Virus record (IMG/VR): IMGVR_UViG_3300016744_000001
Length of the DNA stretch: 64,000 bases
From: a virus
Taxonomy: Duplodnaviria > Caudoviricetes
Reading direction: 5' to 3' (one strand)
Part shown: positions 1 through 64,000 of the stretch, one piece after another
Layout: the number at the start of each line of letters is the position of its first letter
Position numbering within the stretch: the stretch's first letter is position 1
Notes under the pieces: model-generated
What the model saw: only the letters and a program-made list of their open reading frames with translations
Databases searched by the model: none
What the model was told of the DNA's origin: nothing
Program-made: the position numbers and the translations under genes

Positions 1-1
1 G

Positions 2-202
2 CATGAACGCATTGAGACCCAGGTTACTGATGAAGAAGTAAAGCGCAAACGAATTGTGTTTTTCTTCTTTGTTGAAGCTCAGTCTAAACTTGTTCCGTTG
101 GTATTCCATGGCTCAGCTGATTCTGGAAAACCAGAAGACCTGAGCACCATCGGAAAAGAAACCTGGATTACCCAGATCCAACTTGTTCGGAATGCACAGT
201 AA
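2..202 (+). CDS. 3' end of a hypothetical protein (truncated by window edge)
   Basis: Open frame from base 2 (HERIETQVTDEEVKRKR...LVRNAQ*) ending TAA at 200-202, followed by a hairpin at 207-230. Confidence 0.6.
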   Translation, partial: HERIETQVTDEEVKRKRIVFFFFVEAQSKLVPLVFHGSADSGKPEDLSTIGKETWITQIQLVRNAQ

Positions 203-206
203 ATGT

Positions 207-230
207 CATGAGAGGGGGAACCCTCTCATG
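207..230 (+). terminator. Intergenic hairpin CATGAGAGGG-GGAA-CCCTCTCATG
   Basis: 10-bp inverted repeat right after a stop codon. Confidence 0.6.
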
Positions 231-301
231 GCTTACAATTTGTTGGGATTGTATGGTTCTCTTATTCTATACCAACAAAATGACCTATCTGTGAGGACAT
301 C

Positions 302-2011
302 ATGGCTGAGCCAACCCAGGCAACACCAATTGTCTTGCTTAAAGACAAACGCCCATACTCGTGCTTCATTGATCAAATCTACGATCCTGATAAGGATGGT
401 ACATTCCAAAACACGGATGACTACCCACGAGTTGTCCCCATGGAAGGGGCTGCCGCAATTGACCGTGCGACAGGCAGCATGTACTACGTCAAATCGGTCG
501 ATCCGAAAACTCTGAAGAGTACCCTTGCACCAACCAGAATCGTGGTTGATGTTGATGCAGAAGAAATCAAGTTGGTGTCTTACGGCATTGACCGTTATGT
601 CTTGTACATCAACAAAGACCACAAACCTTCTCAGTTGACAGTCTCTGGCAACTTCATGGCTTTTGGTGCATCCATCGTGGAGTATCAACTCTACAAACGT
701 AACACCGCTGGTGAACGTGAAGTAATCTCACTGTACCTTGACAGTGATGAAAACTATCGCAACAACCGCATCCCCATGATGTCAATCATGCCGGGAAGTC
801 CCATCAAACAGTGCACCAACTGTCACACCCTCTCAGATGTGAAAGATGGTGACAGTGTAGAAATGGATCTGTTTGACAATGTCGGTATCTTAGTGATGAC
901 CGTCAGGTTGACAGTGGTCAATTCCATTGCCCTGAATGACCTTGCCAGTGATAGTGACATGATTGTTGGCATGGATGCTACAGCACTGCAGATGCTGTCA
1001 GACGGATCATTCTACCTTTACCAACGACAATCAGTCGACCATCTTGGGATTGTTCCACGACTGGAATACTCTGATGGTCGGTATGCTGATCTTGCCATTG
1101 ATGGTAAGACTTGCTTCGTTCATGGTCTCGAAGGTTTTGTACCTTCTTACCCTGGGCAAAAGCAAAAGATCCTGATCAAGAAATTCCTTGGTCCTAAAGA
1201 GTACGCAAAGATCCAGCCCACGGAAAGTAATCAACGTTTTGTGATCTGCGAAAAGTGGGTGACTGTGTTGGCGAACAAATCCTTAAGTGGCATCAAGGTT
1301 TCTGTGATGCCTCTTTGGAATGCTGCTGCTGAAAACTACTATCTCAAGTACATCGCGTACAGCGATTCCCGGGATAAAGTTGTTGATATTACCAACGATG
1401 TCGTTCTGCAGCACGCCATCAACACTGGTTTGTTCGGTGAGAAACAGCAGCTGTACTTCACTGTTGACTTGTCAAAGGTCTTTGGTGTCGAACTGACAGT
1501 GCCCTTTGCTCAGAAGAACTATCTGGTATTCCAGAATGGTGTCAACTATCAAAAGTATCTGATCGCGGATGACGAAGACATGAACGTTACGTATGGTGTC
1601 GAAAGCACGATGCGCCGGCGTCCAGTTATCCATTATGACGCCACTCTTGGTAAGTACTTTGTGCCGACTTCTCGGTTTGCGAACCAAGAAGCTATGCTGG
1701 ATGCATTCTACAAGTGTGCAAACCCGCCGTACAACACTGATAGTGAACTGGAGCCACCCACTCCTACTCACTACACCATCCGGGCACTTGACAACCTGAC
1801 CACTCTCGTCACGACACCAATCCCCATGGAAACGTTCAACGTGGCTTGGGCAATCAATCGCACTGGTCGCACTGATCTGTTGGTTGGTTCTAATGTCATT
1901 GTCGAGTTCTTGAAAGAACAAGGAAGTGAGTTCCAGATTCTGTACGGAGTACCCGTGGATGTGGTTACATCTGCAACTGGGTACAATACTGAGCCGAACA
2001 ACATCATTTAA
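302..2011 (+). CDS. Putative virion structural protein (phiKZ-like baseplate/tail region type)
   Basis: 569 aa, GAGGA RBS; beta-rich; general resemblance to phiKZ-family virion proteins by eye only. Confidence 0.55.
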   Translation: MAEPTQATPIVLLKDKRPYSCFIDQIYDPDKDGTFQNTDDYPRVVPMEGAAAIDRATGSMYYVKSVDPKTLKSTLAPTRIVVDVDAEEIKLVSYGIDRYVLYINKDHKPSQLTVSGNFMAFGASIVEYQLYKRNTAGEREVISLYLDSDENYRNNRIPMMSIMPGSPIKQCTNCHTLSDVKDGDSVEMDLFDNVGILVMTVRLTVVNSIALNDLASDSDMIVGMDATALQMLSDGSFYLYQRQSVDHLGIVPRLEYSDGRYADLAIDGKTCFVHGLEGFVPSYPGQKQKILIKKFLGPKEYAKIQPTESNQRFVICEKWVTVLANKSLSGIKVSVMPLWNAAAENYYLKYIAYSDSRDKVVDITNDVVLQHAINTGLFGEKQQLYFTVDLSKVFGVELTVPFAQKNYLVFQNGVNYQKYLIADDEDMNVTYGVESTMRRRPVIHYDATLGKYFVPTSRFANQEAMLDAFYKCANPPYNTDSELEPPTPTHYTIRALDNLTTLVTTPIPMETFNVAWAINRTGRTDLLVGSNVIVEFLKEQGSEFQILYGVPVDVVTSATGYNTEPNNII

Positions 2012-2019
2012 ACAACTAA

Positions 2020-2050
2020 CCTGAGCACCAGAGAAATCCTGGTGCTCAGG
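2020..2050 (+). terminator. Intergenic hairpin
   Basis: CCTGAGCACCAG / CTGGTGCTCAGG 12-bp stem. Confidence 0.6.
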
Positions 2051-2066
2051 CTGATAGGAAGAGCAT

Positions 2067-2726
2067 ATGGCAATTGTGTTCGCTGGTACCGATGCTACAA
2101 TGCTGAAGGCTGTGCAATATCCAAGATCACTTGACATCGACTTTACGAAGTTCATGTCAGGTACCGAACTGTACAACTATCTAGCATTGACCTACCCAGA
2201 TTTCTTTGACACATCAAACAAATGTTTGTTGTCCTCAACTACGAAGGTCGGCCCAAATAGCTCAAAAGCATTTCGATATGGTGATAGTGTTGAGCGGTAC
2301 AATACCGGATTTCGTTTGAATTTTCCAATCATTCCGAAATCAATCACATGCTCTTTTTATGTTGGTGACACTTTCGGGAACATTACCACGGCAATGAACT
2401 TTGATGCTGGTCTTCGATGGTTTCTACCAACATTGGCTGGGTACTATCCAATTATGTGTGTCGTAAAAGTTGGTAACTCAGCTTACAACAACACAGCAAA
2501 CAGCATTTACGGACATACTGGAACTGCCTACTGGAGAAACTATTTTGCCTCAGCTACTCCAGGTAAGATCACAAAAGTGCTGACTCCAGCAAACTCATGG
2601 TTCCCAACAAAACCAATGGAAAACCCATTGGTGTTCCATAACTGGAATACGTACACTGATGGTGCTAACCACGGTTCGTATACTGGTTATGTGTTCTTCG
2701 ACAAAATCTCAATTTCCTTTGTTTAG
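2067..2726 (+). CDS. Hypothetical (possibly tail-associated) protein; paralogue of 37014..37700
   Basis: N-terminus MAIVFAGTDATMLKAVQYP resembles MLVFQGCEATDLANMQYP; rich in aromatics, Gly, Thr and Asn. Confidence 0.6.
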   Translation: MAIVFAGTDATMLKAVQYPRSLDIDFTKFMSGTELYNYLALTYPDFFDTSNKCLLSSTTKVGPNSSKAFRYGDSVERYNTGFRLNFPIIPKSITCSFYVGDTFGNITTAMNFDAGLRWFLPTLAGYYPIMCVVKVGNSAYNNTANSIYGHTGTAYWRNYFASATPGKITKVLTPANSWFPTKPMENPLVFHNWNTYTDGANHGSYTGYVFFDKISISFV

Positions 2727-2786
2727 TTCATCACCACTCTGCTGGTAACCCCAGCAGAGCGGTGTGACTCAATGATTTTTTTAATC

Positions 2787-2794
2787 TATATTAC
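2787..2794 (+). promoter_or_regulatory. phiKZ-type early promoter motif TATATTAC
   Basis: Exact TATATTAC in an intergenic region upstream of 2840; the motif recurs at 12220, 22689, 34430, 52535 and 53787. Confidence 0.7.
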
Positions 2795-2839
2795 CCAAGT
2801 AGTTACAGTTGTAAAGAACCTTTAATCCTTGAGGAAGAA

Positions 2840-3124
2840 ATGGGAATTCTCACCTCGCTTGATGGTGCTGTAGTATTCAGTGTTCTTGGCATGGCCATCA
2901 TAACGGTGATGGCAGTGCAACTAATCAATTTCCTTAATGGTGGCGATCAACCGCTGGTCGAAATCATGGACGCACTGATGAAACCCGAACATATCCGACA
3001 GGTCCGAATCCAACAAATGCAACTGCAGTTGGATGAGCACGAACAGAAACTTATAAAATTACAGGAAGAAACGGAAAAACTGAAAGCCCTCCTTGCAGAA
3101 AAATACGATCACCCTAACCAATAA
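2840..3124 (+). CDS. Small membrane-anchored coiled-coil protein
   Basis: N-terminal hydrophobic helix, Q/E/K-rich heptads, GAGGA RBS. Confidence 0.7.
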   Translation: MGILTSLDGAVVFSVLGMAIITVMAVQLINFLNGGDQPLVEIMDALMKPEHIRQVRIQQMQLQLDEHEQKLIKLQEETEKLKALLAEKYDHPNQ

Positions 3125-3136
3125 TTGAAGGTTATT

Positions 3137-3529
3137 ATGGAACATCCTGAACTCATTTTTAAGCTGGTTCTTCTTGTTATTGGCTGCACCATCGTGTTCG
3201 GTGCGTTCTCATACTGGGCATCGAAGCAATTCTGTAATGATGTCCGCAAGGTGTCGATTCCGCAAAACACCGAGTATCTTGATATCCTTAAGGAGCAGGC
3301 ATCGCTGGTGAAACAGCAGCAGATGCTCCTTAACAAGATGTCTGGGACCAACACCAGTCTGGTTGAAGTTTACAGTGCTCAAGCTGAACAACTGGAACAG
3401 ATGAACCGATTTCTTGGGGATAGCCATGCACTGGTAGTCGCAATCTTAGAAAGACTTGAAGACCTCAGGAAAAGTCTTCATGAAGAAAACAAAACAACTG
3501 ACACGACTGGAGACGCTGATGTATCATAA
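3137..3529 (+). CDS. Small membrane-anchored coiled-coil protein
   Basis: One TM helix (LIFKLVLLVIGCTIVFGAFSYW) then coiled coil; ATG at 3137 preferred. Confidence 0.7.
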   Translation: MEHPELIFKLVLLVIGCTIVFGAFSYWASKQFCNDVRKVSIPQNTEYLDILKEQASLVKQQQMLLNKMSGTNTSLVEVYSAQAEQLEQMNRFLGDSHALVVAILERLEDLRKSLHEENKTTDTTGDADVS

Positions 3530-4403
3530 CCCGTTTGATATCCTCGATCCCATGAAAGAAGTTTACCGGATCAACTTGGCTGAACTGGGTGAGCTGATCA
3601 ACCAGGATCACGCAACAAGGTGGGGTGCCGCCGATCCGCAAGATTTCAACCCAAGTAATCACTTCACCGCGATCGCTTGTGGTCATGACCTGGCAACCAT
3701 GGACATTCCTATCAGCACCATCGCACTGGTGTACGGGATCGATACTGGGATGCTCGCCATCAAAAAGGCGAAACGTGTTGACGGCACCCCTGTGAAGTTT
3801 TCACCGAAGCTCTGCCAGAAGTTCATCGTTGACCAGTTGAGTCTCTGGCAACATCAGGTCTTTTCCGGTGCCGCCCCGAATAAGCCAACTGAACTGATGC
3901 AGCTCCTCAACATCAAAGAAAACGAATGTGAACTGTACTTCGCCATGATCCGGGCAACCACCACGGCGCACGACAAGAAGCTTGATGGGGATGACTTCTA
4001 TCAATACGTCATCAACAACCTGCTTGCTCAGTTCAAGATTGCTCATGACTTGGCGGTCACAGAAGCAAATGCTGAACACCCAACAGACATGGAGAACCGT
4101 GATTACCACATCAATCGCCACGCTGACTGGCAAACCAGTCAGCTGGCGTTTTGGTTTCATGAGCTTGAACGACTCCAGTCCCCTGACGCGGAGCTTCCTG
4201 ATTTTCAGGAACTGCTTGGTGCGTTAGTGGAAGTGTTCAACTATCCCATTGACTGCTTGTTGGAAGAAGATGGAACTTATGCTTCTCCTAACGTGCAAAC
4301 ATTGGTGCACTTTCAAAAAGCCATGACCAAGCAGTTTATCGACCAGATGCAGGGCATCTTCTTCTGGACCCACGTTCCAGCAACGATTGCCTTTCAGGGA
4401 TAA
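3519..4403 (+). CDS. Hypothetical protein
   Basis: GGAGA RBS before ATG 3519 (MYHNP), overlapping the previous stop. Confidence 0.75.
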   Translation: MYHNPFDILDPMKEVYRINLAELGELINQDHATRWGAADPQDFNPSNHFTAIACGHDLATMDIPISTIALVYGIDTGMLAIKKAKRVDGTPVKFSPKLCQKFIVDQLSLWQHQVFSGAAPNKPTELMQLLNIKENECELYFAMIRATTTAHDKKLDGDDFYQYVINNLLAQFKIAHDLAVTEANAEHPTDMENRDYHINRHADWQTSQLAFWFHELERLQSPDAELPDFQELLGALVEVFNYPIDCLLEEDGTYASPNVQTLVHFQKAMTKQFIDQMQGIFFWTHVPATIAFQG

Positions 4404-4415
4404 ATCGCTATTGAC

Positions 4416-4454
4416 CAGACAGCCCTCTTCGGGGGGCTGTCTGTTTTATTTTTT
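4416..4454 (+). terminator. Rho-independent terminator
   Basis: CAGACAGCCCTC-TTCG-GGGGGCTGTCTG followed by a T-tract. Confidence 0.85.
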
Positions 4455-4456
4455 CG

Positions 4457-4509
4457 TGTAAATCAATTCAGTTCGCACGTATATAACAGTCTTGAAGAAG
4501 GAGATTAAT
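4457..4509 (+). promoter_or_regulatory. Early-promoter cassette (TATATAAC), near-duplicate of 19019-19071
   Basis: TGTAAATCAA..TTCGCA..TATATAACA..TGAAGAAG.AGATTAAT shared by the two sites. Confidence 0.7.
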
Positions 4510-4541
4510 CCAATCTCCTAATAAACTCAAAGGAGTCTATC

Positions 4542-4757
4542 ATGGCTGCTATCAATTACTGTGCGACGTTTTCGTCTGAGAATTCGGCTGAGTATTTTCG
4601 TGGTATTGTTGAACGTCTGTCCAGCGAAGTCCACACTTTCAATCACAATGGTAATCACACGGTGTGTTTCCGTATTTGCTTGGGTTCCTGTGACACCACG
4701 ATGATTCGTGATCTCGCTGTGAATACTTGCTGCGGCACCTTCGCATGTGCTGTGTAG
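4542..4757 (+). CDS. Small hypothetical early protein (Cys-containing)
   Basis: AAGGAG RBS, own promoter and terminator. Confidence 0.75.
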   Translation: MAAINYCATFSSENSAEYFRGIVERLSSEVHTFNHNGNHTVCFRICLGSCDTTMIRDLAVNTCCGTFACAV

Positions 4758-4759
4758 TG

Positions 4760-4808
4760 AGCATGGAGGATAGGGGTTTACCCTACCTCCATGCTTTTAT
4801 TTTTTTTT
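4760..4808 (+). terminator. Terminator between convergent genes
   Basis: AGCATGGAGG...CCTCCATGCT followed by a long T-tract. Confidence 0.8.
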
Positions 4809-4810
4809 GT

Positions 4811-5293
4811 TCAAAATCGCACGAGATAGCAAATCTTGAGATACTTCTCCACCTGTGGAAGGAATTGATCTTCAACACAACACAAGACCTGATCATGATC
4901 CAAGCCACCGCATCCACAGCCAAGTGGTGGAATCGCAATGGAATAAATTTTTGTTTGAACCACGAATTGTGCAAGGGCTCTCAGACCTCTTTCAACTAGT
5001 TCAATTGGCGATGCTTCACGCCAGTGGTATTTGGTTGGAAAGTTTACTACGATTTCAGGTTTGTTAGTATCGTAAAAAGACGCATCACTGATCGACACGG
5101 CTTGAACGAGCCCTTCAACCAATTCCCCTTCCTCAATTGCTCTACGGTAATCCGTAAAGACTTCTGGATAACGCTGCTTGAACTGCAACGCTAAGCCCTT
5201 ACCCATGACACCAACTAGGTTCACCGGATTAACCAATGCTTGTGCTGGAAGTGAAAAAATGTCAGCTGTTGTGTGGATGATGTTTGTGGCCAT
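4811..5293 (-). CDS. Macrodomain protein (DarG/TARG1-like ADP-ribose glycohydrolase)
   Basis: DIF..AQALVNPVNLVGVMGKGLALQFKQRYP, NFPTKYHWR, SIAIPPLGCGCGGL motifs. Confidence 0.9.
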   Translation of the reverse strand: MATNIIHTTADIFSLPAQALVNPVNLVGVMGKGLALQFKQRYPEVFTDYRRAIEEGELVEGLVQAVSISDASFYDTNKPEIVVNFPTKYHWREASPIELVERGLRALAQFVVQTKIYSIAIPPLGCGCGGLDHDQVLCCVEDQFLPQVEKYLKICYLVRF

Positions 5294-5402
5294 AATTCCA
5301 ACCCGCCAATCGGTTTAATATATAGTAATCGTCACGCATCGTATGGCTAGTTTTATGTTAATATCTACATCATTTACAAACACCCACGGAACGGAGGGCA
5401 AC

Positions 5403-6719
5403 ATGCGGCAAATCTACAGTTTGTATAAAGCCGCTGGTACAGTTTTGACAGAAATGAAAATGTCAGATATCAAACCAGTGGATGTGTTCACTTCCTCAAG
5501 CGCATCTTGTCGTGACTTGTCTGTTCGGTATTTTGTTGTTGTTGATTCCCCAGCGGATACTGCAACTGAGTATTCATTCGCAGATCTCACCGCACTGCTC
5601 ACCATGACAAATGTGATCAGTGGTAAAGACATCACCACCCTTACTTGGGCTGACCTTGGTGGTCTCATCACTGATCACATGGTCCTCGGTTACAGCACTA
5701 AAGTACCAGACTTCATGGATGCAACCAGAAGTCTGTGTTTTGCTGAACCACTGCATGTTCCTGAACTGTTTGAACTTTCTTACACCAGGGTCAATGTCCC
5801 AAAAGACCGCAATGTCTCTTTTCGACGTTGGCAACTTCTTGATCTTGGTGTGAAAAAAATAGATCCTGATTGCAAACTGGATCTCTCACAATGTTTGCTC
5901 AGTGTCAATGGGTTGCTGTCAATTCCCACATTTTTCGATGATGAACTTTTGATGCCAAGAGGCGCAGAGTTCATGCATTCATCTACGACAACAAAGCGAC
6001 CCTGCGTATCACTGTTGGACTTCTCCAGCCTTGGGGGCATCAAGTGTGTCCCCTTCTCAGCTTGTACGTCAAAAACAAAGGCTGGTCAAAAAGCAGACGT
6101 GAACTTTGCAATGGGATTGGACGTTGAAATCTTCTTGCCAGCCACTTACTCCTTGAAGAACAAGTCTGTCTTCATGGTGATTGGCCACACCCTGTTCTTC
6201 CCTGATTCCTGCAAAGTAGTCAGTGACACTTCTGTGCTGATCTCACCACACCACTTGCCAATCGGAACTTGTTTGCTGAAGCAACAAATCGCTGCGAACA
6301 AGTTCAATGAAAGCACTGACACTGTCAGTACTGAGATGGGTATCCAAGAGTATCTTGGTGGTGGCATGTACGCTGCTGATCACAAGGGAGCGTTCTTTGT
6401 GATCGTTGACACACCAAAGCTCTACATCAAGAAAGTACACACTCATCAGTACGCACATTCCGCACTGCATGTTGCCACTGGTGGGGTAGCCGGATTCCTT
6501 TGGGATCAGTCATCAATGTCGATTGTTGACCAGACAAGAGTAGACTATCAATCGTATACCGATTTTTACGCCTACAATAGCCCTAGGATGTCTCTGCTGA
6601 CGACACATGACTACTACAACAGGAATCATGCAATCGAAGCTCTGCATCCATTCTACGAAGGTTTTCTGCCACAGGTAGATGCCAACTGTATGTATGCAAT
6701 TCAGATCACACGTCCTTAG
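5403..6719 (+). CDS. Putative virion structural protein (phiKZ-like)
   Basis: GGAGG RBS before ATG 5403; first gene of the head-morphogenesis operon. Confidence 0.55.
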   Translation: MRQIYSLYKAAGTVLTEMKMSDIKPVDVFTSSSASCRDLSVRYFVVVDSPADTATEYSFADLTALLTMTNVISGKDITTLTWADLGGLITDHMVLGYSTKVPDFMDATRSLCFAEPLHVPELFELSYTRVNVPKDRNVSFRRWQLLDLGVKKIDPDCKLDLSQCLLSVNGLLSIPTFFDDELLMPRGAEFMHSSTTTKRPCVSLLDFSSLGGIKCVPFSACTSKTKAGQKADVNFAMGLDVEIFLPATYSLKNKSVFMVIGHTLFFPDSCKVVSDTSVLISPHHLPIGTCLLKQQIAANKFNESTDTVSTEMGIQEYLGGGMYAADHKGAFFVIVDTPKLYIKKVHTHQYAHSALHVATGGVAGFLWDQSSMSIVDQTRVDYQSYTDFYAYNSPRMSLLTTHDYYNRNHAIEALHPFYEGFLPQVDANCMYAIQITRP

Positions 6720-6728
6720 GAGCTACTG

Positions 6729-7421
6729 ATGGCAAAGCAATTTTCAAAGTACCTCAAAAATGATCCAGGTAGTGATGGTTTTATTTTTGTTGGTGAGAGC
6801 GCGAAAGCGTATATCCCACAACGATACACTGTCCACGATCTGCTTATCGTTGAGAACACAGTCAAAGCGCTTGGCATTTTCACAATTGAAGTCGAAGGGG
6901 ATACTCAGAAGTACAATCTGATGTTCCCTGCGATTCTTGAGATGATGCCATCTGACACCTATCAACAGAAGATCGACAATGTCGAGTACACGGTGTTGGT
7001 GTTTAAAAAGGGTGATCCTTTCTTGGTCAGTAAGACGATGATCAAGCAAAGCTTTATCCTGGGTAAGATGTTTATCGAGTTTACCCGAAACGGCAACATC
7101 CCACCATTCGTCAGTTACTCACAGCTGTCCACTCTTATGGACGTTGCGCAGGAAACGTGTGGGGTATCATTGAAGGTTCTGCACTCCATCTTTGAAATGA
7201 TGGCCGCATTCCAAGCGCGTGATCCTAACAACTTGAATGTTCAGTACCGGCATACTGACATGAAAAATCCAGCTGCCTATCTCGGACTGCGAAACACCAC
7301 GTCGATCAGAGACAGTGCGACATCCGGTCTTCTTGGTAGTTATTTCATGGAAGGACTTAACAGGTCTTTGATCAATCAGTCTGAACAACAGCACGAGATT
7401 GAAGACCTTCTTCGTACGTAA
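6729..7421 (+). CDS. Conserved phiKZ-like protein upstream of the head protease
   Basis: 230 aa, ends IEDLLRT; position just before the prohead protease matches phiKZ-family synteny as recalled. Confidence 0.55.
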   Translation: MAKQFSKYLKNDPGSDGFIFVGESAKAYIPQRYTVHDLLIVENTVKALGIFTIEVEGDTQKYNLMFPAILEMMPSDTYQQKIDNVEYTVLVFKKGDPFLVSKTMIKQSFILGKMFIEFTRNGNIPPFVSYSQLSTLMDVAQETCGVSLKVLHSIFEMMAAFQARDPNNLNVQYRHTDMKNPAAYLGLRNTTSIRDSATSGLLGSYFMEGLNRSLINQSEQQHEIEDLLRT

Positions 7422-7443
7422 TCTTTTCCCCACGAGAGAAAAT

Positions 7444-8289
7444 ATGTCAACTGCCGCCGCTCAAGTACTGCAAAACACACCGAACAAACTGTACCTCTAT
7501 GTTGGTGTGATGGATTCTTTTGATGGACGCAAACTCCAAGCGTTGCGCCCTGATGCTGATGGCTACTTCAATGGTATCCCCATGTCAGCGTTCAACGCCA
7601 AATCCCTCAATGGTTGTTACTACGATACCGAATCGTACTACAGCCAGTTGACGAATCTTAACACGCCGTTCAACATTCGGCTGACCCATGGCAACCTTTA
7701 CGGTGAGTGGGGTCATCCGAAAGATGACGCTCCGCTTTCCCGTGTAGTGATGATCGACCGTGATCAGGAAAGTCACCACTTCAAGGCTGTCTACACAGAC
7801 AAGAATGCTGCTGGCAACTGTCCGATCATCCGTGCTGACATCAAGTGCACGGGGCCTAAGGGCAAGTACCTTGAACCTTCACTGATGAACCCGCATGAAA
7901 ACACAGCGTTTTCACTGCGGTGTTTGATGACAGAACGGTATGATGCTGCGCTGCGTGCACCTGTGCGCACTGTGGAAGAATTTGTTACCTTTGACGCTGT
8001 TGATATGCCTGGTTATCTGTACGGTAGCAAGTGGTATGTCGAAGCAACCCAGACAGGCAAAGAGTGTCTCATGCCCATCACGTTGGACATGCTGTACACT
8101 CCCACTGGCAAGCGTGTCGCATTGGAAAGTTACAATGACGAACGTCTGCTGGAACTGTTTGGTGTCAAGAACTTTGACCTCGATGGCAAAGCTCTTGGTA
8201 GCTATATCAAAGGTACAAACACCTACCGTGATCCCATGGGTGTTAACCGGTCTCTGATTCACAGTGTGCTGAATCAGAAGCGTTCCTAA
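7444..8289 (+). CDS. Prohead (head maturation) protease, phiKZ gp175-like
   Basis: LYGEWGHP, AFSLRC and TFDAVDMPG motifs of the T4 gp21/phiKZ gp175 protease family. Confidence 0.85.
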   Translation: MSTAAAQVLQNTPNKLYLYVGVMDSFDGRKLQALRPDADGYFNGIPMSAFNAKSLNGCYYDTESYYSQLTNLNTPFNIRLTHGNLYGEWGHPKDDAPLSRVVMIDRDQESHHFKAVYTDKNAAGNCPIIRADIKCTGPKGKYLEPSLMNPHENTAFSLRCLMTERYDAALRAPVRTVEEFVTFDAVDMPGYLYGSKWYVEATQTGKECLMPITLDMLYTPTGKRVALESYNDERLLELFGVKNFDLDGKALGSYIKGTNTYRDPMGVNRSLIHSVLNQKRS

Positions 8290-8298
8290 GGAGGGACC

Positions 8299-9015
8299 AT
8301 GTCAAGTCGTTCTGCCCTGGTTTCAATGGGCATCAAAGTTGGGAACATCAGTGCTGGCAATGAAGGATTTCATCCAGCAACGATTACGACCAACAAACAG
8401 ACCCACAAGTTCACGTACGAATTGGATCAGACTACACTCACGTTTGATCCGAAGTTGTACGATGAAAACAGCTGGTGCCCAGTCTACAAGATTGGCAAAA
8501 CTGATAAGGGTGGCGATGTCTGGTTGGCGAACATCACTGACAGCATCTCTGACATCAGTGAATACCTGCCACTCTTGGACACACTCTACAACGCTGGTGT
8601 CAATGATGTCATTGAACTGAACATCGCGTCACCTGGTGGTTATATCACAACCGCCACACAGATCTGCACTGCGATCCGTGCTTGCCAAGGCACAGTCATT
8701 GGACACGCGTCGGGGATGTGTGCTTCAGCTGGTTCACTGATCTGGTCGGTGTGTCACGAAGTCACCATTGGTGATGGTGCCAACTTCATGTGGCACATGT
8801 CGTCACACGGTGACTGTGGCAACTCCCTGCGGATTCGGAATGAGGCTGACTACCAAATCAACTATGTCCGTGACGTGCTTCTGAGTATCTCACTGAGTCG
8901 TGGATTCATCACTGCTGATGAGGTAGACCGGATTTGCTCAAACCCGGATGAAGCAGTCTGGATCACCGCACCGATGATGCGGGATCGACTTGCCAAATTC
9001 GAAGAAGCCGCTTAG
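8299..9015 (+). CDS. ClpP/crotonase-fold serine protease
   Basis: IASPGG, GMCASAGSLI (catalytic Ser) and FMWHMSS (His) motifs. Confidence 0.8.
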   Translation: MSSRSALVSMGIKVGNISAGNEGFHPATITTNKQTHKFTYELDQTTLTFDPKLYDENSWCPVYKIGKTDKGGDVWLANITDSISDISEYLPLLDTLYNAGVNDVIELNIASPGGYITTATQICTAIRACQGTVIGHASGMCASAGSLIWSVCHEVTIGDGANFMWHMSSHGDCGNSLRIRNEADYQINYVRDVLLSISLSRGFITADEVDRICSNPDEAVWITAPMMRDRLAKFEEAA

Positions 9016-9024
9016 GAGTAAAGC

Positions 9025-9909
9025 ATGACCGGAAACTTGAAAAGTAGCGGTGCGGCATTTGCATCAGACGCATTGCTTGAGCTCCAGAACACCACAACTG
9101 GTAGTCAGATGGACATCACCAGTCAGTCTGTGGAAGTTCGCGCGTATGAGTCATTGCAATCCAGTATGCTTGGCACCAAAGACCTTACGTATAACCCACC
9201 AATGCTGACTGGCAGTCTGTCAATCCCTCGTTTGGGAATGAAGCTGTCGGACGCGGCACTGAACTGCTATGGTGGGTGCACTTCACAACAGGACAAGTAC
9301 TACAAGTTGATGCTGTCGACCAATGACAATGTCAACTTCAACTTGTACTTTACAGAATACACTGATCTTGACCACCCCAAGTTCCAGAACCGGTTCTGTA
9401 AGCTGTTGCGGACATTGTCACAAAACACCCAACTGCATATCCACATGGGCAATGGTATCTACGGCTACTATCCCATCTTCTCCTACGGCAACGTCATTGA
9501 CGCCATCCAGCGGACACAGAGCAAAATCGTTGCTCATGTCAATGGACGTGCCGGGTTCTGTGAAACCAGTCTCTGGTTGTTCGCTCATGAACGAGTGATC
9601 TCCGAGTTTGGTTCACTCTACTTTACTGGCATGCAACAGTACCTTGAATGGTATCCTCGTTGGCATTTCTTCTATGAATTCATCTTTAACCGTGCAGTGG
9701 ATCTGAAGATCCTGACACAGGAAGAGATGGATCAGTTGATGACCACCAACATGGACATCTATCTGTCAAGGGCTGAAGTCGTAGCCCGGATGCAACGGGA
9801 TAACAAGCCTGACCCTGTGACACAAGATCCGACTCAACCTCAGCTTACCCCAGCTGATCTTGAGCGTGCTCAGCCCGTCACTGACCTTCAGCAAGCTCCT
9901 CAGGAATAA
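9025..9909 (+). CDS. Degenerate ClpP-like paralogue
   Basis: LHIHMGNG..G, AHVNGRAGFCETSLW align with ClpP motifs, but the catalytic Ser/His are not evident. Confidence 0.55.
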   Translation: MTGNLKSSGAAFASDALLELQNTTTGSQMDITSQSVEVRAYESLQSSMLGTKDLTYNPPMLTGSLSIPRLGMKLSDAALNCYGGCTSQQDKYYKLMLSTNDNVNFNLYFTEYTDLDHPKFQNRFCKLLRTLSQNTQLHIHMGNGIYGYYPIFSYGNVIDAIQRTQSKIVAHVNGRAGFCETSLWLFAHERVISEFGSLYFTGMQQYLEWYPRWHFFYEFIFNRAVDLKILTQEEMDQLMTTNMDIYLSRAEVVARMQRDNKPDPVTQDPTQPQLTPADLERAQPVTDLQQAPQE

Positions 9910-9914
9910 CCATA

Positions 9915-9945
9915 TGACACGGAGAGGTAACCCCTCTCCGTGTCA
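9915..9945 (+). terminator. Intergenic hairpin
   Basis: TGACACGGAGAGG / CCTCTCCGTGTCA 13-bp stem. Confidence 0.65.
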
Positions 9946-10003
9946 GTAATTTAAGCTAAATATCAGTTATTTTTTGTACGGCATTTTAACCTGAGGTTTA
10001 CTT

Positions 10004-12166
10004 ATGATCCTTTATCGTAACGACTGGGGCAGACAGGATGCCACAGTCCAAATCAATACCACGAATGAATCGTTCAAGCGCATGCACTTTGTCCTTAAAG
10101 ACATGGGTGTGAAAAACAACGCATTCTTTTTGGCACTCCATCAACCAGAGTTGCTGAACGTAAATCCCCACGATTATGATTCAATCACTCCAGAGATCGC
10201 CGCTAAGATCTCCATCGAGTGCAAGATCAATCCTTGGTACTACATTCGAGAGATCGTGCGCATTCCAGCGACTGGTGTGGAAGCTATTCCGTTTATCTTG
10301 AATCGTGCCAACCTGTTTCTGTTTTGGGCATTCTTCAATAGCTGTGCAACCTTTCTGATTCAACCTCGTCAGACTGGTAAAACTATTGGTTCGATGGCAC
10401 TGATTGTCTGCTTGATGTACTTCACGTATATCAACACTCGTATCAAGCTCTTCACACATAGCAACCAGCTGATCATCGAAAACGTTTCTCGTCTGAAAAC
10501 CATCCGAGATGAGCTACCACCATATCTGATCCATGTGGACAAGAACTTAGATACAGAAAACAAAGAAGAGATTCGGTATGCAGCACTGAATAACGTGTAC
10601 GCCACTAAGACCGCTCAGAAAGATATCGCTGGCGCTTTTAACGCTGGTCGTGGTGGTACCGTCTTGGTGAACCAACTTGACGAAGCTCCCTTCTGTTCGA
10701 ATATCCGGATCTCCTACCCAGTTTTGATGAACGCCAAGAACGCCGCTATGGCAATTGCTCGTGAGCACAACATCCCTTTTGGTGACATCATCACGACAAC
10801 TGCGGCTAAGTTGAACACTGACTCTGGTGCGTATGTGTACAACATCATGCGTAAGTGCTGTGCGTTCAACGAGCGGATGTACGATCTTGAGTCCAATGCT
10901 GCCTTGAAGTACGTCCTTAGAAAGAACAGTCAGAATGGCATGCTGTACGGTGAGTTCTCTTTCCGTCAGTTGGGCAAGACTGTTGAGTGGGCAGAAGAAG
11001 TTGCCAGAGAAAACAACCTTGAACAGGAAGACATCGAACGTGATTTGTACAACCGTTGGTCGTCAGGTAGTGAACGTCCTGCTGTTGATGTCGATCTCTT
11101 GGCCAAGATGGATGATGGTAAAACTCATCCTGTGCACACAGAAGAAGTAGATGGTTACCTGTTTAGATGGTACGAGCATCCAACGCAAGTGTGGAGTGAT
11201 CCGAACAGATTCTTTGTCATGGGTCTGGATACTTCAGAAAACATTGATGAAGACTTCACCACAATCCACTTCATGGATATCAGTGATCTCTCCACTGTAA
11301 TGACCAGTCGTTGCAATGACTCTGACTTGGTCAAACTTGGATTGTATCTGGCAAAGATGTTGATCGCTCACCCGAACTTTGTTCTCGTTCCTGAACGTCG
11401 TTCAACCGCTTCAGTTCTGATTGCGATCATCTGTGCTGAATTGTGGAAAGCTGGGATCAATCCATTTACCAGAATCTACAATAAGGTTTTCCAATGCCGT
11501 GAAGAAATGCCATTCAGCAAGATGGATGTCAGCAACAAGTATGCCAGTGAAGGACCAACAAAGAAGTTCATCGGGTTCACAACCACAGCTTCAGGTGAGA
11601 ACTCTCGTGACGCCCTCTACAAGTTCACACTGAATCGTGCACTCAAGATGAACTACGCTGTTGTGCGTGATATCAACCTAATTCAAGAACTGCACACACT
11701 AACTCTGCGTAATGGTCGAATCGACCACTTAGCTGGAGGACATGATGACTCTGTCATTTCGTTCATGCTCGCCGCTTGGTTCATTATTCACGGTCGTAAC
11801 CATCACTTGTACGGTATCCCAACCCACATCAAACTTGCCAAAATTGGTGGTAGTGGTGAAGCCATCGACATGAAGCGGAGCCATCGCCAGCGTCAACTGC
11901 AGATCAGGATCAAAGAACTTGAGAAGCAGATCAATGGCACAACTGACTCCATCATCAAAGTCGACTTGATCAAAGAGAAGAAATTCTTAGAGAACAGTCT
12001 ACTGGCACTTGGTCCCGGAGTACAATCAGTTGCAGCTATTGGTGACTTGCAGAGTGCTCCGTTGCAAACGGTTGATATGTCTGAGTTGGCACAAGCATTG
12101 TCCAGAGATGCCCAAACCAACAAGCTGAAGAAACAGATGACTGATCCACTATTCAAGTATTGGTAA
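10004..12166 (+). CDS. terL: Terminase large subunit (phiKZ gp25-like)
   Basis: Walker A QPRQTGKT, Walker B LDEAPF, motif III TTTA, nuclease MGLDTS and GHDDSVIS. Confidence 0.92.
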   Translation: MILYRNDWGRQDATVQINTTNESFKRMHFVLKDMGVKNNAFFLALHQPELLNVNPHDYDSITPEIAAKISIECKINPWYYIREIVRIPATGVEAIPFILNRANLFLFWAFFNSCATFLIQPRQTGKTIGSMALIVCLMYFTYINTRIKLFTHSNQLIIENVSRLKTIRDELPPYLIHVDKNLDTENKEEIRYAALNNVYATKTAQKDIAGAFNAGRGGTVLVNQLDEAPFCSNIRISYPVLMNAKNAAMAIAREHNIPFGDIITTTAAKLNTDSGAYVYNIMRKCCAFNERMYDLESNAALKYVLRKNSQNGMLYGEFSFRQLGKTVEWAEEVARENNLEQEDIERDLYNRWSSGSERPAVDVDLLAKMDDGKTHPVHTEEVDGYLFRWYEHPTQVWSDPNRFFVMGLDTSENIDEDFTTIHFMDISDLSTVMTSRCNDSDLVKLGLYLAKMLIAHPNFVLVPERRSTASVLIAIICAELWKAGINPFTRIYNKVFQCREEMPFSKMDVSNKYASEGPTKKFIGFTTTASGENSRDALYKFTLNRALKMNYAVVRDINLIQELHTLTLRNGRIDHLAGGHDDSVISFMLAAWFIIHGRNHHLYGIPTHIKLAKIGGSGEAIDMKRSHRQRQLQIRIKELEKQINGTTDSIIKVDLIKEKKFLENSLLALGPGVQSVAAIGDLQSAPLQTVDMSELAQALSRDAQTNKLKKQMTDPLFKYW

Positions 12167-12168
12167 AA

Positions 12169-12199
12169 TACAGAGGGAGGGCATTGCCCTCCCTCTGTA
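12169..12199 (+). terminator. Intergenic hairpin
   Basis: TACAGAGGGAGGGC-ATT-GCCCTCCCTCTGTA. Confidence 0.65.
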
Positions 12200-12219
12200 A
12201 ACTAAATATTTTTAGCAGA

Positions 12220-12227
12220 TATATTAC
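12220..12227 (+). promoter_or_regulatory. Early promoter motif TATATTAC
   Basis: Exact motif about 50 nt upstream of 12279. Confidence 0.7.
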
Positions 12228-12278
12228 TTTACAGATGTTGAATATCAATCTGCATAACCTTTAAAAATAGAGGCACAT

Positions 12279-14558
12279 ATGTCCAGACATGCAAGATGGC
12301 GAGTAACCGTTACCTGGCCGGGTGATGAAAACATTGTGTATGCCAGGCCAATCAAATCTGATTCCAGGAAGCTCCCGTGCACCGTACAGCCTCACCGCAG
12401 TCATTCTGCTGCCAGTCGGTTGGTAAAAGAAATTGCTCTTTCACTGCAGACCACCATGCGTCAATGCGGGTTTACCCCTCAGGATATTGACCACCTGAAA
12501 ATCTTGCCGCCGATATGGAAGCTTGAAGCATTCCTTGCTGAAAAGCTGTCGACAACACCGGCATACTCCTTATCAGTTCGATTTTGGCTGCGGTCTGTCT
12601 GTTTGGTCAGTATCACTGTGGAGTGGACTGATCCCGACGACCGGTCCAATGAACAGACAGCCGGGATTGACATCGCTTACATCACCGACAAAACGGCGGA
12701 TAAGCTGGGAACGATCGACATTATCGGTTTGTCCACGGATATCGGGAAACTGGCAGACATCTTTGACTCCAGTTCTTTCGATTTTACAGAAATGTGGACT
12801 TTCGGCGCTGACAATGCCGGGGATGAACTTACCACCTACCAAAACCTTGAGGACGCTATGAGCAGCAAAAAGAAAAATCAGACCACCACGACTGAAGATG
12901 ACAAGACCATCGGCGAAGCAATACCGTCACTTGATCGGCTGTTGGTAGCAGTGCATCCCAGGATTACTGAGCTCTTCACCGATGAACCCAACCCGACCGA
13001 CGAACAAAAAGCCGACATCGTCAAACAGATCTATTGGGTGATTGCTCGTGAGCTGGACCTGCGCTCCAGAAGCATTATCAAAACAGCCACTCCCGTGCCG
13101 GCGATTGTCCCCTCATTCCTTGCGTCGATAAGCGACCCTGTTGTTGCAGACAAAATGATCTCAGCCGTTTGCCAGGTACAGGACGCAGTTGATGTGTTAC
13201 GTTTGTCGGCAGATCAATCTGAAATCCTGAATAATTTCGATGTTATCATCGGCGTTGTGAATGGGTTTGTCAGACAGATCAAAGATTACCATGCTGACGA
13301 GACCACATCAATGTCAACACCTGAAAAGTCCAAACGTGAACGGCTCATCGAGCTGCTCAGCGAAGCCAAGAGTGATGAAGACATCAGCGACATCCTGCTG
13401 GCTTACAACGGGGCAACACCTGTGGTAAGCGAACGCACCAAGCAGGTGGATGCCGGCATCACAAAGATCCGTGACCTGTTGGCCAAGACTGGGCATGATT
13501 GGACCAATGAAATGGTCCTGGAGGAAATCTATCGCATCCTGATCAACGTCATCGACTGGCTCGTGATCGATGACATGGTCCAGGGCAACAATGATGAGCT
13601 GTCAAATCCGCTCACTGCAGACCAGGCTGCAAAAACACGTCTGGCGGTAATGGAATTCATCCACGACGTGGATATTTTTCGTAGAAGCAATCATTCCTTT
13701 GCGGCGGTCGCCAGTTTCTTGGACAGCATGGGTTACCTGGCAAAGAAACACAAAGTTGTGGTGGTGACTGGTGATGGCATCCTTTCGGATCTGTTGGAAT
13801 ACTCCAAGGTTCCAGCAGAAGATCGTGCTGCGGTCAAATCACAGATCATCAAAGTGATCAACCGTGAAGGTAACCTCAACAGGACCGGGACCTCTGCTTC
13901 GACGTGCCAAGGGTTTACTTTGTCGTCGGATCGAACCGCGCAGCATGACCACAAACGTGTGGCCGTACGTGGGATGCTTCGTACATATGGTTCGGTCAAA
14001 ATGCAGCAATTCTGCATGGATTGCCAACATGTTGCAGACTGTAAGCACTGCAACCTTGTGCTCCAGAATCGTGTAAACGATGATCGCCCCAGTCGGAGCA
14101 GCTTTGATGTCAAGGTACGACTCATTGCTGCCGACATGACCCAACCAGAAAGTCAGCAGCGTGGTGAGCAGGTACGTGTTGACAGTCCGTCAGATTCATT
14201 TTCTGACTTCGGCACCGGCCGCATGGCCAAGGCCTCGGACGAACGCCGTCGGAAGTACCACCTTGACGCCCGCCGTGATCAGATCATGGAGCTCAGAGAT
14301 CCCGACCTGCTGCTCAACTGTTTCAACTGCACTGATCTGCCCACTTGTGAGGCATTTGCTGAACGGGTGGAAGAACTGAAGAACGATCCCTTCCGCCCGG
14401 TTTCCCGTGGTGATAGCCGTGTGAAAAATCTGCTGGATATGCTGGAAAAGACTCATGTCCAATCCAGTGTTGCCAAGGGTCAACAGCCGGAAGACAATGA
14501 TTGCGACCAGGCAGCGCACCGTGTCCTGAATCGCCTCTTTCGCCGCGCCGGACGATAA
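12279..14558 (+). CDS. Large hypothetical protein with two C-terminal Cys clusters
   Basis: 759 aa; CMDCQHVADCKHC and CFNCTDLPTC motifs. Confidence 0.75.
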   Translation: MSRHARWRVTVTWPGDENIVYARPIKSDSRKLPCTVQPHRSHSAASRLVKEIALSLQTTMRQCGFTPQDIDHLKILPPIWKLEAFLAEKLSTTPAYSLSVRFWLRSVCLVSITVEWTDPDDRSNEQTAGIDIAYITDKTADKLGTIDIIGLSTDIGKLADIFDSSSFDFTEMWTFGADNAGDELTTYQNLEDAMSSKKKNQTTTTEDDKTIGEAIPSLDRLLVAVHPRITELFTDEPNPTDEQKADIVKQIYWVIARELDLRSRSIIKTATPVPAIVPSFLASISDPVVADKMISAVCQVQDAVDVLRLSADQSEILNNFDVIIGVVNGFVRQIKDYHADETTSMSTPEKSKRERLIELLSEAKSDEDISDILLAYNGATPVVSERTKQVDAGITKIRDLLAKTGHDWTNEMVLEEIYRILINVIDWLVIDDMVQGNNDELSNPLTADQAAKTRLAVMEFIHDVDIFRRSNHSFAAVASFLDSMGYLAKKHKVVVVTGDGILSDLLEYSKVPAEDRAAVKSQIIKVINREGNLNRTGTSASTCQGFTLSSDRTAQHDHKRVAVRGMLRTYGSVKMQQFCMDCQHVADCKHCNLVLQNRVNDDRPSRSSFDVKVRLIAADMTQPESQQRGEQVRVDSPSDSFSDFGTGRMAKASDERRRKYHLDARRDQIMELRDPDLLLNCFNCTDLPTCEAFAERVEELKNDPFRPVSRGDSRVKNLLDMLEKTHVQSSVAKGQQPEDNDCDQAAHRVLNRLFRRAGR

Positions 14559-14579
14559 TCAATAACCGCAACTATTAAT

Positions 14580-14609
14580 CAGAGTGGGGAGAAGTTTCTC
14601 CCCACTCTG
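14580..14609 (+). terminator. Intergenic hairpin
   Basis: CAGAGTGGGGAGA / TCTCCCCACTCTG. Confidence 0.6.
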
Positions 14610-14625
14610 GTATTTTAGGAGCATT

Positions 14626-15279
14626 ATGCTGACAAATAAAGCTGTGATGGAAATTGATTTTTCAGTATTCACATCAACTCCGGTTAAGAAAAAGACAAAC
14701 CATGGTGTTCCTAGAATGGCTGGCTTGTCAGTTGAGCTTACTGAAAAAGGTACGGAACCAATAAACTTTCGAGAGAAGTTGATGCAGAAGTTGGCAAGTT
14801 ATAACTTCTTGCTTACTCCTCAACAACAGAATCGAGTCCTTTGTATTTTTGAGTGGGCAATAATCATTGATGATTTTTACAACAAGACTCAAAACAAATC
14901 CTCAGAATTCACAAAGCACTTCAAAATACTTGTTGACAAAGCACAACACTTGATCAGACTCTCATCGGAGTTTGAACAGATGGAAACAACGTTTCAAGTT
15001 GGCGTCAACAATAAAACCGCAATTGTTTTCACGGGGACACCCGCACAAGTCTTTTCAATTAGGCATGCAGCACTTTTTGAAAACTTCCACTTGTTTAATG
15101 GTGAAAATCCAGAAGAACATTTGCAAAAACAGAAAGTGCTGTTTAAATACCGTAGGGCAAAGTTGGTGGAAACTGAATTTGTCGACGGAATAAAGTGCCA
15201 GTGTTACACCAGTATATTTGCTGGTGCTTCTGCGCCAAGACACAGTGTCACAATCACATTAGTACTGGACGAAGATTAA
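14626..15279 (+). CDS. Hypothetical protein (AT-rich)
   Basis: AGGAG RBS before ATG 14626. Confidence 0.7.
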   Translation: MLTNKAVMEIDFSVFTSTPVKKKTNHGVPRMAGLSVELTEKGTEPINFREKLMQKLASYNFLLTPQQQNRVLCIFEWAIIIDDFYNKTQNKSSEFTKHFKILVDKAQHLIRLSSEFEQMETTFQVGVNNKTAIVFTGTPAQVFSIRHAALFENFHLFNGENPEEHLQKQKVLFKYRRAKLVETEFVDGIKCQCYTSIFAGASAPRHSVTITLVLDED

Positions 15280-15288
15280 GGAGGTAGC

Positions 15289-15855
15289 ATGGCAGATTAC
15301 TATCAGATCTTTGCTAAGACTGTTCAGGATTTTCCTGAAAAAGCAGCAAACGACCTCAATGCGCTGATTTCCTTTGCGGATACCAGAGAGTTTCCGGAAC
15401 CGGAAGAACCCCTTGGTGGGCTCCCGGAATGGTACGCAAAGAAACACAACCTCACTGATGACCAGACCACGCTGGATACTCAGTTGGCACAACAGGTTCT
15501 TGATGCTCAGGACATCTACTCGTGTGGCACTGATGTCATCATTGAATCCAGCAAGGATGGTAAGTGCGATCTTTACCTGAAAGCTGAACTCAATGGTGAT
15601 CCTCATGCCGTGATGTCACTGATGTCAGAAGTAATGCAAGAACACAAAATCGATGAACCCATCATCCTTGAAGCCGCCGTCACTTGCAGTCGGATGCGCT
15701 CAGGTGCTTTTGGTGGGATGGTCACTGTTGCTGGCCCCGGTGTTGTCATGCACGAAAACACTTGGAGCCTGGGAACAACTTTGAAAGACATGATCGCACG
15801 CAATGAAGACGAAGGGGAACTTCGTCCTTTCACTACGAGGACCAATAATGAGTAA
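15289..15855 (+). CDS. Hypothetical protein
   Basis: AAGGAGG RBS; acidic 188-aa ORF. Confidence 0.75.
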   Translation: MADYYQIFAKTVQDFPEKAANDLNALISFADTREFPEPEEPLGGLPEWYAKKHNLTDDQTTLDTQLAQQVLDAQDIYSCGTDVIIESSKDGKCDLYLKAELNGDPHAVMSLMSEVMQEHKIDEPIILEAAVTCSRMRSGAFGGMVTVAGPGVVMHENTWSLGTTLKDMIARNEDEGELRPFTTRTNNE

Positions 15856-16774
15856 AGTTATTCTTCCGTGGTTTGATCCTGAAAACCAACAGGATTACCG
15901 CTGCTTGATGTGGAACCTGACCAGGCAGTGCACTGCAAATTGTCCGTACTGCCCTTTCCACTATAACCATCGCAGCCCTTATGAACATGATGCCGCCAAG
16001 ATTATCTCTTGGATCTGGGAACAGTTCATGAAGTATCCTGCGAAATATACCCAGGTCAGTTTGTTTGGTGGTGAACCCACCTTGCATCCGAGATTCATGA
16101 AGATCGTGCAGACTTTGAACGAGCTTGTGCAGAACGTTCTGGTCTACACCAATCTCAGTGACTCGGTGTCTTTCTACTTCAAGACACTTGGGTATGCTCG
16201 AGTTTCCTTGATCACAACGTATCACGAAAACCAGATGTCTCCAGAAATGTACATCCAGAAGCTACGTTACTTGAAAGAGTTCGCAACCATGCCCGGGTAC
16301 GAAGATATCTGTAAACGTATCATTGTCACCGTCATGACCAGTGATCCTTCGCATCAGCAGGTGTTTGAAACCTTGCGGTCTGAGGGCTTTCAGGTTAGCC
16401 TGGCTGAACCTCATCGTGGTGGTCAAGGTCATTCACATCTCAAAGAAGACAAAACAATCATTGACACTGCTGGCTGGAAGAAAGTCGTCAACAACAATGC
16501 GAATTGTTTTACTGGCTGGGAATGTCTGGCCGGAAAGAACAATCTCTACATTGAAGAAAACGGCGACGTCTTTCCTTGCCAGTGCATGGGTCAGCGTGCG
16601 TTCCTTCAGAAAGAAGACGCTACTGCTCCTTTGACAAACATCGTCAGTGATCCTACCTTTGACTGGGGCAACGTTCCTGCAACCACTTGTACAATGAAGG
16701 CGTGTCGCTTTGAACTCTTCCTCACAAAAACCGAACCGGTCCTGGGCAGCGGAGAAGATGGAAATCACAGTTGA
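15848..16774 (+). CDS. Radical SAM protein with C-terminal SPASM/twitch-like domain
   Basis: CTANCPYC (CxxxCxxC), FGGEPTLHP, CLAGKNNLYIEENGDVFPC. Confidence 0.9.
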   Translation: MSKVILPWFDPENQQDYRCLMWNLTRQCTANCPYCPFHYNHRSPYEHDAAKIISWIWEQFMKYPAKYTQVSLFGGEPTLHPRFMKIVQTLNELVQNVLVYTNLSDSVSFYFKTLGYARVSLITTYHENQMSPEMYIQKLRYLKEFATMPGYEDICKRIIVTVMTSDPSHQQVFETLRSEGFQVSLAEPHRGGQGHSHLKEDKTIIDTAGWKKVVNNNANCFTGWECLAGKNNLYIEENGDVFPCQCMGQRAFLQKEDATAPLTNIVSDPTFDWGNVPATTCTMKACRFELFLTKTEPVLGSGEDGNHS

Positions 16775-16898
16775 TTATGTTTTCAACATGACCATCTGGA
16801 TGATCGGACTTGCTTTGTTCTACGCAAGAATCATTGCAACTGATCAACGTCCTGGGATTGCATTCATCAACTGTTTTGGCCAGATGGCTTGTGCCTAG
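16758..16898 (+). CDS. Small hydrophobic protein
   Basis: GGAGA RBS, MEITVDYVFNMTIWMIGLALFYA TM-like segment. Confidence 0.4.
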   Translation: MEITVDYVFNMTIWMIGLALFYARIIATDQRPGIAFINCFGQMACA

Positions 16899-17037
16899 TT
16901 AGTGACTCTCCAACTCAATCAGTGGGGAGTAGAACCAAGATCTTGGGTTTTAAAAGCCATCCTCTACATGAGTCTCTGCGCATTCGTCTCTTGGTTTGGA
17001 CAACTAACACTGGGCATGTTTGCCTAAGGAGAAACAC

Positions 17038-17694
17038 ATGAGTCAGGAAAATACGGTCACATTGGAGTTTTCTGGATCGTCTGCTACCGTGGCAACTGGT
17101 GTGGTTGGTTCTGACCACGTAATTATTCCGAAACTTGGGCACCACAAAGGTGCTGGGCTGACGCAACTGACCTGGGAATTGCCGACAACCCCACCTGAGG
17201 ATGTTGTCACCACTGTGCAACAGTACATCCACGACATGTTCGATGAGGCAATCGCTCTGGCTCAGCCCACTCCGGAAAAACGGGATGCTCACCCAGAACC
17301 CCATTTTCGCCTGATGTACAACACCTTGGTGATGGCACTTCACCGACTCGAAGATTCCCTTCAGGGCATGATGATCCGTGATGACACGGCAGTTGAACGA
17401 CACAAAGTGCGGGTGGAAGTGCATTTTCTGACGCGTGACACCCCCCTCAAAAGGTCTCTCCCCACCTCTGGTTATCTCTGGGTTGAAGCTGTGATTGCCT
17501 CTGCCAAACCAGTGCACCCGCCGTACTACTCCAGCAGTGATCGAACGGTGGTACTCAACCGTCTGGTAGACAGCGATGAAGAATACATGCTGCTGACCCC
17601 TCAGACAGAAATCAGCACTCATGAGGAATTGCGGCGTTTTCTGATATCGCGGGAAAACAGATCCCAGGAGGAGCAGAGTGGCGACGGTAACTGA
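17038..17694 (+). CDS. Hypothetical protein
   Basis: AAGGAG RBS before ATG 17038. Confidence 0.7.
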   Translation: MSQENTVTLEFSGSSATVATGVVGSDHVIIPKLGHHKGAGLTQLTWELPTTPPEDVVTTVQQYIHDMFDEAIALAQPTPEKRDAHPEPHFRLMYNTLVMALHRLEDSLQGMMIRDDTAVERHKVRVEVHFLTRDTPLKRSLPTSGYLWVEAVIASAKPVHPPYYSSSDRTVVLNRLVDSDEEYMLLTPQTEISTHEELRRFLISRENRSQEEQSGDGN

Positions 17695-18283
17695 GTTCAA
17701 ACCGCAAAAAGAGAAAGCGCTGCCAGCGCCAACTTTCACGTATGAAGAAAAGTTCTTCCGTGAATTTACGGCGAATGAACCCCCGGCTTGGGATATCCGA
17801 GTGGAAATATCTCGTATCCCAAAGCGGGTAAATGTCGATCCAAAAGCCTTGCTCTGTCTTGGACCACTGAGCACAATGGCGGCCGCGTTTTTGGCATTCC
17901 GTGCTGAATGGTTCGCTGAGCTTGAAAACAAGCAAGCTCAGAAGAACTGTGCAACCAAGTTTGTGCAGATCATTCGCGAAGCTTGCGAAAAACTCCCGGA
18001 CAATCTGTTCAGTGAAATGCAAATTGGAATGGAGGTCGATTGTGGTGGTTCAGTCCTCACACAACACTCCATCCATCGTCGAGCATCAGCTGTTGATTTC
18101 CTGTACAGCACTGACATCATCGGTTTCTTTTCCAGACTCGCTGAGACCAAAAAGGTCGCTGTGATGTCAGCCATGATCTTTGAGCTGCCTGAAGCTATCT
18201 GTCAGGTAGAACCACTCATCGTGCGCAGTGACCGTAGCAAACATGTCCGTGTGAATGTTCGAGTGCTGTCAACCTTGCCTTAA
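17678..18283 (+). CDS. Hypothetical protein
   Basis: GGAGGAG RBS before GTG, overlapping the previous gene. Confidence 0.7.
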   Translation: MATVTEFKPQKEKALPAPTFTYEEKFFREFTANEPPAWDIRVEISRIPKRVNVDPKALLCLGPLSTMAAAFLAFRAEWFAELENKQAQKNCATKFVQIIREACEKLPDNLFSEMQIGMEVDCGGSVLTQHSIHRRASAVDFLYSTDIIGFFSRLAETKKVAVMSAMIFELPEAICQVEPLIVRSDRSKHVRVNVRVLSTLP

Positions 18284-18312
18284 TCTATTCCACTTTCAGT
18301 TAAGGAGCAGTC

Positions 18313-18969
18313 ATGAAAAATTCTTTTGCCGTGTCAGTGTTCAATCGTTCCAAGGACTTCTACTTCATGCGTGAAGTTGGTCAACTCTCTGAAAACATTG
18401 GCACTTGGGCTGTGGCCACCAATGAACTGGAATCCAAGGAAAAACTCAGCTACTGGCTGAAACGCACAACCACGCAAATCAAGTTCAGCCACCCTGGCCG
18501 TCTGGATATGCCCAATCCGTCATACTTGTTGCGTGAAATGTACGCGATGGAACATCTGCTTGCTCACCCGATCTTCCACAGTGCTCTGGTTGACGAACTG
18601 GAGTCGAAAAACGACCAGATCGCCAACCCGTTCACTTTCTCCATTGGTATCGCCGACACCCCGGCAGACAAGTACGATGGCGGCTTGCTTATCAGCCCTA
18701 GGGCCTACTTGAAGTACAATCCGCTGATGTCGGAAGCCCGAGTCGTAACCTTTGACAATGAGCACATGGAATCGACGGATGTCTTTGCGCCATCCGTCTC
18801 CGTCTACCGGACGGGTGAAGTCAAAAACAGTCGGCAGCTGTACAGCAATGTGACGGAAATGTTGAAGACCATCTTCAAGACTGACTTTGATGGTCTTGAA
18901 CCGATGGACATGGACATCTTCCGTCTGTTCTGCTCTGGTCAGCTTAAGCTGATGACGCAGACCGTCTAA
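18313..18969 (+). CDS. Hypothetical protein
   Basis: AAGGAG RBS; 218 aa. Confidence 0.75.
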   Translation: MKNSFAVSVFNRSKDFYFMREVGQLSENIGTWAVATNELESKEKLSYWLKRTTTQIKFSHPGRLDMPNPSYLLREMYAMEHLLAHPIFHSALVDELESKNDQIANPFTFSIGIADTPADKYDGGLLISPRAYLKYNPLMSEARVVTFDNEHMESTDVFAPSVSVYRTGEVKNSRQLYSNVTEMLKTIFKTDFDGLEPMDMDIFRLFCSGQLKLMTQTV

Positions 18970-18978
18970 ACCTACCGT

Positions 18979-19019
18979 AAAATAAACCACCCTGGGCAAC
19001 TGGGGTGGTTTATTTTTTT
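18979..19019 (+). terminator. Rho-independent terminator
   Basis: AAAATAAACCACCC...GGGTGGTTTATTTTTTT. Confidence 0.8.
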
Positions 19020-19071
19020 GTAAATCAACCTTATTCGCAGCTATATAACAACTGTGAAGAAGCAGATTAAT
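19019..19071 (+). promoter_or_regulatory. Early-promoter cassette (TATATAAC), near-duplicate of 4457-4509
   Basis: Shared approximately 50-bp sequence. Confidence 0.7.
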
Positions 19072-19121
19072 GTGATCTGTAACAACTTTATTCACCATGT
19101 CTTAAGCCCACGGAGGCTATC

Positions 19122-19454
19122 ATGAACATGCTCAACGGTTTGCCCAGCGCCAATGGTCTTCGTTGGGAAGATCGCAATGGTACTGAAGTCATCACCTTTT
19201 CTCCTCGACTGTTTTCTGATGAAGTCATTGAAACTTCTGACTTCCGTTTTGAGATCATCTCTGGCGGTCTCCTTCTTCGTGTGTTCGAAGAAGGTACCAA
19301 GAATGGTCGCAGGATCTACAAGGACTATTTGGTGTCCTACTTTCGTCGTGACCAGTCTCCTATCTGGCGCAATGAAAACAACAGCTTTACTTATCGCCGC
19401 ATCCTTGACGTGTTTGACCGTTGCTTGGTTGCTGCTTATGGCGATGCAATTTAA
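19122..19454 (+). CDS. Small hypothetical early protein
   Basis: GGAGG RBS, own promoter cassette and downstream palindrome. Confidence 0.75.
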   Translation: MNMLNGLPSANGLRWEDRNGTEVITFSPRLFSDEVIETSDFRFEIISGGLLLRVFEEGTKNGRRIYKDYLVSYFRRDQSPIWRNENNSFTYRRILDVFDRCLVAAYGDAI

Positions 19455-19460
19455 CTACGA

Positions 19461-19494
19461 CAGTGGTGGCTAGGGATATCCCTAGCCACCACTG
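19461..19494. terminator. Perfect 34-bp palindrome
   Basis: CAGTGGTGGCTAGGGATATCCCTAGCCACCACTG. Confidence 0.6.
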
Positions 19495-19582
19495 AAATGG
19501 ATAAAGTGCATCATAGTTTTTCTTTAATAATTAACTGACAATATTTGTAAATGTTGTCTCCAAATAATCAAAGGAGCTACCG

Positions 19583-19748
19583 ATGCCTCGCCCACTCCCA
19601 AATCTAATACGACTTGTCTGAAAAAGAAGCAATTGAACGTTATGCTGAACGGTATGACGCGATGGTTCCTCTTCTGTTGGCAAGAACTGATCAAACTCCA
19701 ATTGGTGATATTCTCAACGACTGGTTTTCAGAATGCACAATTTACTAA
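19583..19748 (+). pseudogene. Small gene interrupted by a +1 frameshift (MPRPLPNL|YDLSEKEAIERY...CTIY*)
   Basis: AAGGAG RBS + ATG 19583; one extra A near 19607 separates it from a protein-like frame ending TAA 19748, followed by a hairpin at 19750-19780. Confidence 0.5.
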
Positions 19749-19784
19749 CTGTCTAGTGGAGGCAATGCCTCCACTAGACACCAA

Positions 19785-21371
19785 CTACAATCCAAGTGGA
19801 AGCTTAAATATCCACCACAAGGTGAATTGAACCAAAAAGCAAACCGTGACAACAATTGATATTGGTAATGTTAAAGCATACACACTACCAATTCCAACTT
19901 CTTCATCATCACGGCGATACTTTTCCCAAATCATTAACACCACTGGAATGTAGTAGTTTATTATCGAAATACTGTCAGTGCATTTATCCCCGATCACGTA
20001 AGCCAATTGCGTCCATTCTGGAGATATCCCTAAACGATAAAACATGGGCACAACAATTGGTGCAAAGATCATCCACTTTGCTGATCCAGAAGTGATGAAC
20101 AAATTGATAAATGCGATCACGACAATCAACCCAATCATTGCTGGGTACTTTGACACCCCAAGGGTAATCAACAGTTCCGCCCCTTTGACAGAAACAATTG
20201 TTGTTAAATGACTATCTCCAAAAAACTTGATTGCGAATGCCGCAGGCAAACAAATCACCAAATACCCCGCAGCATCATAGATGCCAGATTGCATCATCTT
20301 TGGAATGTCATTACAACATTTTATTTTTTTCGTTGACACACCGTAGACTGTTCCAATCAGAAAAAACAACCCAACGATCAAAGCGATTATTCCTTCGGTG
20401 AATGGACTTTTCGGAACAAGTTTTCCCTGAGGATTCAACAAAAATCCCCCGTAAGAAGTCATTCCCAGAAACAACACAATCCCGTATCCAAAGACAGCAA
20501 TTGCTGTTAACCACAGTGCTCTGGTTACAACAATCGAATTGACATTCCCTTCAGCAATATCAATTAGGTGTTGATCCATTGAAGAATCTTTTCTTGTCGA
20601 ACAATTCAACATTCGTTTCCATTCAGCATCATCCAAATCCAATGGAATAATCTTTGGGATGAATTTTTCAGTCACGATTGTAATTGCAGTTGATAAAACA
20701 ATCAATGCAACTAGAAGAAAATAGTAATTTGACAATGGAGTGATCGTGGCTGGGATACCAGCAGCATCTACGGACATTTGTGTGATGCTGGACATCATAA
20801 CCATAAACCCGGTCAAAAGAATATTACAGGGTTCAGCACCATGTGCTGCAGCATACCCAATTGCTGCTCCAACGATTGGATTGCGTTTCATTGTTAAAAA
20901 AATTGCTGACGCAACTGTCGTTGAGATGATGATCCCAGCATTGGATGCTAAATTGGCCATACATGCCATCAGGACGACTGAAAACGTAATAAACGACCTA
21001 GGTACTACGTTACACACTTTGTGCATTAGATCGACAAAGAAACCCGTTTCTTTGACATACCCAACAACCAGCAAAGTTACCATGACCAATCCCAATGGGG
21101 CAAAGCTGATGTACACCTTGGTAAAGTCTTTGAGGATGTAGTGGAGGTAGTCAATGCTCATCAGGTTTCTGACAGCCACTACCTGGTTGACCAACTTGTT
21201 CGTAGACTTGTCCACGATATCAGCTTGCACTGCGACACCATAGTGACTCAGAACGGCTGACAGTCCAAGAGTGATCAACATCAATGATACAAACAAAAAG
21301 AATGGGTTTGGCAGTTTATTCCCCACTCTCATTACCCAGCCAAAGAAACCATTTTGTATTCCAGTCGACAT
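19785..21371 (-). CDS. abgT: AbgT-family transporter (p-aminobenzoyl-glutamate transporter-like)
   Basis: GNKLPNPFFLF, VRNLMS, FAPLGLV, INLFITSGSAKWMIFAPIVVPMF, AYVIGD, LPLG motifs; multiple TM helices; AAGGAG RBS before ATG 21371. Confidence 0.9.
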   Translation of the reverse strand: MSTGIQNGFFGWVMRVGNKLPNPFFLFVSLMLITLGLSAVLSHYGVAVQADIVDKSTNKLVNQVVAVRNLMSIDYLHYILKDFTKVYISFAPLGLVMVTLLVVGYVKETGFFVDLMHKVCNVVPRSFITFSVVLMACMANLASNAGIIISTTVASAIFLTMKRNPIVGAAIGYAAAHGAEPCNILLTGFMVMMSSITQMSVDAAGIPATITPLSNYYFLLVALIVLSTAITIVTEKFIPKIIPLDLDDAEWKRMLNCSTRKDSSMDQHLIDIAEGNVNSIVVTRALWLTAIAVFGYGIVLFLGMTSYGGFLLNPQGKLVPKSPFTEGIIALIVGLFFLIGTVYGVSTKKIKCCNDIPKMMQSGIYDAAGYLVICLPAAFAIKFFGDSHLTTIVSVKGAELLITLGVSKYPAMIGLIVVIAFINLFITSGSAKWMIFAPIVVPMFYRLGISPEWTQLAYVIGDKCTDSISIINYYIPVVLMIWEKYRRDDEEVGIGSVYALTLPISIVVTVCFLVQFTLWWIFKLPLGL

Positions 21372-21422
21372 AGCGTTCTCCTTTACAACGTTCATATTTC
21401 TTTTTGTTTATGTTCAAATGTA

Positions 21423-21456
21423 CACATCTCAGACAGGATATCCTGTCTGAGATGTG
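21423..21456. terminator. Perfect 34-bp palindrome between the M20 and abgT genes
   Basis: CACATCTCAGACAGGATATCCTGTCTGAGATGTG. Confidence 0.6.
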
Positions 21457-21463
21457 CTTACTG

Positions 21464-22651
21464 TTACGATTCGAGTTTTCCAGCTGCGGTAATCTTGGCC
21501 ATCGTTTCGAGGTCAAGAGATTCAGCAAGAGCGATCGCCAGCTCAGTCTTCGTGAAGAGGCTGTCAACCACAGCATATTCATTTTCCGTGTGGTTGAACT
21601 CACCCTCCACACCCATCTGGTCAATGGTCGGGATATCTTTCATCACGGCATATGCCGCGTCACCTGCACCACCAGAAACGATACTTGGACCCATGGGGAG
21701 ACCACGCTGTTTGGCAACATCGACTGCCTGCATGTACAGAGCTGTGTTAGCGTAAGTTGCTGTCATCGGTGGGATACCCGGAACAACCGAGGTGTATGCT
21801 CTGGCTTTATCGTCACACAAGAACAGACTTTCCGTGATAAGATCACGAACTCTCTGGATGCTGTTTTCATCATAGACACGGATGTCGAATTTGACCTCGG
21901 CACGATCGGCAATGACATTCCTCGCCGACCCCCCATTGATCACCCCAGGAGTGAACCAGAATTTCTCACGGTCATTGAACTGCGAGATGTAGTTGATGAT
22001 CTTAACCGCCGTCATAATCGCATCACACCCGTTTTCTGGGTTTCTGCCAGTGTGCGCGGATTTACCTTCGATTCTCATGTCGAGGTTGATCGTCCCGGCT
22101 CGGCCAATGATCAACCCGTGATCCAGTGATGCCGTCTCAAAGCTGAAGGCTGCAGCCGCTCCAAGACATTCATCCTGCATAACGGCTGCAAAACTCGAAT
22201 CATCGGTGTGACCAACTTCTTCACCGCTGGTAAAGATAAGTTTGATCGGACGAGAATAACCTCGTTTGACAAGAGCCAACGCGGTGTAGATCATGATGAC
22301 GATCCCACCTTTCATATCCAAGACACCAGAACCAAAGATCTTTCCGTCGTGGATTGTGCAACTTGCGGCAGTCCTGACAGTATCCACATGTCCCATGAAG
22401 ACTAAAGGCCGCAGCTCAGTGGCGGGCCCAGTTATGTAGCTTACGATTGATGGCCGTGCACAGTACTTCGAGCAGTATGCCTCAAGGGTATGCTTCCTCA
22501 GTTTACAAAAACCTTCTTGGATCTCACGATCTATCCGAGCAAAGATCTCGGATTTGTCATCGTAAGTTGAAGAAGCAATGTTGACCAGGTCTTGCCAGAA
22601 CCTGATCATTTCTTTTTCATGTTCCTTAATGAACTGTTTGATATCATCCAT
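21464..22651 (-). CDS. M20 family metallopeptidase (glutamate carboxypeptidase/ArgE-DapE-like)
   Basis: GHVDTV, GSGVLDMKGG, GEEVG, GKSAHTG, GGSARNVI, HTENE motifs. Confidence 0.9.
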   Translation of the reverse strand: MDDIKQFIKEHEKEMIRFWQDLVNIASSTYDDKSEIFARIDREIQEGFCKLRKHTLEAYCSKYCARPSIVSYITGPATELRPLVFMGHVDTVRTAASCTIHDGKIFGSGVLDMKGGIVIMIYTALALVKRGYSRPIKLIFTSGEEVGHTDDSSFAAVMQDECLGAAAAFSFETASLDHGLIIGRAGTINLDMRIEGKSAHTGRNPENGCDAIMTAVKIINYISQFNDREKFWFTPGVINGGSARNVIADRAEVKFDIRVYDENSIQRVRDLITESLFLCDDKARAYTSVVPGIPPMTATYANTALYMQAVDVAKQRGLPMGPSIVSGGAGDAAYAVMKDIPTIDQMGVEGEFNHTENEYAVVDSLFTKTELAIALAESLDLETMAKITAAGKLES

Positions 22652-22688
22652 AGTGCCCTCCGGCGTTTATTCATGTCACGATTATCAC

Positions 22689-22696
22689 TATATTAC
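22689..22696 (+). promoter_or_regulatory. Early promoter motif TATATTAC upstream of the NAD operon
   Basis: Exact motif in the divergent intergenic region. Confidence 0.65.
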
Positions 22697-22760
22697 CTTA
22701 GTATACCAATTCGCTAGTGATCTTTCACTTACAAACTGATGGTATAACCAATTAACATTT

Positions 22761-22782
22761 AACGCGAAGGAGCTTCGCAATG
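22761..22782 (+). promoter_or_regulatory. RBS-containing hairpin, identical to 23382-23403
   Basis: AACGCGAAGGAGCTTCGCAATG: GCGAAG/CTTCGC stem enclosing the Shine-Dalgarno. Confidence 0.75.
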
Positions 22783-23346
22783 TCTGACACTAACTTCAAA
22801 ATCGCAATTGACCTGCATGGCACCTACGACCAGATGCCAGAACTGTTTGAAAAGTATCTCTTTACTTTGCCCAGTACGGATATCTATATCTTCAGCGGGT
22901 CACCGAAAGAGGATATCAATAATTACCTGGCTTCTCGGGTCAGTGAAATTACAGATCCGAACATCATGAACATGATGAAACGTGTTCAGCTCCTCTCCAT
23001 TGTCGACTACTGTTTTGAGCAGGGTCTCCCGATGGAACCAAGAGTCAGTGAACGCAGCGGCCGTGAGTCCTGGTACTTTAAGGGGGACGAAGCCATCTGG
23101 TGGGCGATGAAAGGCATCATCTGTCAGAAGCACGGTATCAACCTGTTGATTGATGACAAGGAAGAATACCTGAACTTTATCAACATCGGTCGCAACATCA
23201 TGCCCAAGTTCATTCTGTTCAAAGGGTTGAACGGTGAACCAGCAACCAAAACCGACTTTATCAGGTTGTTTTCCCCGGCTTGGTCAACGTTCGCTGGAAT
23301 CCATCCAGCGCTAGCGTTTCAGACCACCAGGCAATTCAAAGACTAG
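22780..23346 (+). CDS. HAD-like phosphatase/nucleotidase-like protein
   Basis: IAIDLHGT (motif I-like), IFSG (II), K..IC (III), LLIDD (IV). Confidence 0.6.
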   Translation: MSDTNFKIAIDLHGTYDQMPELFEKYLFTLPSTDIYIFSGSPKEDINNYLASRVSEITDPNIMNMMKRVQLLSIVDYCFEQGLPMEPRVSERSGRESWYFKGDEAIWWAMKGIICQKHGINLLIDDKEEYLNFINIGRNIMPKFILFKGLNGEPATKTDFIRLFSPAWSTFAGIHPALAFQTTRQFKD

Positions 23347-23381
23347 CCACTGGGGCTTTTCTTATATATTTCATCAACCTA

Positions 23382-23403
23382 AACGCGAAGGAGCTTCGCA
23401 ATG
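23382..23403 (+). promoter_or_regulatory. RBS-containing hairpin, identical to 22761-22782
   Basis: 22-nt exact repeat ending in the start codon of nadV. Confidence 0.75.
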
Positions 23404-24795
23404 ATTTCCAACAACATTATCACCAAGACAGACAGTTACAAGCACTCTCACTACCAGGTACTTCCTGAAGGTACCAAGACTGTGTACTCCTATCTGGAGA
23501 GCCGTAAAGGCATGTATCCGTATGACCTGTTCTTCGGTATGCAGGCGTACTTGATGAAGTATTTGACGAAGCCCTTCACCAAGAAGGACATCGACATTGC
23601 TGAACGTCGGGTCAACCAGCATATCCCTGAGCTTAAATTCAACCGGAAGGGATGGGAACACATTCTTAACAAGCACGGCGGCTACTTGCCACTGCGCATC
23701 CGTGCCGTACAGGAAGGCTTGAAGATTCCCTTGAGGATGCCTCTTGTCACTGTCCAAAACACCGACCCTGCGGTGCCCTGGTTGACTGGTCACATCGAGA
23801 CCACTCTTCTGAGGGGTATCTGGTATCCGACCACCGTTGCTACCCGGTCGAACTGGATACGGGGAATCCTGGCTGAAGCGTTGAAGAAGAGCTCTGACAC
23901 GACATCACCCATGGAAAAGCTGAACTTCATGCTGCATGACTTTGGTATGCGTGGCAACACCTGCGAAGAATCTGCTGGCATCAGTGGTGCAGCTCACCTG
24001 GTGAACTTCATGGGGACCGACACAATGGACGCGCTTGACTGGGTGGAGACATACTACTCAGAAGAATGCGCCGGTTACTCGATCCCTGCGACAGAGCACT
24101 CAGTCATGACGATCTACGGTCGTCGGAATGAGATTGAAGCGTATCGGACCGCTATTCGCAAGTTTGCGAAGAAGGGTGCCATCTTCGCTACTGTGGCTGA
24201 CTCGTACGACATTTTCGAAGTTTGTCGTTCGATCATGCCCCAGCTCAAAGATGACATCGTGGCATCTGGCGCCACCATGGTACTCCGTCCCGACAGCGGT
24301 GATCCCATGAGCGTACTGCCGAAGATGCTGGAACTGCTGGAACCAATCTTTGGTGTGACCTACAACTCGAAAGGGTACAAGGTCCTCAACCACATTCGTC
24401 TGATCTGGGGTGATGGTATTAACCAAGACTCCGTCAAGGCGATTGTTGAGTTGCTGAACCAGCTTGGTTACAGTGTGGACAACATCGCATTTGGTTGCGG
24501 TGGCTGGATGGTGCAGGACCTGACCCGCGATACCCAAGGTTTCGCAATGAAGGCAGCTGCTGCACTGGTGGATGGTACACACATCGAACTCTGCAAGGAC
24601 CCGGTCACTGACCCTGGTAAGCGCAGCAAGGCAGGCATGGTGACCACGTACCAGAACGGAGATGGGCAGTACTACTCTGGTCTGTGGATCGAAGGCACCG
24701 ACGATGCCCTGCAGGATGTGTACCTTGACGGTGAATTGCTTAACACCACAACGATGGCTGCGGTCCGTGAACGGGCCGACATGGGAGCGTTCTAA
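23401..24795 (+). CDS. nadV: Nicotinamide phosphoribosyltransferase
   Basis: TDSYKHSH, WYPTTVAT, LHDFGMRG, AHLVNFMGTDT, SIPATEHS, LRPDSGDP, KDPVTDPGKRSK. Confidence 0.95.
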   Translation: MISNNIITKTDSYKHSHYQVLPEGTKTVYSYLESRKGMYPYDLFFGMQAYLMKYLTKPFTKKDIDIAERRVNQHIPELKFNRKGWEHILNKHGGYLPLRIRAVQEGLKIPLRMPLVTVQNTDPAVPWLTGHIETTLLRGIWYPTTVATRSNWIRGILAEALKKSSDTTSPMEKLNFMLHDFGMRGNTCEESAGISGAAHLVNFMGTDTMDALDWVETYYSEECAGYSIPATEHSVMTIYGRRNEIEAYRTAIRKFAKKGAIFATVADSYDIFEVCRSIMPQLKDDIVASGATMVLRPDSGDPMSVLPKMLELLEPIFGVTYNSKGYKVLNHIRLIWGDGINQDSVKAIVELLNQLGYSVDNIAFGCGGWMVQDLTRDTQGFAMKAAAALVDGTHIELCKDPVTDPGKRSKAGMVTTYQNGDGQYYSGLWIEGTDDALQDVYLDGELLNTTTMAAVRERADMGAF

Positions 24796-26009
24796 TGAGT
24801 GCTACGATTTATTCTGAACGCCACATCGGCGTGTTGATTGGCAGGTTTCAGCCGTTTCATCTCGGCCACATGCACCAGATCAGCGAAGCGTTGGACCAAG
24901 GTCTGAACAACTTCAAGATCTTCATCGGCTCAGCCAACAGTGGACGGACACTCCAGAATCCGTTCACGGTTGCGGAAAGAGTTCAGATGATCGGCCTTGC
25001 AGTCGGTGACATGCTGATTGACAAAGGTTGCGCAACGGTCAAGTCTGAGGCTTATTCGCAAAGCGTCACTGATCAGCAGGCGTATCCGATCTGGACCATC
25101 ACTGGTGCGAAATCATCTCGTGAACAGGTCACGATCGAGATCTACCCGCTGAATGACTACTTGTACAACGATGACAAGTGGAAGCTTGAATTCCTGACAG
25201 CACTGTTCACTGAACGGAGCGGTTTCAAGTTCAGGCCGATCCACACCTTGCTGGGTTACCACAAGGATGCCACATCGTGGTACCTTGACGAATTCCGTGA
25301 ACTGGAACAGGCAATCGTCAAGACTCCGTACAAAGCGGTGATTGGTGGCACTGAAACCATGATCAGTGCGACCGACATCAGAGAACGTTACTTCCTTGAT
25401 GAGACCATCTCAATGACCGATTCCTACAAGGAAAACGGTTGGGATACCATTCTGCCTTACAAGGTTGCACTTTGGCTGGAATTGTTCAAAGTACAGCAGC
25501 CGCGTGATTGGCAGTATGTTCGTGACGAATACAAGTTCATGGTTGATTACAAGAAGCTGTGGGCGGGATCACCATATCCCCCGATCTTCGTCACAACCGA
25601 CGCCTTGATTCAACAGGGTAACAACATCCTGATGATCCAACGGCGGACTCAGCCGGGCAAGAACATGTGGGCAATGCCTGGTGGATTCTTGAAGGACAAT
25701 GAACTGCTCGAGACTGGTATGCTTCGTGAACTTCGCGAAGAAACTGGTCTCCGTGTATCCATGCCTGTCCTCAAGCGGTGCATCGTGAACCGTGAGGTCA
25801 TTGACAATCCGAACAGGAGCAGTCGTGGCCGTACGATCACACATGTGTTCCACATCAAGTTGGAGGACATCTCCAATGGTCTGCCAGCGATCCGTGGCGC
25901 ATCTGACGCAGTCAAAGCACGGTGGATTCCACTGTACGAGGTTGCCAAGATGAAGGCCGAGATCTTTGAAGATCACTGGGACATCATTGCCAAACTGATC
26001 AAGTTCTAA
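24795..26009 (+). CDS. nadM: Bifunctional NMN adenylyltransferase / Nudix ADP-ribose pyrophosphatase (NadM-Nudix, NatV-like)
   Basis: IGRFQPFHLGH, NPFTVAER, ISATDIR; Nudix box PGGF....E......RELREETG; FEDH. Confidence 0.95.
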   Translation: MSATIYSERHIGVLIGRFQPFHLGHMHQISEALDQGLNNFKIFIGSANSGRTLQNPFTVAERVQMIGLAVGDMLIDKGCATVKSEAYSQSVTDQQAYPIWTITGAKSSREQVTIEIYPLNDYLYNDDKWKLEFLTALFTERSGFKFRPIHTLLGYHKDATSWYLDEFRELEQAIVKTPYKAVIGGTETMISATDIRERYFLDETISMTDSYKENGWDTILPYKVALWLELFKVQQPRDWQYVRDEYKFMVDYKKLWAGSPYPPIFVTTDALIQQGNNILMIQRRTQPGKNMWAMPGGFLKDNELLETGMLRELREETGLRVSMPVLKRCIVNREVIDNPNRSSRGRTITHVFHIKLEDISNGLPAIRGASDAVKARWIPLYEVAKMKAEIFEDHWDIIAKLIKF

Positions 26010-26019
26010 GCTCAACAAT

Positions 26020-26053
26020 GTGACCTACCGAGGGATTTCCCTCGGTAGGTCAC
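26020..26053 (+). terminator. Intergenic hairpin
   Basis: GTGACCTACCGAGGG / CCCTCGGTAGGTCAC. Confidence 0.65.
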
Positions 26054-26108
26054 TCTAAGTACCCAATTATTTTTGTCAATCAATTAAAGGAACAACTATA
26101 TAACTATT

Positions 26109-26861
26109 TTGGATCTACTGGATTTACTAACCAAACAACCTCCGAAGGAGTTTCCCATGTTGTATCCTGAACTGCAATTGTACTTTGATGTGGAACGTGA
26201 AGTGCTGATGATCCTGAACGAACTGACCGATCCAAGCACGGAAATCATTATGACCGACGTTGATCTTCATGAACTGTCGGTTCAGCAGGGCAATGAACTG
26301 CACAAGTCTCAACTGTACCCTGTCACTGACAACGGCATGGGTGGTGTTTGCTTCCGTGGTGAAATTGGCAAGGTCCAGATGGATACTTGCCTCAAAGCGT
26401 TTGAAACTTCAGGCACAATGAGTGAATCAGCAATGTGTGCGTATTATGAACGCTTCAATGGTCAGCTTGTCTACTCAGTTCCGGGCATCACCATGGGCAT
26501 CCTTAAGTCGGTCATCATGTTCAAGACTGAGTTCATAACTCGTGAACTGGTCTTCAGCATGGTAATTGGCATCATTGCTCACGAACGTCGGCATGCCGTC
26601 CAGACTTTGGCCAAACTTAACATCGGTGGATTTGAAGGCAAAGACATCATGTCGGTGCATATCACTGAATACGCGGCACAGCCTTCTGAAATTGATGCCC
26701 TCTGCTTCAACATTGCGGTCCAACAGGGTTTAGCCAGAATGGAAGACGTTGAAACCTGGCAGCCGGATGAAGAATACAAACAAAACTGTTTGACGGCAAT
26801 CAAAAACTTAGCCGCCCACTCTGAAAAAATGTTTCCCAACAAGACGGCAGTTGCGGGCTAA
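26109..26861 (+). CDS. Putative zincin-type metallopeptidase-like protein
   Basis: IIAHERRHAVQ (HExxH) with downstream PSEIDA; start uncertain. Confidence 0.55.
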   Translation: MDLLDLLTKQPPKEFPMLYPELQLYFDVEREVLMILNELTDPSTEIIMTDVDLHELSVQQGNELHKSQLYPVTDNGMGGVCFRGEIGKVQMDTCLKAFETSGTMSESAMCAYYERFNGQLVYSVPGITMGILKSVIMFKTEFITRELVFSMVIGIIAHERRHAVQTLAKLNIGGFEGKDIMSVHITEYAAQPSEIDALCFNIAVQQGLARMEDVETWQPDEEYKQNCLTAIKNLAAHSEKMFPNKTAVAG

Positions 26862-26871
26862 GGAGTCCATC

Positions 26872-27324
26872 ATGTACAAGTCCATCCTGCTTTTCCTTGC
26901 AATCTTGGTCTTTGGCCTTTCTGTTTCTGCCCGCGCGGCGGTCTATGCTGACAGCTACATGGCATCCACAGAAGACGGGTTTTATGTCACTGGTCTCGAT
27001 GATCAGTATGAAACCTGCTACCAAACCTCCAACTCCATCACCGACAAGACTGGATGTCTGGAAAAGTTCATTGACCGTTCCAGAAAGGACATCCCGGTCT
27101 CGTTGAAGATCATCCGTACCAGCTGCAACAAGCCCAAATGTGCTGAAATGGTAAAGGCCATCGAAAATGGTTACCAACAATTCGGTGCTTCCATCGATGG
27201 TATCTTCAACTACTCTGCTCCGAAGGCAACCTACGCCAGACTGGCACTCAACGCCACCATCATCAAGGGCATGCAGGATACCACTGCTCAACTATCAACC
27301 TTCATCCAAAACTTCGACAACTAA
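26872..27324 (+). CDS. Secreted small protein, LprI (DUF1311)-like Cys pattern
   Basis: Signal peptide MYKSILLFLAILVFGLSVSARA; YETC....TGCL pair; AAGGAG RBS. Confidence 0.55.
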   Translation: MYKSILLFLAILVFGLSVSARAAVYADSYMASTEDGFYVTGLDDQYETCYQTSNSITDKTGCLEKFIDRSRKDIPVSLKIIRTSCNKPKCAEMVKAIENGYQQFGASIDGIFNYSAPKATYARLALNATIIKGMQDTTAQLSTFIQNFDN

Positions 27325-27340
27325 CCACAAGGAGTCTCAC

Positions 27341-27625
27341 ATGCTTGCTGAAATCAATGACCTCATCAACAATATCTCTGTCATCATCGAAAACACCAGC
27401 AATGATCAGGTGGTGAAAATCACCACGGCTGTGAAAGAAGATCTGATCAGGTTGCGTGAAAACTATACCACCAAGATGACCACGCACAACGCCAACGTCG
27501 ACATGGTTATCAACAACACCGAAACCATCGGTGATGCTGTTCAGGCATTGCCTGGCGGCGGGTATGATGCCAGCAAAGACCTTGCAGAAGTCAGCATGCT
27601 TATCGCCAACCTCAAGCTCGACTAA
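27341..27625 (+). CDS. Hypothetical helical protein
   Basis: AAGGAG RBS before ATG 27341. Confidence 0.7.
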   Translation: MLAEINDLINNISVIIENTSNDQVVKITTAVKEDLIRLRENYTTKMTTHNANVDMVINNTETIGDAVQALPGGGYDASKDLAEVSMLIANLKLD

Positions 27626-27637
27626 CAAGGAACTATC

Positions 27638-28024
27638 ATGAAAATCATCTCCTGTTTGATCCTTATTCTCGGCATCGCCTGCACTGCTCACGCCCGTGAT
27701 CCTTTCGACACCTTCATGTCCTTGAACTATCAGCAGTGCGCCCGCACCTCTGGTGAAAGCATCTGTCTCGCCCGTGAGCTGGACCAGCAGAACAAAGCCT
27801 TGGCTGTACTGCGCCAGAACATCATCAACCACTGTGGCGGCCGGCAGCAATGCATCGCTTCTTTTGAAAACTACCGCATGGCCATGGATCAAGATCTCAT
27901 CGCTCTTCAGCAGCTGATGCAGGCGACTTCACCCAACACCAACTCGATCACTTTGAAGAAAGCAGCGGTCATCATGACCATGCGTCGCATTGAACTTCTT
28001 GGGGCATTGTTCCCCAGACGGTAG
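27638..28024 (+). CDS. Secreted small protein, LprI (DUF1311)-like Cys pattern
   Basis: Signal peptide ending AHA; YQQCARTSGESICLARELDQQNKAL. Confidence 0.55.
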   Translation: MKIISCLILILGIACTAHARDPFDTFMSLNYQQCARTSGESICLARELDQQNKALAVLRQNIINHCGGRQQCIASFENYRMAMDQDLIALQQLMQATSPNTNSITLKKAAVIMTMRRIELLGALFPRR

Positions 28025-28026
28025 AC

Positions 28027-28056
28027 ATGATGGCCGGGGATATCCCCGGCCATCAT
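28027..28056. terminator. Perfect 30-bp palindrome
   Basis: ATGATGGCCGGGGATATCCCCGGCCATCAT. Confidence 0.6.
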
Positions 28057-28096
28057 CAAAACCTACAGATGTTTTATTTTTTATAAAGGAGTCATT

Positions 28097-28447
28097 ATGC
28101 ACAGATACGTCATCACTGATATTGCTGGGAACATCTGGTTTGGTGAGATGACCTTAAACTGGTTCCAAAAGTTGTTTCCACCAAAACAATTCACGTTAAG
28201 GAATGCTCGGCAATCAATCAATCAAAAAGCAGCATTAAACACAGTGTTCTTTAAAGTTGGTGATCCTGTTCCACATCCATTTTCAACACTTGTTCCTGGA
28301 CTTTGGACAAACGTCGCGATTGATGAGATGACTCTGCAATGGAGTTCTTTCTTCCGAGTACATGATCAAGCTGAGAAGACTGGTCTATCAGATCGACCAG
28401 TAGCTGATCGTGAGAAGTATGGAATAGTCATTGATAACGACGACTAG
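28097..28447 (+). CDS. Hypothetical protein
   Basis: AGGGAG RBS; 116 aa. Confidence 0.65.
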   Translation: MHRYVITDIAGNIWFGEMTLNWFQKLFPPKQFTLRNARQSINQKAALNTVFFKVGDPVPHPFSTLVPGLWTNVAIDEMTLQWSSFFRVHDQAEKTGLSDRPVADREKYGIVIDNDD

Positions 28448-28525
28448 CGTACATTATTATTTCTCTGACAAATATTGAATGTACAGTCCGAATATTGTAA
28501 ACCCCAACCCTTGAAGGAGACAGAA

Positions 28526-29359
28526 ATGTCGCTTCCGATTCTTACATTCACAGCCCTTGTGAACTATACTCCCAATCTGACCGCCGGCACCGTGCTTGAA
28601 CGCGCTTCGGTACAAAGCATCTTCGGCCGTGTCAACGACCAGCTGATACATGATTTCGCTGGTCAGGAACTGACTCTGACGATCAAACGTCTGAGCCGTG
28701 ACTCTGATGGTAACATGCGTGGCGCGGCCAAAGACGATGAAATCTACACCCTGAACGACTCCAAAGCCGCCGCCCTGCGGCATCTCCACCTGACCGACGC
28801 CAATGGCAATCAGGTTCGTTCCATCGTTCTGGCCCTTACCGAACTGGTGGCCACAGAACTGTTTGGTGAAATCAACGACGAAAAGGTCTTCTCCTGCCCG
28901 GTAGCTGAAAACCTTCTTGGCGTCATCGGTGAAGCCAGCAGCATCTTCAAAGCCACCAATGAATTCAGCTACCCCATGCACGAAGGTCTGCTGCTCTACC
29001 CTGACAACAAGTGGTATGTCCTCGTTCGCTTCTTTGGTGAAGAAGGCAAAGATCCCCAGGTGGAAAAACGTCTGGCCACTGCGGCCGAACTCAAAGCCGC
29101 TGGCATCAGCCAGGACTTCCCGATCAAAATCGCCATCGACTTCAGCAACGGCGCCCCCAACAAGTTTACCGACGACAAGGGTGTCTGGCAGATCGTTACC
29201 GGTGCCAAGTTGGTGAACACTGACAAGGGTGGCACTGCTTACGTACTGGATTACCGCGCCTGCACCCAGGCTGAAATCCCTGTGGTCCCAGCCGGTGACC
29301 CTGCTGCTGAAACCACCAAGGTTGCGGCGCCTACAGTCGCCACAAGCGAAAAGAAGTAA
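28526..29359 (+). CDS. Hypothetical protein, probably highly expressed
   Basis: AAGGAG RBS; strong C-ending codon bias like the capsid gene. Confidence 0.75.
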   Translation: MSLPILTFTALVNYTPNLTAGTVLERASVQSIFGRVNDQLIHDFAGQELTLTIKRLSRDSDGNMRGAAKDDEIYTLNDSKAAALRHLHLTDANGNQVRSIVLALTELVATELFGEINDEKVFSCPVAENLLGVIGEASSIFKATNEFSYPMHEGLLLYPDNKWYVLVRFFGEEGKDPQVEKRLATAAELKAAGISQDFPIKIAIDFSNGAPNKFTDDKGVWQIVTGAKLVNTDKGGTAYVLDYRACTQAEIPVVPAGDPAAETTKVAAPTVATSEKK

Positions 29360-29444
29360 CCCTTCTTGACACATCCATCTGGTGGCTCAAATGCCACCAG
29401 ATGTGATCGTTGTATGCTTAGTGAACTCTACCCGAGGGCTTTCC

Positions 29445-30713
29445 ATGAACTACTACAAATCACGTTTTGATGGACTTCCGTATTTTCAGCCAGAAATCAC
29501 AGTGAAGCACATCGAACGCATTCTTGCTTGCTGTACGTATTTTGAAACAAAAGATCAGCATGCCAGCGCACTGAACTCACCATTGCTTGGTGTTGTACCA
29601 ATCTACTTTACGTCAATTGATGTTGCCATGCTGTATGATGTTTTTCAAGTCAATGAGGATGACATCACTAAGATTGTTCAGGAGAGTGAGTTCACTGATC
29701 CTAACTGGGTTGTGACCAACGATCCTTATAACAACGTTGTCATCTATCTCGTTCACCGAATCATGGCTACCTCACTTGATGGTGACATCAAGAAACAAGG
29801 GGCGATGGCTCTGTTGAAACTGCTCCATTACAAATATTTCACTTCATTGGTATTCAACTCGTACAAGTTTGGTGCTGATGAAGAAACCATGTCTTGGGTA
29901 ATCAACACTCTCTCTAAGAAGTATGACCTCACCAAGTACGAAACATGGAAAGCCGTTATTGAAGCCAGATGTGAAGATATCTTGACACCGGGATCACTTC
30001 ACTACGATACCCTGCTGAAGTTCACAGATGACGTAGCGATCATCTACGTCATCTCAGACACTCAATCCAACCTTCGTCAGAAGATCGTCCGGATCAACTG
30101 TCTCTACTACGAAGCAAAGGCTCAGAAAGAGTCCATTGGTAGTTACAGTTCTTTGGATAACATCGACGGTCAGAAGATCATTGCCTCAACCACAGAAATG
30201 TTTGACGTGATGATCTCAGGGATGAGTCTTCAAGCTCAATCCCCAGCAAGGCTTCTTGACTTTGAGTTGCTTGAAGTCATCGCTTCCAAGTACAAGGAAG
30301 TGTCAGCTGAAACGCTTCGGTTAACCTTGACCAAATTCTGTGAGCTGACGGTCGAGCAGGCATCATCACAGAACTACAAGCGCAATATCTATCTCCAGAA
30401 CAAAGAGACTGGGGAAAAAGACTTGGTGTATGTATCAACGCAAAAACTACTCTCTGAGTTCTTGCAGAAGTCATATCGCTATTGCATCATGAGCAAAGAT
30501 GTCAACATGTCTTCGAAGAAATCTATCCTGATCAAGGTGATCAATACGTACACCTCATCTCGTGTGATTGATCCTGACATTTTGACAATCAAACGTTCCT
30601 TCATGTACTTTGTCCTCAACTGTGAGATCAGTCGTCGACCAGCCACCAACGCAGCATTGTCAGTGTGCTTGGTTATCTACTTCTTGATCAGATCTTTTGA
30701 TTACGTGCAGTAG
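29445..30713 (+). CDS. Conserved jumbo-phage hypothetical protein
   Basis: GAGGG RBS before ATG 29445; helical 422-aa ORF. Confidence 0.65.
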   Translation: MNYYKSRFDGLPYFQPEITVKHIERILACCTYFETKDQHASALNSPLLGVVPIYFTSIDVAMLYDVFQVNEDDITKIVQESEFTDPNWVVTNDPYNNVVIYLVHRIMATSLDGDIKKQGAMALLKLLHYKYFTSLVFNSYKFGADEETMSWVINTLSKKYDLTKYETWKAVIEARCEDILTPGSLHYDTLLKFTDDVAIIYVISDTQSNLRQKIVRINCLYYEAKAQKESIGSYSSLDNIDGQKIIASTTEMFDVMISGMSLQAQSPARLLDFELLEVIASKYKEVSAETLRLTLTKFCELTVEQASSQNYKRNIYLQNKETGEKDLVYVSTQKLLSEFLQKSYRYCIMSKDVNMSSKKSILIKVINTYTSSRVIDPDILTIKRSFMYFVLNCEISRRPATNAALSVCLVIYFLIRSFDYVQ

Positions 30714-30722
30714 AGGACAACT

Positions 30723-31124
30723 ATGTACACATTCAAAATCCCACATGACTTTAGCAATCCGACATTACTCATGCGTCCCGGTGAGGTACATTACCACACG
30801 ATCAACCTTGGTCAATGTGGTTACACTGGACCCGGGAAGTACTCGATCCATGCAGTTGCTAGCAATGATGTTAAGGTCGAAGTATTTGTCAGTGACATCT
30901 CTCTTTCAGAAATGGAATTGGGATGGAATAACTGCGAAAGCATCCAACAATTTGTAGTGAACGGTGGCAACAACCATTTCCAACAAGGGGAATTCGTTGA
31001 TGTCGCTGCACTACTGATGTTCAAACTCACGGCGTCTTCTCTTGCTCCAGATGTTGTTGCAGTCAGTCTGAGCTTGTGCTTCAAAGATTTGCCTCGAAAA
31101 AAGCAACCAAAACTGACCCCATAA
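30723..31124 (+). CDS. Hypothetical protein
   Basis: GAGGA RBS; 133 aa. Confidence 0.7.
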   Translation: MYTFKIPHDFSNPTLLMRPGEVHYHTINLGQCGYTGPGKYSIHAVASNDVKVEVFVSDISLSEMELGWNNCESIQQFVVNGGNNHFQQGEFVDVAALLMFKLTASSLAPDVVAVSLSLCFKDLPRKKQPKLTP

Positions 31125-31126
31125 TC

Positions 31127-31158
31127 GAGATACCTGCAGGGCGACCTGCAGGTATCTC
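31127..31158. terminator. Hairpin between convergent genes
   Basis: GAGATACCTGCAGG-GCGA-CCTGCAGGTATCTC. Confidence 0.7.
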
Positions 31159-31164
31159 AGATCT

Positions 31165-31773
31165 TTACTTAAAGACGGTTGATGCTGCACCCAATGCCCC
31201 ACCAATCGCACCACCACCAAGAGGGGAGCAAGATTGATTCAGTGGAGTACTGTTGTAGATCATGTTGTTCTTCGACAAAGAGTCCATGTTACTACCGAAG
31301 TAGTAGTCATAGACGTTTTTCAGCAAAGCGACACTACCAGTGTTACAAGCACCAAGCAGATAACTACCATCACTGGAGACTTTGATCTGAAGGAAGATCA
31401 AAACAAAGCAACCAATGATGTTAAGCAAAAAGAACAAGAGCGCACCCAGCGCAAGCATCTCAGGAACTCGGCTGTTACCAATACGAGCTTCCCGATCACG
31501 AGCAGACTTGCGATCGTCAACCACAAGAGCGGCAAGATCGATCCCTTTCTGAGCCATCTCTTCTTGGAATCGATTGTTTTCTTGTTTGATCGCCAACACC
31601 TGATCAGGTGTCAGGTTTTGAAAAGCTGCGGCAACTTGTTGTTCTGTAACTTCCGACCCAAGACCAAGTGCTCCACCAAGAGCAGCCACAGCGGCACCTG
31701 CAAGTGGACCACCAAGGGCGGTAGCAATCGTTGGAGCAAGTGTCCCAACGACTGACTTCCAGTTAAAATCCAT
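31165..31773 (-). CDS. Putative holin (3TM-type)
   Basis: LAPTIATALGGPLAGAA N-terminus, DRKSARDRE, TM helices, YYFGS motif; directly downstream of the endolysin. Confidence 0.7.
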   Translation of the reverse strand: MDFNWKSVVGTLAPTIATALGGPLAGAAVAALGGALGLGSEVTEQQVAAAFQNLTPDQVLAIKQENNRFQEEMAQKGIDLAALVVDDRKSARDREARIGNSRVPEMLALGALLFFLLNIIGCFVLIFLQIKVSSDGSYLLGACNTGSVALLKNVYDYYFGSNMDSLSKNNMIYNSTPLNQSCSPLGGGAIGGALGAASTVFK

Positions 31774-32428
31774 AACCCCTCCGAATGTTTTCTTCCGTAG
31801 CCGCAGTGATGCCACTCACATGGATCTCATTGATCAACGCACGGCAAGCGTTTACTCGTGCCGTCCAGCCAGCAATGAATGTTCCATAGACCGATGATTT
31901 TCCTGTAGCCAATGATGTATAAAATTCCTGACGTTTGGTCTGGAACTTATTAGCCAGTTCAAAGTCACGGCCTTGGTCGTTGAGCATCTTGCATGCCGCT
32001 TGAGTCTTTGGACCAAAGTTAGCTGTGTAGCCATTGATTGTGCCTGTGCACAGTTCATCAATAGCTTTCTGCAGTTCTATTGTTGCCCGACCTGATCCAC
32101 TGGTGACCGAGAAATCGTAGTACACGATGGATGTCAGAGGTGGCGCCAGTTCTGCTTTCCCTTGTTCCCAAAACGTTCTACGGAACAAACGTTTTGCAGT
32201 GTCAAAGTCAACCAGCTTGATATCCTCAATGTCGACCTTGCCGTCCTTGTTCAGATCGGCGACATCAATATCAAGATCTTTCAGGTATGCCAGAGACACA
32301 CCATTCCGGGTTGGCCCACCAGGGTCTTTTGGGTTGTTGGTCATGCCACCAAAATCACGTTCCCAATAACGAACGTGAACATGGGCAATGTTATACATTT
32401 CCTCGTTCGACAGTGCGTTTACTCCCAT
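31763..32428 (-). CDS. Endolysin, glycoside hydrolase family 108 with PG-binding domain
   Basis: E..GGMTNNPKDPGGPTRNGV, YDFSVTSG, LQKAI, FGPKT, FIAGWTARV. Confidence 0.88.
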   Translation of the reverse strand: MGVNALSNEEMYNIAHVHVRYWERDFGGMTNNPKDPGGPTRNGVSLAYLKDLDIDVADLNKDGKVDIEDIKLVDFDTAKRLFRRTFWEQGKAELAPPLTSIVYYDFSVTSGSGRATIELQKAIDELCTGTINGYTANFGPKTQAACKMLNDQGRDFELANKFQTKRQEFYTSLATGKSSVYGTFIAGWTARVNACRALINEIHVSGITAATEENIRRGYGF

Positions 32429-32529
32429 GATGGTACTCTCCTCTTGGGAAAATTAAAAGAATATCACAGAATGATCTAATTTCAAATCTTGGCTTAGTGT
32501 TATGAATCTAATCTTCCAAGGAGTTCTTT

Positions 32530-32826
32530 ATGCTTAAACCCCGAGACGCCACCATCACATCCGCTGAAAGTGGTAAACTGGCCTTTGAAGTTTCTGAGTT
32601 CACGGTCCAAGTGGAGACCAGTAACTTCACACAACAGGCAGACGTTCTTAATTTCTTTTTGAATGCCAGCCTGACCAGCTCCCGGATGGTCATCATCCCA
32701 CAATCCAGCAAACCTTGGGTTTGTGTCAATGTTCAACTGTGCCACCCTGATGATGGCTTGAAAATCCGCGCTGTCATCAACGAGATCAAAAGCAAAACCA
32801 AACACCAGGTCCGGATCATTCTGTAA
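32530..32826 (+). CDS. Hypothetical protein
   Basis: AAGGAG RBS; followed by a hairpin at 32832-32862. Confidence 0.65.
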   Translation: MLKPRDATITSAESGKLAFEVSEFTVQVETSNFTQQADVLNFFLNASLTSSRMVIIPQSSKPWVCVNVQLCHPDDGLKIRAVINEIKSKTKHQVRIIL

Positions 32827-32864
32827 TCCAGTAGCTAGGCTCAGCATTGCTGAGCCTAGCTATT

Positions 32865-33698
32865 TTACAGGGCTAACAGTAAACGATCACGCATCGTGTT
32901 GACATCAAGTTGTTCTGCGCTACCATGGAATTCCTTCCTGATAACGTCATAACGATCACCGGCGTCAGCGTACGTGTCAATAATTTCTTTCACTCGACCA
33001 ACTTCTTGACCACTGTGAATGTAACCCATGTCCAGTTTAATTGTCAACCGATTGTAGATCCATGCTTTCGCTGCGGTCACAATAAGCTCACTCAACTGAA
33101 CAACCGCATCTGGAGTGAGGTTGGTAAAATCTTTGTCATACTCCAGTCGGCAATCAAGTATCCACGAGAATGACGTGATCATTGCCATTTCCGCTGGTGT
33201 GATCTTGATCTGATTACCAGCCATCAGAATCGGAGTGGGCATGATCGGTGCATCATTGAAAGTCACACCGTTCATGGCGGCGTTCGCAAATGAACCAGCG
33301 GTCACACCACGAGTCATCCCACCCATCATCCCAGAAGCCATCATTGCCAATGAGTTGGTTGCCCCATAAGGCATTGACATTGACAAGACTTGAGTGATCG
33401 AACGATACTCTCGTGCTTCAGGGGGAATCTTGTAGATCGCAAATGGGATCAGTGGGATCATGTTCGCATCAGAGGTTTGCATCCTTGACATGCGTGCCCA
33501 CTGTGGAAGCATAACAATCTTTTTATACTGTCCGCAGATTGCAGACACATCAGGACGGACACGTCCTTCAATGATCTCTTCAGTAATAGCTTCATCAAGC
33601 GAGCGGCGTTTCCCCTTTTGATCAAAGGCGAGTTCAAGGATCTCTTGAGGAATCTTAATGTATACACTACGCAGGGCTTGTTCAACAGCGTTTACCAT
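32865..33698 (-). CDS. Putative phiKZ-type virion structural protein
   Basis: MVNAVEQAL..V...IPQEIL N-terminus and GQEVGRVKEIIDTYADA...Y C-terminus recall a conserved phiKZ-family virion protein. Confidence 0.6.
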   Translation of the reverse strand: MVNAVEQALRSVYIKIPQEILELAFDQKGKRRSLDEAITEEIIEGRVRPDVSAICGQYKKIVMLPQWARMSRMQTSDANMIPLIPFAIYKIPPEAREYRSITQVLSMSMPYGATNSLAMMASGMMGGMTRGVTAGSFANAAMNGVTFNDAPIMPTPILMAGNQIKITPAEMAMITSFSWILDCRLEYDKDFTNLTPDAVVQLSELIVTAAKAWIYNRLTIKLDMGYIHSGQEVGRVKEIIDTYADAGDRYDVIRKEFHGSAEQLDVNTMRDRLLLAL

Positions 33699-33778
33699 GA
33701 TAGCTCCTTGATGGTTAATGTCATCTTATTTTAAGTTACGGTGGTGGATAATTGAATACACTACACTTGGAGGTATTT

Positions 33779-34378
33779 ATGGTTATTGAATTCGTTCAGC
33801 GTGCTGATTCTGTTAACGGAAAACGTGGCGACCGTTGGCTTGGTGGGTGGTTTGGTGACAACAATTTCTTGAATCGGACCGGCATCCTGTGTGAACTGCA
33901 GGCTAGCGCCATGGAAAACGGCCAGAAGTTTGAAATTGAAGACCTTGATCAGACAGTGGATTTCCGTGGTTGGGTCCTGATCAGTTTGGTCAGAAAAGAA
34001 ATCATGGTCATCCGTGAAGCTCCTGGTCTCAACCGTTCGCTACTTGCATTTGTTGTTCCCACCAGCATCAGCACACTGGGGTTGTATGAAAATGCGAATA
34101 GCTATGATGACAACGTCGTAGCATTCTACACCCCCACTGGCAATATCACCCAGGATACCATGGTGTTCAATATGCTGGTGCCTAACGCCAAGATCCGACG
34201 GATTACCCAGACAAGTAACGTGCTTGTTTACCAAGGTGGCCGGGAAATCTTGACCCCTGGCAAGTCCTACAAGATTGCCTGGGATATGGTTGGTCCGCTT
34301 GTTGAAGAAATCAGTCACACTGACAAGCTCACTGAGCTGGTCAACCTGGTTGAACTGATGCGTGAACCCAAACCGTAA
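33779..34378 (+). CDS. Hypothetical protein
   Basis: GGAGG RBS before ATG 33779; hairpin at 34380-34412 follows. Confidence 0.7.
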   Translation: MVIEFVQRADSVNGKRGDRWLGGWFGDNNFLNRTGILCELQASAMENGQKFEIEDLDQTVDFRGWVLISLVRKEIMVIREAPGLNRSLLAFVVPTSISTLGLYENANSYDDNVVAFYTPTGNITQDTMVFNMLVPNAKIRRITQTSNVLVYQGGREILTPGKSYKIAWDMVGPLVEEISHTDKLTELVNLVELMREPKP

Positions 34379-34429
34379 CGATAGCATGGCCAGCAATGCT
34401 GGCCATGCTATCCAATGGAAAGTCCTATC

Positions 34430-34437
34430 TATATTAC
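34430..34437 (+). promoter_or_regulatory. Early promoter motif TATATTAC
   Basis: Exact motif upstream of 34478. Confidence 0.7.
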
Positions 34438-34477
34438 TTAGTAGAATAAACAATTCAATTTACATAGGAGGAATCGA

Positions 34478-34693
34478 ATGTTTGACAGGATTGAGCTCTC
34501 TCGTCATCAGTACCACCTCTTTGAAAAGAAATGGTTGAATGGTGACTACCTTGAACTGCGGTATGGTCAAGCATTTTATCAGTTCTTCAAACTTGAAAAA
34601 TGTACTGACCCCGAAGGCAAACTCAACAAACTGTACAATGCTGATCTCAGTGAATCCAGATCACTGATTAGCCAACTTTTCGTGTTCAGTTAA
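34478..34693 (+). CDS. Small phage protein (RYGQAF motif)
   Basis: AGGAGG RBS; LRYGQAFYQFF. Confidence 0.7.
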   Translation: MFDRIELSRHQYHLFEKKWLNGDYLELRYGQAFYQFFKLEKCTDPEGKLNKLYNADLSESRSLISQLFVFS

Positions 34694-35004
34694 AAAAAGT
34701 CCATCACAGTTTACTCAAATTTCCAGCATTAACGCTGGAAGCAAAAGGTCCACACATGGAATGGTTAGATTGTATTCTGGTGGTATTGTCGGCTCAGAAT
34801 CATCAACACTCCAACAAGTTTCTCTTGGTAACAAACACAATCCTCAACCGTACTCAACCCAACAAAAACTAACCCGGTCTCTTATTTATAAGGTGGGGGT
34901 AGCTCCCCCACCATCTTTGTTTGAACATATTTTTTTCTTGTAAAGTTCTAAGTTGACAATAAAGATATGTTCAACCTACAACCTTTTATCCTCAGAGATT
35001 TACA

Positions 35005-35328
35005 ATGAGTAACGACCCAAACCGAATCGACAATGTGAATAAGGCGATTCAAAACTACGTGAACTATCTGAAAGACAACTCGCAAAATAGCGATGAAGCC
35101 ATCAAGATTCGATTGAATGGTGCACGCGGATCTTCCGTTTCTTACTCTGGTCCTGATGGCTCGTTCACGGTCAAGGTTGACGCCGCTGGCAATGAAGCGA
35201 GTGCTAATGTACATTTCACTACTGGCAACTTCAAAGCGACAGTCACTGAAGACACCTGTACCGCTAAAGGGGTGTCACCAGTCTTTCACCGGCATTGGGG
35301 TAAGTTCCATGACGCATTCAATTCTTGA
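35005..35328 (+). CDS. Hypothetical protein
   Basis: 107-aa ORF overlapping the next gene. Confidence 0.6.
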   Translation: MSNDPNRIDNVNKAIQNYVNYLKDNSQNSDEAIKIRLNGARGSSVSYSGPDGSFTVKVDAAGNEASANVHFTTGNFKATVTEDTCTAKGVSPVFHRHWGKFHDAFNS

Positions 35329-35824
35329 TATCCATGGAACTGTGGTAGATCATTCTGGTCATCTCAACGGAGAACTCAGTTCAGTTGAGTATCTTTATCA
35401 GCACTGGGATCATCAATTCCCAGTTGACCCCCTAAGGATACTTTTCTTCCTTGGTGGCAAGCTAAAACAAATTGATCGGAGCAATAAAGATGCGTATTAC
35501 CTGGGCGCTGGCTCAACGATCTTTGTCTCTGAACCAATCATTTCTGGTTATCCTGCTTGGGAATCAAGACTGGTTATTGCTCGAGAGCTTCAGTTCTTTG
35601 TTCGTCGGATCAACTCATTGCAACTAAACCGTCAGTCAGAAGAATTTCTGAATATGACCAAGATGGCAATGAAGACCATGCTCCCATTAAAGGACTTGGC
35701 AAAAGATCTGATCGGGCAACCAACGATTGAATCTCTCAGTGTTAAATATGATTGCCCCATTTCAGTATTGCGTGACTACATTGATAAGTACGTGTCCAAA
35801 GGACGATTGCCAAAAGGTATCTAA
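35309..35824 (+). CDS. ImmA/IrrE (DUF955)-like protein lacking the HExxH motif
   Basis: FPVDP..I, IFV, RLVIAREL (vs RFTLAHELGH), A...MLP, IESLSVKYDCP. Confidence 0.5.
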   Translation: MTHSILDIHGTVVDHSGHLNGELSSVEYLYQHWDHQFPVDPLRILFFLGGKLKQIDRSNKDAYYLGAGSTIFVSEPIISGYPAWESRLVIARELQFFVRRINSLQLNRQSEEFLNMTKMAMKTMLPLKDLAKDLIGQPTIESLSVKYDCPISVLRDYIDKYVSKGRLPKGI

Positions 35825-35904
35825 TTGTCGCATATCTCACGGGTAATTCCGTGAGATATGTTGTGATACGAACTTCATTATCTTTCAAATATAAGGAGCT
35901 GAAA

Positions 35905-36981
35905 ATGCCTCTTTGTTTATCAGGAGCAGACCCAACATTCTACAAAACAAAGGCATTGAATACGGATCTGATCCAAAACTATCAGATAAAGTACGCGTTT
36001 CCACAAACGTCACCAAACTTTATCAGTGATGGTACCCCTCTCAATGACAGCTTTTCATCGGTTCTTGATGGTGCACCTGTGGTCAGAACGTACAACGACT
36101 TTGTAGTTAACGCTGGTCACACGGTGACTACGTCAAACCGCTGCAAAGGTCTGTACCTCAACATCTTGGGTAACTTGGTTGTCAACGGCAAACTGTCCAT
36201 GACTGCCCGTGGTGCCAGCTGTCCTGGTCAACATGTGATCATCGATAAAGATTATCGACTGATCTACTACACATCTGCCCTTGAGAGTGGTTTCGACTAT
36301 TCTCAGTTTACGTTGATCAATAAAGATGGTGGACTCGGTGCAGCACCGTACATTGCGAACCCGAATCCAATCATTGATTCAAGGGGAGCCTGTGGCGCAG
36401 GTGGAGGTACCGGTGGTAAAGAAGGAACTACGGCCTTCCTCACGACCAGAGGTGGTAATGGTACTTCTTTCTCTGGTGGCGCTGGCGCCGGTGGTGGTTG
36501 CCTGTGGCATGTTGACGGCAGTTCAATCATTACTTACGGGTGCGGCTCAGTTGGTTCTGACAACGGCGGTGCCGGTGGCGCTGGTGCGTATTCTGGCTAT
36601 GCCACTCCTTCAGTTGGTGGTGGCGGCGGTGCCGGTAACCCAGGAGGTATTTGCAAACAAACCTCCCGCAATGGTTCGTCTGGCGCAGGTGGTCTGATGA
36701 TCATCTTCGTCCATGGCAACATCATTATTGGTCCTTACGGCTCAATTGAAGCCAACGGCTCAAAGGGTGGTGCTGGTCTTGTTGGTGTCCCCGGAGTGAG
36801 TCATCCAAGCTACCCGGGTGGTGGTTCAGGTGGTGGTGCCATCTACTTGTTCAACCGTGGCAGTATCAATGATCAAAGCCGTATCACGGTCACTGGTGGT
36901 GAGTATGGTGAAAAGATCCTTGACTCAACCAAGCTTTGCTGCGCTGGCAGCAATGGTACCCTGAAGATCCTTCCATTTTAA
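35905..36981 (+). CDS. Glycine-rich tail/fibre-associated protein
   Basis: GGAGAGGG, GGGAGNPGG, GAGGLMIIFVHG, GGGSGGGAI repeats typical of phage tail Gly-rich domains; AAGGAG RBS. Confidence 0.7.
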   Translation: MPLCLSGADPTFYKTKALNTDLIQNYQIKYAFPQTSPNFISDGTPLNDSFSSVLDGAPVVRTYNDFVVNAGHTVTTSNRCKGLYLNILGNLVVNGKLSMTARGASCPGQHVIIDKDYRLIYYTSALESGFDYSQFTLINKDGGLGAAPYIANPNPIIDSRGACGAGGGTGGKEGTTAFLTTRGGNGTSFSGGAGAGGGCLWHVDGSSIITYGCGSVGSDNGGAGGAGAYSGYATPSVGGGGGAGNPGGICKQTSRNGSSGAGGLMIIFVHGNIIIGPYGSIEANGSKGGAGLVGVPGVSHPSYPGGGSGGGAIYLFNRGSINDQSRITVTGGEYGEKILDSTKLCCAGSNGTLKILPF

Positions 36982-37013
36982 TTGGATCTTAAACGACAAA
37001 AGGTAAGTAAGCA

Positions 37014-37700
37014 ATGTTAGTTTTTCAGGGATGTGAAGCAACTGACTTAGCCAATATGCAATACCCGGATCATTTTCATTGGTATCCGGAACTATTTGCA
37101 AACTGCGGCACGACCCCAGCCAAAATAGCAGCAGTTGTCAACAATTCACTTTACGGTAGTGTTGGAATAAACAACATTGCTGCTGCTCAGGTGAACACGA
37201 ATGATGCTGTGAATGGGTTGGACATTCGATATGGTGTCACCGCAAAATCTCCAATTGACCTGTTTTACCCATCGGCAACCTTGGCAAATCTCGCAATGCT
37301 CCGATTTGGACCAATTCCGAAACCAAAGACGATCTCAGTTGATCTGAAAGCGATCTTTGGCACCCAGTTACGGGAATGCTTTATGGTGCTGGCAATTTGT
37401 GGATCAGTTGTTTATTCACTGTTCAACCTGTACCAAGGTACAATTGACGCCAACTACGGGTATGGCCGAAACGGTGTGTGGACAAATAACGCAACAACCA
37501 GACTAAAAACACTTACAGCAACAACCACGTACACTGGCACCCTACAGATCTCTGCAATGCCCAAATGTTTCACTCTTGGTGAGACGTCTTGTGACATTGC
37601 GATTGTTCGTTTACAACAAGCGTATTGGGAAGGAACTGGAGCTGGCATGAGAAATGCTTCCACCTTATACCTCAAGAATCTCGAAATCACCACAAAGTAA
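37014..37700 (+). CDS. Hypothetical protein; paralogue of 2067..2726
   Basis: Shared N-terminal VFxGxxATxLxxxQYP motif. Confidence 0.6.
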   Translation: MLVFQGCEATDLANMQYPDHFHWYPELFANCGTTPAKIAAVVNNSLYGSVGINNIAAAQVNTNDAVNGLDIRYGVTAKSPIDLFYPSATLANLAMLRFGPIPKPKTISVDLKAIFGTQLRECFMVLAICGSVVYSLFNLYQGTIDANYGYGRNGVWTNNATTRLKTLTATTTYTGTLQISAMPKCFTLGETSCDIAIVRLQQAYWEGTGAGMRNASTLYLKNLEITTK

Positions 37701-37703
37701 TCC

Positions 37704-37733
37704 GTGTCTCCACCGGGACCCCGGTGGAGACAC
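37704..37733. terminator. Hairpin between convergent genes
   Basis: GTGTCTCCACCGGG / CCCGGTGGAGACAC. Confidence 0.7.
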
Positions 37734-37736
37734 TTT

Positions 37737-40283
37737 CTACAACTCATTTATTTTTGTGTACAGGTTGATTTCCTGTGGAAGCTGGATGTTGTCTTTCTTC
37801 AAACAGACAACATCCTTGTACAAGAACCCAGAGTACAAGGTAGGATCATGATAGATCATCCACAACTGCGGAGCATATTGCGAATCCATGTATCCATTCA
37901 GCCATTCCAAAAGAGTTTGTTTGTGACGTGGATCAAATCCATCATCACACTCATCGAAGAACATCGGGAAATCATTCCCGTTAGCAGCGAATACCAATGC
38001 TGGGTAAAACGCAAAGTTGATTGCTGCTTGTTGTGACTTGCTCAAGCGACTGATTGGTCCGGGTTGTTTGTTATTGCACCGAGCCATGAAGTCACAGCTC
38101 ACATCGTCATGTTCTTTCAGTAACTCAAGCTGGATTGGGTACGTCCAGATCTTGTTAAGAATGAAGTTGACGTTCTCAAGGATGGCATTGATGAACTGCA
38201 ACGTGTGATGATGAGGCATACCGGATTCAGGGTTTAATCCGATCTCAAGATAGTTGTAGATCTTCTGTCGCTTCTCAATCGTTTCGATGAGAGAAGTGAT
38301 CTCCTCAGTGTACCGTGCCCGAAGAGTTTCTTGTTCTTTGAGCTGATTGGTCAGGGTGTAGATCTGGTTATCCAATTCCTGCTTCTGTTCTGTGAATGAT
38401 GGCAGCACACAAGTTTGCAAGTACTGGATATACTCATCAAGCATGACGTACTGATGATGGCTAGCTACGTTCTTGAGTAAACGTTCCCCAGCTTCATACA
38501 GCTTCTTATACCGTTCCCCAAACTGGATTTTCTCATTGATATCCTGACAAAGGGTGTGCAGCATAATCGCATCCACCTGACACTGTTGGAGTTGTGCAAG
38601 TTTCTCTTGATAGAGCTTCTTGAGTATCTCCATCGCTGGTGTCTGAACTTTCTTGAGAGCATCAATTGTTGACTGAGCTTGTTGAATCTCTTTCTCCAAT
38701 TCAACTTTTTCTCGAATAAACTGCTGTGCCTGAATGGTCATGTGACACTGATGCAACCAGTGATTCAAATCACCATTCAAGATTTTCAGTAGATCTCGTT
38801 CAGTGTACTGCCAAACAGTTCCCGATAATAACTGGAACACCTGTTCAATTGTGCTTAACTGTTGCTTCAGGATGCCGAGCATATCAAACATTTTGTTTGA
38901 GACTCGTTCAACTTTCTGAAGTTGTTTTGATTGTTGTTCAATCTCCACTTTCAGGTTCTTCGCTTTAACTTCAAGTTTTTTACGTTGCGACCCAAAGTGT
39001 ACAGCGTAATCACAGGTTTTACAATTGCTAAGGATTTCCGTCGGACCATTCAGCAATTGTTTTAGCTCTTCTTCAATCTGAAATAGCTGATCGTCGGCTA
39101 TCCGCATCCGTTCTTTGTGATGTTGCCAACGATTTTGCAATTGGTTATACTTGTAGTTGACTCGATTGCATCGATCCGTGGGATACCAAACTCGATGAAG
39201 TTGAGCGTTCTCACCAGTAAACAAATCGTACAATCGTTCTTGTACCTGCTGATGTCTTGAAACCTGTGAGTCGGGAATGGTTGGAAACTGAAAGAACTCC
39301 TTGATCTCATCGAGGCGTTTCAACTTGACGGAAATCAAGTCAATACAGTCCTTCTGCTCATTGTCTTGGACTGTGAACATTGAAGGATCATACTGCTGCA
39401 GCTCTGACTGAATCTTTTCAAATGACTCCCGTGTGTTTTTCAACTGCTCTTCAAACTGGCTACGTTGAGCAACCAACGCGGTCATCTGGTTCTCAAACTC
39501 GTCTACTTCAAATCGCATCGGAGCTGTGGCAAGAATATGTTGCACCCGCTTACGATATTTTACGGCTTTCTCAACCGTCACTTCTTCATGTTCAATCGTC
39601 AGACGTTCATCTTGATATTCCTTGATTCGACTATTGAGCAGAAAGATTTCATTCCCAAGATCCAGCTGCTGCTGACTTAAGATCGTGGACTTTTCCATCA
39701 TGTCAGCGATGATCTCTTTAGAGAGTAATTTCTCTTCAACTGTCTGCTTTCTGGTGTACAACAACTGAAGATTACTCTTAGCTGTTCGCAGTTCAGACTT
39801 TGCTTGTTTGTGCAATTGGACAATAAAGTCTGGTACGGATGGACTCATACTCAGTAGTAACTGCTTTCGATCAGCAACCGACATGTTAGTTACCTGATAC
39901 CGACAATGTGTCAGGTCGTCAATCAACTGAGTATAACCAAGGTGTTGAGCACACAAGTCAATTTGGGTGTTGGTTAACCCATTGACGTTCAACTCAGCAC
40001 CATTCTTGCAGAATGAATGTTTCCCCTGCTTCTTTTCAAAGCTTGACGTGATAACGTATTCTTCACCGTCATGCAAGATCGTTAGCTTCTTGTAACCACC
40101 GGTATGGTAATCACTCTTAGTTGCTGGAAGAGGAGTGATTTGTGCAATCAGTTTTGATTTACCTGAGCCATTTGTACCGATAACAATCTGTACCTGACTC
40201 ATTGCCTCTATCTGTATTGATCGAATGTCTCCAACGACATCCAACCATTTCAATCCTTTTATTTCAACTTTCGTAACGTACAT
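37737..40283 (-). CDS. sbcC: SbcC/Rad50-like SMC ATPase (phiKZ-type)
   Basis: Walker A GTNGSGKS, long coiled coil with central CKTC zinc hook, signature LSKSQ, Walker B FFDECD. Confidence 0.88.
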   Translation of the reverse strand: MYVTKVEIKGLKWLDVVGDIRSIQIEAMSQVQIVIGTNGSGKSKLIAQITPLPATKSDYHTGGYKKLTILHDGEEYVITSSFEKKQGKHSFCKNGAELNVNGLTNTQIDLCAQHLGYTQLIDDLTHCRYQVTNMSVADRKQLLLSMSPSVPDFIVQLHKQAKSELRTAKSNLQLLYTRKQTVEEKLLSKEIIADMMEKSTILSQQQLDLGNEIFLLNSRIKEYQDERLTIEHEEVTVEKAVKYRKRVQHILATAPMRFEVDEFENQMTALVAQRSQFEEQLKNTRESFEKIQSELQQYDPSMFTVQDNEQKDCIDLISVKLKRLDEIKEFFQFPTIPDSQVSRHQQVQERLYDLFTGENAQLHRVWYPTDRCNRVNYKYNQLQNRWQHHKERMRIADDQLFQIEEELKQLLNGPTEILSNCKTCDYAVHFGSQRKKLEVKAKNLKVEIEQQSKQLQKVERVSNKMFDMLGILKQQLSTIEQVFQLLSGTVWQYTERDLLKILNGDLNHWLHQCHMTIQAQQFIREKVELEKEIQQAQSTIDALKKVQTPAMEILKKLYQEKLAQLQQCQVDAIMLHTLCQDINEKIQFGERYKKLYEAGERLLKNVASHHQYVMLDEYIQYLQTCVLPSFTEQKQELDNQIYTLTNQLKEQETLRARYTEEITSLIETIEKRQKIYNYLEIGLNPESGMPHHHTLQFINAILENVNFILNKIWTYPIQLELLKEHDDVSCDFMARCNNKQPGPISRLSKSQQAAINFAFYPALVFAANGNDFPMFFDECDDGFDPRHKQTLLEWLNGYMDSQYAPQLWMIYHDPTLYSGFLYKDVVCLKKDNIQLPQEINLYTKINEL

Positions 40284-40403
40284 GCGAACCTTCTTAGTTA
40301 AGTTGGAAGCATATCACAATACCTTAACGTAGGAAATCAGGGAACTAACCATTTTTAGTGACTATCATTTGGCTAGGTTTACCTAAACATTAAGAGGATC
40401 ACT

Positions 40404-40964
40404 ATGTCACTCATGAATAATGATGCAATGTTCCCGTACGTTGACATTGATGCCATCTACCTGAAGTGTGGCAACAATCAACGGCTAAAAGAAGTTTATC
40501 GGATGCTGCTTAACCAGCTCTACAGTGAATGTGATCAAGTGGTCTGTCCGATCACTGGTGATGATGCAACTAATCGGCACTTCACCTACAGCACATTCGC
40601 AGTGAATGCTGAATCATACCAAGCGTCCTATCATGACGAAGTGTACTCTTGGCATGTTGGTCCCACCGGGATCACAGTTCCGTATGGTAATGCCTTGTCA
40701 TTTCACATCTGCAGTTCTGACTGGCTGGCAAAGGTTTCCCGCTCATTGCGGTGTATCTGGCATGCTGCTCGATTGATCCCCAACGACGACAAATACCATC
40801 GGACATTCGTCAACATCAGTATCCCGTGGTTGGCGTTGGACAAACCAATCGACACCGTCACAGACCAAGAGTTGATTGACTACGCTGAAGTAGTCTTAGC
40901 ATCAATCTCTGGCCAAGTGTGGGTAAAGAACAAGCAGGTCATCAGTCTGCCAGCTTACCAATGA
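40404..40964 (+). CDS. Hypothetical protein at the head of the fibre/radical-SAM operon
   Basis: GAGGA RBS; 186 aa. Confidence 0.7.
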   Translation: MSLMNNDAMFPYVDIDAIYLKCGNNQRLKEVYRMLLNQLYSECDQVVCPITGDDATNRHFTYSTFAVNAESYQASYHDEVYSWHVGPTGITVPYGNALSFHICSSDWLAKVSRSLRCIWHAARLIPNDDKYHRTFVNISIPWLALDKPIDTVTDQELIDYAEVVLASISGQVWVKNKQVISLPAYQ

Positions 40965-40971
40965 GGCAATC

Positions 40972-41508
40972 ATGAACGAACTTATCATCAAAATCACAAT
41001 TGTGTCAAAACCACTGGCTTACTGGCAAACAAATGATCCAGTGATCCCATTTGGTCAAGCGGCGCATGTTGTTGAAAACGCCATGAGTCAGGTTCGCATT
41101 GGTGATGGGGTCGCCAAATGGAGTGCCCTTCCTGATAAGAACATTGACATGAGCGTAGCTCCTCACCACGGCACACATGACACAAGTGGCACTGATCCAA
41201 TCAGTATCCACCTGAGTCAAGTCAGTGACTTCACTGCACAACATGGCTCAATCGCAGCTTCAACTACTGTGGTTGGGCACATCCAAGTTGCCAGTGATGC
41301 TGACATCGCTACTGGTACAGAAACCGGCAAAGCTGTCAACCCAAAACAGTTGAAGACAGCTTTGGACGCTCTTTCATTGGTTGCCATCCAAGCCACTGCA
41401 CCGGAAAAGAAAACTGTGTTGTGGGTAAATACTACCGACTCAACGATCAACTACTGGAACGGGTCGGCTTGGGTAACCACAGTTGGGCGTTTTGCTGACG
41501 TGACCTAA
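40972..41508 (+). CDS. Short tail-fibre-like protein
   Basis: N-terminal W..NDPVI..G......VRIGDGVAKWSALP (Mtd/hyaluronidase-N-like); HHGTH...G.D; ASTTVVGHIQVA...G....AVNPKQLK fibre repeat; YWNGSAW. Confidence 0.75.
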   Translation: MNELIIKITIVSKPLAYWQTNDPVIPFGQAAHVVENAMSQVRIGDGVAKWSALPDKNIDMSVAPHHGTHDTSGTDPISIHLSQVSDFTAQHGSIAASTTVVGHIQVASDADIATGTETGKAVNPKQLKTALDALSLVAIQATAPEKKTVLWVNTTDSTINYWNGSAWVTTVGRFADVT

Positions 41509-41519
41509 AGGAGTTTGAA

Positions 41520-41789
41520 ATGGCCGTTAATGAAACGATTACTCAAACTACCTTTACTGGGTTCAGTCGATTCCCTAAGTTTGTGCACATTCAAGAACTG
41601 AAAACTGCGCTTACTCAACTGGATGCGTACAGTAAGAATGTTGTTAACTGCAACTGTGCCCCAAGTAACTGTTGCCAGGCAAACTGTTCTTATACCTGTC
41701 AATCCTGTCAAAGTTGTCAATGGTGTCAAACTTGTCAAAGTCAATGCCAAAATTGTTGGAACTGCAATTGTGGTGATGACGGATCTTAG
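41520..41789 (+). CDS. Cys-rich protein A (candidate radical SAM substrate)
   Basis: AAGGAG RBS; 14 Cys in the C-terminal half, (CQx)n repeats, NCNC at both ends of the core. Confidence 0.85.
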   Translation: MAVNETITQTTFTGFSRFPKFVHIQELKTALTQLDAYSKNVVNCNCAPSNCCQANCSYTCQSCQSCQWCQTCQSQCQNCWNCNCGDDGS

Positions 41790-41797
41790 GAGGTAGC

Positions 41798-42112
41798 ATG
41801 TCTTTACCAACCAGACAAGAAATCATTGACATGACTACTCAATTTGAGCAAATCCGTGACAGTGTAACCTACAAATCTGGTCAAACAAAACCAGTAATCG
41901 ACAAGCATACTCACACCGTAACTTTCCCGGAGAGGGTGACACTTACTTCGCTGCAAGCTGGGGTGAAACAACTTGAGAGTTATTACTCTCAAAACTGCAA
42001 TTGTTTAACCAACCCACAATGTTGCCAGACTTGTCAAATCTGTCAGGTGTGTCAAAGCTGTCAAAGTTGTGAAAGTGGTTGGTGTGAAAATAACTGTTTG
42101 CAGTGCAACTGA
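41798..42112 (+). CDS. Cys-rich protein B (paralogue of A)
   Basis: AGGAGG RBS; 12 Cys; QLESYYSQNCNC..CCQTCQICQVCQSCQSC. Confidence 0.85.
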   Translation: MSLPTRQEIIDMTTQFEQIRDSVTYKSGQTKPVIDKHTHTVTFPERVTLTSLQAGVKQLESYYSQNCNCLTNPQCCQTCQICQVCQSCQSCESGWCENNCLQCN

Positions 42113-42124
42113 TAGGAGACCATC

Positions 42125-42964
42125 ATGCTCAAGATATACTCCCTGGCTGTTGATCAGACAAGAAAGTTCTCAATTGATCTGGTGGACAACCAACTTTCTG
42201 TAAAAGTCATTGATGACTCAACCAACGGGATCGTCAATGAGTGCTCTCCCACCTTGATCGAGTCTTACCACTCTTATGGACTGTTTAGTGGCAACTTCGT
42301 TGAACGAGTGCCCAGCACAATTTTCAAAGAGTTGGATCAGGTGATCCATGCCGGATCACTCAAACTCGTGAACTATCTCCGCCTTGGTTATGGCCCACGG
42401 GAATCGTTCATGGGGATTGCTGACTTTTGGTCACACAACCCACTTGGTCAAGTTGACACTGGTTTGTACACCGACCAAGAAAAGGACATTGTGATCACTG
42501 TCTTTGGTGGTTGGAATCCGGATAGTATCGTCAATAGCTCGATCCCATACGAAGTCCGCACCCCACTGCCGGCAGACACATTTCACTCGCATAAATCCAA
42601 TGCCCGTTGGACGCTTTGGGATCGATATGCGGTCGGAATCAATGGCTTGGAATACTGGGCAGACCAAAACGGTATTCGAAAAGACACCAATGCAGAAACA
42701 ATTGCAATTCCAACAAAGGAATGTTTGGAGTTTAATCTCCAGAAGTATACCTCTGATTGGTCAACAAAGCTTGAACGCCCAGTCGACTGTAATGAACTAA
42801 CGCTTGAAACCACTTGTGGTCTTTTGCGCACAACCAGAGTCCCGTTGGTTGAAGGCAAAGCAAAATTCCACCTGTACCCGTTTGGTCATCTTGGTGAATT
42901 CAAAATCAAGGTTGGCTGGCGATGGTACCCTGTTTGGGATGAATACAAGTTCACGTTAATTTAA
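42125..42964 (+). CDS. Accessory protein of cassette 1 (C-terminal beta domain shared with 48481..49482)
   Basis: LETTCGLLRTTRVPLVEGKAKF...G...IKVGWRW. Confidence 0.75.
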   Translation: MLKIYSLAVDQTRKFSIDLVDNQLSVKVIDDSTNGIVNECSPTLIESYHSYGLFSGNFVERVPSTIFKELDQVIHAGSLKLVNYLRLGYGPRESFMGIADFWSHNPLGQVDTGLYTDQEKDIVITVFGGWNPDSIVNSSIPYEVRTPLPADTFHSHKSNARWTLWDRYAVGINGLEYWADQNGIRKDTNAETIAIPTKECLEFNLQKYTSDWSTKLERPVDCNELTLETTCGLLRTTRVPLVEGKAKFHLYPFGHLGEFKIKVGWRWYPVWDEYKFTLI

Positions 42965-43018
42965 ATATAGTAGTGAGAAGGTGTTTGCCTTCTCACTACT
43001 GCAAATAAGGATTAAACC

Positions 43019-44098
43019 ATGAACAATCTGCTTTCTATCCCTGCTGTCAGAACTATCTTTCTGATGCTTGGACCTAAATGTAATCTGTCTTGCAAGTATT
43101 GCTTGCAGTCTTTAGATACGACTCCGGTTAAGCTCAACCCCGACATTTTTCCATTCATTGAAAAGATTGCTGAAGCAAACCCAGAAACACCAGTACACCT
43201 CCAATTTTTTGGAGGTGAGCCTTTGCTTCACTGGGATTCGGTAATCAAGGAAACACTAGATCATTTCGAAGGTGTTGAGAACATCCAGTTTTCCATGATC
43301 ACCAACGGTGTTGGTCTTACTCAAGAAATCGTGGATACCTGCAACCAGCGAAATGTTAGCATCTGTGTGTCGTGGGATGGGCCAAACACACAAGAACTTC
43401 GTGGGTTTGATGTTCTGAATTCTGAAAAACACCGAATATTGTTGTTGCAAGTTATTCGGCTTAGTTTGTCAGCTGTCGTCACATCCGAGTCATATCCAGT
43501 AGAGATCATCGATGCTGCGATGCCATTCGTTCTTGATTACCATGCTGCTACTGGAAATCACTGCTCGATCAACTTTGACACCATCTTTCAATCGAAAGAC
43601 CCCGAGCTTGAAAAGCTTGATCTCTCAAGATTGTACAACGATAATCAGATCTTGTGTGCCGAACTGAAAAAACGGTTGCTGAACCAAGAACACAACCCGT
43701 ACTACGCTCATCACGCTGATCAGATCTTTGGGATGTTGACCAAGTCAATTAAAAACGACACCGACTTCTTGTACAGTACCTGTGCATGTGAAAATGGGTA
43801 TGCTGTGCTCAACCTTGGAATTGACGGTACACTGTATCAGTGTCACAATGTGGCCACCGTACTCGGGAATATTTACTCCGGTTACCTTCCGTATATGAAG
43901 GCGGTGATCCGCAATGATCCTACGAAAACTAGGGTGGTTGAGACTTGTCAGCATTGCCCAGTTGTTGCAATGTGCAAAGGGGGATGCATGCTTGTTCCAG
44001 CTGACCAAATCAACGGTAATTACTGTGGAATCAAACGAGCGATGTTTCTTCCGTTCATTGAGCTTCTATTGTCCTTTGACAAGGATACTCCAAAATGA
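43019..44098 (+). CDS. Radical SAM/SPASM maturase 1a
   Basis: CNLSCKYC, FFGGEPLL, ITNG, SWDG; SPASM C...GTLYQCH...CQHCPVVAMCKGGC...YC. Confidence 0.92.
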   Translation: MNNLLSIPAVRTIFLMLGPKCNLSCKYCLQSLDTTPVKLNPDIFPFIEKIAEANPETPVHLQFFGGEPLLHWDSVIKETLDHFEGVENIQFSMITNGVGLTQEIVDTCNQRNVSICVSWDGPNTQELRGFDVLNSEKHRILLLQVIRLSLSAVVTSESYPVEIIDAAMPFVLDYHAATGNHCSINFDTIFQSKDPELEKLDLSRLYNDNQILCAELKKRLLNQEHNPYYAHHADQIFGMLTKSIKNDTDFLYSTCACENGYAVLNLGIDGTLYQCHNVATVLGNIYSGYLPYMKAVIRNDPTKTRVVETCQHCPVVAMCKGGCMLVPADQINGNYCGIKRAMFLPFIELLLSFDKDTPK

Positions 44099-45057
44099 AA
44101 TCACTCACCATCCATTTAGGTAGCCAGTGCAACGCCGCTTGTGAGTACTGTCACTGTGAAAAAAATGGTCATCTTGAACCCGATGCTGAAGCATTAGCCG
44201 TCAGGATTAATGAACTTCCAGAACATTCCAGAGTGAAGTTTCTTGGTGGTGAACCATTGGTCTACTGGGACACAATCGAATACCTCCAAAAGAAGTTTCG
44301 TTTGAAGTATCAGTGGTCAGTTGGTACAAATGGTATCCTTCTTGACAAGTATCTTGACAAGTTGAAACGATTTCAAACTCAGATTTGTATCTCTTATGAC
44401 GGCAGCAGCTCTCTGCGAAAAATGCCGGTCAACTGGGATATCCTTTACCAGCTATCTGAATTGTGGTTGAGTTATACGGTGATGAACACCAATTGTGATG
44501 TGCTCAAAGAGATGACATTCATCGATGAGATCTCTAAAGAATACGTCACTCCTATCTGGTGCATTCCTCACTTCATGCATGCCTTGGTCCAAGAGCATCA
44601 ACCCTTTGTCATTACCGATCAGCAGCTTGATCAACTGATCGCTGATTGTCAGCTGGCAATTGACTACTTTGTTGATGCCGCCCCAACAAGTGTTCCAATG
44701 TCCAAGTACTTTGGAATCTATTTGTGGATTGCATCAAAAGTTCACCAGAACAATTTTTCCTTTGGTGAGACGACTTGCTTTAACAACAATCTGATCAAGA
44801 TCAACAATCAAGGGCAGTTGGTTTCTTGTTTGTACGATCAAAGCTTACACCTTTCTGACATCAATTGGTTTGATGTTCAAAAAGCTGAACTCCGCGAGCA
44901 TCAACCAAAATGTCAAACCTGTTTGGTGTATCGCTACTGTGGAGCAGCTTGTTACAAAAGCAAGTTCTCGGATCATGAATGTCAATTTTACAAAACCATG
45001 ATTCCATGGTTCGTGAGGAAGTATGGCCATAGACCACTTATTCGTCTTTGCCGATAG
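44095..45057 (+). CDS. Radical SAM/SPASM maturase 1b
   Basis: CNAACEYC, FLGGEPL, TNG, SYDG; CQTCLVYRYCGAAC...EC; ATGA overlap with 1a. Confidence 0.92.
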   Translation: MKSLTIHLGSQCNAACEYCHCEKNGHLEPDAEALAVRINELPEHSRVKFLGGEPLVYWDTIEYLQKKFRLKYQWSVGTNGILLDKYLDKLKRFQTQICISYDGSSSLRKMPVNWDILYQLSELWLSYTVMNTNCDVLKEMTFIDEISKEYVTPIWCIPHFMHALVQEHQPFVITDQQLDQLIADCQLAIDYFVDAAPTSVPMSKYFGIYLWIASKVHQNNFSFGETTCFNNNLIKINNQGQLVSCLYDQSLHLSDINWFDVQKAELREHQPKCQTCLVYRYCGAACYKSKFSDHECQFYKTMIPWFVRKYGHRPLIRLCR

Positions 45058-45685
45058 CATCCAACTCCCGTGTAAACTGATCGTTGAGCGGGCCAATGGT
45101 GTCTATCAGTTCAAGTTGGACTTCTTGGATCAGGTAGTGGAGGTATCTCCAGAACTTCTAGAACAAAACTCTACTGTTGGTATCATGTACAACGCTGAGC
45201 TTCAAAAGCTTTACCCGTTGTACAACCTTCGAGAAGTCGCCAGCTTCATCGGTTGCAACTCAAAGCAACTGTGCCCTCAACTTGGGCAGAATTGCTTTGC
45301 TCAGATTGACAAGAAGTCTGATGAAGTCACGTTCATTAAGATCTTCTTGCCTCAGAGCCAACTGACGTGGCAGTCTGCCACGATTGACCGGAACACTCTG
45401 ACGATGGTTCAACTTGATCAGCTCACAGCAATTGATCAAGAATTCCAGCATGTCTGGGAAATCATTGATGTTTCGGTGATCAGTGATCGTCTTCTCGTCT
45501 CTATTGATTTCCATCGGAAGTATCCTGAACCAGTATTCCTTTTCTACGGTGGATTGTCACAAGAGTTGCATGAAGGGGTGCAACAGCTCTCGTTCCCATT
45601 CTTGAAAGGGAACAACCTTCACATCCGGTTTGACCGTACCAGGTTTTCGACTTGGCAGTATTCTGTGGACAGCAATATTAAATGA
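45023..45685 (+). CDS. Accessory protein of cassette 1
   Basis: GAGGA RBS, overlaps the end of radical SAM 1b. Confidence 0.7.
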   Translation: MAIDHLFVFADSIQLPCKLIVERANGVYQFKLDFLDQVVEVSPELLEQNSTVGIMYNAELQKLYPLYNLREVASFIGCNSKQLCPQLGQNCFAQIDKKSDEVTFIKIFLPQSQLTWQSATIDRNTLTMVQLDQLTAIDQEFQHVWEIIDVSVISDRLLVSIDFHRKYPEPVFLFYGGLSQELHEGVQQLSFPFLKGNNLHIRFDRTRFSTWQYSVDSNIK

Positions 45686-45768
45686 ACAGCACCTTTCCTA
45701 CTCTCCTTTCTTAAGGAGAGTATGGATGGTAGTATGCATTACAGATATCTTTCTTAAGGAGAAAGTCC

Positions 45769-46530
45769 ATGGCTGATATGACTGCAACAATCCCTGTCAA
45801 ACCAACAGTGTTTCCGGAACCATTTGCCAATTCTGGCGATACCACACAGCTCCCTCAGACAACCACCACTCCCGGCAAAGCATCGTTCGATGCTGGTTTC
45901 CCTGAGGAATGCTCCAAACCTCTGGCGGATGGTGGTCTCCCTCCCAGTCGTATTGACTTCAACTCAATTTTCAAATTGATCACGGAGTGGTTGCATTACT
46001 TCCAGTCTGGTGGCCAGGTCACCTACAATCAGGACCTGAACTATATCACTCCTGCTCTGGTGTTCTACAACGGCACAGGATACGAATGCACTGCCGACAA
46101 TGGTCCTGCAGTTGCTGGCATCGGTATCAAAATTCCTGGTGCTGTGGGCAGTGAAACTTTCTGGAAGCCTGCTTCAGGTGAGCTGAACATCAACCACTTT
46201 GGCAACAATGCGAACTCATACCTTTTGACAGGTTACTACTATATTGAGGACGCATACGCCACGCTGAACTTCCCAGTCATCGGTTCTGGTGGGTTCTTGA
46301 CCGTGTCACGTCGTGACAACAATCTGGATCAGGCATTCGTACTGAGGACAGACGCAACCAAACTGTATCGCCGCAATTCGACAGACGGTGGTACCACTTG
46401 GTCAACTTGGACAAAGGTCGTCCACACGACTGACATTCGTGGCGACGCCTACTGCCAGCGTTTCATCACCATGTCTGATCCAGACCATGCGATCGGTAAT
46501 GACAACGACCTGTGGATTGTGTACCGGTAA
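45769..46530 (+). CDS. Tail fibre protein (prophage-myovirus-type N-terminus, knob-like C-terminus)
   Basis: PEPFANSGD, GKASFDAGFP..CSKPLADGGLPP...DFN N-terminus; TGYY....NFP....G.L.V....Q.......Y.R.....WSTW. Confidence 0.8.
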   Translation: MADMTATIPVKPTVFPEPFANSGDTTQLPQTTTTPGKASFDAGFPEECSKPLADGGLPPSRIDFNSIFKLITEWLHYFQSGGQVTYNQDLNYITPALVFYNGTGYECTADNGPAVAGIGIKIPGAVGSETFWKPASGELNINHFGNNANSYLLTGYYYIEDAYATLNFPVIGSGGFLTVSRRDNNLDQAFVLRTDATKLYRRNSTDGGTTWSTWTKVVHTTDIRGDAYCQRFITMSDPDHAIGNDNDLWIVYR

Positions 46531-46553
46531 TTTTTACCCCCAAGGAAATCATC

Positions 46554-47612
46554 ATGACAGACTGCGTACTTTACTGGAATGGTTCTGGTGGCAAAGTTGT
46601 CTCACAGGGTATCCTGTTTGAGATCAGCACCAAACCTGACCTGGGTTTCGAGTACGAAACCCTGAGCTACGAACCATCCATGAACTTTGCCCACTACACG
46701 TTGGCAACCAAGGATGAAAACAACCTCAGCACCATCCTGAAAGTTGATCTTTCAGAAGCTGAACTCGTCAAGGTTCAGAATTTCTGCAATGTCTTCATTG
46801 ATACTGCAGACTACGAAGTGGCCGCCTACAACACCGATCGAGTGTTCGTTGGTGTGATCATGAAGTCCTTGGCGATTGAAAAGAACCTGAAGTACTCAAT
46901 CACCGAGCGGCCGCCCATGCCGATGGCGAAGTTCAACGAAACCACCGGCAAATGGGAACCCATCTTTGTGGCCTTCAAAGAAGATGGTTTTCCGCTGTTC
47001 AACGTCACCAAACTGTCAGACGACATGGTGATGTTCTTCACTGAAACCGAATGGAAGGCACTGCCCACTCAGCCTTCTTACCGGTACTCACTGGATTTTG
47101 CGACATTGACTTGGATGGACAAACGTGATCTTGTCCGTGTCAAGAATGATGCCCTCATGACACTGCGGGTGTACTACGAACATCAGGACATTCGTGCGAA
47201 TGCTGGTTTCCGCACACCCAAGGAAATGATCCAGTGGAACATCCAGTACAATGAAGCCAAGGCGTTTACCGCCGATTCCAAGGTCAGCACTCCTTTCCTT
47301 GACGGCTTCCTGTCCAAGAATCCTCAGAGCACCAAAGAAGAACTGTGCGCTAAGATTCTTGAAGACTACACTGACGAAGCCCTGTTTGTGGCCGGCGCCG
47401 ATCATGGTGAGATGTACAACTACGTCTACCGGATCAAATCTGCCACCACCAATGTGGCAGTTGACGCCATCGTTGACGAGGTCAATGCCAAACTGCAGAA
47501 GTACAAAGTGGTCAACTACAACCAGGCGTATCCTTCTGCTCCGGCCAAAGAAGGCGAAGAAACTCTTGTAGTTGTCGGAGGTACCATCAACCATGGCGTC
47601 GGCAGTCTATAA
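46554..47612 (+). CDS. Tail-fibre assembly/chaperone-like protein
   Basis: P.P....FNETTGKW and EMIQWNIQYNEAKAF..D....TPFL......KEELCAKIL motifs typical of fibre-associated chaperones. Confidence 0.6.
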   Translation: MTDCVLYWNGSGGKVVSQGILFEISTKPDLGFEYETLSYEPSMNFAHYTLATKDENNLSTILKVDLSEAELVKVQNFCNVFIDTADYEVAAYNTDRVFVGVIMKSLAIEKNLKYSITERPPMPMAKFNETTGKWEPIFVAFKEDGFPLFNVTKLSDDMVMFFTETEWKALPTQPSYRYSLDFATLTWMDKRDLVRVKNDALMTLRVYYEHQDIRANAGFRTPKEMIQWNIQYNEAKAFTADSKVSTPFLDGFLSKNPQSTKEELCAKILEDYTDEALFVAGADHGEMYNYVYRIKSATTNVAVDAIVDEVNAKLQKYKVVNYNQAYPSAPAKEGEETLVVVGGTINHGVGSL

Positions 47613-47940
47613 AGTACAGGTGCGGGCCCAAGGTGCTTATCGTGGGTGTGTGCCTTTTGTGAAGGTTGCTGGTAAATACATCAATCCCAAAGCTATTTAC
47701 GTGAAAGTGAATGGTCTTTGGCGCGCAGCTTATGACAACTTTTACTGGTCGTACTACTGGATGACTGGTAACTGGTCTGGTTGTGCATGCGTCGGCAACT
47801 GCAGTAGCCGAGCAGTTTGGTGCAATTACTATCCGGAAATGCTCACCATGCCTGACAGCTATTGCTCGACGTCTGGTGACAAGCCTGCCACTGTTCAGTG
47901 GTGCAATTGTAATTGTGCGTGTGCCTGCTGTTGTGACTGA
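47593..47940 (+). CDS. Cys-rich protein C with TSP1-like segment and CNCNCACACCCD tail
   Basis: GGAGG RBS before ATG 47593; YVKVNGLWR fibre-tip-like motif; 13 Cys. Confidence 0.8.
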   Translation: MASAVYKVQVRAQGAYRGCVPFVKVAGKYINPKAIYVKVNGLWRAAYDNFYWSYYWMTGNWSGCACVGNCSSRAVWCNYYPEMLTMPDSYCSTSGDKPATVQWCNCNCACACCCD

Positions 47941-47989
47941 GGTTGCGACTAATTAGCAATTCAATTGCCAGTAAATAACAGACCTTTAT

Positions 47990-48023
47990 ACAGAGTACCC
48001 ACCTTTTAAGGTGGGTACTCTGT
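47990..48023 (+). terminator. Intergenic hairpin
   Basis: ACAGAGTACCCACCTT / AAGGTGGGTACTCTGT 16-bp stem. Confidence 0.65.
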
Positions 48024-48086
48024 CAATGATTAATCTTGTTATCTATAAAGATGGTACCAATCTAAAACAATTTCATGGAGTGCAAC

Positions 48087-48488
48087 ATGAGTAACGAAGA
48101 TACCAAATCTGAGGCAGAACGTTTTTCTCTTCCCAGTCAGTTTGTGATGGAAGAGGATACTGAACAGTATCGTCTCAAAACCGATAAAGTGTACACCTAT
48201 CATCGTGATGGTGAACTGGTGATCCAAATCGACTTCAGTGACTTTGCCATCAACAAAGACGACATCGACCGCCTGGGTGAAGAAGCCGTAATCAACCAAA
48301 TCCAGCAGGATGCGCTGGTGTTGGCGATGAAGCTGACTGGTGGGCTGAAACCAGGAGATGTTGAAAAACTGAACAATGAAGAAGTACGGGTTCTTACCGA
48401 AACTGAGATCGAAGACGCCACTGCGTTCATTGCCAGTCATCAGCAGTTCATGAGCGACCCCCAACAAACGGAGACCCCCAATGGGTAA
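48087..48488 (+). CDS. Acidic accessory protein of cassette 2
   Basis: GGAG RBS; D/E-rich; overlaps the start of 48481. Confidence 0.7.
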   Translation: MSNEDTKSEAERFSLPSQFVMEEDTEQYRLKTDKVYTYHRDGELVIQIDFSDFAINKDDIDRLGEEAVINQIQQDALVLAMKLTGGLKPGDVEKLNNEEVRVLTETEIEDATAFIASHQQFMSDPQQTETPNG

Positions 48489-49482
48489 ACCAACCTTGTT
48501 TATCATCCGGAAAGAGATGGACATCCTTCGTCCGTTTGTTATTCGAGTTACCCGTGAGGAAGACCTTCTTCAGGTAGAGTACCTTTACCGCACCATGGTC
48601 AAAGGTGAGCAGAAGGACTTCTTGGTTCTCGGGTATCGGCTTACTCGTGAGTTCCTTGAGAAGCGCAATGACTGGAAAGACAACACCCAATTTGGCATGC
48701 ATCTCAAGGACTATGACATCTCTTACATGCACAGCTGTGTCAGGATCATCCAACAGTTCGTTGACTCTGGATTGTCGTATGCCGATGTCTGCGCTGCAGT
48801 CAGTGCTCACATGCCCAGATTCAACACAATCAACCGCAACGGATACCTGATCAACATCAGTGCCGCCAGCTACATCGGTAAAGTTTCTTCCGTGGAAGCT
48901 CATGTGTTGATCCCTGCTTACCGGGTGATCAACTGGGTACAGAAACTGAAGAGCACCAAGTTCACGGAATGCTGTGTCAACTTGGCAGCTGACCCTGCTT
49001 GCACCGTAGAAGTGATCACTGGTGATCGGACGCAGGACATCTGCAACAGCAGTGAGATCTACAAAGATCTCATCCACAAGGATGAAGCGATCAAACAGCA
49101 GGTTTGGCGTCCCAAACTCAAACTCACCCAGCAGCCAAAACGGTATCCGATCGTCAACAACTTCCCCAGTCGCACTCACTCACTGTTGCGCACGGATCTG
49201 GTTGTCGAAGATTTCACCGGCGTGGTCTTTCCTGATGAATCAGTCACATTTGACGTGCAATTGGTTCGGGAGTGGTACGGTGATGAAATCCACTCCCCGG
49301 CTGAAATCTATCTGGAATGCGTCAATGGTTACTTGCCGAAGACACGTATCCGGTTGGATGAAAACGGTCATGGTACTTTCCGGTTCATTTCCCTTGGTCT
49401 TGAGAAGGGTGACATCATGAAGGTCAAAGCTGGTTTCAGGTTCATGACAAACTCTGCTGAAGCGGATATCGCAATCATCTAA
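48481..49482 (+). CDS. Accessory protein of cassette 2 (C-terminal domain shared with 42125..42964)
   Basis: LECVNGYLPKTRIRLDENGHGTF...G...MKVKAGFRF. Confidence 0.75.
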   Translation: MGKPTLFIIRKEMDILRPFVIRVTREEDLLQVEYLYRTMVKGEQKDFLVLGYRLTREFLEKRNDWKDNTQFGMHLKDYDISYMHSCVRIIQQFVDSGLSYADVCAAVSAHMPRFNTINRNGYLINISAASYIGKVSSVEAHVLIPAYRVINWVQKLKSTKFTECCVNLAADPACTVEVITGDRTQDICNSSEIYKDLIHKDEAIKQQVWRPKLKLTQQPKRYPIVNNFPSRTHSLLRTDLVVEDFTGVVFPDESVTFDVQLVREWYGDEIHSPAEIYLECVNGYLPKTRIRLDENGHGTFRFISLGLEKGDIMKVKAGFRFMTNSAEADIAII

Positions 49483-49493
49483 CAGTCATTCTC

Positions 49494-49523
49494 ACAGAGT
49501 CAGGGAGTACTCCCTGACTCTGT
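49494..49523. terminator. Perfect 30-bp palindrome
   Basis: ACAGAGTCAGGGAGTACTCCCTGACTCTGT. Confidence 0.6.
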
Positions 49524-49580
49524 ATATCTACTGCATTATTTATGCATCGGTTACACCAAAAATAAACCTGAGGAACAGAT

Positions 49581-50819
49581 ATGTTAAGTCTAGTCTTCAA
49601 TGACAAATCGCTTGAGAAATTCAAGATCGACTTCAATCCGTACACCATGAAGTTTGGTCAGGATGTCCAAGATATCAAACCGCTGATGACTGTGCAAACA
49701 AAGATCCACAGCAAGTCACCAAAAGTGCTCAAAATCATGCTTGGTGACGCTTGCAACTTTCGCTGTAAGTATTGCCGTCAAGATCATCATGGTCGGAAAG
49801 ATTCTTTCAATCCGGCACGATTAGCAGCATTCATGCAGATGCTCACGAACAACCTGTCACTGCATCAGCTTGAACGTGTGGAGTACTGGGGCGGTGAACC
49901 CCTCTTGTATTGGGATGAAATCCGGTACTTGATGGACAGAATCGAGACACACGTAAAACGGCCCGTAACGCACCATATAACGACGAATGGCAGTTTGCTG
50001 ACCAATGACATCGTTTCAGACATAAAGTCGCTTAAATACCTCTTTAAGCTCTCTCACGATGGTCCTGGGCAAAGTCTTCGCACGGCAGATCCATTGAAGC
50101 TGCATGAAAGCAAGATCATGGATCTGTACACCCACATGAAGACGGCTGAAGGAAGCAAGTTTCACATCAACTCGGTGCTGACCAAATTGTGTCCGTCACC
50201 TTTCACGATTGTGGATTTCTTCCGAAAGAGGTTTGACAACGATGTCTCGATCATGAAGATCGAACCAGTCATCCCGTACAATGATGATGCGTTGTCTTAC
50301 GCGATCAATCCAGCAGACATGCCGAAGTTCTCATTCCAGATCGCCAACGACATCATCCGTGGGGATATCGTCAGAAGTGTTGTGGAATACCAACAGCTGT
50401 GGGATGCTTTCGTTTTGATGGAAGCTGCCCCTGACTACATCTACAACATGACTGAAGCCAAATGTCATGGGTCACAGTTGATGACTATCTGCACTGATCT
50501 CGATGGTAACCTCACCCCTTGTCAGGTGTATGACAACTACACTCCTGATCAAGTCATCGGCCATCTGACCAAGCTGGATGACATCAAGGAAGAACTTCCT
50601 TATGCTCCGATCAATCGCGCCGGTCGTTGCACCAACTGCCCTGTGATCTCACTGTGCCGTGGGGTATGCCCACACATTGCTCCTGGTCAGCATGCTGACA
50701 CCAACTGTCTGATGCGGTACAACACGTACCTGGGTATCCTTACTGCGTTCCTGTTTTTCAAGACTCAGAAATTCTTGATTCAAGTTAACGGGGACTATTA
50801 CCACAACCAACAAAGGTAG
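49581..50819 (+). CDS. Radical SAM/SPASM maturase 2a
   Basis: CNFRCKYC, YWGGEPLLYW, TTNGSL, LSHDGPGQ; CTNCPVISLCRGVC...C. Confidence 0.92.
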   Translation: MLSLVFNDKSLEKFKIDFNPYTMKFGQDVQDIKPLMTVQTKIHSKSPKVLKIMLGDACNFRCKYCRQDHHGRKDSFNPARLAAFMQMLTNNLSLHQLERVEYWGGEPLLYWDEIRYLMDRIETHVKRPVTHHITTNGSLLTNDIVSDIKSLKYLFKLSHDGPGQSLRTADPLKLHESKIMDLYTHMKTAEGSKFHINSVLTKLCPSPFTIVDFFRKRFDNDVSIMKIEPVIPYNDDALSYAINPADMPKFSFQIANDIIRGDIVRSVVEYQQLWDAFVLMEAAPDYIYNMTEAKCHGSQLMTICTDLDGNLTPCQVYDNYTPDQVIGHLTKLDDIKEELPYAPINRAGRCTNCPVISLCRGVCPHIAPGQHADTNCLMRYNTYLGILTAFLFFKTQKFLIQVNGDYYHNQQR

Positions 50820-50824
50820 TTCAC

Positions 50825-52156
50825 ATGCAACTGATTACCTTAAAGAATGGTACTCAGCTTAAGTTCGATCCAGTCAGCGTTAAGTTCTTCCAGATGGACG
50901 GTACTCCGATCACGGTCAGGAATGATATCAATGCTGATCAAGATTGTTCCAAAGTGAGTAACCAACTGAACATGCACATGCATGCGAACACAAGATTCGA
51001 CAACCCGAAAAACTTGCGTATCGTTCTTGGGCACGCCTGCAACTTCAAGTGCAAATACTGCAGTCAGAGTCACTCACCTCTTGACCTGCCCCCGGCCAAA
51101 CAAGTTAGCAAGTTCATGATGGACTTGTTCAAAACGACTAATCTTTCCCAGTTGAAGGTTATCCAATTCTGGGGTGGTGAACCACTGCTGTACTGGCCAA
51201 CCATCTGCTTCTTTATGGATGCATTCCGGGAGATCAATCCCAACATTGGGTTCTCTATCGTGACCAATGGTAGTTTGATCACCAAGCGCATGGGCGATGT
51301 CATTCTGAACGACGACCAGTTTGGTTTCATCCTTTCTCATGACGGTCCGGGTCAACATCTCCGTGGGATTGATCCATTGGCTCTGGGTTCTCGTACCAGA
51401 GACATCCTGTTACAGTTGGCAAAGGAAAAGGTGCCCAACCAACACCGGAAGTACTTGAATGAAGGAAGGAACTTTGCAGTCAATCCGGTGATCACCTCAG
51501 CTGTGGGTTCACTCACATCCTTGGTAGAATGGTACGACAAAGCCTTTGAAGGTTGCGAAGTACCAATCGCTGAATCAATTCCTGTGATCCCAATCCAAGA
51601 CGACACGGCACAATACGCGCTGCATCATGACGATCTACCCAAGTATACAGCGATGATCTACCACGATCTACTGAAGCTTGGGTTGCATCGTTTTGACAAC
51701 TACAAGATGCTGTATGATCTCTTCCTTCAGAAGTGGTCACTTCCGCAATTCTTGGTGAACCCCAAAAAAGCTTTGTGCTTCACCACCGATCCATACATGC
51801 TGACATTGGACCTGAATGGTAACATCTTACCATGCCAGACTTTTGCAGCTTCGGATCATCTTGGTAATGGGGAACCAGCATCTTACAGTAACCTGCTGGA
51901 TTTTGGTGACAAGACTGATCCCACCACAACCGGACCAGACATCAAAATGCCAACAGTTCATGGTTATGGTAGCCGAGGTAGTAAGTGTAGTAACTGCCCA
52001 GTAGTTTCTTTCTGCATGGGTGGTTGTCCTTACCTTGTTGGTGCACAACACGACATTGACTGCCGTGTCAAGTACCATCATTTCCTTGGACTACTGTTTA
52101 CCTTTGTCACAATGGCCTTTGGTGAAAAGGTCCTCAAAATCGAAACCCTCGATTGA
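50825..52156 (+). CDS. Radical SAM/SPASM maturase 2b
   Basis: CNFKCKYC, FWGGEPLLYW, VTNGSL, LSHDGPGQ; CSNCPVVSFCMGGC...C. Confidence 0.92.
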   Translation: MQLITLKNGTQLKFDPVSVKFFQMDGTPITVRNDINADQDCSKVSNQLNMHMHANTRFDNPKNLRIVLGHACNFKCKYCSQSHSPLDLPPAKQVSKFMMDLFKTTNLSQLKVIQFWGGEPLLYWPTICFFMDAFREINPNIGFSIVTNGSLITKRMGDVILNDDQFGFILSHDGPGQHLRGIDPLALGSRTRDILLQLAKEKVPNQHRKYLNEGRNFAVNPVITSAVGSLTSLVEWYDKAFEGCEVPIAESIPVIPIQDDTAQYALHHDDLPKYTAMIYHDLLKLGLHRFDNYKMLYDLFLQKWSLPQFLVNPKKALCFTTDPYMLTLDLNGNILPCQTFAASDHLGNGEPASYSNLLDFGDKTDPTTTGPDIKMPTVHGYGSRGSKCSNCPVVSFCMGGCPYLVGAQHDIDCRVKYHHFLGLLFTFVTMAFGEKVLKIETLD

Positions 52157-52161
52157 TGACT

Positions 52162-52189
52162 ATCCCTGCTAGGCTATCCTAGCAGGGAT
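52162..52189. terminator. Hairpin between convergent genes
   Basis: ATCCCTGCTAGG / CCTAGCAGGGAT. Confidence 0.65.
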
Positions 52190-52193
52190 GTCT

Positions 52194-52472
52194 TTACTTG
52201 CATTTCATTGGCTGTGCTGGTTGAGTGCTAAATGATGGTACATCAAACAACTGCAGCATGAACCCCTTTTCATGAATGAGTACTACAACACCATTGACGC
52301 ACCACATGTCAATGTTGGCTCCCCAGCTTTTCGAAGATTTGAAATGATCCATTTCTCTGATGGGCTTGTCTTCGATTGTTGCTGCAATCACTGCCTCAGT
52401 TGCAATCTGGTCAGTAGCAACACCACAAAGAACTACCAACAAAACAATGAGTTTAAAAATAAACTTCCGCAT
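52194..52472 (-). CDS. Small secreted/membrane protein
   Basis: AAGGAG RBS; signal peptide MRKFIFKLIVLLVVLCGVA. Confidence 0.7.
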   Translation of the reverse strand: MRKFIFKLIVLLVVLCGVATDQIATEAVIAATIEDKPIREMDHFKSSKSWGANIDMWCVNGVVVLIHEKGFMLQLFDVPSFSTQPAQPMKCK

Positions 52473-52534
52473 ACATGTTCTCCTTTATATAACCGTACCA
52501 TCAAATACCAATTCAACGAAAGGTCTTTCCACGA

Positions 52535-52542
52535 TATATTAC
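52535..52542 (+). promoter_or_regulatory. Early promoter motif TATATTAC
   Basis: Exact motif upstream of 52620. Confidence 0.65.
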
Positions 52543-52619
52543 AACCTTGAACGTATGCTGTGGATCTTTACGACAATTCTTGATTGTATACAGAAATCTC
52601 TGCTAAAGAGGAGTGTTTG

Positions 52620-53744
52620 ATGAAAAGTCAACAGTTCATCTACGTTGATGCGCATCCAAAAGAACTGAAGGATGACTCGCAATATAAGTGTCTTGGTACC
52701 GTTGAGATCAGTGATGTGTTCTACACGGTTGAAGTGGATGGTCGCATCCAGCTCAAGCTGGTTACTTCTGCTCCGGGCTGGGCCAAGATTCTCAATGACT
52801 GTACACAATTTAACACCGAGACCATCTGCGCTGTTCTGATGGATACGGAAGATGTCACCATCGGTGACTCGTTCGAAGTCTTTCGTTTAATGGACAATGG
52901 ACGCACTGAACTGAAAGAACAGGAGAACGAGTACTTCAACCTCAGTGCCAAGGATGATGAGAACCATCTGGTCTTTCGTTGGCGGTTGAAATCAAGGTAT
53001 CATGGTGACCCTGAAAAGCACACCACCCGAACGGCCTCTGTCGTCTATGGACCTCGGTTCTGCCCAATCTGTGGGGAGGAGCTGGACATTGATGAAACGA
53101 TCGGTGATCCCATCTGTCCGAATAGTAACTGCCGAATCTACAAGTATCTGGCGATTACTCGTTTCTTAAATGTCGCTTGCAGGTTGCCACAGCATCAACG
53201 GTTTGGTCGTCTCCTTGTTGACCATCAAGTGATTGGGTCAACAGCGGATATTTTCGAAGTGCTTTCCAGCAAGAAGTCCTTGCTTCAGCAGTACGGAAAT
53301 CCACAGTACGTCAAAACGTTTATTGACGACCTGTCATCAATCAAAGGAACAATCACTCTCGCTGACTGGGTGAACTCCCTTCCGACACTGCGTCATGACT
53401 TCTACATGGTGGAGAAACCGCTTGTCAAGATCTGTCAACCCGCCGGCAATGTTGTCAATCTGAAGAACTACCTGTGTGCAACTGCGCTCAACAAGGATTT
53501 TGGGAGTAACCCAGTAAACCTCGTGAACTGGGTGGACGACTTGTTCAGTGATGTCATCTATGCTGATGACACTACTGAATTTGCAGATTGGCGGGAATCC
53601 CAAACGAAGAAGATCTTGAAGTACATGTCGGTTCCTGTCTTCTTCAGCCTTGCAGAAGTTTTCAACTATGGCCATCCGTCAGAAGAAGACTATCCCACAA
53701 CATTGGAAAAGCTCCAACGTCTTGGAGTATTCAAAACCAGTTAG
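52620..53744 (+). CDS. Protein with LigA-like C4 zinc finger / HhH remnant
   Basis: PRFCPICGEEL.......CPNSNC then LLVDHQVIGSTADIF; no ligase KxDG adenylation motif seen. Confidence 0.55.
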   Translation: MKSQQFIYVDAHPKELKDDSQYKCLGTVEISDVFYTVEVDGRIQLKLVTSAPGWAKILNDCTQFNTETICAVLMDTEDVTIGDSFEVFRLMDNGRTELKEQENEYFNLSAKDDENHLVFRWRLKSRYHGDPEKHTTRTASVVYGPRFCPICGEELDIDETIGDPICPNSNCRIYKYLAITRFLNVACRLPQHQRFGRLLVDHQVIGSTADIFEVLSSKKSLLQQYGNPQYVKTFIDDLSSIKGTITLADWVNSLPTLRHDFYMVEKPLVKICQPAGNVVNLKNYLCATALNKDFGSNPVNLVNWVDDLFSDVIYADDTTEFADWRESQTKKILKYMSVPVFFSLAEVFNYGHPSEEDYPTTLEKLQRLGVFKTS

Positions 53745-53786
53745 GAATAATCACTGATTTCGATTTGGTGAAACACTGAATAGAAA

Positions 53787-53794
53787 TATATTAC
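53787..53794 (+). promoter_or_regulatory. Early promoter motif TATATTAC
   Basis: Exact motif upstream of 53904. Confidence 0.65.
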
Positions 53795-53903
53795 AACATT
53801 GTGGTCCTGTCAGGAAAGTAAATCTATACTTCTTGGTGGTATCACATGCTGTTAACAGCGGTATGGTTTATCAACACAAACACTTTCCATGGAGAACAGA
53901 GTC

Positions 53904-54431
53904 ATGAGTACCGAAAAAATCGCCAGCAATGATCCCAACCGTATTGAAGCCCTTTCCAAGAAAATGCGCGAAGGCGCCACCGTGGCCGCCCCCGAAAAGG
54001 GCAAAGAACACATTGCTGAGCTTGAAGTTCCCGAAGCTATCATCCTTGAAGCCCTTGGCGAACGCGGCATCACGCGTGACCAGATCAAAGAAGTCGCCAC
54101 CGGCGTCGTCGAACTGACCCGCGCTGCCCATCACTGCGCCACCGTGCACAACATCGATCGCATCAAAACCGCCGTCAAATCCAAGACCGATCCCCGCAAC
54201 TTCGAAACCCGTGTGTCCGGCAATGTCGGCCGCTCCCTGCAGATCAACGCCTCGTCCAAAGCCATGCGCGAAGGCGAAATCACCACGCCTACCGGTGAAA
54301 AGAAATCCTACCGCACCTTCGGCACCGGCAAGGGTCAGGCAATCATGGGCGGTGGCCTTGGTGCCGCCATGTCCAGCGACCTGGCTGAAAAAGTCAAGAA
54401 CGCCTTCGACGGCTGCGAATACCTGAAGTAA
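53904..54431 (+). CDS. Hypothetical protein, probably highly expressed
   Basis: Strong GC3/C-ending codon bias; hairpin at 54451-54486 follows. Confidence 0.75.
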   Translation: MSTEKIASNDPNRIEALSKKMREGATVAAPEKGKEHIAELEVPEAIILEALGERGITRDQIKEVATGVVELTRAAHHCATVHNIDRIKTAVKSKTDPRNFETRVSGNVGRSLQINASSKAMREGEITTPTGEKKSYRTFGTGKGQAIMGGGLGAAMSSDLAEKVKNAFDGCEYLK

Positions 54432-54583
54432 GCGCCCTTCCCCGGCACGTGTACCACCCTGCAGCTGCTTGGCTGCAGGGTGGTACTATCTACTTAAACA
54501 TGTGAATGAAATTTTTTCTACCGATATATCACTGCTCAGGATACCATCCTCAACATTTTAACATTACCTAAAAAGGATCTATC

Positions 54584-55216
54584 ATGAGCACCGCAGACTT
54601 CAGCAAACTGCTTCCTGTCATCCGTGAACTTGAAGCAATGGATTGGGCAGAACGTGCCTTGATCGCCAAGGCCATCAACCACATCAACATGCAGGTCGAC
54701 TTGATTGTCGACTACCCCAAGCTTGAAGAGCTGGAAGAACGCTTCGCGCAGCACCTTGAAAGTCGCCAGATCAGCGACATCCTCACCGGCCGTCTCCCAC
54801 TGGACCAGGTCAACGACGAACTGTTTGAAAAGCTCGGCAAGGACCCCAGGTTTGAATACCTGCTGATCGAGCGGTTCAAGCAGCTTGGCATCAACCTCAA
54901 CGACCACGAAGGTCTCCTTGACCGCTGGGTCAACAGCGACAACCGTGATGCCATGGTCACCCACACCACGGGTATCCCCAGCCATGGTGAAAACAGTGGC
55001 ATCCCCATCGAAGACTCCAACAACTTCGCGATCCCGCCGACTGAGCATTCGCTCATGACAGCTGACAGCGCTGCGCAGACTGAAGGGTCTGTGCAGAGCG
55101 CTGATCCCGCCGGCAATCCGGTGACCATCGTTGGTGCTGAACAGGTCAGCACCACGGCTTCTGCCACCACTGACATCAACACCCGGACCGCAAATCGGCA
55201 TTCCGGAAAAAAATAG
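54584..55216 (+). CDS. Hypothetical protein with low-complexity S/T/A tail
   Basis: AAGGA RBS; TATATCAC promoter-like motif at 54525. Confidence 0.7.
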   Translation: MSTADFSKLLPVIRELEAMDWAERALIAKAINHINMQVDLIVDYPKLEELEERFAQHLESRQISDILTGRLPLDQVNDELFEKLGKDPRFEYLLIERFKQLGINLNDHEGLLDRWVNSDNRDAMVTHTTGIPSHGENSGIPIEDSNNFAIPPTEHSLMTADSAAQTEGSVQSADPAGNPVTIVGAEQVSTTASATTDINTRTANRHSGKK

Positions 55217-55430
55217 CCGGGGATAGGAATGGCCGACCTCGTGCTCGGCACTTCCGGTCTCCGTCCCCTATGAGAAAAACCGCAGTAGCGGAGACACCTG
55301 CGGATGACGCAGTTGATCACCAGACTACCAACTCTGTGGTTGACAATTGCGCATCAAACAAACTTCAAGTGGATTCGGTCCCAGCGATCGATCCCTCCTT
55401 GCTGGATTGTGGAACGTAGTGCACTACAAA

Positions 55431-55464
55431 CATCTGGGTACCAGGATTTCCTGGTACCCAGATG
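55431..55464. terminator. Hairpin between convergent genes
   Basis: CATCTGGGTACCAGGA / TCCTGGTACCCAGATG. Confidence 0.65.
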
Positions 55465-55465
55465 G

Positions 55466-56164
55466 CTACGTCAAGTAAGGCGATTTATATTTACATTTCT
55501 TCAACAACTTCTTCACAGTCTTTGTAAAGGAAGTCATCCGTGGTTCCAATACTTTTGCATCCAGCATTGGTTTCCACAACTTTGAAAAGGTAAAGCCAAT
55601 GCTTATCGCATCAATGCTGTGTTCTGTGAACAAAGCACTGTCAGGCATTTTACCTACTTTAAACCCACGAAAGGTTATTTCTTTTTGTTGTACACGACAG
55701 TTAAGTGCCGTGGTCATATCGTCTTTTGTCGCTTTACCACCAAGCTCATGTGACATCACTTTCTTGATCAATGTGGGTGGAGTTTTGAATACTCGCGCTG
55801 TCACTGGATCAATGAGTATACCTTCTTCATACATTCCGTGTAAGGTTGATTCCATCGCGTAGATGGCAATCAGCAACGAAATAAATGCATTTGGACGAGA
55901 AGGATTGTAGAACGCATCTTCACTAGCGATGTAGTCTGGTTTGTACATCATCACCAATTCTCGAATTGTTCTACCTATTACCTTACCACACAGTACTCGA
56001 TCTGAGTACCACTTGTGGTCTTTACGATACCTGCTTTCTTTTGGGTAAGCAGATGGGTAAAGTGTGTTATGCTCAAATACTTCAAAATTGTTATCAGTGA
56101 CTTGACTAAACGCATACCCAAAGGAATTAGTTCCCGGGTCAATTGATAAAACTGTATAGGTCAT
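55466..56164 (-). CDS. ruvC: RuvC-like Holliday junction resolvase
   Basis: VLSIDPGTNSFGYA, IASEDAF, PTLIKK, ATKDDM, EHSIDAISIG. Confidence 0.85.
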   Translation of the reverse strand: MTYTVLSIDPGTNSFGYAFSQVTDNNFEVFEHNTLYPSAYPKESRYRKDHKWYSDRVLCGKVIGRTIRELVMMYKPDYIASEDAFYNPSRPNAFISLLIAIYAMESTLHGMYEEGILIDPVTARVFKTPPTLIKKVMSHELGGKATKDDMTTALNCRVQQKEITFRGFKVGKMPDSALFTEHSIDAISIGFTFSKLWKPMLDAKVLEPRMTSFTKTVKKLLKKCKYKSPYLT

Positions 56165-56228
56165 TGTAAAACTCCAACAGTGGTATTCACTGTATAATCA
56201 CAATCCAGTCGAAACTAACGAGGGATAT

Positions 56229-56906
56229 ATGGAAGTCATCGACCAGATCTTGGATTCTCCACTGAAGAAATTTGATTCGTACTACGTACCGATCTTAACA
56301 CAAATACGAGATTGCATCCTTGCAAACTCCACAAAACGGGCATCTCGGGATGCTGAATTTGAGACGTTGAGGAAAGCAGTGTCAATACTGCAATTGGTTC
56401 CAGCCGAGGTCATGAAGCATTGCGAATTCGTGAGGACATCAAAGAACCTGCGAATGACCATTGCTCACTCTCGAAATTTTAAAGAACATGACTCACACAC
56501 AGCAACTCCACCAACTCCAGAAGAAATCAGAGTTATTGAAGATACCATGCGGTTGATTTTCAAACTCTTCCGGACAAAGAAAGTTGATAATGTTCAACTC
56601 GAACACCCAGTGACAACATTCAGTCACAATGGTCAAGCGGTCAGAATACCGCAAGATGATTTCATCATCTACACAATCACGTTTCATGGTGGGTCAAGTC
56701 TGGTGATTAACCTTTCACCACAGCAAATACACATCAACTTTTACAACACGCTGGGTCCGATAAAAATATCCCAAGAAGTAGTGTTGTTTGATATCTTTCT
56801 GGAGCAAAACATCCTGATCTCGATCATACGACTCATGATCAATTGTTGTTTCTTTGCCGGATTTGATGATAACCCCATCATAAATCCATCTGAAAATGGA
56901 GAATGA
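56229..56906 (+). CDS. Hypothetical protein (first of five similar-sized ORFs)
   Basis: GAGGG RBS; 225 aa. Confidence 0.7.
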   Translation: MEVIDQILDSPLKKFDSYYVPILTQIRDCILANSTKRASRDAEFETLRKAVSILQLVPAEVMKHCEFVRTSKNLRMTIAHSRNFKEHDSHTATPPTPEEIRVIEDTMRLIFKLFRTKKVDNVQLEHPVTTFSHNGQAVRIPQDDFIIYTITFHGGSSLVINLSPQQIHINFYNTLGPIKISQEVVLFDIFLEQNILISIIRLMINCCFFAGFDDNPIINPSENGE

Positions 56907-56909
56907 TCA

Positions 56910-57533
56910 ATGAACCCACAGATTCAGAAGTTGCTGCATACTCAGTTTCAAGATCTGATCTTGTCTGATCTTCAGCACAACACATTTGCTGAAAAATCCC
57001 CAATAAGCCTTAACACGATGCTTGAGATGGTCAACTTCATTGATGCCACAATCGCAGTTGAAGTCCCACTGGAGCAAATCTTTGACTTGGCCGACAACGG
57101 TCTCACCAATGAAGACTTCAGTGAAAACTACACGCATCTGTGGTTGCAGCTTAACGAAGAACTTCGGGATGGTGGGCTCTCTGGATTTAATCCAGAACCA
57201 GTTAGTCGGGAACACACTCCTGCTGGTAAACTTGACCTAGCCGGCGGTGAGTTCAAGGTCCTACCTGATGGGGTTACGGCTTTTTTCCTACTTCGTAACC
57301 CCACAACCAATGACCATTACAAGTTCACGCATCGAACCTTCCAGATGTACGAAGGTAGTCAATTTGGTCAAATGACTAAATACGTTGGGACAACGAATCC
57401 CATGATCAACCTGTTTATTCAGTACTACTTCTGGAAAAGCTTAGCCGTATCTTGCCATCCTAATTTTAGTGAAAAAGGCAAGGACCATTATCGAAACCTC
57501 AAGCAGATGCTTATACTTCAGCATCTACTCTAA
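56910..57533 (+). CDS. Hypothetical protein
   Basis: 207 aa, tightly packed. Confidence 0.7.
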   Translation: MNPQIQKLLHTQFQDLILSDLQHNTFAEKSPISLNTMLEMVNFIDATIAVEVPLEQIFDLADNGLTNEDFSENYTHLWLQLNEELRDGGLSGFNPEPVSREHTPAGKLDLAGGEFKVLPDGVTAFFLLRNPTTNDHYKFTHRTFQMYEGSQFGQMTKYVGTTNPMINLFIQYYFWKSLAVSCHPNFSEKGKDHYRNLKQMLILQHLL

Positions 57534-57547
57534 TATACAAGGAGGTA

Positions 57548-58189
57548 GTGATGGCATGGACCATGACGGGGGGCCTGAAAGGACTGCCAATGGAATACAT
57601 CAGCAACCGGTATCCAATGTTTACTGCCGAATACAAACCCATACTTCCGACATGCCGTGTGCTCAAGCCAATTTTACAACAGATCACCGATCTGTTGATT
57701 GCTGACTATGATCAACCTGAAGAAGCAAGGCAACAAGAATGGGAGACCCTTTGTATTGGGATTGCTCATGCTGAAATGACCAAGTCTGAAGTTGCAAACC
57801 ATTTTAAGATTGTGGCAAGCTTAGTGCAGACTTACGGTGTGATGAAAGGTCGTGTCTCACTGGCGATTAAACTTGAAACTAGAAAAGAGCCGCAACCAAA
57901 ACCAATTGATCAAACTGTCTTTGGTGAAGCGATGTCATTTTGGGCAGGACACCCAGACGATGATGGTTTGCGAACAGTGGCAAAAAACCAAGAGGTTGAT
58001 ATTTTTCGGTACGATCATCCGAGTAAGGGCTTTCTATCAACCAACCGAGACAGTTTGATAATCATTTCATCAACGTCAGATAAACAAGTATCGATTTACG
58101 CTGACGGTGGTGTGGCAAGCTATTTTACGGTGCGCTGTACGTATTGGTTTTGTGCTTGGGTGGATAAGCAGAATACTCAAACTTCATAG
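57548..58189 (+). CDS. Hypothetical protein
   Basis: AAGGAGG RBS; 213 aa. Confidence 0.7.
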   Translation: MMAWTMTGGLKGLPMEYISNRYPMFTAEYKPILPTCRVLKPILQQITDLLIADYDQPEEARQQEWETLCIGIAHAEMTKSEVANHFKIVASLVQTYGVMKGRVSLAIKLETRKEPQPKPIDQTVFGEAMSFWAGHPDDDGLRTVAKNQEVDIFRYDHPSKGFLSTNRDSLIIISSTSDKQVSIYADGGVASYFTVRCTYWFCAWVDKQNTQTS

Positions 58190-58197
58190 GAGAAAGC

Positions 58198-58830
58198 ATG
58201 GTCACTGATCAGCTTAAAGATCCGGAAGCTGCCAAACTGTTGAGCAAACAGTTCTTGGATTTGTTCATTGCTTGGATTGATGGTGGTTGGGATGAGAATG
58301 AGACAGCTGTGAAAGCGGAACTCACCACTTTAGTGGAAGCTTTCACCGTCTTAGACTACCATCTGGCAGATATCCTTACCGTCTTTTACCGGCAAGTGAT
58401 TAGCCAGGATATTCCGAAATTCCTGGTTGCTTGGAATTTCTACAGCACCCAAAAATGTGAGCTTAAAGCGACAGAAGAACCGCTGCACGCAGTCATGCAG
58501 TTTAGGGAAAGGTTCTGCCCTTGTCTTAACTGGACGAACCTGAAGGTCATGCGTGAAATTGAGTTTGTGGTCAATTCTCCGAAGGAGGATTCATCAATAA
58601 TTACAAATGTTGGTCTTAAGCTCAACCTTGACAACGCAATCTTCTCAATACTTAAAGACGAAATGGCAGTTAAGACACCAGAAGACATAGACTTCACAAT
58701 CATCCCGATCCAGGAAGATAATGGGTTTATCGTCAAGTTCTTCCACGCCGCGCACTACTTACTGCTGCTTACAATTGTTGAAGTCTGCAATCCAAAAGAA
58801 TCACCACTTCAACTGCAGTACCAGAAGTAG
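58198..58830 (+). CDS. Hypothetical protein
   Basis: AGGAG RBS; 210 aa. Confidence 0.7.
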   Translation: MVTDQLKDPEAAKLLSKQFLDLFIAWIDGGWDENETAVKAELTTLVEAFTVLDYHLADILTVFYRQVISQDIPKFLVAWNFYSTQKCELKATEEPLHAVMQFRERFCPCLNWTNLKVMREIEFVVNSPKEDSSIITNVGLKLNLDNAIFSILKDEMAVKTPEDIDFTIIPIQEDNGFIVKFFHAAHYLLLLTIVEVCNPKESPLQLQYQK

Positions 58831-58832
58831 TC

Positions 58833-59489
58833 ATGACTGGTCAAATGTTGGATCTTTTGCGGTTACACGCAAGAGACGCGTTTGAAGTTTATGTCCACTG
58901 GTCAACTCGACCAGAAAAGATTGGTATCGACAAGCTTGAATACCAAGTGGCGCACAACCTCAACACGTTTCTTCTTGCTGTGGAAACTCTTGAACTAACT
59001 CAACCGCAAATCCTTGATCTATCTGGAATCTACCTCAACGTTAAGTGGGTTCCGGACTTCGGTGAGATCTGGAACAAAGTCACCACTGAAAATGGATTCT
59101 GTTTTGGATCACTTGATTTCCCAGCTGAGGAATACCGTCGTTTCAACAGCAGACTTAAGCGGTACAACACTCAAACTGATTACATCTTTGATCAGAGCAG
59201 TTCAATCAATTTGATCAAACCTTGGAGTGGTGTGATTCCAAGTTTGTTGCTTACTGCAAAAGGCATTCCCCTGCAAATCAAGATTGACTTTAAACGCATC
59301 ACGATTAACCCGGGAAAGAATTCTTTTGTAGTTGAACCGGAATACACAACACACTTTGGACATGTTGTTAACATGTTCCGTCATCTCGTCACAGCACAGC
59401 TTCTCACGAAACTGATCTGGCCTGATGATATACTTCAAGAGCACGAAGCGATCGTTCGTTCATGTCCGTACGAAATACAAAGCGATTGA
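58833..59489 (+). CDS. Hypothetical protein
   Basis: 218 aa, tightly packed. Confidence 0.7.
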   Translation: MTGQMLDLLRLHARDAFEVYVHWSTRPEKIGIDKLEYQVAHNLNTFLLAVETLELTQPQILDLSGIYLNVKWVPDFGEIWNKVTTENGFCFGSLDFPAEEYRRFNSRLKRYNTQTDYIFDQSSSINLIKPWSGVIPSLLLTAKGIPLQIKIDFKRITINPGKNSFVVEPEYTTHFGHVVNMFRHLVTAQLLTKLIWPDDILQEHEAIVRSCPYEIQSD

Positions 59490-59520
59490 AGTCTAGGCAG
59501 GGGATTCCCCTGCCTAGACT
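59490..59520. terminator. Hairpin between convergent genes
   Basis: AGTCTAGGCAGGGG / CCCCTGCCTAGACT. Confidence 0.7.
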
Positions 59521-59522
59521 AA

Positions 59523-61178
59523 TTATGTCATTCGTTTTCTTTTTTCATAAATCTCACGAACATGCTTTTCCATCTGCTCGTAGTTCTTCAGCCCAAAGTA
59601 CGTACTACCAATCCAAACTGCATTTTCTTTTGGATCAGATAACGCACTACACAAAGGTTCAACTACACTAGTTGGCATCCCAATAACGGAGACCAACGTT
59701 GACAGTTTGTTTTCCTTTGCAATCCCTGCTGCAATCTTCCATGACGGATACAGCGCACTGTAGTCATCGTCAGCGCAATACAACAAGACTGATGTGATCT
59801 TCCCGATTCGTTCTTTGACGCAAGGAATGCCCATTTCTATCACATTTCGAGCATCAAGAACAGCACCACCGATCTTTGACAGTAGATGATCATACGGACT
59901 GACCATCACCTTGCCAGTGGTAGCAAACACACGTCCTTGCATTAACAAGTCGTGATGATAGTCATTACCGAGCATGACTGTCTGCTTACTAAAGTCCATC
60001 AAAGTGGAATGTTCAGTCAGCATGTACAAGCTATTGTAATCCTGCGATGCCCAAGTGCCAATCTGGACGAGCATGCCGTCAAAGATATTGTACACCCAGT
60101 ATTCCAGAAAGTGATCTTTCTGCATCTCGTAATGACCTCGATCTCCAAGGTCAATCTTTGTTGCTTTGATCAACTTGGTCATGATGTCACCAAGTTTATA
60201 ACTGGATTCTTTAGGCTTCTGCTTTCTTACCTGACCATACAAGGCCATGGCGTCAAGCCACTGCGTCTTGGATGTACAGTGGAGCCAGTTCCACTTCTCA
60301 ACGATGTGCGAAACCTCACGACGATCATCGTAGTACCGTAAGAACCTTTGGCCTTTGGGAATGTCTCTCGAACAAAAGAAGTCTTGTGGATTCAAGCCAT
60401 TGGCTTGGATTCGACTGATCATCTGCGGAACGTCATAACCAAGGTTCCAGATGAACATGTAGTCAGGTTCATCACGATGGATATTGTCGAAGATCCACTT
60501 GTACATGTCCATTTCATCGTCAAAGACTTCAGCGATGATCTCAAACCCATGCTTGGCGAGGTGTGGACCAATCATCTTTTCTGCAAGTGGAAGCATCTCT
60601 TCCTTTGTAGCCTTCACTCGCTTTCCACCAACATTCTTCCACATGAACTCACCAAGAGCGGCTGTGTAGACTTTCTTGTCACAGATCACCGTGATCAAGT
60701 TCGTTCGGTGGTCATCGTGGATCACGGATGATTCAATATCGAGAGAACCAATCGTGATCGGACAGACATCATGCACCATCTTCGATTCGTACTTATAACG
60801 AACCAAAGCTTCCATGCTGATGTCAGTGCCGTAAATATACGGAGAGTTGCACAGCTCTCTCAAAAACACTCGCTGGTTTCGGTGCATCCCCAATTGTTCT
60901 CGCAACAACTCTGGGAGAAAACGATCTTCCACTTGGAAGACGTCACAATGAGAAACCAGCTCTGATTCTTTCTTGTATCTGTGAGTACGGTATTCTGGTT
61001 TTGTAATCCAGACCCGTCTTGACGGATTGATAAATGGCCGAAGCACTGTCTTGGTTGACAATACCTTCTTGGTCTCTTCATCGATCGTTACATGTTTTTC
61101 TTTAACTGTCAGGATGGCTGCTTCATCTGTTTTGTTGTAACAGCTGTGCATCCACTGAACACTTGTAAGTTCGCCCAT
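59523..61178 (-). CDS. Family B DNA polymerase, exonuclease-containing subunit of the phiKZ-type split polymerase
   Basis: Exo I SLDIES, Exo II WNLGYD, Exo III YNIFD, polymerase motif A DDYSALYPS; motifs B/C absent. Confidence 0.85.
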   Translation of the reverse strand: MGELTSVQWMHSCYNKTDEAAILTVKEKHVTIDEETKKVLSTKTVLRPFINPSRRVWITKPEYRTHRYKKESELVSHCDVFQVEDRFLPELLREQLGMHRNQRVFLRELCNSPYIYGTDISMEALVRYKYESKMVHDVCPITIGSLDIESSVIHDDHRTNLITVICDKKVYTAALGEFMWKNVGGKRVKATKEEMLPLAEKMIGPHLAKHGFEIIAEVFDDEMDMYKWIFDNIHRDEPDYMFIWNLGYDVPQMISRIQANGLNPQDFFCSRDIPKGQRFLRYYDDRREVSHIVEKWNWLHCTSKTQWLDAMALYGQVRKQKPKESSYKLGDIMTKLIKATKIDLGDRGHYEMQKDHFLEYWVYNIFDGMLVQIGTWASQDYNSLYMLTEHSTLMDFSKQTVMLGNDYHHDLLMQGRVFATTGKVMVSPYDHLLSKIGGAVLDARNVIEMGIPCVKERIGKITSVLLYCADDDYSALYPSWKIAAGIAKENKLSTLVSVIGMPTSVVEPLCSALSDPKENAVWIGSTYFGLKNYEQMEKHVREIYEKRKRMT

Positions 61179-61315
61179 GTGTTACCTCTCAGTGGGGTTT
61201 ACACTTTATATCAGACATGGTTCAAAAGTAATGTCAATGATGGTGTTTGACGGATATATAACTACTTTGATAATTGCAAGTTATTACCTAAACAATATAA
61301 CTCAGCGGGCAATTT

Positions 61316-61789
61316 ATGAACATCTTACACGACCTTATGGTGAGGTTTGGGGAAATTCACCACTTCTGTTTTGTAGCACCAGACGATGCCATCTTTCGGG
61401 TACGGAACGCCATCTCTGAATGGCTTGATCGCATCGGTGTGACGATCGAACTTGATCGTGGCTCCAGTCATGTCTGGCGGCTCACTAACAAAAGTGATGC
61501 CCCTTATGGTAAAGACGGAAACCTTAAACGCTCACCTGATGGGAGCACTGTGTATCTTACTGACGGGTACACTTTGATGTCATTCACCAGAAACGGTGAG
61601 AACATCCTCATCAAACTACTGTTCATTCATCAGAAGGGAAATGCACAGTGCTACTTCAACAAAGGATCAATTGCTCTTGGCCGAGTAATCGGTCAAGGGT
61701 TTGAGCCAATCATCGTGTCATCAGAATCAGCGTCAAACACTGAACAGCAGTACTATAAGGCTTGCCCTTTCAGCACTGCTAAGATCTAA
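61316..61789 (+). CDS. Hypothetical protein
   Basis: TATATAAC promoter-like motif at 61255; 157 aa. Confidence 0.65.
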   Translation: MNILHDLMVRFGEIHHFCFVAPDDAIFRVRNAISEWLDRIGVTIELDRGSSHVWRLTNKSDAPYGKDGNLKRSPDGSTVYLTDGYTLMSFTRNGENILIKLLFIHQKGNAQCYFNKGSIALGRVIGQGFEPIIVSSESASNTEQQYYKACPFSTAKI

Positions 61790-61824
61790 GTTTATAAACC
61801 AAACAAACTCCGAAGGAGTCCATC

Positions 61825-62256
61825 ATGCTTCCTACCATCACCCCCAGCAATTTTGTCAACATTCTCATGTACCTTCCTCACAGCGACCCCGACGCTAACA
61901 CCTCGGAAAACATCCAGACGAAAGATCTTATCACCAGTGCAATCGAACGCAACCTTCGGGTGGGCCACTTCGATCCGGCGGTTGACGGTGGTTTGTATCT
62001 GACCCAGGTGCGTCTGACCGACAGCACCAGCGCCTTCGTAGCAGTCAAGGATGAAGCTGGTAATCTGATCCTGCGGACGATCGTTCGCCGGTCAGGTGAA
62101 ACCTGCCAGCTTGGTGAAATCTGCAGACCGTTCGTCGACATCAACACTCCGGAAAACGTTGTGTTTGCTGATCCCAGCATCTGGCCGGCAACAAGTCAGC
62201 TGAATCCGATCTTTGTGGATGCTGACGTTCTGGAAAAACTGAACAAAGTTTTGTAA
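61825..62256 (+). CDS. Hypothetical protein
   Basis: AAGGAG RBS; 143 aa. Confidence 0.7.
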   Translation: MLPTITPSNFVNILMYLPHSDPDANTSENIQTKDLITSAIERNLRVGHFDPAVDGGLYLTQVRLTDSTSAFVAVKDEAGNLILRTIVRRSGETCQLGEICRPFVDINTPENVVFADPSIWPATSQLNPIFVDADVLEKLNKVL

Positions 62257-62263
62257 CTACCAC

Positions 62264-62300
62264 TCCACTGACCCTCTCCTTTTGGGAGAGGGTCAGTGGA
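62264..62300. terminator. Hairpin between convergent genes
   Basis: TCCACTGACCCTCTCC / GGAGAGGGTCAGTGGA. Confidence 0.7.
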
Positions 62301-62334
62301 TTCATCTTGCGATGATTTTTTTTTCAGTCAGTTG

Positions 62335-64000
62335 TTACTGACCGATTTTCCCGATGCCGGTCCAGTACTTGTCCCGGTTCAGGATGTTGATGATGCAACC
62401 CATACCGTTGAGGGCGATCGGGTATTCACGGGTGTTCTGCATGGACCGGCGGTAGGTGGCGTTGGCGCCATCGGTCGGGGTCCAGTTCACACTGTACTGA
62501 CCACCGTCGTAGTTGACCGCAAAGTTCAGGTCGCTCTGCGGCTGGTTCGGACGGTAGGGGATCAGGATCATGGTGTCTTCCATGTAGTGGAAGGCGGTGG
62601 TCACGAATTCGATGATCGTGCCGTTGGGCAGGACTGTCTTGAATTCGGTGGGCTTGCCAGGAACCTTGACTTCGAATACCTGTTCGCCGTTCTTGCCGGA
62701 GGGCATCTGGTTTTCATGGATGGAAGCCAGCGACCAGAGGCAGTCGATGATCGGCGTGGTGGTGATGCACTTGTACACCGGGGCAGAATCTTCCAGCTGC
62801 TGCAGGAGCAGTGAACGGTAATGCATTTCGGTGGTGATGGTGTTCATGCAAGCGCGCATGTAGGTCCAGAGGTCGGACAGCACGTCTGAGGTGCGGAAGT
62901 TCACGACGTTCTGGAAGTCGATGGTCTTGATCATGACCGTGGGGTTGACGCGGCAGCCGGACACGAAGGACTTGGCAACAGTCATGTTGTCGTAGTTCTC
63001 GATGTAGCGGGAGTCGGACATTTCGTTCTTCACGCGGTCGGCAGTGGCCTTCAGCGTCTTCATGATCAGCTGAAGGTTACGATGGTCGATACCGATCGTC
63101 TGCACTTCAGCAGCCACGTCCAGAGCGTGCTCGGGCAGAGTCTGGTTGTGGGCATGGTCGACCACGATTGTGCGGCCGTCAGGCAGCGAGTAGGTCAGTA
63201 CGTCGGTCATCGAACGCACGGCCATGTTGGTCTTGCGGAAGTTTTCTTCCGAGTAGAAGGCGTCGATTTCCCAGCCGATGACTTCGCAGGTGATGTCCTT
63301 CACCAGGTCCTTCAGGTCCTGAGAAGCATCGGTGCCAGCGATGGAAACCACAGGGCGGAATTCCACGTTACCAGCGCCATACACGCGAGCAGACTGCAGG
63401 TTGGCACGGCCGTTGAAGTTCAGTGAGCCGATGATGTATTCGAGCGAACGGTTCTGGCTGGCGAAGATGACAGTGCGTTTGTCTTCAGCCGTCATCAGGT
63501 CCTTGTCGAACGCGATCTTGGTGAGGAACATGACGCCACGGTCAGCCACGTTGTCCTGGGTGTTGTTCAGGTGAGTGAACGTACCCATGTTGGCATACGG
63601 GGTCAGATTGACCATGAACTGTTCGGTGATACCACCGGCGTTCGGGTCGCCCTTGGTAACCTTCAGGTGCACAGCGCGGAGCTGGATGCGGGCGGAGAGC
63701 AGGTCGGTGTAGTTCAGTTGGTCATAGCCGACTTTGCCTTCGACCATGGACAGGTCCCACAGGGGGATTTCCACATTGGGCTTCAGGATGTTGTTGGCGA
63801 CCAAGTACTTGTGTTCAGTGTCAGCGGCAAGCAGCGGCACCACGGGGATCAGTTCCATGTCCACAGGTTCGGGGTGACGCAGAAGCGTGATCATCTGGTT
63901 GCGGTGAGCCCAGCTCTGGCGTTCAGCCGTGGACTTGTTCTGGGATTTGGCCAGATCGTAGAATTCGTCGTTCGGACGCACGAACTGCACCACACCGGTG
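62335..64000 (-). CDS. Probable major capsid protein, phiKZ gp120-like (5' end beyond window)
   Basis: >552 aa, open to the edge, strongest codon bias in the window; IGWEIDAFYSEENFR and DLNF...REYPI..GCIINI segments recall phiKZ-family capsid proteins. Confidence 0.7.
   Translation of the reverse strand, partial: TGVVQFVRPNDEFYDLAKSQNKSTAERQSWAHRNQMITLLRHPEPVDMELIPVVPLLAADTEHKYLVANNILKPNVEIPLWDLSMVEGKVGYDQLNYTDLLSARIQLRAVHLKVTKGDPNAGGITEQFMVNLTPYANMGTFTHLNNTQDNVADRGVMFLTKIAFDKDLMTAEDKRTVIFASQNRSLEYIIGSLNFNGRANLQSARVYGAGNVEFRPVVSIAGTDASQDLKDLVKDITCEVIGWEIDAFYSEENFRKTNMAVRSMTDVLTYSLPDGRTIVVDHAHNQTLPEHALDVAAEVQTIGIDHRNLQLIMKTLKATADRVKNEMSDSRYIENYDNMTVAKSFVSGCRVNPTVMIKTIDFQNVVNFRTSDVLSDLWTYMRACMNTITTEMHYRSLLLQQLEDSAPVYKCITTTPIIDCLWSLASIHENQMPSGKNGEQVFEVKVPGKPTEFKTVLPNGTIIEFVTTAFHYMEDTMILIPYRPNQPQSDLNFAVNYDGGQYSVNWTPTDGANATYRRSMQNTREYPIALNGMGCIINILNRDKYWTGIGKIGQ

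Follow-up and report, generated by a model that had tools for sequence, protein, structure and literature searches.

Two related radical SAM/SPASM cassettes of a giant phage as a probable route to the maturation of cysteine-tailed fibre proteins

A giant phage, of which a 64,000-nucleotide stretch (the window) was analyzed here, carries two sets of radical SAM (rSAM)/SPASM genes, both beside small tail-fibre-type proteins with terminal cysteine runs, and this raises the question of what these enzymes act on. A preliminary description of the locus had inferred maturases for fibre-associated targets that are not exported, and every comparative test that was run supported this inference. Two related phage modules for the enzymatic maturation of Cys-tailed fibre proteins are the reading that we prefer, with a probability of roughly 0.6. 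Each module would consist of a fibre-type protein (40972; 45769), small Cys-run proteins (41520 and 41798 with CQxCQx repeats; 47593 ending in CNCNCACACCCD), an Ig-like accessory protein (42125; 48481) and a pair of rSAM/SPASM enzymes of the peptide-modifying clade (43019 with 44095; 49581 with 50825), with genes named by their first position in the window.

All 14 ORFs named at the outset were recovered on the + strand with unchanged coordinates (Table 1). Within the cassettes, the genes are separated by gaps of 5-98 nt or overlap (44095/44098, 45023/45057, 47593/47612, 48481/48488), and nearly all of them, the small Cys-rich ORFs included, are preceded by a Shine-Dalgarno-like sequence (AAGGAG, AGGAGG; AAGGAG in the case of 41520). 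Two starts are internal ATGs of longer ORFs (46554 in the ORF opening at 46512, 47593 in that opening at 47572), and for the acidic protein 48087 seems the better start, judged by a GGAG upstream and by agreement with the start of the homologue in locus L006. The surroundings are replication genes (SbcC, RuvC, DNA polymerase) and no classical tail module. The hairpin after 47593 was missed by the terminator scan because it has no T run, and its position is occupied by an HNH endonuclease gene in L006 and L007. The hairpin after cassette 2 remains a consensus match only, since such sites are no commoner in this region than the shuffled expectation.

Table 1. Features of the two cassettes, with positions given in the window.
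Feature	Position	Strand	Remarks
Short fibre-like protein, 178 aa, no Cys	40972..41508	+	Opens cassette 1; weak PHROG match
Cys-rich protein A, 89 aa	41520..41789	+	Helix-like N-terminal part followed by NCNC..CCQ..(CQx)n; tail ends in NCNCGDDGS
Cys-rich protein B, 104 aa	41798..42112	+	HTH motif, helix, CQxCQx tail; likely substrate
Accessory protein 1, 279 aa	42125..42964	+	Ig-like C-terminal domain
rSAM/SPASM enzyme 1, 359 aa, without N-terminal extension	43019..44098	+	PF04055; phrog_1802 E 2.5e-39
rSAM/SPASM enzyme 2, 320 aa	44095..45057	+	PF04055; phrog_1802 E 2e-26; start overlaps 43019 stop
Accessory protein 2, 220 aa, function unknown	45023..45685	+	Single orthologue, in L042
Tail fibre protein, 253 aa	45769..46530	+	Opens cassette 2; tail-fibre PHROG matches at the N-terminus (phrog_12796, E 3.9e-15)
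352-aa protein of unknown function	46554..47612	+	Conserved in L006, L007
Cys-tailed protein, 115 aa, ending ..WCNCNCACACCCD	47593..47940	+	13 Cys; likely substrate of cassette 2
Hairpin, 13-bp stem	47991..48022	+	In 134-nt gap after 47593; read from sequence
Acidic protein, 133 aa from 48087, function unknown	48087..48488	+	Conserved in L006, L007
Accessory protein, 333 aa	48481..49482	+	Ig-like C-terminal domain; family alignment A4, 17 sequences
rSAM/SPASM enzyme 3, 412 aa, ~55-aa N-terminal extension	49581..50819	+	PF04055; phrog_1802 E 1.4e-38
rSAM/SPASM enzyme 4, 443 aa, ~70-aa N-terminal extension	50825..52156	+	PF04055; phrog_1802 E 9e-43
Terminator-like hairpin after cassette 2	52161..52190	+	13-bp stem, 7 GC pairs, directly 3' of 50825 stop

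Gene content and motifs could be observed directly. The CxxxCxxC and GGEP motifs that had been noticed in the four enzymes are invariant in the alignment, as are seven SPASM Cys, and all four enzymes exceed the Pfam Radical_SAM (PF04055) cut-off, while the TIGR04085 SPASM cut-off (27) was met by 50825 only (29.2 bits), among the matches listed. The best NCBIfam matches of all four are peptide maturases, PapB first, but no characterised family's cut-off was approached. With scores so far below each of these cut-offs, the enzymes do not allow their chemistry to be deduced from that of a relative. By profile, the solved structures nearest to them were 8VPO (E 8e-32), CteB 5WGG (3e-24), and anSME 4K36-39 (5e-20). 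Among viral enzymes, 43019 shares 39% identity with rSAMs encoded in L003, L004, and L037, whose cassettes are of the CQ type, 44095 keeps every motif Cys and is closest to L042 5385-6311 (137 bits), and 50825 shows 27-30% identity with its rSAM counterparts in Ralstonia phage RSP15 and Achromobacter phage JWF, both of which adjoin tail-fibre genes.

The two cassettes had been taken for the same architecture occurring twice. This stands for the rSAM pairs, which are paralogous between the cassettes (22-33% identity, all phrog_1802; 32% between 49581 and 50825), and for a C-terminal domain common to the accessories 42125 and 48481 (hmmsearch E 2e-6, matching the C-terminal ~56 residues of 42125; hhalign 94.5%, E 8e-8). 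It does not stand for the two fibre-like proteins, the Cys tails, 45023, 46554, and 48087, for which homology between the cassettes was not detected. The tails themselves differ, with CQx repeats in cassette 1 and a terminal CNCNCACACCC CxC run in cassette 2. On sequence comparison, the cassettes are related, yet no duplicates of each other, and the window holds two different tail types side by side, each with its own enzyme pair.

The Cys-rich ORFs 41520, 41798, and 47593 (15.7%, 11.5%, and 11.3% Cys, respectively), already singled out for their composition, are the only three in the whole window with at least 7 Cys per 30 residues in a six-frame scan. Paralogous to 41798 (39% identity, E 4e-13), 41520 has orthologues of 49-51% identity in L003, L004, and L005, where rSAM cassettes are found too, and homologues of both proteins in these loci and in L037 are followed by 3-4 rSAM genes. 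In the family alignment of 41798 (A1), N-C-N-C, CCQ, and four more Cys are all invariant. A profile search for this family retrieved 123 clusters (50% identity) among 1.84 billion proteins, rSAM genes lie directly 3' of its homologues in other contigs, and its place directly upstream of accessory 42125 is an order conserved at other loci. The tail Cys of 47593 are all invariant across three relatives, the relatives retain the complete cassette 2, and its CxC run at the terminus is similar to the ...CACACACNC ends that precede r50825-like rSAMs at approximately 20 viral loci.

Had homologous rSAMs commonly occurred without Cys-rich ORFs or fibre genes, the proposal would have been refuted. This was tested and is not the case: a same-strand Cys-run protein (an ORF with at least 5 Cys in 20 residues) is present at 31 of the 39 non-redundant IMG/VR viral loci with related rSAMs, and 5 of the remaining 8 have Cys runs that are shorter or lie on the opposite strand. 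The conserved gene order and the co-variation of enzyme clade and tail type are direct observations as well. At approximately 20 loci, the order is fixed as Cys-tailed protein, Ig-like accessory and rSAM, the ORF directly before the accessory terminating in ...CACACACNC or a similar run. Enzymes like r49581 and r50825 go with period-2 CxC runs at the extreme C-terminus, and close r43019 relatives (at least 250 bits) pair with CQx period-3 tails. Each Cys-tail locus has one to six rSAM genes, without exception, and the linkage was seen in podovirus-like, siphovirus-like, Ackermannviridae, and jumbo-phage backgrounds. A CTCNCNY-type tail is present in loci L077-L080. As the residues between the tail Cys vary widely between loci (A, N, K, T, Q, D, S), no clear acceptor residue emerges. 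An HxH motif lies before many of the tails (e.g., AHTHTS, GHTHIV, SHTHTS; KHTHTV in 41798).

Fusions of Cys tails to fibre domains were observed in the relatives. The N-terminal domain of 45769 also heads the fibres of L038, L040, and L041 (E 1e-18 to 1e-23), which are themselves Cys-tailed and followed by an accessory and two rSAMs. The side tail fibre ORF048 of RSP15 terminates in NCQCGN, with an accessory homologue and an rSAM downstream, the JWF fibre gp028 contains NCNCDCNCNCS, and in L042 a central tail fibre J homologue precedes the Cys-tailed protein. CQ modules terminate proteins that match baseplate wedge and virion structural PHROGs in their N-terminal domains; on sequence alone, these N-termini were read as LamG-like. 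Among the 25 PHROG families that 49 Cys-tailed proteins matched most, 17 are families of tail fibres, tail spikes or baseplates. For cassette 1, 40972 matches the tail collar fibre family phrog_910 only weakly in the PHROG search (E 2.5e-5); its C-terminal ~40 residues (..LWVN....NYWNGSAW..) are found again in the gene before the Cys proteins of L003, L004, and L005 and also end the tail-fibre protein of L037 (8041-8817; phrog_8469, E 1e-28). In the small Cys proteins of the window themselves, no fibre domain could be recognised, and their placement in the virion rests on their fused relatives.

Residues ~209-333 of the AlphaFold model of accessory 48481 match Ig-like domains of GH2 glycosidases, intimin, and invasin (top match Z 12.3, rmsd 1.8 over 93 residues; Z 11.1-11.7 for intimin and invasin), and a structure search with the N-terminal part gave no match (best Z 3.0). 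The C-terminal domain was also found in RSP15 ORF047 (E 2e-10), and the orthologue of 42125 in L042 (E 5e-38) is located between the Cys-tailed protein and the rSAMs. The only orthologue found for 45023 lies between the two rSAMs of L042 (E 6e-17); no relation to the Ig-like accessory family was detected, and its low-confidence Atlas model gave beta-sandwich-like matches only. For 46554, PHROG matches were restricted to families of unknown function, and its Atlas neighbours comprise hypothetical proteins of viruses, with Caudo_TAP (tail-fibre assembly) carried by a minority at scores below 0.9; the chaperone-like role once suggested is only a weak lead and not established. The acidic protein 48087 gave no match in family searches and is conserved only in the close relatives L006 (91% identity) and L007 (51%).

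As the most likely mechanism, we infer that a C-terminal clasp of fibre or receptor-binding proteins is modified by the enzymes, probably through thioether cross-links. The Cys-tailed proteins would be produced late in infection in the reducing cytoplasm, where disulfides would be impossible. The rSAM/SPASM enzymes would split SAM to yield a 5'-deoxyadenosyl radical, H would be abstracted from a tail residue, and a Cys sulfur would be joined to carbon in a sactionine- or ranthionine-type thioether, within or between chains, leaving the tail as a covalently stapled clasp. The accessory protein may hold or present the tail or may remain attached, and the modified protein would enter the fibre/receptor-binding apparatus without export. 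The absence of an exporter and leader peptidase, claimed from the start, speaks for this reading and was upheld by domain searches of 15 ORFs, which gave neither a peptidase nor a transporter domain. The tails as substrates, the thioether product, the role of the accessory, and the presence in virions are all inferred, without mass spectrometry, virion proteomics or an enzyme assay. Against the proposal, the cassette 1 enzymes lack an N-terminal leader-binding domain, the N-terminal part of the accessory has no known fold, and dense CxC runs after HxH motifs would also suit metal binding. The low family scores, the variable residues between the tail Cys, the want of a fibre domain in the small Cys proteins, and the setting among replication genes weigh on the same side.

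No published description of such a system was found. The curated family matched best by three of the four enzymes, and second best by 44095, is PapB, the enzyme acting on PapA (freyrasin; NF047865). PapB is likewise an rSAM enzyme with SPASM whose substrate has many regularly spaced Cys, and it joins Cys sulfur to the carbon adjoining a carboxylate, the C-terminal one included (PMC12373016); the phage tails end at or near the C-terminus, which compares with this C-terminal linkage. However, the phage enzymes score 46-96 bits (43019: 96) against a cut-off of 340 and are non-members, the Cys-X3-Asp substrate motif is missing in the phage tails with their CxC or CQxC spacing, and PapA is a short secreted bacterial peptide, whereas the phage carriers are fibre-type proteins with a conserved Ig-like accessory. 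CteB (TIGR03974), the second closest solved relative, also makes thioethers as an rSAM/SPASM enzyme on a Cys-rich peptide, the 45-residue SCIFF with six Cys, but the phage enzymes reach only 28-55 bits (cut-off 425). CteB has an N-terminal leader-binding domain, whereas 43019 and 44095 have no extension and those of 49581 and 50825 are uncharacterised. The minimal rSAM/SPASM enzyme anSME (TIGR03942) is of similar length, has no leader-binding domain either, and acts on Cys or Ser within a full-size protein; here, the phage scores are 27-52 bits against 349, and the sulfatase motif C/S-x-P/A-x-R is missing. The nearest analogy in logic is QhpD/QhpC (TIGR03906; second best NCBIfam match of 43019, 74 bits), in which an rSAM/SPASM enzyme makes several Cys-to-Asp/Glu thioethers in a subunit that is retained in a larger assembly and not secreted. 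Still, the phage enzymes stay far short of the cut-off of 453, and QhpD/QhpC is bacterial and periplasmic, has its own protease and exporter, and is without a virus or fibre link.

Could the Cys runs instead be metal or iron-sulfur sites of a trimeric fibre needle, much like the His-x-His sites that bind iron in the T4 long-fibre tip, with the rSAMs making another change (e.g., Cys to formylglycine) or helping to load the site? Alternating CxC in a beta-strand would place every thiol on one face, HxH motifs stand before many tails, anSME belongs to the closest solved relatives, and the depositors annotated the JWF enzyme as anSME. We nevertheless consider this unlikely, given that metal sites need no dedicated rSAMs, yet these are always there, that the anSME model scores poorly and its substrate motif is absent from all three tails, and that thioether-forming maturases are the best family matches. 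Quite improbable, in our estimation, is that the Cys-rich proteins are diffusible RiPP precursors (bacteriocin-like, signalling or host-manipulating) that are freed at lysis and act outside the particle, their fibre adjacency reflecting late co-expression. The leader-plus-core layout of 41520 and 41798 (~60 residues, then a Cys-rich core) and enzymes within the RiPP maturase clade would suit this, and an exporter would be dispensable given lysis. But no leader peptidase was found in the domain searches of the cassettes; the same Cys modules terminate 250-500-residue fibre-type, LamG-like, and virion-structural proteins; tail-carrying proteins match tail-fibre families; and the conserved partner is an Ig-like-domain protein, neither peptidase nor immunity gene.

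We hold it to be highly improbable that the rSAMs act on some other target (nucleotide, cofactor, DNA or host surface molecule) beside unmodified structural or zinc-binding operon partners. There is precedent in phage M6 gp53, an rSAM with a non-protein substrate in thymidine hypermodification, but gp53 is photoproduct-lyase-like and has no SPASM (PMC8989533), whereas the complete SPASM motif of all four enzymes is typical of peptide and protein modifiers. Weak matches to viperin-like and MoaA models and a fifth rSAM of the window (15803-16774) without a Cys-rich neighbour also fit another target; against it, tail type and enzyme clade co-vary across loci, and the linkage persists in the different phage backgrounds named above. 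Under the preferred reading of enzymatic fibre maturation, the recurrence of the tail/rSAM pairing in many unrelated phages means that virus fibres are probably modified by a chemistry hitherto known from peptide antibiotics.

Across all open reading frames (ORFs), in every frame of the 64 kb window, only three proteins reached at least seven cysteines per 30 residues, namely 41520 and 41798 of cassette 1 and 47593 of cassette 2 (ORFs are named by their start coordinates). Their cysteine contents ranged from 11 to 16%, and none of them matched an NCBIfam model at an E-value of 0.1. The tails of 41520 and 41798 are built of CQxCQx repeats following an invariant NCNC..CCQ, while 47593 terminates in ..WCNCNCACACCCD. 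The family with the CQx tail, which is defined in this analysis, comprised 123 clusters at 50% identity among 1.84 billion proteins, and most members had a length of 90 to 160 residues. In some members, the CQ module terminates proteins of 240 to 340 residues. The N-termini of two of these long proteins match PHROGs for a baseplate wedge subunit and a virion structural protein, and, judged from sequence, these N-termini may be read as LamG-like. A search for longer homologues of 47593 yielded no fused forms, which is only weak evidence. A His-x-His motif (AHTHTS, GHTHIV, SHTHTS, CHKHYI, KHTHTV) was often found 10 to 30 residues upstream of the Cys run, as in the related viral loci L038, L040, L042, L068, L069, and L073 and in 41798 of the window, recalling the metal-binding HxH motifs that occur in phage fibres. 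A canonical RiPP cluster contains a short precursor whose leader is removed by a peptidase, and an exporter or immunity gene. Here, in contrast, relatives of the precursor are fused to large structural domains, and Pfam and PHROGs revealed no peptidase or transporter domain in the 15 ORFs. The preliminary description had likewise seen no exporter or leader peptidase in the cassettes, but an undetected domain is not proof of absence.

The radical SAM enzymes 43019 and 44095 of cassette 1 and 49581 and 50825 of cassette 2 matched the Radical SAM model PF04055 with 34.7, 39.1, 35.6, and 38.2 bits, respectively, above the gathering cut-off of 29.5. In an alignment of radical SAM enzymes (A2), the CxxxCxxC cysteines, GGEP, and all seven SPASM cysteines (C318, C337, C388, C391, C397, C401, and C413 in 50825) were invariant, confirming the motifs that had been ascribed to all four enzymes from the DNA alone. 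The SPASM criterion (TIGR04085) asks for seven cysteines in a C-terminal motif, CxxCxxxxxCxxxC among them, that serves two auxiliary 4Fe-4S clusters. Its cut-off of 27 bits was passed by 50825 (29.2 bits); for the other three enzymes SPASM was verified by motif only, since TIGR04085 was not among the matches listed.

With regards to family placement, the PapB family ranthipeptide maturase (NF047865) scored 95.9, 46.4, 78.9, and 57.9 bits on the enzymes in the same order, below the equivalog cut-off of 340. It was the best curated family for 43019, 49581, and 50825 and the second for 44095, and the models for SCIFF, QhpD, and anaerobic sulfatase maturases (anSME) scored lower. The SCIFF maturase CteB/ScfB (TIGR03974) reached 54.9, 27.8, 52.1, and 43.0 bits (cut-off 425), and the anSME model TIGR03942 reached 51.7, 26.8, 51.6, and 40.8 bits (cut-off 349); the anSME substrate motif C/S-x-P/A-x-R was absent from the sequences of 41520, 41798, and 47593. 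The closest solved structures by profile were 8VPO (E 8e-32), CteB 5WGG (3e-24), anSME (5e-20), ChlB, and SuiB. These matches and scores put the enzymes in the SPASM clade that modifies peptides and proteins, outside every characterised family, and their chemistry cannot be read off from this placement. All four matched phrog_1802 over the full length (E 2.5e-39, 2e-26, 1.4e-38, and 9.1e-43), a family annotated only as 'radical SAM domain-containing protein'. They are paralogues, with 49581 and 50825 being 32% identical, 43019 being 22–25% identical to both, and 44095 being the most divergent. Approximately 55–70 additional N-terminal residues are present in 49581 and 50825, and 43019 and 44095 have no such extension. 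No Pfam match to a PqqD-like RiPP recognition element, a leader-binding winged helix made of three strands and three helices, was obtained in the enzymes or the accessories. A role in DNA hypermodification of the M6 gp53 type (PMC8989533) was rejected for the four enzymes, as M6 gp53 is photoproduct-lyase-like and without SPASM.

The same architecture had been proposed to occur twice, which holds for part of the cassettes: the enzymes are paralogous and the accessories 42125 and 48481 have a C-terminal domain of approximately 60–90 residues in common (hmmsearch E 2e-6; hhalign 94.5%, E 8e-8), whereas the fibres, the Cys tails, the accessory 45023, 46554, and the acidic protein 48087 are without counterpart. 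Residues ~209–333 of the AlphaFold model of 48481 form an Ig-like beta-sandwich resembling GH2 glycosidase domains (Z 12.3, rmsd 1.8 over 93 residues) as well as intimin and invasin (Z 11.1–11.7), and Foldseek matched the model to intimin D0-D1 with a probability of 1.0. The C-terminal part of the accessory is hence predicted to be a bacterial Ig-like fold, in terms of fold only, as no Pfam family matched. The N-terminal part was modelled with moderate confidence as three strands plus helices. Folded alone (pLDDT 59.6) and searched against 48,161 chains, it gave a best structural match of Z 3.0, and a PqqD-like recognition element in this part is unsupported by the modelling. The predicted complex of 48481 and 47593 scored 0.00 and is given no weight for or against binding. 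By hhalign, the 45023 family was not related to the Ig-like accessory family. Atlas look-ups for 45023 and 46554 gave weak leads only, and the label 'chaperone-like' given earlier to 46554 is not established. With respect to the fibres, 45769 is a tail-fibre match (phrog_12796, E 3.9e-15, residues 11–89, and four more tail-fibre PHROGs), and 40972 weakly matches phrog_910 (E 2.5e-5) and has a C-terminal motif in common with a tail-fibre protein of L037.

The search for related loci in IMG/VR found none with 50825 alone; a scan with alignment A2 was needed and gave 80 loci in 43 non-redundant groups. Non-redundant viral loci in which a radical SAM gene could be recognised numbered 39, and 31 of these had a same-strand ORF with at least five Cys in 20 residues, a count limited to the fetched flanks of each locus. 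Among the remaining eight, five showed either a run that was shorter or one encoded on the opposite strand, next to an accessory on the minus strand, and one was a 4.5 kb fragment. The tail type tracks the enzyme clade: enzymes resembling 49581 and 50825 are accompanied by CxC runs of period 2 at the extreme C-terminus, those closely related to 43019 by CQx tails, and its more distant relatives by acidic DC-rich or CQ tails. When 49 Cys-tailed proteins were compared with PHROGs, 17 of the 25 most-hit families were tail fibre, long tail fibre distal subunit, tail spike, or baseplate wedge, two were head decoration, and six were without function. The preliminary description would have been refuted if homologous enzymes commonly occurred without Cys-rich ORFs or fibres; in view of the frequency of the runs, the co-variation of tail and enzyme, and the fibre, spike, and baseplate families, this is not the case.

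Among cultured phages, the closest relatives of 50825 occur in Ralstonia phage RSP15 (30% identity) and Achromobacter phage JWF (27%), each with a single radical SAM enzyme. In RSP15, the side tail fibre ORF048 (ending in ..NTNCQCGN) is followed by the accessory homologue ORF047 (E 2e-10), ORF046, and the radical SAM gene ORF045. The JWF fibre gp028 carries NCNCDCNCNCS immediately before a Hint self-cleaving domain (CFPAGTMV), with the radical SAM gene gp030 one gene later; an accessory homologue was not detected in JWF. A Hint domain fused right after the Cys run was also found in the CQ-family proteins P0026 and P0063 (CVLKGSQ.. and CFLEGTL..), and its cleavage would make the run the exact C-terminus, perhaps in the form of a thioester. 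In approximately 20 loci, an accessory resembling 48481 is directly preceded by an ORF whose very last residues are ...CACACACNC, ...NCNCNCACACNC, or similar, and the radical SAM gene lies 1–3 kb beyond the accessory. In marine-type loci, the Ig-like accessory is separated from the radical SAM gene by one to four genes for 2OG-Fe(II) oxygenases, which suggests additional oxidative tailoring. In L038, L040, and L041, a fibre that resembles 45769 in its N-terminus (homology with E 1e-18 to 1e-23) carries ..YCTYCSYCSYCCHDCCQDCGDD at its own end and is followed by an accessory and two radical SAM genes; at the level of sequence, this fusion connects the separate parts of cassette 2.

The gene set of cassette 1 recurs in four metagenome contigs (L003, L004, L005, and L037), comprising a short protein with the C-terminal motif of 40972, a 41520-type Cys protein, a protein of ~270 residues, and a 41798-type Cys protein, with three or four radical SAM genes after the Cys proteins, one of them 39% identical to 43019. 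A ThiF-like adenylating enzyme, which might activate a C-terminal carboxylate, is located amid the radical SAM genes of two CQ-type cassettes. In L042, a homologue of the central tail fibre J is followed by a 266-residue protein ending in ..NCNCNCNCDCDCGDDGGP and then by orthologues of 42125 and 45023, among which two radical SAM genes are interspersed. Between the Cys-tailed protein and the accessory of this locus lies a 124-aa ORF containing ..VKGNILTNKGYVDV.. and ..YDIGVENDDNFF.., which by eye looks like a free-standing Hint-like domain and had no Pfam match.

The source of the window is a jumbo phage. Its large terminase shares 34–38% identity with the terminases from the Erwinia Ea35-70 group, Xanthomonas phage Xoo-sp14, Ralstonia RP12/RP31, and Vibrio BONAISHI, and protein 41798 is carried by a 273 kb contig. 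Megablast of the whole region against phage records gave no match. All ORF positions in the preliminary description were borne out; the cassette genes are separated by 5–98 nt or overlap, and Shine-Dalgarno-like sequences precede almost all of them, including the small Cys-rich ORFs. A scan for promoters and terminators gave a count not above the shuffled expectation; a strong hairpin is present 3' of 50825 and a hairpin with a 13-bp stem 3' of 47593. At the latter site, close relatives contain an HNH homing endonuclease gene, which looks like a mobile insertion splitting cassette 2, and the extra gene between the Cys protein and the acidic protein was accordingly rejected as a component of the system. 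Since the cassettes are flanked by an SbcC-like gene and, downstream, by RuvC-like and DNA polymerase genes, they do not lie in a classical tail module, and the fibre-type genes are part of the cassettes themselves. Elsewhere, the window holds a fifth radical SAM gene, which matched phrog_13987 (E 1.4e-16), differs from the phrog_1802 type, and lacks a Cys-rich ORF in its vicinity, and an NAD salvage pair of nicotinamide phosphoribosyltransferase (phrog_448, E 4e-154) and a cytidyltransferase/NUDIX fusion (phrog_395, E 2e-60). Three of five successive ORFs near its end were scanned without a PHROG match, and neither the five nor a second tandem of similar-sized ORFs showed paralogy by BLAST.

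Coordinates of features in the window and in related viral loci
Feature	Sequence	Coordinates	Strand	Remark
Tandem of similar-sized ORFs	window	6729-9909		
Fifth radical SAM gene	window	15803-16774	+	323 aa
NAD salvage pair	window	23401-26009	+	
SbcC-like gene	window	37737-40283	-	flanks cassettes
Gap with hairpin, 13-bp stem	window	47941-48074		134-nt gap 3' of 47593
Five successive ORFs	window	56229-59489	+	207-225 aa each
Fibre gp028	L002 (phage JWF)	6655-8106		
ThiF-like enzyme	L003	4925-5581		PF00899
ThiF-like enzyme	L004	4939-5607		PF00899
HNH homing endonuclease gene	L006	816-1700		
HNH homing endonuclease gene	L007	2204-3127		
2OG-Fe(II) oxygenase locus	L017	3760-6827		PF13759
2OG-Fe(II) oxygenase locus	L021	3610-4425		PF13759
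2OG-Fe(II) oxygenase locus	L023	5984-6817		PF13759
124-aa ORF	L042	4188-4562		

We consider the following scheme the most likely one, with a rough probability of 0.6 and without any chemistry or virion data. The Cys-run tails would be the substrates of the enzymes, the radical SAM/SPASM enzymes would install Cys-to-carbon thioethers or a related radical modification on the tails, the Ig-like accessory would escort the tail or remain with it, and the product would be a stapled C-terminal element in a fibre or receptor-binding protein. A staple would take the place of a disulfide, a bond that is not available to fibres because they fold in the cytoplasm under reducing conditions. PapB can join Cys to a carbon adjoining a carboxylate, the C-terminal one included (PMC12373016), which fits tails stopping exactly at the C-terminus.

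The Cys runs could alternatively form a metal or Fe-S site comparable to the iron-binding HxH sites in T4 fibres, for which the spacing of the CxC cysteines and the HxH motif often present shortly before them would be suitable. However, the constant presence of dedicated radical SAM enzymes is then left unexplained, and we regard such a site as unlikely. That the Cys-rich proteins are a diffusible RiPP appears quite improbable: 41520 and 41798 do look like leader plus core, but the fusions to large structural domains contradict it and no peptidase was found. An unrelated substrate of the enzymes is hardly credible, as it conflicts with both the SPASM architecture and the co-variation of enzyme and tail.

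Beyond modification of the tails as such, a Hint domain or ThiF-like enzyme beside them in relatives hints that a free or activated C-terminus matters, which is speculation for the window, as it has neither. Since relatives have Hint fused after the Cys run and L003 and L004 have the ThiF-like enzyme, the tail may be ligated or cyclised via its terminal carboxylate. Taken together, and only tentatively, since we would sooner doubt than expect it, the enzymes might convert the C-terminal Cys run into a covalent, redox-insensitive clasp that locks fibre or receptor-binding oligomers, in two orthogonal versions within one phage. Such a clasp could be made in the cytoplasm in place of disulfides and, if true, would represent a new type of post-translational modification of virions, served by a dedicated enzyme, accessory, and substrate code.

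RiPP-like enzymology as such is known, but not its application to the fibre proteins of virions. No description of radical SAM modification of phage fibres was found in the literature, with limited coverage of subscription journals, which agrees with the initial statement that no characterised phage system of this type was known; the RP12/RP31 paper merely lists radical SAM genes under 'other genes'. Particular to the window is that a single jumbo phage carries two different tail types next to each other, both of them with a pair of enzymes, and the common Ig-like accessory, as inferred from homology, ties both to the RSP15 type. Known fibre maturation involves chaperones, self-cleaving chaperone domains, and metal sites, and, to our knowledge, no virion protein has so far been described as cross-linked by a radical enzyme. 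The idea is directly testable, since the cassette-2 type is present in two phages in culture, Ralstonia RSP15 and Achromobacter JWF. If true, it would offer compact enzyme and tag pairs for covalent protein stapling in the cytoplasm. Tail fibres set which bacteria a phage infects and are the main target of phage engineering; if the proposal holds, fibres of this kind may misfold or fail when expressed without their enzymes. Likewise, if the proposal is true, the widespread and so far unassigned phage radical SAM family phrog_1802 would gain a function, and RiPP-type chemistry would reach from secreted peptides to viral structural proteins.

Follow-up and report, generated by a model that had tools for sequence, protein, structure and literature searches.

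A phage tail-fibre cassette pairing two Cys/Gln-repeat proteins with two radical SAM/SPASM enzymes, and its possible role in fibre cross-linking

The window, that is the whole stretch of 64,000 nucleotides of phage DNA analysed here, contains a six-gene tail-fibre cassette in which a pair of Cys/Gln-repeat proteins (ORF A and ORF B) is encoded beside two radical SAM (rSAM) enzymes with SPASM motifs. We consider it fairly probable that the two proteins are substrates of the SPASM enzymes and are retained as a cross-linked rod or tip of the fibre. Judged from sequence comparison, a part of the host-recognition fibre is most likely cross-linked enzymatically by the phage. The cassette and its upstream neighbour comprise the following features.

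40972–41508, + strand: short fibre-like protein, 178 aa; tail collar fibre phrog_910, E 2.5e-5
41520–41789, + strand: Cys/Gln-repeat protein type A (ORF A), 89 aa, 14 Cys; profile E 1.9e-21
41694–41739, no strand: 9/18-bp TGTCAA-based tandem repeat (Tandem Repeats Finder, TRF), encoding the CQx run of ORF A
41798–42112, + strand: Cys/Gln-repeat protein type B (ORF B), 104 aa, 12 Cys; profile E 3.9e-23
42031–42076, no strand: 9/18-bp tandem repeat (TRF), encoding the CQx run of ORF B
42125–42964, + strand: accessory protein X, 279 aa; predicted tandem beta-sandwich
43019–44098, + strand: rSAM1, 359 aa; PF04055, 34.7 bits (cut-off 29.5)
44095–45057, + strand: rSAM2, 320 aa; PF04055, 39.1 bits; 4-nt overlap with rSAM1
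45023–45685, + strand: accessory protein Y, 220 aa; conserved 3' of rSAM2

The paired Cys/Gln-repeat proteins and their family

ORF A starts with a MAVN..T.F N-terminus, which is followed by a helix, N-V-x-NCNC, CCQ, the CQx run and an NCNCGDDGS end, and its first Cys is residue 44. ORF B has two predicted helices (residues 6–22 and 49–66), then S-x-NCNC, CCQ and the CQx run, with the first Cys at residue 67. The preliminary description had proposed this arrangement, a Cys-free N-terminal part ending in a helix and then NCNC, CCQ and CQx runs, with 14 and 12 Cys in two tandem paralogues; both the arrangement and the Cys counts were confirmed in the ORFs. The helix, NCNC and CCQ line up in a BLASTP comparison of ORF A with ORF B (38% identity across 63 residues; E 0.026 when only these two are compared), and in both proteins the helix carries hydrophobic residues at 3-4-3-4 intervals. 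ORF A and ORF B are real paralogues.

Shine-Dalgarno-like sequences (AAGGAG, GGAGG) precede ORF A and ORF B, and the intergenic gaps to their neighbours are 8 and 12 nt. Promoter and terminator scanning of 40200–46000 gave sites no more numerous than in shuffled sequence. The possibility of chance ORFs in a DNA repeat was rejected, because the frames are conserved as proteins at 30–55% identity in DNA of very different G+C. The reverse-strand ORFs in the same DNA (41505–41810 and 41644–41832) are without support. In the AF2 monomer prediction of ORF B only the two helices are formed, and the Cys run is unstructured (pLDDT below 50). A three-copy prediction of ORF B from a 36-row alignment scored 0.00, which is evidence neither for nor against a trimer.

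To collect the family, a profile built from eleven sequences was run on 1.84 billion representative proteins; it matched 122 clusters at E ≤ 1e-3 and 33 at E ≤ 1e-10. A word-based search from ORF B found seven relatives of 112–150 aa. The common plan begins with a variable stretch and an amphipathic helix, h-x-x-L-x-x-A-h-x-x-L-E; then come N-C-x-C, usually C-C-Q, and a run of CQ dyads, often with an N/D-C ladder and an acidic or ...SH end. The terminal NCNCDC ladder is present in many members, and ...SH, DSH and DDGG are common C-terminal ends. Type A proteins, among them ORF A, have a short N-terminus (MAVNG..) and N-V-x-NC. In type B proteins, among them ORF B, the N-terminus is longer and contains an additional helix, and the motif is F-S-x-NC. 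ORF A is 51% identical to the type A protein of L002, a contig from Logan.

The layout of leader and core, earlier recognised in the two ORFs, is kept across the 122 clusters of relatives. The N-terminal "leader" has 45–70 residues and two conserved helices, and it is as conserved as the core. Homologues lacking the helix, or metallothionein-like homologues unlinked to rSAM genes, had been named beforehand as what would speak against this layout; instead, the helix is kept and the genes are linked to rSAM genes. The likeness of the helix to the HIxELRxAI segments of phage tail proteins, also suggested earlier, is visible in relatives (VHITELRTAI) but is captured by no PHROG or Pfam family.

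Neither ORF A nor ORF B matched a family in Pfam or NCBIfam, including metallothionein and ferredoxin families, or a fibre family in PHROG, and a PHROG scan of 50 family members found no shared family. In INPHARED (50,697 GenBank phage records), there was no DNA match to the region and no near relative of the window, and tblastn with ORF A and with an IMG/VR type B protein gave no match. Only distant rSAM matches of at most 26% identity were obtained there, and the cassette was not found in the GenBank phages of that collection. A locus search with single-protein queries gave no related loci. In bacterial genomes, the pattern CQ[ST]CQxCQxC gave almost only chance matches among the matches listed; these included six weak family-profile hits, one of which adjoins an rSAM gene. 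The phages that carry the family range from small gut-type siphoviruses to phiKZ-like jumbo phages. The window is part of a jumbo phage; ORF B is encoded on a 273-kb record. By profile comparison, ORF A and ORF B are members of a new, large, phage-restricted Cys/Gln-repeat family.

The CQx runs have a clear counterpart in the DNA. The 9-bp tandem repeat noted earlier under the core was found again by TRF, which gave 5.1 copies for period 9 and 2.3 copies for period 18 (87% matches) at 41694–41739, where five TGTCAA follow each other in 9-nt steps. In the 593 nt from the start of ORF A to the end of ORF B, TGTCAA occurs 8 times versus 0.16 expected from base composition. Codon use in ORF A and ORF B is skewed to TGT for Cys (19/26 versus 67/148 in the other window genes, p 0.011) and to CAA for Gln (21/25 versus 123/278, p 0.0001).

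Across the family (about 830 spacings), CQ dyads are spaced by 3 in 419 cases, by 5 in 241 cases and by 4 in only 4 cases. The period-3 (C-Q-x)n repeat of the preliminary description is therefore the commonest form but an incomplete one, since spacing 5 is also frequent. Because the spacing is 3 or 5 and hardly ever 4, a structural or enzymatic constraint is suggested rather than mere low complexity. The repeat had also been expected to expand or contract. This is seen over larger distances, with 0–23 CQ dyads per protein in the whole family, but close relatives, defined by at least 85% identity in the N-terminal part, mostly have equal numbers of dyads (10 versus 10, 9 versus 9) and differ in the terminal N/D-C ladder. 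Some relatives have NQ in place of every second CQ, that is, in half of the dyads.

The cassette and its radical SAM/SPASM enzymes

Loci in IMG/VR were collected with a degenerate DNA pattern for CQ[ST]CQxCQxC, and the resulting 115 stretches were scored with purpose-built profiles. The 51 family loci include the window and three Logan contigs (L001–L003). In the fetched DNA, rSAM genes were present in 49 of these 51 loci, from IMG/VR or Logan; the two others are a 1.5-kb fragment and a weak hit. The link to rSAM genes that had been presumed for the two ORFs is thus near-obligate. In each of the 32 loci in which both types could be assigned, the type A gene comes first. The usual order of the cassette is rSAM1, A, B, beta-sandwich X, rSAM2 and Y, and all six are present in the window, arranged as A, B, X, rSAM1, rSAM2 and Y.

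Both enzymes have the features of the radical SAM superfamily with SPASM, namely PF04055 and both Cys motifs. In rSAM1, CxxxCxxC is at residues 21–28 and CX2CX5CX3C is C-terminal; rSAM2 likewise has CxxxCxxC and a C-terminal CX2CX5CX3C. The rSAM motif starts within the first 30 residues in both, and its position at residue 21 of rSAM1 leaves no room for an N-terminal RRE. rSAM1 shares 36–39% identity with the cassette rSAM of L001 and of L097 (36% with the upstream enzyme in L097); between rSAM2 and the downstream rSAM in L097, identity is 30%. The window enzymes are orthologous to the cassette enzymes of other loci.

The best NCBIfam matches of the enzymes are thioether-forming maturases, such as PapB, QhpD, YhhB and the SCIFF maturase. 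All scores are far below the cut-offs. For the PapB family (NF047865), rSAM1 reached 95.9 bits and rSAM2 46.4 bits versus a cut-off of 340; for QhpD, the second-best match, 73.9 bits versus 453 was obtained, for the SCIFF maturase (TIGR03974) 54.9 versus 425, and for the CrpC-type maturase (TIGR04463) 35.3 versus 525. The enzymes therefore fall in no named family, and the type of reaction proposed below is an extrapolation.

Protein X was hit by its profile in 32 loci, always between B and rSAM2, and Y in 26 loci, always after rSAM2; for both, the remaining loci are cut by the locus ends. The predicted structure of X is all-beta (AF2, pLDDT 71). Its Foldseek matches are Ig-like tandems and uncharacterised phage proteins, including a 295-aa protein of Ralstonia phage RP12, and no family was found for it in Pfam and NCBIfam. 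For Y, there was no family in Pfam, PHROG and NCBIfam, and the Atlas gave no usable look-alike. No protease, transporter/exporter or RRE domain was detected in the six conserved cassette genes, and no immunity gene is part of the conserved cassette.

Some loci have additional genes. In the G+C-rich Logan contigs L001 and L002, the order is a fibre-like C-terminus, A, a 270-aa gene, B, four rSAM genes, a 75-aa gene and a ThiF gene. In these enlarged cassettes (L001:2019-6653 and L002:1991-6676), the ThiF-family gene scored 116 bits and the 75-aa protein is conserved, and by profile the 270-aa gene that separates A from B shows no relation to X. In L097, one of the gut-type siphovirus loci, a stand-alone Hint-like ORF of 131 aa (8397-8792, weak Hint_2 hit) lies between type B and X. 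It overlaps the stop codon of B by 4 nt and is without the usual N-terminal Cys, and it may be a remnant of a B-Hint fusion.

The window has a second, parallel cassette at 45769–52156. It starts with a tail fibre N-terminus (45769–46530), followed by a 366-aa protein. Further products are a 122-aa protein ending in CNCNCACACCCD (47572–47940), which is not of the CQ family by profile, an acidic 137-aa protein, and a 333-aa protein whose C-terminus is weakly X-like (E 0.004, pairwise). Two larger rSAM/SPASM genes lie at 49581–50819 and 50825–52156. A fifth radical-SAM-like ORF (15803–16774, 323 aa), far from both cassettes, was recognised by a weak rSAM profile hit (1.9e-8) and a tblastn match from an rSAM of L001. 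At the end of the window, 62001–64000 has a G+C of 0.56 versus about 0.45–0.49 elsewhere and a positive GC skew, and this stretch is covered by a 552-aa ORF on the minus strand (62335–63993).

An 848-aa SbcC/SMC-like ATPase is encoded just upstream of the fibre cassette (37737–40283, minus strand). In Ralstonia phage RP12 (L005), the order is an SbcC-ATPase, structural proteins, a YomR-like fibre, a small protein, an X-like protein and rSAM genes. This local order is common to RP12 and the window, and it suggests kinship between the window phage and the phiKZ-like Ripduovirus group. ORF074 and ORF075 of RP12 (L005:1379-1756 and 2037-2924) belong to an analogous cassette, in which the small protein is followed by the X-fold protein (Foldseek E 8e-6) and then by three or four rSAM genes. 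The small protein has no Cys; it has an I-x-x-LR-x-x-I helix and is rich in His, Tyr and Trp (HTHNYYDYYW, HTHYSPDGSY). The RP12 cassette could be a cyclophane-type counterpart of the Cys system.

Tail-fibre context and domain fusions

The cassette is flanked by fibre-like genes on both sides. The upstream gene product (40972–41508) is the short fibre-like protein listed above; its last ~45 residues are also conserved in distant relatives, in the gene just before the Cys-rich pair. Consistently, the upstream genes of L001 and L002 match 41362–41499 by tblastn at 43–53% identity. On the other flank, 45769–46530 matches several tail-fibre PHROGs. In L097, the order is tape measure, Dit, a 477-aa tail fibre and the cassette. 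Since this siphovirus-type locus and the window share the cassette, it serves small siphovirus-type phages as well as a jumbo phage.

The CQ run is also found fused to domains of fibre proteins, and the longer fused forms of the family make up at least 24 clusters of 276–422 aa. In the family protein P0022, Peptidase_S74 directly follows the CQ run (53.6 bits, cut-off 22). Peptidase_S74, the "chaperone of endosialidase", drives the folding of fibre trimers and then cuts itself off. Its position directly after the CQ run of P0022 implies that this run belongs to a trimeric fibre. Laminin_G_3 (LamG) domains are found at the N-terminus of P0098 and P0121. According to precomputed annotation, Hint (PF05203) is present in six longer clusters, and in those scanned it follows the Cys run, just below the Pfam cut-off. 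In gp028 of Achromobacter phage JWF (L004:3664-5115), which is annotated as a tail fibre, a NCNCDCNCNCSC run is followed by Hint with 47.5 bits, above the cut-off. This gene is located two genes before an rSAM distantly related to rSAM1 of the window. The NCNCDCNCNCSC run of gp028 sits exactly at the start of Hint, and after self-cleavage the mature protein would end in the Cys ladder.

Altogether, location in tail-fibre modules and fusion to fibre domains were observed for the family, and no PHROG fibre family was found for ORF A and ORF B themselves. The S74, Hint and LamG fusions favour a retained structural part of the fibre over a secreted peptide. The idea that the N-terminal part is retained instead of discarded, already raised in the preliminary description, fits the tail-fibre location, these fusions and the lack of a protease, exporter or RRE.

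Known systems, proposed chemistry and alternative explanations

The freyrasin system PapB/PapA resembles the cassette in that its SPASM enzyme, the best NCBIfam match of rSAM1, is without a long N-terminal RRE, and in that its substrate has a repeated short Cys motif; the C-X3-D of PapA would equal C-X3-Q in CQxCQ. Unlike in PapA, the acceptor would be Gln and not Asp. ORF A and ORF B repeat CQx or CQxxx with no Asp/Glu acceptor, and so they lack the C-X3-D/E of a PapA-type precursor. The family differs further by its 90–150 aa, its conserved helical N-terminal domain, its A/B pairs and its fibre modules with X and Y.

The closest functional precedent for a protein substrate is CrpC/CrpA. The SPASM enzyme CrpC of Methanococcus voltae installs ranthionine links on the 29-kDa Cys-rich protein CrpA, which shares its N-terminal region with the paralogue CrpB, has C-X-X-Q/D motifs and is suspected of metal binding (2026; PMC13692751). 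A protein instead of a peptide as substrate, two paralogues with a common N-terminal region and C-X-X-Q/D repeats are the points in common with the present system. In contrast, CrpC is a TIGR04463 enzyme with RRE, whereas the window enzymes are without RRE, and CrpA belongs to a cellular system, not a viral one, and has repeats of 17 residues.

Other known systems are more different. QhpD makes intraprotein Cys thioethers, as a SPASM enzyme, in the retained small subunit QhpC (gamma subunit of quinohemoprotein amine dehydrogenase), but substrate, context and repeat architecture all differ from the ORF A/B system. The SCIFF precursor has ~45 aa with six Cys, compared with 89–104 aa and 12–14 Cys in ORF A and ORF B. 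The CXXX-repeat target and maturase (TIGR04114/TIGR04115) have Cys at every fourth residue, a spacing nearly absent here, and the CQ dyad, the A/B pairing and protein Y are specific to the present family; ORF A and ORF B gave no hit to TIGR04114 or the related Pfam family. By the tests made here, the family is distinct from the CXXX-repeat type and from alternating N/C-ladder proteins, even though a ladder of the latter sort closes many of its members. Among S74 fibres and spikes, such as K1F endosialidase and T5 pb1, the same C-terminal chaperone is found that P0022 carries after its CQ run, but ORF A and ORF B of the window have no S74 domain. S74 fibres of this kind are not known to carry Cys repeats or to have an rSAM partner.

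In the mechanism we propose, the SPASM enzymes would act on the C-terminal CQx/CQxxx run. The likely products would be thioether bonds, of the ranthionine or sactionine type, between Cys and a neighbouring residue. The most obvious acceptor candidate is the invariant Gln of the next dyad, which would give a C-X3-Q ring, like C-X3-D of PapA, and in five-residue units a C-X5-Q ring instead. This Cys-to-Gln linkage is proposed by analogy with CrpC/CrpA and PapA. The N-terminal part with its short heptad-like helix would be kept as an element for oligomerisation or docking. The outcome would be a rod or tip that is hardened chemically and carried by the fibre whose gene lies just upstream, not a cleaved and exported peptide. 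The fixed pairs would be accounted for if one enzyme served each of the two substrates, or each of two bond types. A more specific version, in which the CQ run forms the shaft or tip of the virion fibre with a Cys-to-Gln thioether ladder, possibly between trimer chains, and A and B form consecutive or mixed segments, is put forward only tentatively. In the NQ variants, Gln exceeds Cys, and a structural Gln ladder therefore fits at least as well as an acceptor role. Ralstonia phage RP31 represents the only related phage group with virion mass spectrometry, in which 32 gel bands were identified. The Cys-free analogous cassette proteins were absent from these 32 bands, which is shallow and weak counter-evidence.

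Alternatively, the runs could form a rod that binds metal or iron-sulfur clusters, with CxxC and CxxxxC as chelates along the oligomer axis and thiols that the rSAM enzymes spare. We regard this as unlikely, although several observations would suit it. Spacings 3 and 5 correspond to the classical chelating motifs CxxC and CxxxxC, spacing 4 is avoided, and many proteins end in ...SH, DSH or DDGG. A trimer, as implied by the Peptidase_S74 fusion, would bring equivalent Cys opposite one another, and CrpA too is suspected of metal binding. Iron is bound by His-x-His motifs at the tip of T4 gp37. However, a metal rod leaves the near-obligate SPASM pair unexplained, the closest relatives of these enzymes consume Cys thiols, and there is no reason in it for an invariant Gln after each Cys. 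With no metallothionein or ferredoxin family match and rSAM linkage in 49 of 51 loci, ORF A and ORF B do not look like metallothioneins. That the pair is a classical phage-encoded RiPP, whose leaders are removed and whose modified cores are released as antimicrobial or signalling peptides, appears distinctly improbable. The leader-plus-core layout, two paralogous precursors with SPASM maturases of the ranthipeptide/sactipeptide type, and a low-complexity core that is repetitive like PapA are all expected of such a system. The conserved cassette, however, lacks what a canonical RiPP cluster has (an RRE in an enzyme or partner, a leader protease and an exporter) as well as an immunity gene, and its place within tail-fibre modules is constant. 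Moreover, the domain is fused behind LamG and in front of the self-cleaving Peptidase_S74 or Hint of fibre proteins, the 45–70 residues of the "leader" with their two conserved helices are conserved as well as the core, and bacterial genomes have almost no family members among the matches listed.

That ORF A and ORF B serve as disulfide-rich structural proteins or chaperones, neighbouring the rSAM genes only as parts of a shared module while the enzymes modify the fibre or another target, is very improbable. Other rSAM genes do adjoin fibres with Cys ladders of their own, as in JWF gp028 and in the second cassette of the window, so the larger fibre could be the target of the enzymes. However, no Cys run is present in the fibre-like protein encoded upstream in the window and in L001/L002. 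Within the cassette only A and B are rich in Cys, and the co-occurrence with rSAM genes is specifically that of A and B. Retention of the pair as a cross-linked part of the fibre is our preferred reading.

Proteolysis, isopeptide chainmail and glycosylation are the post-translational chemistry known in phage particles. We found neither this cassette nor radical SAM cross-linking of a virion part or phage fibre described in any paper. If the tentative Cys-to-Gln ladder is real, it would be the first case of radical cross-links installed by an enzyme in a virus particle, and ranthionine chemistry would gain a new acceptor residue. The cassette offers a compact test system, with two substrates of ~100 aa, two enzymes of ~340 aa, two helpers and more than 100 natural variants. 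Should the cross-links be real, RiPP-type enzymology would be extended to structural proteins and Gln acceptors, and the CQ proteins would be a natural scaffold for rigid, repeat-programmable peptide rods. Such cross-links would also explain how receptor-binding structures are hardened or tuned in some phages.

Follow-up and report, generated by a model that had tools for sequence, protein, structure and literature searches.

What is the small protein encoded by gene P0001, which joins a TSP1-like module to a run of cysteines within a phage tail region, and could it be a substrate of the two radical SAM (rSAM) enzymes encoded downstream of it? TSP1 repeats (TSRs) are adhesion modules of animals and apicomplexans and are held by disulfides. 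The window, i.e., the whole stretch of DNA analyzed, comprises 64,000 nt of an uncultured giant phage (Caudoviricetes; IMG/VR record IMGVR_UViG_3300016744_000001). All features described below between positions 45769 and 52190 lie on the + strand. A first-pass annotation of the window regarded the product as a fibre-tip adhesin whose poly-Cys tail is modified by the neighbouring rSAM pair. Its observations are confirmed; its interpretation is borne out in part, namely for the TSP1 module, the fibre-type N-terminus, the rSAM link and the lack of kinship with the Cys-rich peptides of another cassette.

Gene P0001 and Its Reading Frame

The ORF of P0001 (47593–47940 including the stop) runs from ATG at 47593 to TGA at 47938–47940 and encodes 115 aa. 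Three N-terminal beta-hairpin repeats are followed by a TSP1-like segment (residues 53–108), and 7 Cys are found in the final 12 residues. The strings quoted in the first-pass annotation are all present in the translation: YVKVNGLWR corresponds to residues 36–44, YYWMTGNWSGCAC...SSRAVWC...PDSYC...KPATVQWC to residues 54–104, and CNCNCACACCCD (7 Cys in 12 residues) to residues 104–115.

A Shine-Dalgarno sequence, GGAGGT (47577–47582), is located 10 nt 5' of the ATG, within the end of the preceding gene, and GGAGG-type boxes occur at the equivalent place in the related loci L001, L004 and L008. The 5' end of P0001 overlaps the end of the preceding gene by 20 nt, and its translation is likely coupled to that gene. 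The start is assigned to the ATG and not to TTG 47572, because all homologues begin with M-A-S-A-V-Y-K. These homologues form 16 clusters at the 90% identity level, with identities of 37–96%. Their pN values (0.10–0.35) against pS of 0.79–0.90, at which synonymous sites are saturated, indicate that P0001 is a real gene under purifying selection. The ORF, on whose conservation the first-pass reading had been made to depend, is kept in the related cassettes.

A perfect hairpin with a 14-bp stem and a 6-nt loop (47990–48023) is located 50 nt 3' of the stop; it was not called in the terminator scan, as the T run is absent. In L001 and L004 the gene is likewise followed by hairpins, which are unrelated to this one. 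Selenocysteine insertion or readthrough at the TGA was considered and rejected: homologues end in TGA, TAG or TAA, and conservation does not continue beyond the stop.

The TSP1 Module

The segment 47749–47916 (residues 53–108) could be assigned to divergent ADAMTS-type TSRs from HMM, BLASTP and fold matches. Direct profile searches do not reveal it. Pfam at E ≤ 10 gives no PF19030 match for P0001 or for its residues 45–115 (gathering score 23.8 bits), and the NCBIfam and PDB sequence profile searches yield no TSP1 match for P0001. The sole PDB sequence rows, those of collagenase ColH (E 0.06–0.2), were judged to be due to chance. The likeness to TSP1 could accordingly be convergent, reflecting a Cys/Trp-rich composition, with P0001 being an orphan small phage protein; the lack of a direct Pfam match favours such an explanation.

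It is opposed, however, by an unbroken chain of homologues leading from P0001 to sequences above the Pfam threshold. An exhaustive phmmer search with P0001 gives 67 matches, including about 45 proteins of the uncultured-phage type as well as ADAMTS-type proteins, among which P0007 is matched at E 2e-13 in 14 stretches. PF19030 is detected in the phmmer matches with E down to 1e-160, and in the phage-type protein P0013 at 4.9e-13; P0013 is in turn matched by P0001 in BLASTP at 2e-17. Within the poly-Cys subfamily itself, P0076 (26.7 bits) and P0079 (25.9 bits) exceed the gathering score of PF19030. P0005, the closest relative at 56% identity, reaches 19.7 bits.

For a custom TSP1 HMM, 57 repeats were taken from multi-repeat proteins with a strong PF19030 match. 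Residues 45–115 of P0001 score 29.9 bits with this HMM, a value reached by none of 2000 composition-preserving shuffles (mean -12.1, sd 4.1, maximum 6.6), which argues against a composition effect. The alignment itself covers residues 53–107 (27.5 bits, E 1.5e-10). The stretches W56-M-T-G59-N-W61-S-G-C64 and R73-A-V-W-C77 fit the consensus W-x-x-G-x-W-S-x-C and R-x-V-x-C, and the agreeing positions (W, G, W, C, R-x-V-x-C, D-x-x-C and K-P) again speak against convergence. P0001 offers a single Arg for the stacking layer.

Four TSR cysteines are in register, C1 being C64, C3 C77, C4 C91 and C5 C104. C2 (C66) is shifted by a two-residue deletion and is absent in about half of the poly-Cys subfamily, and Cys-6, buried within the Cys run, has no definite counterpart among its residues. 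Like the TSRs of THSD7A and PF19030, the module spans about 55 residues and has W-x-x-G-x-W-S-x-C, R-x-V-x-C, D-x-x-C and K-P-x(5)-C-N; it differs from them in a C1-C2 loop shorter by two residues, loss of the C-G-x-G-x-Q motif and an extra cysteine, C70. In contrast to eukaryotic TSRs, P0001 is made in the cytoplasm of phage-infected bacteria, where the secretory pathway and TSR glycosylation are not applicable.

The AlphaFold model of P0001 (pLDDT 75.7) predicts the three-stranded layered TSR fold. Its best PDB match in the exhaustive structure search is a TSR of THSD7A (8oxr_A; Z 7.0, rmsd 2.4 Å over 59 residues, 24% identity), a fold partly inherited from canonical TSRs because the AlphaFold input alignment is rich in them. 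The next rows are mostly TSRs as well (semaphorin-5A, MIC2, TSP-1, properdin, CCN3, BAI1 and F-spondin), and this dominance counts against convergence. Foldseek also places 8oxr_A first, with an E value of just 0.049, a point on the side of convergence. Taken together, sequence and model indicate that residues 53–108 are a genuine but eroded ADAMTS-type TSP1 repeat, and a convergent origin of the likeness appears very improbable. Of the evidence that the first-pass annotation looked for, fold similarity is found in the predicted structure and a Pfam profile match of P0001 itself is not; the module is nevertheless upheld by transitive homology, the custom-HMM score and the predicted-fold matches.

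Tail-Fibre Context and the Canonical Phage Family

Residues 6–46 (47608–47730) comprise three V-K-V-x-G-x-W-[KR] repeats, each a beta-hairpin. Residues 9–45 are weakly matched by phrog_21772 (E 6.9e-4), and the AlphaFold model has three strand pairs at the N-terminus. Relatives of P0001 match phrog_6977, a 'minor tail protein', and are found amid baseplate, fibre and sheath genes. These PHROG matches, together with the position of the gene after the fibre and assembly-like genes, agree with the fibre-type N-terminus proposed in the first-pass annotation.

P0001 is located in a tail-fibre module. The first gene of the operon (45769–46530) encodes a tail-fibre protein of 253 aa, which matches phrog_12796 ('tail fiber protein') at E 3.9e-15, as well as further tail-fibre PHROGs. 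At the fibre-gene position of other loci, Mtd_N is matched weakly in L005, L007 and L095 and faintly in L094. The next gene (46554–47612) encodes a tail-fibre-assembly-like protein, with 352 aa counted from the ATG shared by homologues. This conserved neighbour always adjoins TSP1 proteins; it is 27–38% identical in L005, L095, L096 and L097, and a neighbour of the same type is also encoded next to the canonical TSP1 genes of L011 and L013. In the Atlas, searches by feature and by shape lead to the Caudo_TAP, HI1402_helical and DUF4376 clusters and are taken as leads only. The model of the 352-aa protein (pLDDT 84.9) has no meaningful Foldseek match in the PDB.

Six poly-Cys loci have enough flanking sequence for comparison: the window, L001, L005, L095, L096 and L097. 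Downstream of P0001, a small acidic protein (48075–48488; about 115–137 aa, with BLASTP matches in L097 and L005) is conserved in all six. It shares the motifs D-F-S-D-L and L-K-x-G-D...L-T-E with its counterparts in the five other loci and has no Pfam, NCBIfam or Atlas family match. An accessory protein of 333 aa (48481–49482) follows, which is about 33% identical to homologues in L005, L095 and L097, occurs also in L001 and is absent from L096; it has no family match in Pfam or NCBIfam. In L096 the TSP1 gene is located between baseplate/fibre genes and the sheath gene.

The closest wider relatives constitute a canonical phage TSP1 family of about 45 uncultured-phage proteins (e.g., P0013, P0015 and P0016; IMG/VR loci L017–L034). 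They are composed of three V-K-V-x-G-x-W-K hairpins, a clear TSP1_ADAMTS repeat and a variable C-terminal domain. P0001 shares with them the N-terminal repeats, the position of the TSP1 module and the adjoining gene for an assembly-like protein of about 350 aa, at 34–43% identity over residues 8–113. In the canonical proteins, by contrast, none of the six or seven TSR cysteines has been lost, and the C-terminus is a hypervariable domain of 70–150 aa, likely the receptor-binding part. In the poly-Cys subfamily this domain is missing, and the protein ends at the Cys run instead. The first-pass reading of P0001 as an adhesin or receptor-binding tip is the part of the interpretation that gains no support.

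No member of the TSP1-bearing family was found by tblastn in 50,697 deposited phage genomes. Deposited phages yield no close DNA or protein relative of P0001 (there are weak matches to the N-terminal repeats only) and no match to a three-TSR query; P0001 has no known relative in culture. Pattern scans of IMG/VR, JGI metagenome contigs and GTDB genomes gave no confirmed relatives of the poly-Cys subfamily, and therefore no prophage host can be named. Full-text literature searches found no paper on TSP1 repeats in tail proteins of phages and nothing relevant on thrombospondin or radical SAM together with phage tail fibres.

The Cysteine Run

The Cys run C-N-C-N-C-A-C-A-C-C-C-D occupies 47902–47937 (residues 104–115). 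Its first Cys is Cys-5 of the TSP1 repeat, so that the run overlaps the final TSR strand. Fifteen of the 16 subfamily clusters have C-A-C-A-C-C unchanged, always at the C-terminus; the exception is P0079, whose deviating tail sits at an AT-rich junction near the contig end. Codons of the tail differ at many places among homologues, always synonymously. The terminal Asp is absent in P0004, P0072–P0074, P0076 and P0077, several members terminating in C-C-C-C or C-A-C-C. Residues 108–115 have pLDDT below 50 in the AlphaFold model, and the run is predicted to be flexible.

The alternating pattern C-x-C-x-C is a classic metal-thiolate arrangement. The run could consequently be a metallothionein-like metal-thiolate site, or an inter-chain disulfide knot bundling fibre subunits, and the rSAM enzymes would then modify another product of the cassette (the fibre, assembly-like, 137-aa or 333-aa protein). 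Apart from the pattern itself, this is consistent with the low pLDDT of the tail in a monomer, which is expected if ordering needs metal or oligomerization. The repeated Cys-X3-Asp/Glu donor-acceptor motif of PapA is absent from the subfamily tails, P0001 having a single terminal Asp, and five other proteins are co-conserved with the rSAM pair; both observations also fit such a role. The distribution of the rSAM genes, considered below, bears on the opposite side.

The rSAM Pair and Its Co-Inheritance

The rSAM pair begins 1.6 kb 3' of P0001 and consists of enzymes of the CxxxCxxC plus SPASM kind. Enzyme 2a (49581–50819, 412 aa) matches Radical_SAM and Fer4_12, with a weak SPASM match, and enzyme 2b (50825–52156, 443 aa) matches Radical_SAM and the SPASM domain TIGR04085 (29.2 bits against a cut-off of 27). 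The two are about 30% identical to each other, and a terminator-like hairpin (52161–52190; 13-bp stem, 7 GC pairs) closes their operon. The best NCBIfam match of both is the PapB family, with 78.9 and 57.9 bits where the cut-off is 340 (for 2a, E 4e-22), and both fall far short of all NCBIfam equivalog cut-offs for known maturases. TIGR03906, which is tied to the comparison with QhpD/QhpC, was also matched in the NCBIfam search. No RRE domain was detected in 2a or 2b with Pfam or NCBIfam.

Orthologues of both enzymes occur in all six poly-Cys loci, at 42–53% identity for 2a, the first gene, and 42–56% for 2b, the second gene. The backbones are those of jumbo, P2-like and other phages. In L097 the gene order differs, the rSAM pair being upstream of the poly-Cys gene, and in L096, a P2-like myovirus, a single small gene separates the poly-Cys gene from the pair. 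An rSAM of any kind is found within 10 kb in 1 of 21 canonical TSP1 loci against 6 of 6 poly-Cys loci (Fisher p 2.4e-5), counts that are not independent events because the six poly-Cys loci represent one gene lineage. A general association of rSAMs with TSP1 domains was rejected, since 0 of 18 IMG/VR canonical loci have one. L013 has three unrelated rSAMs; they follow another fibre protein, one with a C-x-x-x-C tail. The link drawn in the first-pass annotation between the poly-Cys tail and this rSAM pair is thereby supported by comparative genomics: orthologous pairs are co-inherited in 6 of 6 loci, across phage types and gene orders.

This distribution makes a metal site or disulfide knot with the enzymes acting elsewhere fairly unlikely. 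Presence of the rSAM pair goes with the poly-Cys subfamily; it does not go with the assembly-like protein, which is also encoded next to canonical TSP1 genes devoid of rSAMs, and L096 has the pair without the 333-aa protein. No second Cys-dense ORF lies near the pair, P0001 (or its counterpart) being the sole ORF with at least 7 Cys in 30 residues in each poly-Cys locus. Moreover, the Cys run has beside it, in 6 of 6 loci, SPASM rSAMs that match Cys-thioether maturases best. Modification of P0001 itself is the preferred reading: the phage probably cross-links this protein enzymatically, because the same two rSAMs occur in every related phage.

A further cassette of the same phage (cassette 1) provides a comparison. 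It encodes Cys/Gln-repeat proteins (41520–42112) with an rSAM pair (43019–45057) and resembles the P0001 cassette in having a fibre gene, Cys-rich small protein(s), an accessory protein and two SPASM rSAMs. The candidate substrates are unrelated, however, period-3 C-Q-x repeats in cassette 1 being opposed to a TSR with a C-x-C run in P0001, as the first-pass annotation had largely anticipated, and the cassette-1 rSAMs are only 22–26% identical to 2a and 2b. P0001 may thus represent a second, unrelated candidate substrate family on the same DNA.

Comparison with Known rSAM Systems

QhpD makes thioethers on the QhpC subunit of quinohemoprotein amine dehydrogenase. CrpC introduces ranthionines into the Cys-rich protein CrpA of Methanococcus voltae (PMC13692751). 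In both systems, as in the P0001 cassette, a SPASM rSAM is combined with a nearby gene for a small subunit or a protein rich in Cys, rather than with a released peptide, and the setting is anaerobic. They are cellular and employ a single rSAM, whereas here the candidate substrate would be a TSR-bearing component of a viral tail; no sequence kinship between P0001 and CrpA or QhpC was seen.

PapB forms Cys-to-Asp/Glu thioethers on PapA and can also couple Cys to the C-terminal residue (PMC12373016). The freyrasin system PapA/PapB is similar in that PapB is the best family match of the enzymes and the Cys run of P0001 is C-terminal, usually ending in Asp. It differs in possessing one enzyme instead of two paralogous ones, a leader-core peptide instead of a folded 115-aa protein as (candidate) substrate, and Cys-X3-Asp repeats, a protease and an exporter, all of which are absent here.

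The likeness raises the alternative that P0001 is not a part of the virion. It could be a RiPP-type precursor from which a modified Cys peptide is released, or an assembly factor for fibre folding. P0001 is small, its C-terminal segment looks like a modified one and lies beside rSAM/SPASM genes as in ranthipeptide clusters, and a chaperone-like protein is encoded next door. Neither a protease nor an exporter is conserved in the six loci, however, and the approximately 100 residues before the tail make up folded domains of a structural type, which have homologues among phage tail proteins and do not resemble a leader. The gene is also found inside tail-fibre operons of several phage types, and a precursor or assembly-factor role is quite improbable.

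Proposed Mechanism

On balance, and with moderate confidence, we favour P0001 as a small tail-fibre-associated subunit whose TSR-flanking Cys tail is modified by 2a and 2b to thioethers. Its TSP1 repeat would go back to a larger family of tail proteins of uncultured phages, with three hairpins, a TSP1 repeat and a variable C-terminal domain, and the invariant Cys run would have taken the place of the latter. The three N-terminal hairpin repeats could dock P0001 to the fibre or to the upstream assembly-like protein, and P0001 would be part of the virion. Enzymes 2a and 2b most likely act on the Cys tail, the putative substrate, and perhaps also on the neighbouring TSR cysteines. The expected products are thioether cross-links of the ranthionine or sactionine type, within or between chains. 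Where disulfides hold canonical TSRs, P0001 would thereby have a redox-proof staple, and it may have a role in adhesion.

An extended version, possible and put forward only tentatively, is that phages of anoxic habitats rebuilt the TSR for rSAM stapling. Thioethers would then connect the tail to the TSR core, replacing the lost Cys2-Cys6 disulfide, and/or link chains to each other.

Significance

The TSP1-bearing family in the tail modules of uncultured phages is new relative to the deposited genomes and the literature searched. In one of its branches a variable domain has given way to an invariant Cys run, which is strictly coupled to two SPASM rSAMs. If these enzymes cross-link P0001, post-translational chemistry of the RiPP type extends to virus particles, and the protein would be a natural case of a known fold in which thioethers take over from disulfides. 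If the stapled-TSR reading is true, P0001 would be the first enzymatically cross-linked, reduction-proof adhesion module of a virion, and TSRs would represent a sizeable class of tail domains in phages that has so far gone undescribed. In that case, the origin of this 'eukaryotic' module would again be in question.

Gene at 47593-47940

P0001, a 115-residue protein with a TSP1-like module and a poly-Cys tail, is encoded at window 47593-47940 (+ strand; ATG to TGA, 115 codons by ORF reading). A GGAGGT box is located 10 nt 5' of the ATG, the start overlaps the final 20 nt of the preceding gene, and the opposite strand carries short ORFs only. All strings quoted for P0001 in the first-pass annotation were recovered in place by translation; seven of the last 12 residues are Cys.

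Word-indexed and profile searches yielded 16 clusters of this type of small protein (37-96% identity), and pattern scans of three contig collections (IMG/VR, JGI metagenome contigs, GTDB genomes) for more poly-Cys members gave none further. Compared with five homologues, P0001 shows a pN of 0.10-0.35, far under a pS of 0.79-0.90 (synonymous sites saturated), and its tail codons differ only synonymously, which at the sequence level identifies the gene as real and under purifying selection. A perfect 14-bp hairpin is located 3' of the gene. Reading on in frame past the TGA stop gives G-C-D-TAA (47938-47952); selenocysteine insertion or readthrough was rejected and this stretch regarded as a coincidence, since homologues stop with TGA, TAG or TAA and the downstream sequence is not conserved.

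TSP1-type module

Pfam search of P0001 itself gave zero matches at E <= 10, TSP1_ADAMTS included, and NCBIfam and PDB sequence profile searches gave nothing relevant. The ADAMTS-type TSP1 module proposed earlier was nevertheless supported as divergent homology by less direct comparisons. Exhaustive phmmer search of 1.8 billion representatives with P0001 returned 67 matches. Residues 53-110 align with tandem repeats of ADAMTS-type proteins, such as P0007 (reprolysin, disintegrin and 15 TSP1_ADAMTS repeats; E 2e-13), and residues 8-113 with about 45 proteins of 100-300 aa sharing one common plan. PF19030 is clearly matched in canonical-plan proteins (P0013, 4.9e-13; P0009, 2.4e-35), and P0013 is linked to P0001 by BLASTP at 2e-17. 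Within the poly-Cys subfamily, P0076 (26.7 bits) and P0079 (25.9 bits) exceed the Pfam gathering score of 23.8 bits. A custom HMM, derived from 57 repeats found in TSP1 proteins with several repeats each, aligned every hallmark position within P0001 residues 53-107 and scored 29.9 bits, against a maximum of 6.6 for 2000 shuffles of residues 45-115.

The AlphaFold model (pLDDT 75.7; residues 108-115 below 50) also resembles TSRs in its predicted fold. The THSD7A TSR was the best match both in Foldseek and in an exhaustive alignment against 48,161 chains (Z 7.0, rmsd 2.4 A over 59 residues), and the rows after it are TSRs almost throughout; this evidence depends on that from sequence, since the model was built on an alignment containing canonical TSRs. 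P0001 has a C1-C2 loop shorter by two residues, lacks the C-G-x-G-x-Q motif and has gained a Cys, C70. Taken together, the sequence comparisons support a true but eroded TSP1 homologue.

Canonical phage TSP1 family

The canonical plan consists of three V-K-V-x-G-x-W-[KR] repeats, a canonical TSP1 (W-x-x-G-x-W-G-x-C-S-x-x-C-G-G-G-x-Q-x-R-x-V-x-C ... D-x-x-C ... K-P-x-T-S-Q-x-C-N-T-Q-x-C) and a hypervariable C-terminal domain. The N-terminal repeats match PHROGs that carry no functional label; those of relatives match a PHROG family named "minor tail protein". This sizeable, nameless family from uncultured-phage tails (IMG/VR L017-L034; L011:4444-5004; L013:10001-10543) combines three hairpins with a six-Cys TSP1_ADAMTS, and its hypervariable domain terminates in Y-x-[VI]-C-R-x-P. 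Its genes belong to tail modules of the T7-like (nozzle, gp14) and lambda-J-like types; 15 IMG/VR contigs carry them too, several with lengths of 200-300 kb, and two or three copies sit together on some contigs. The smaller poly-Cys phages have, some 5 kb upstream of the poly-Cys gene and within its tail module, a second TSP1-containing gene of 182-185 aa (L005:4669-5217, 30.3 bits against PF19030; L094:4790-5347; L095:4758-5315). By tblastn, the TSP1 part was absent from all 50,697 deposited phage genomes searched, and a literature search found no description of TSP1 repeats within phage tail proteins.

The hypervariable domain, the obvious receptor-binder candidate in canonical kin, is lost from P0001, and the receptor-binding tip suggested for this protein was not supported by the tests made.

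Linkage to the rSAM pair

The SPASM rSAM genes 2a (49581-50819, +) and 2b (50825-52156, +) form pair 2. Their top NCBIfam match is PapB ranthipeptide maturase, and as its score is far below the cut-off, they are judged from sequence to be a new rSAM branch. They are paralogues (about 30% identity) and share only 22-26% identity with the rSAMs of cassette 1 in this phage.

Six poly-Cys loci with enough flank could be scored: the window and L001, L005, L095, L096 and L097 (P0001-homologue identity 79%, 50%, 37%, 47% and 44%, respectively). L094 was unscorable, since the Cys run of P0079 (L094:10340-11105) stops at C-N-C-N-C and gives way to very AT-rich sequence with a non-coding look up to the contig end, probably an assembly junction or insertion. 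Both enzymes are present in all six loci, the first gene of each pair being a 2a orthologue (42-53% identity) and the second a 2b orthologue (42-56%). In L096, a P2-like myovirus, the cassette is placed between fibre and sheath genes; in L097 the rSAM pair is upstream of the poly-Cys gene.

Of 21 canonical TSP1 loci, 20 are free of rSAM genes; the exception, L013, has three, unrelated to pair 2 (E about 1e-5), which follow a different fibre protein with its own C-x-x-x-C-rich tail. The difference from the poly-Cys loci gives p 2.4e-5 (Fisher's test); as the six loci are one lineage, it reflects conserved linkage, not six independent events. A fibre/Cys-tail/rSAM cassette of a third kind is found on this siphovirus-like contig (L013:3807-8259): a fibre-type protein of 258 aa, with heptad-like repeats rich in His, precedes an accessory gene and the three rSAMs.

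In each poly-Cys locus the P0001-type protein alone packs 7 or more Cys into a stretch of 30 residues. The earlier link of the poly-Cys tail to pair 2 is well supported at the genomic level, the tail being a candidate substrate. P0001 is a second putative substrate type, unrelated to the Cys-rich fibre proteins of cassette 1 and with its own enzyme pair.

Other genes of the cassette

Upstream of P0001 are genes for a 253-aa tail-fibre protein (phrog_12796, E 3.9e-15) and a 352-aa protein, whose homologues (27-38% identity) adjoin canonical as well as poly-Cys TSP1 genes. The latter had no PDB match; Atlas searches by feature and by shape pointed to the tail-fibre-assembly clusters Caudo_TAP, HI1402_helical and DUF4376, as leads only. 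Downstream are four genes: a 137-aa small acidic protein, a 333-aa protein (missing in L096), 2a and 2b. The conserved core comprises the assembly-like protein, the TSP1/poly-Cys protein, the small acidic protein and both rSAMs.

The small acidic protein (48075-48488), found in all six loci, carries a conserved D-F-S-D-L ... L-K-x-G-D ... L-T-E motif and had no match among known families; it might act as a partner that presents the substrate to pair 2. Over its last ~55 residues, the accessory protein of cassette 1 (42125-42964) resembles the C-terminal end of L095:11399-12565, an accessory protein of the cassette-2 type (32% identity, E 6.6e-5).

Some of the related loci contain further genes. 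L001:2204-3127, a 307-aa ORF with a C-x-C-x-C-G motif between the TSP1 and small acidic genes, is absent from the window and had no Pfam match; it resembles a mobile insertion of the homing-endonuclease type. In L095, genes for MadL- and MadM-like membrane proteins (L095:12585-13708), which have no counterpart in the window, separate the accessory gene from the rSAM pair. L097 has a group II intron reverse transcriptase/maturase edging the fibre module (L097:137-1927) and a third short rSAM of 296 aa 3' of the cassette (L097:10367-11257).

Proposed cross-linking

The poly-Cys tail is invariant and forms the free C-terminus in every case, usually with Asp as the final residue; it is predicted to be flexible. 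The SPASM rSAM QhpD forms Cys thioethers on the QhpC subunit. PapB links Cys to Asp/Glu and to the C-terminal residue (PMC12373016), and CrpC forms Cys thioethers on a Cys-rich protein, CrpA, rather than a peptide (PMC13692751). By analogy with these SPASM enzymes, 2a and 2b would most likely cross-link the P0001 tail, within one chain or between fibre subunits. Less probably, the tail could be a knot held by metal or by disulfides while the rSAMs modify something else, or P0001 could be the source of a released peptide or an assembly-only factor.

Under the cross-linking proposal, the canonical Cys2-Cys6 disulfide might be replaced, a speculation prompted by the loss of Cys-2 in about half of the subfamily. 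If the phage host is an anaerobic, Desulfovibrio-type bacterium, this would suit enzymes sensitive to oxygen and call for links that withstand reduction. A TSR domain is of a known kind, as is the cross-linking of a Cys-rich protein by rSAMs; their setting here is unreported.
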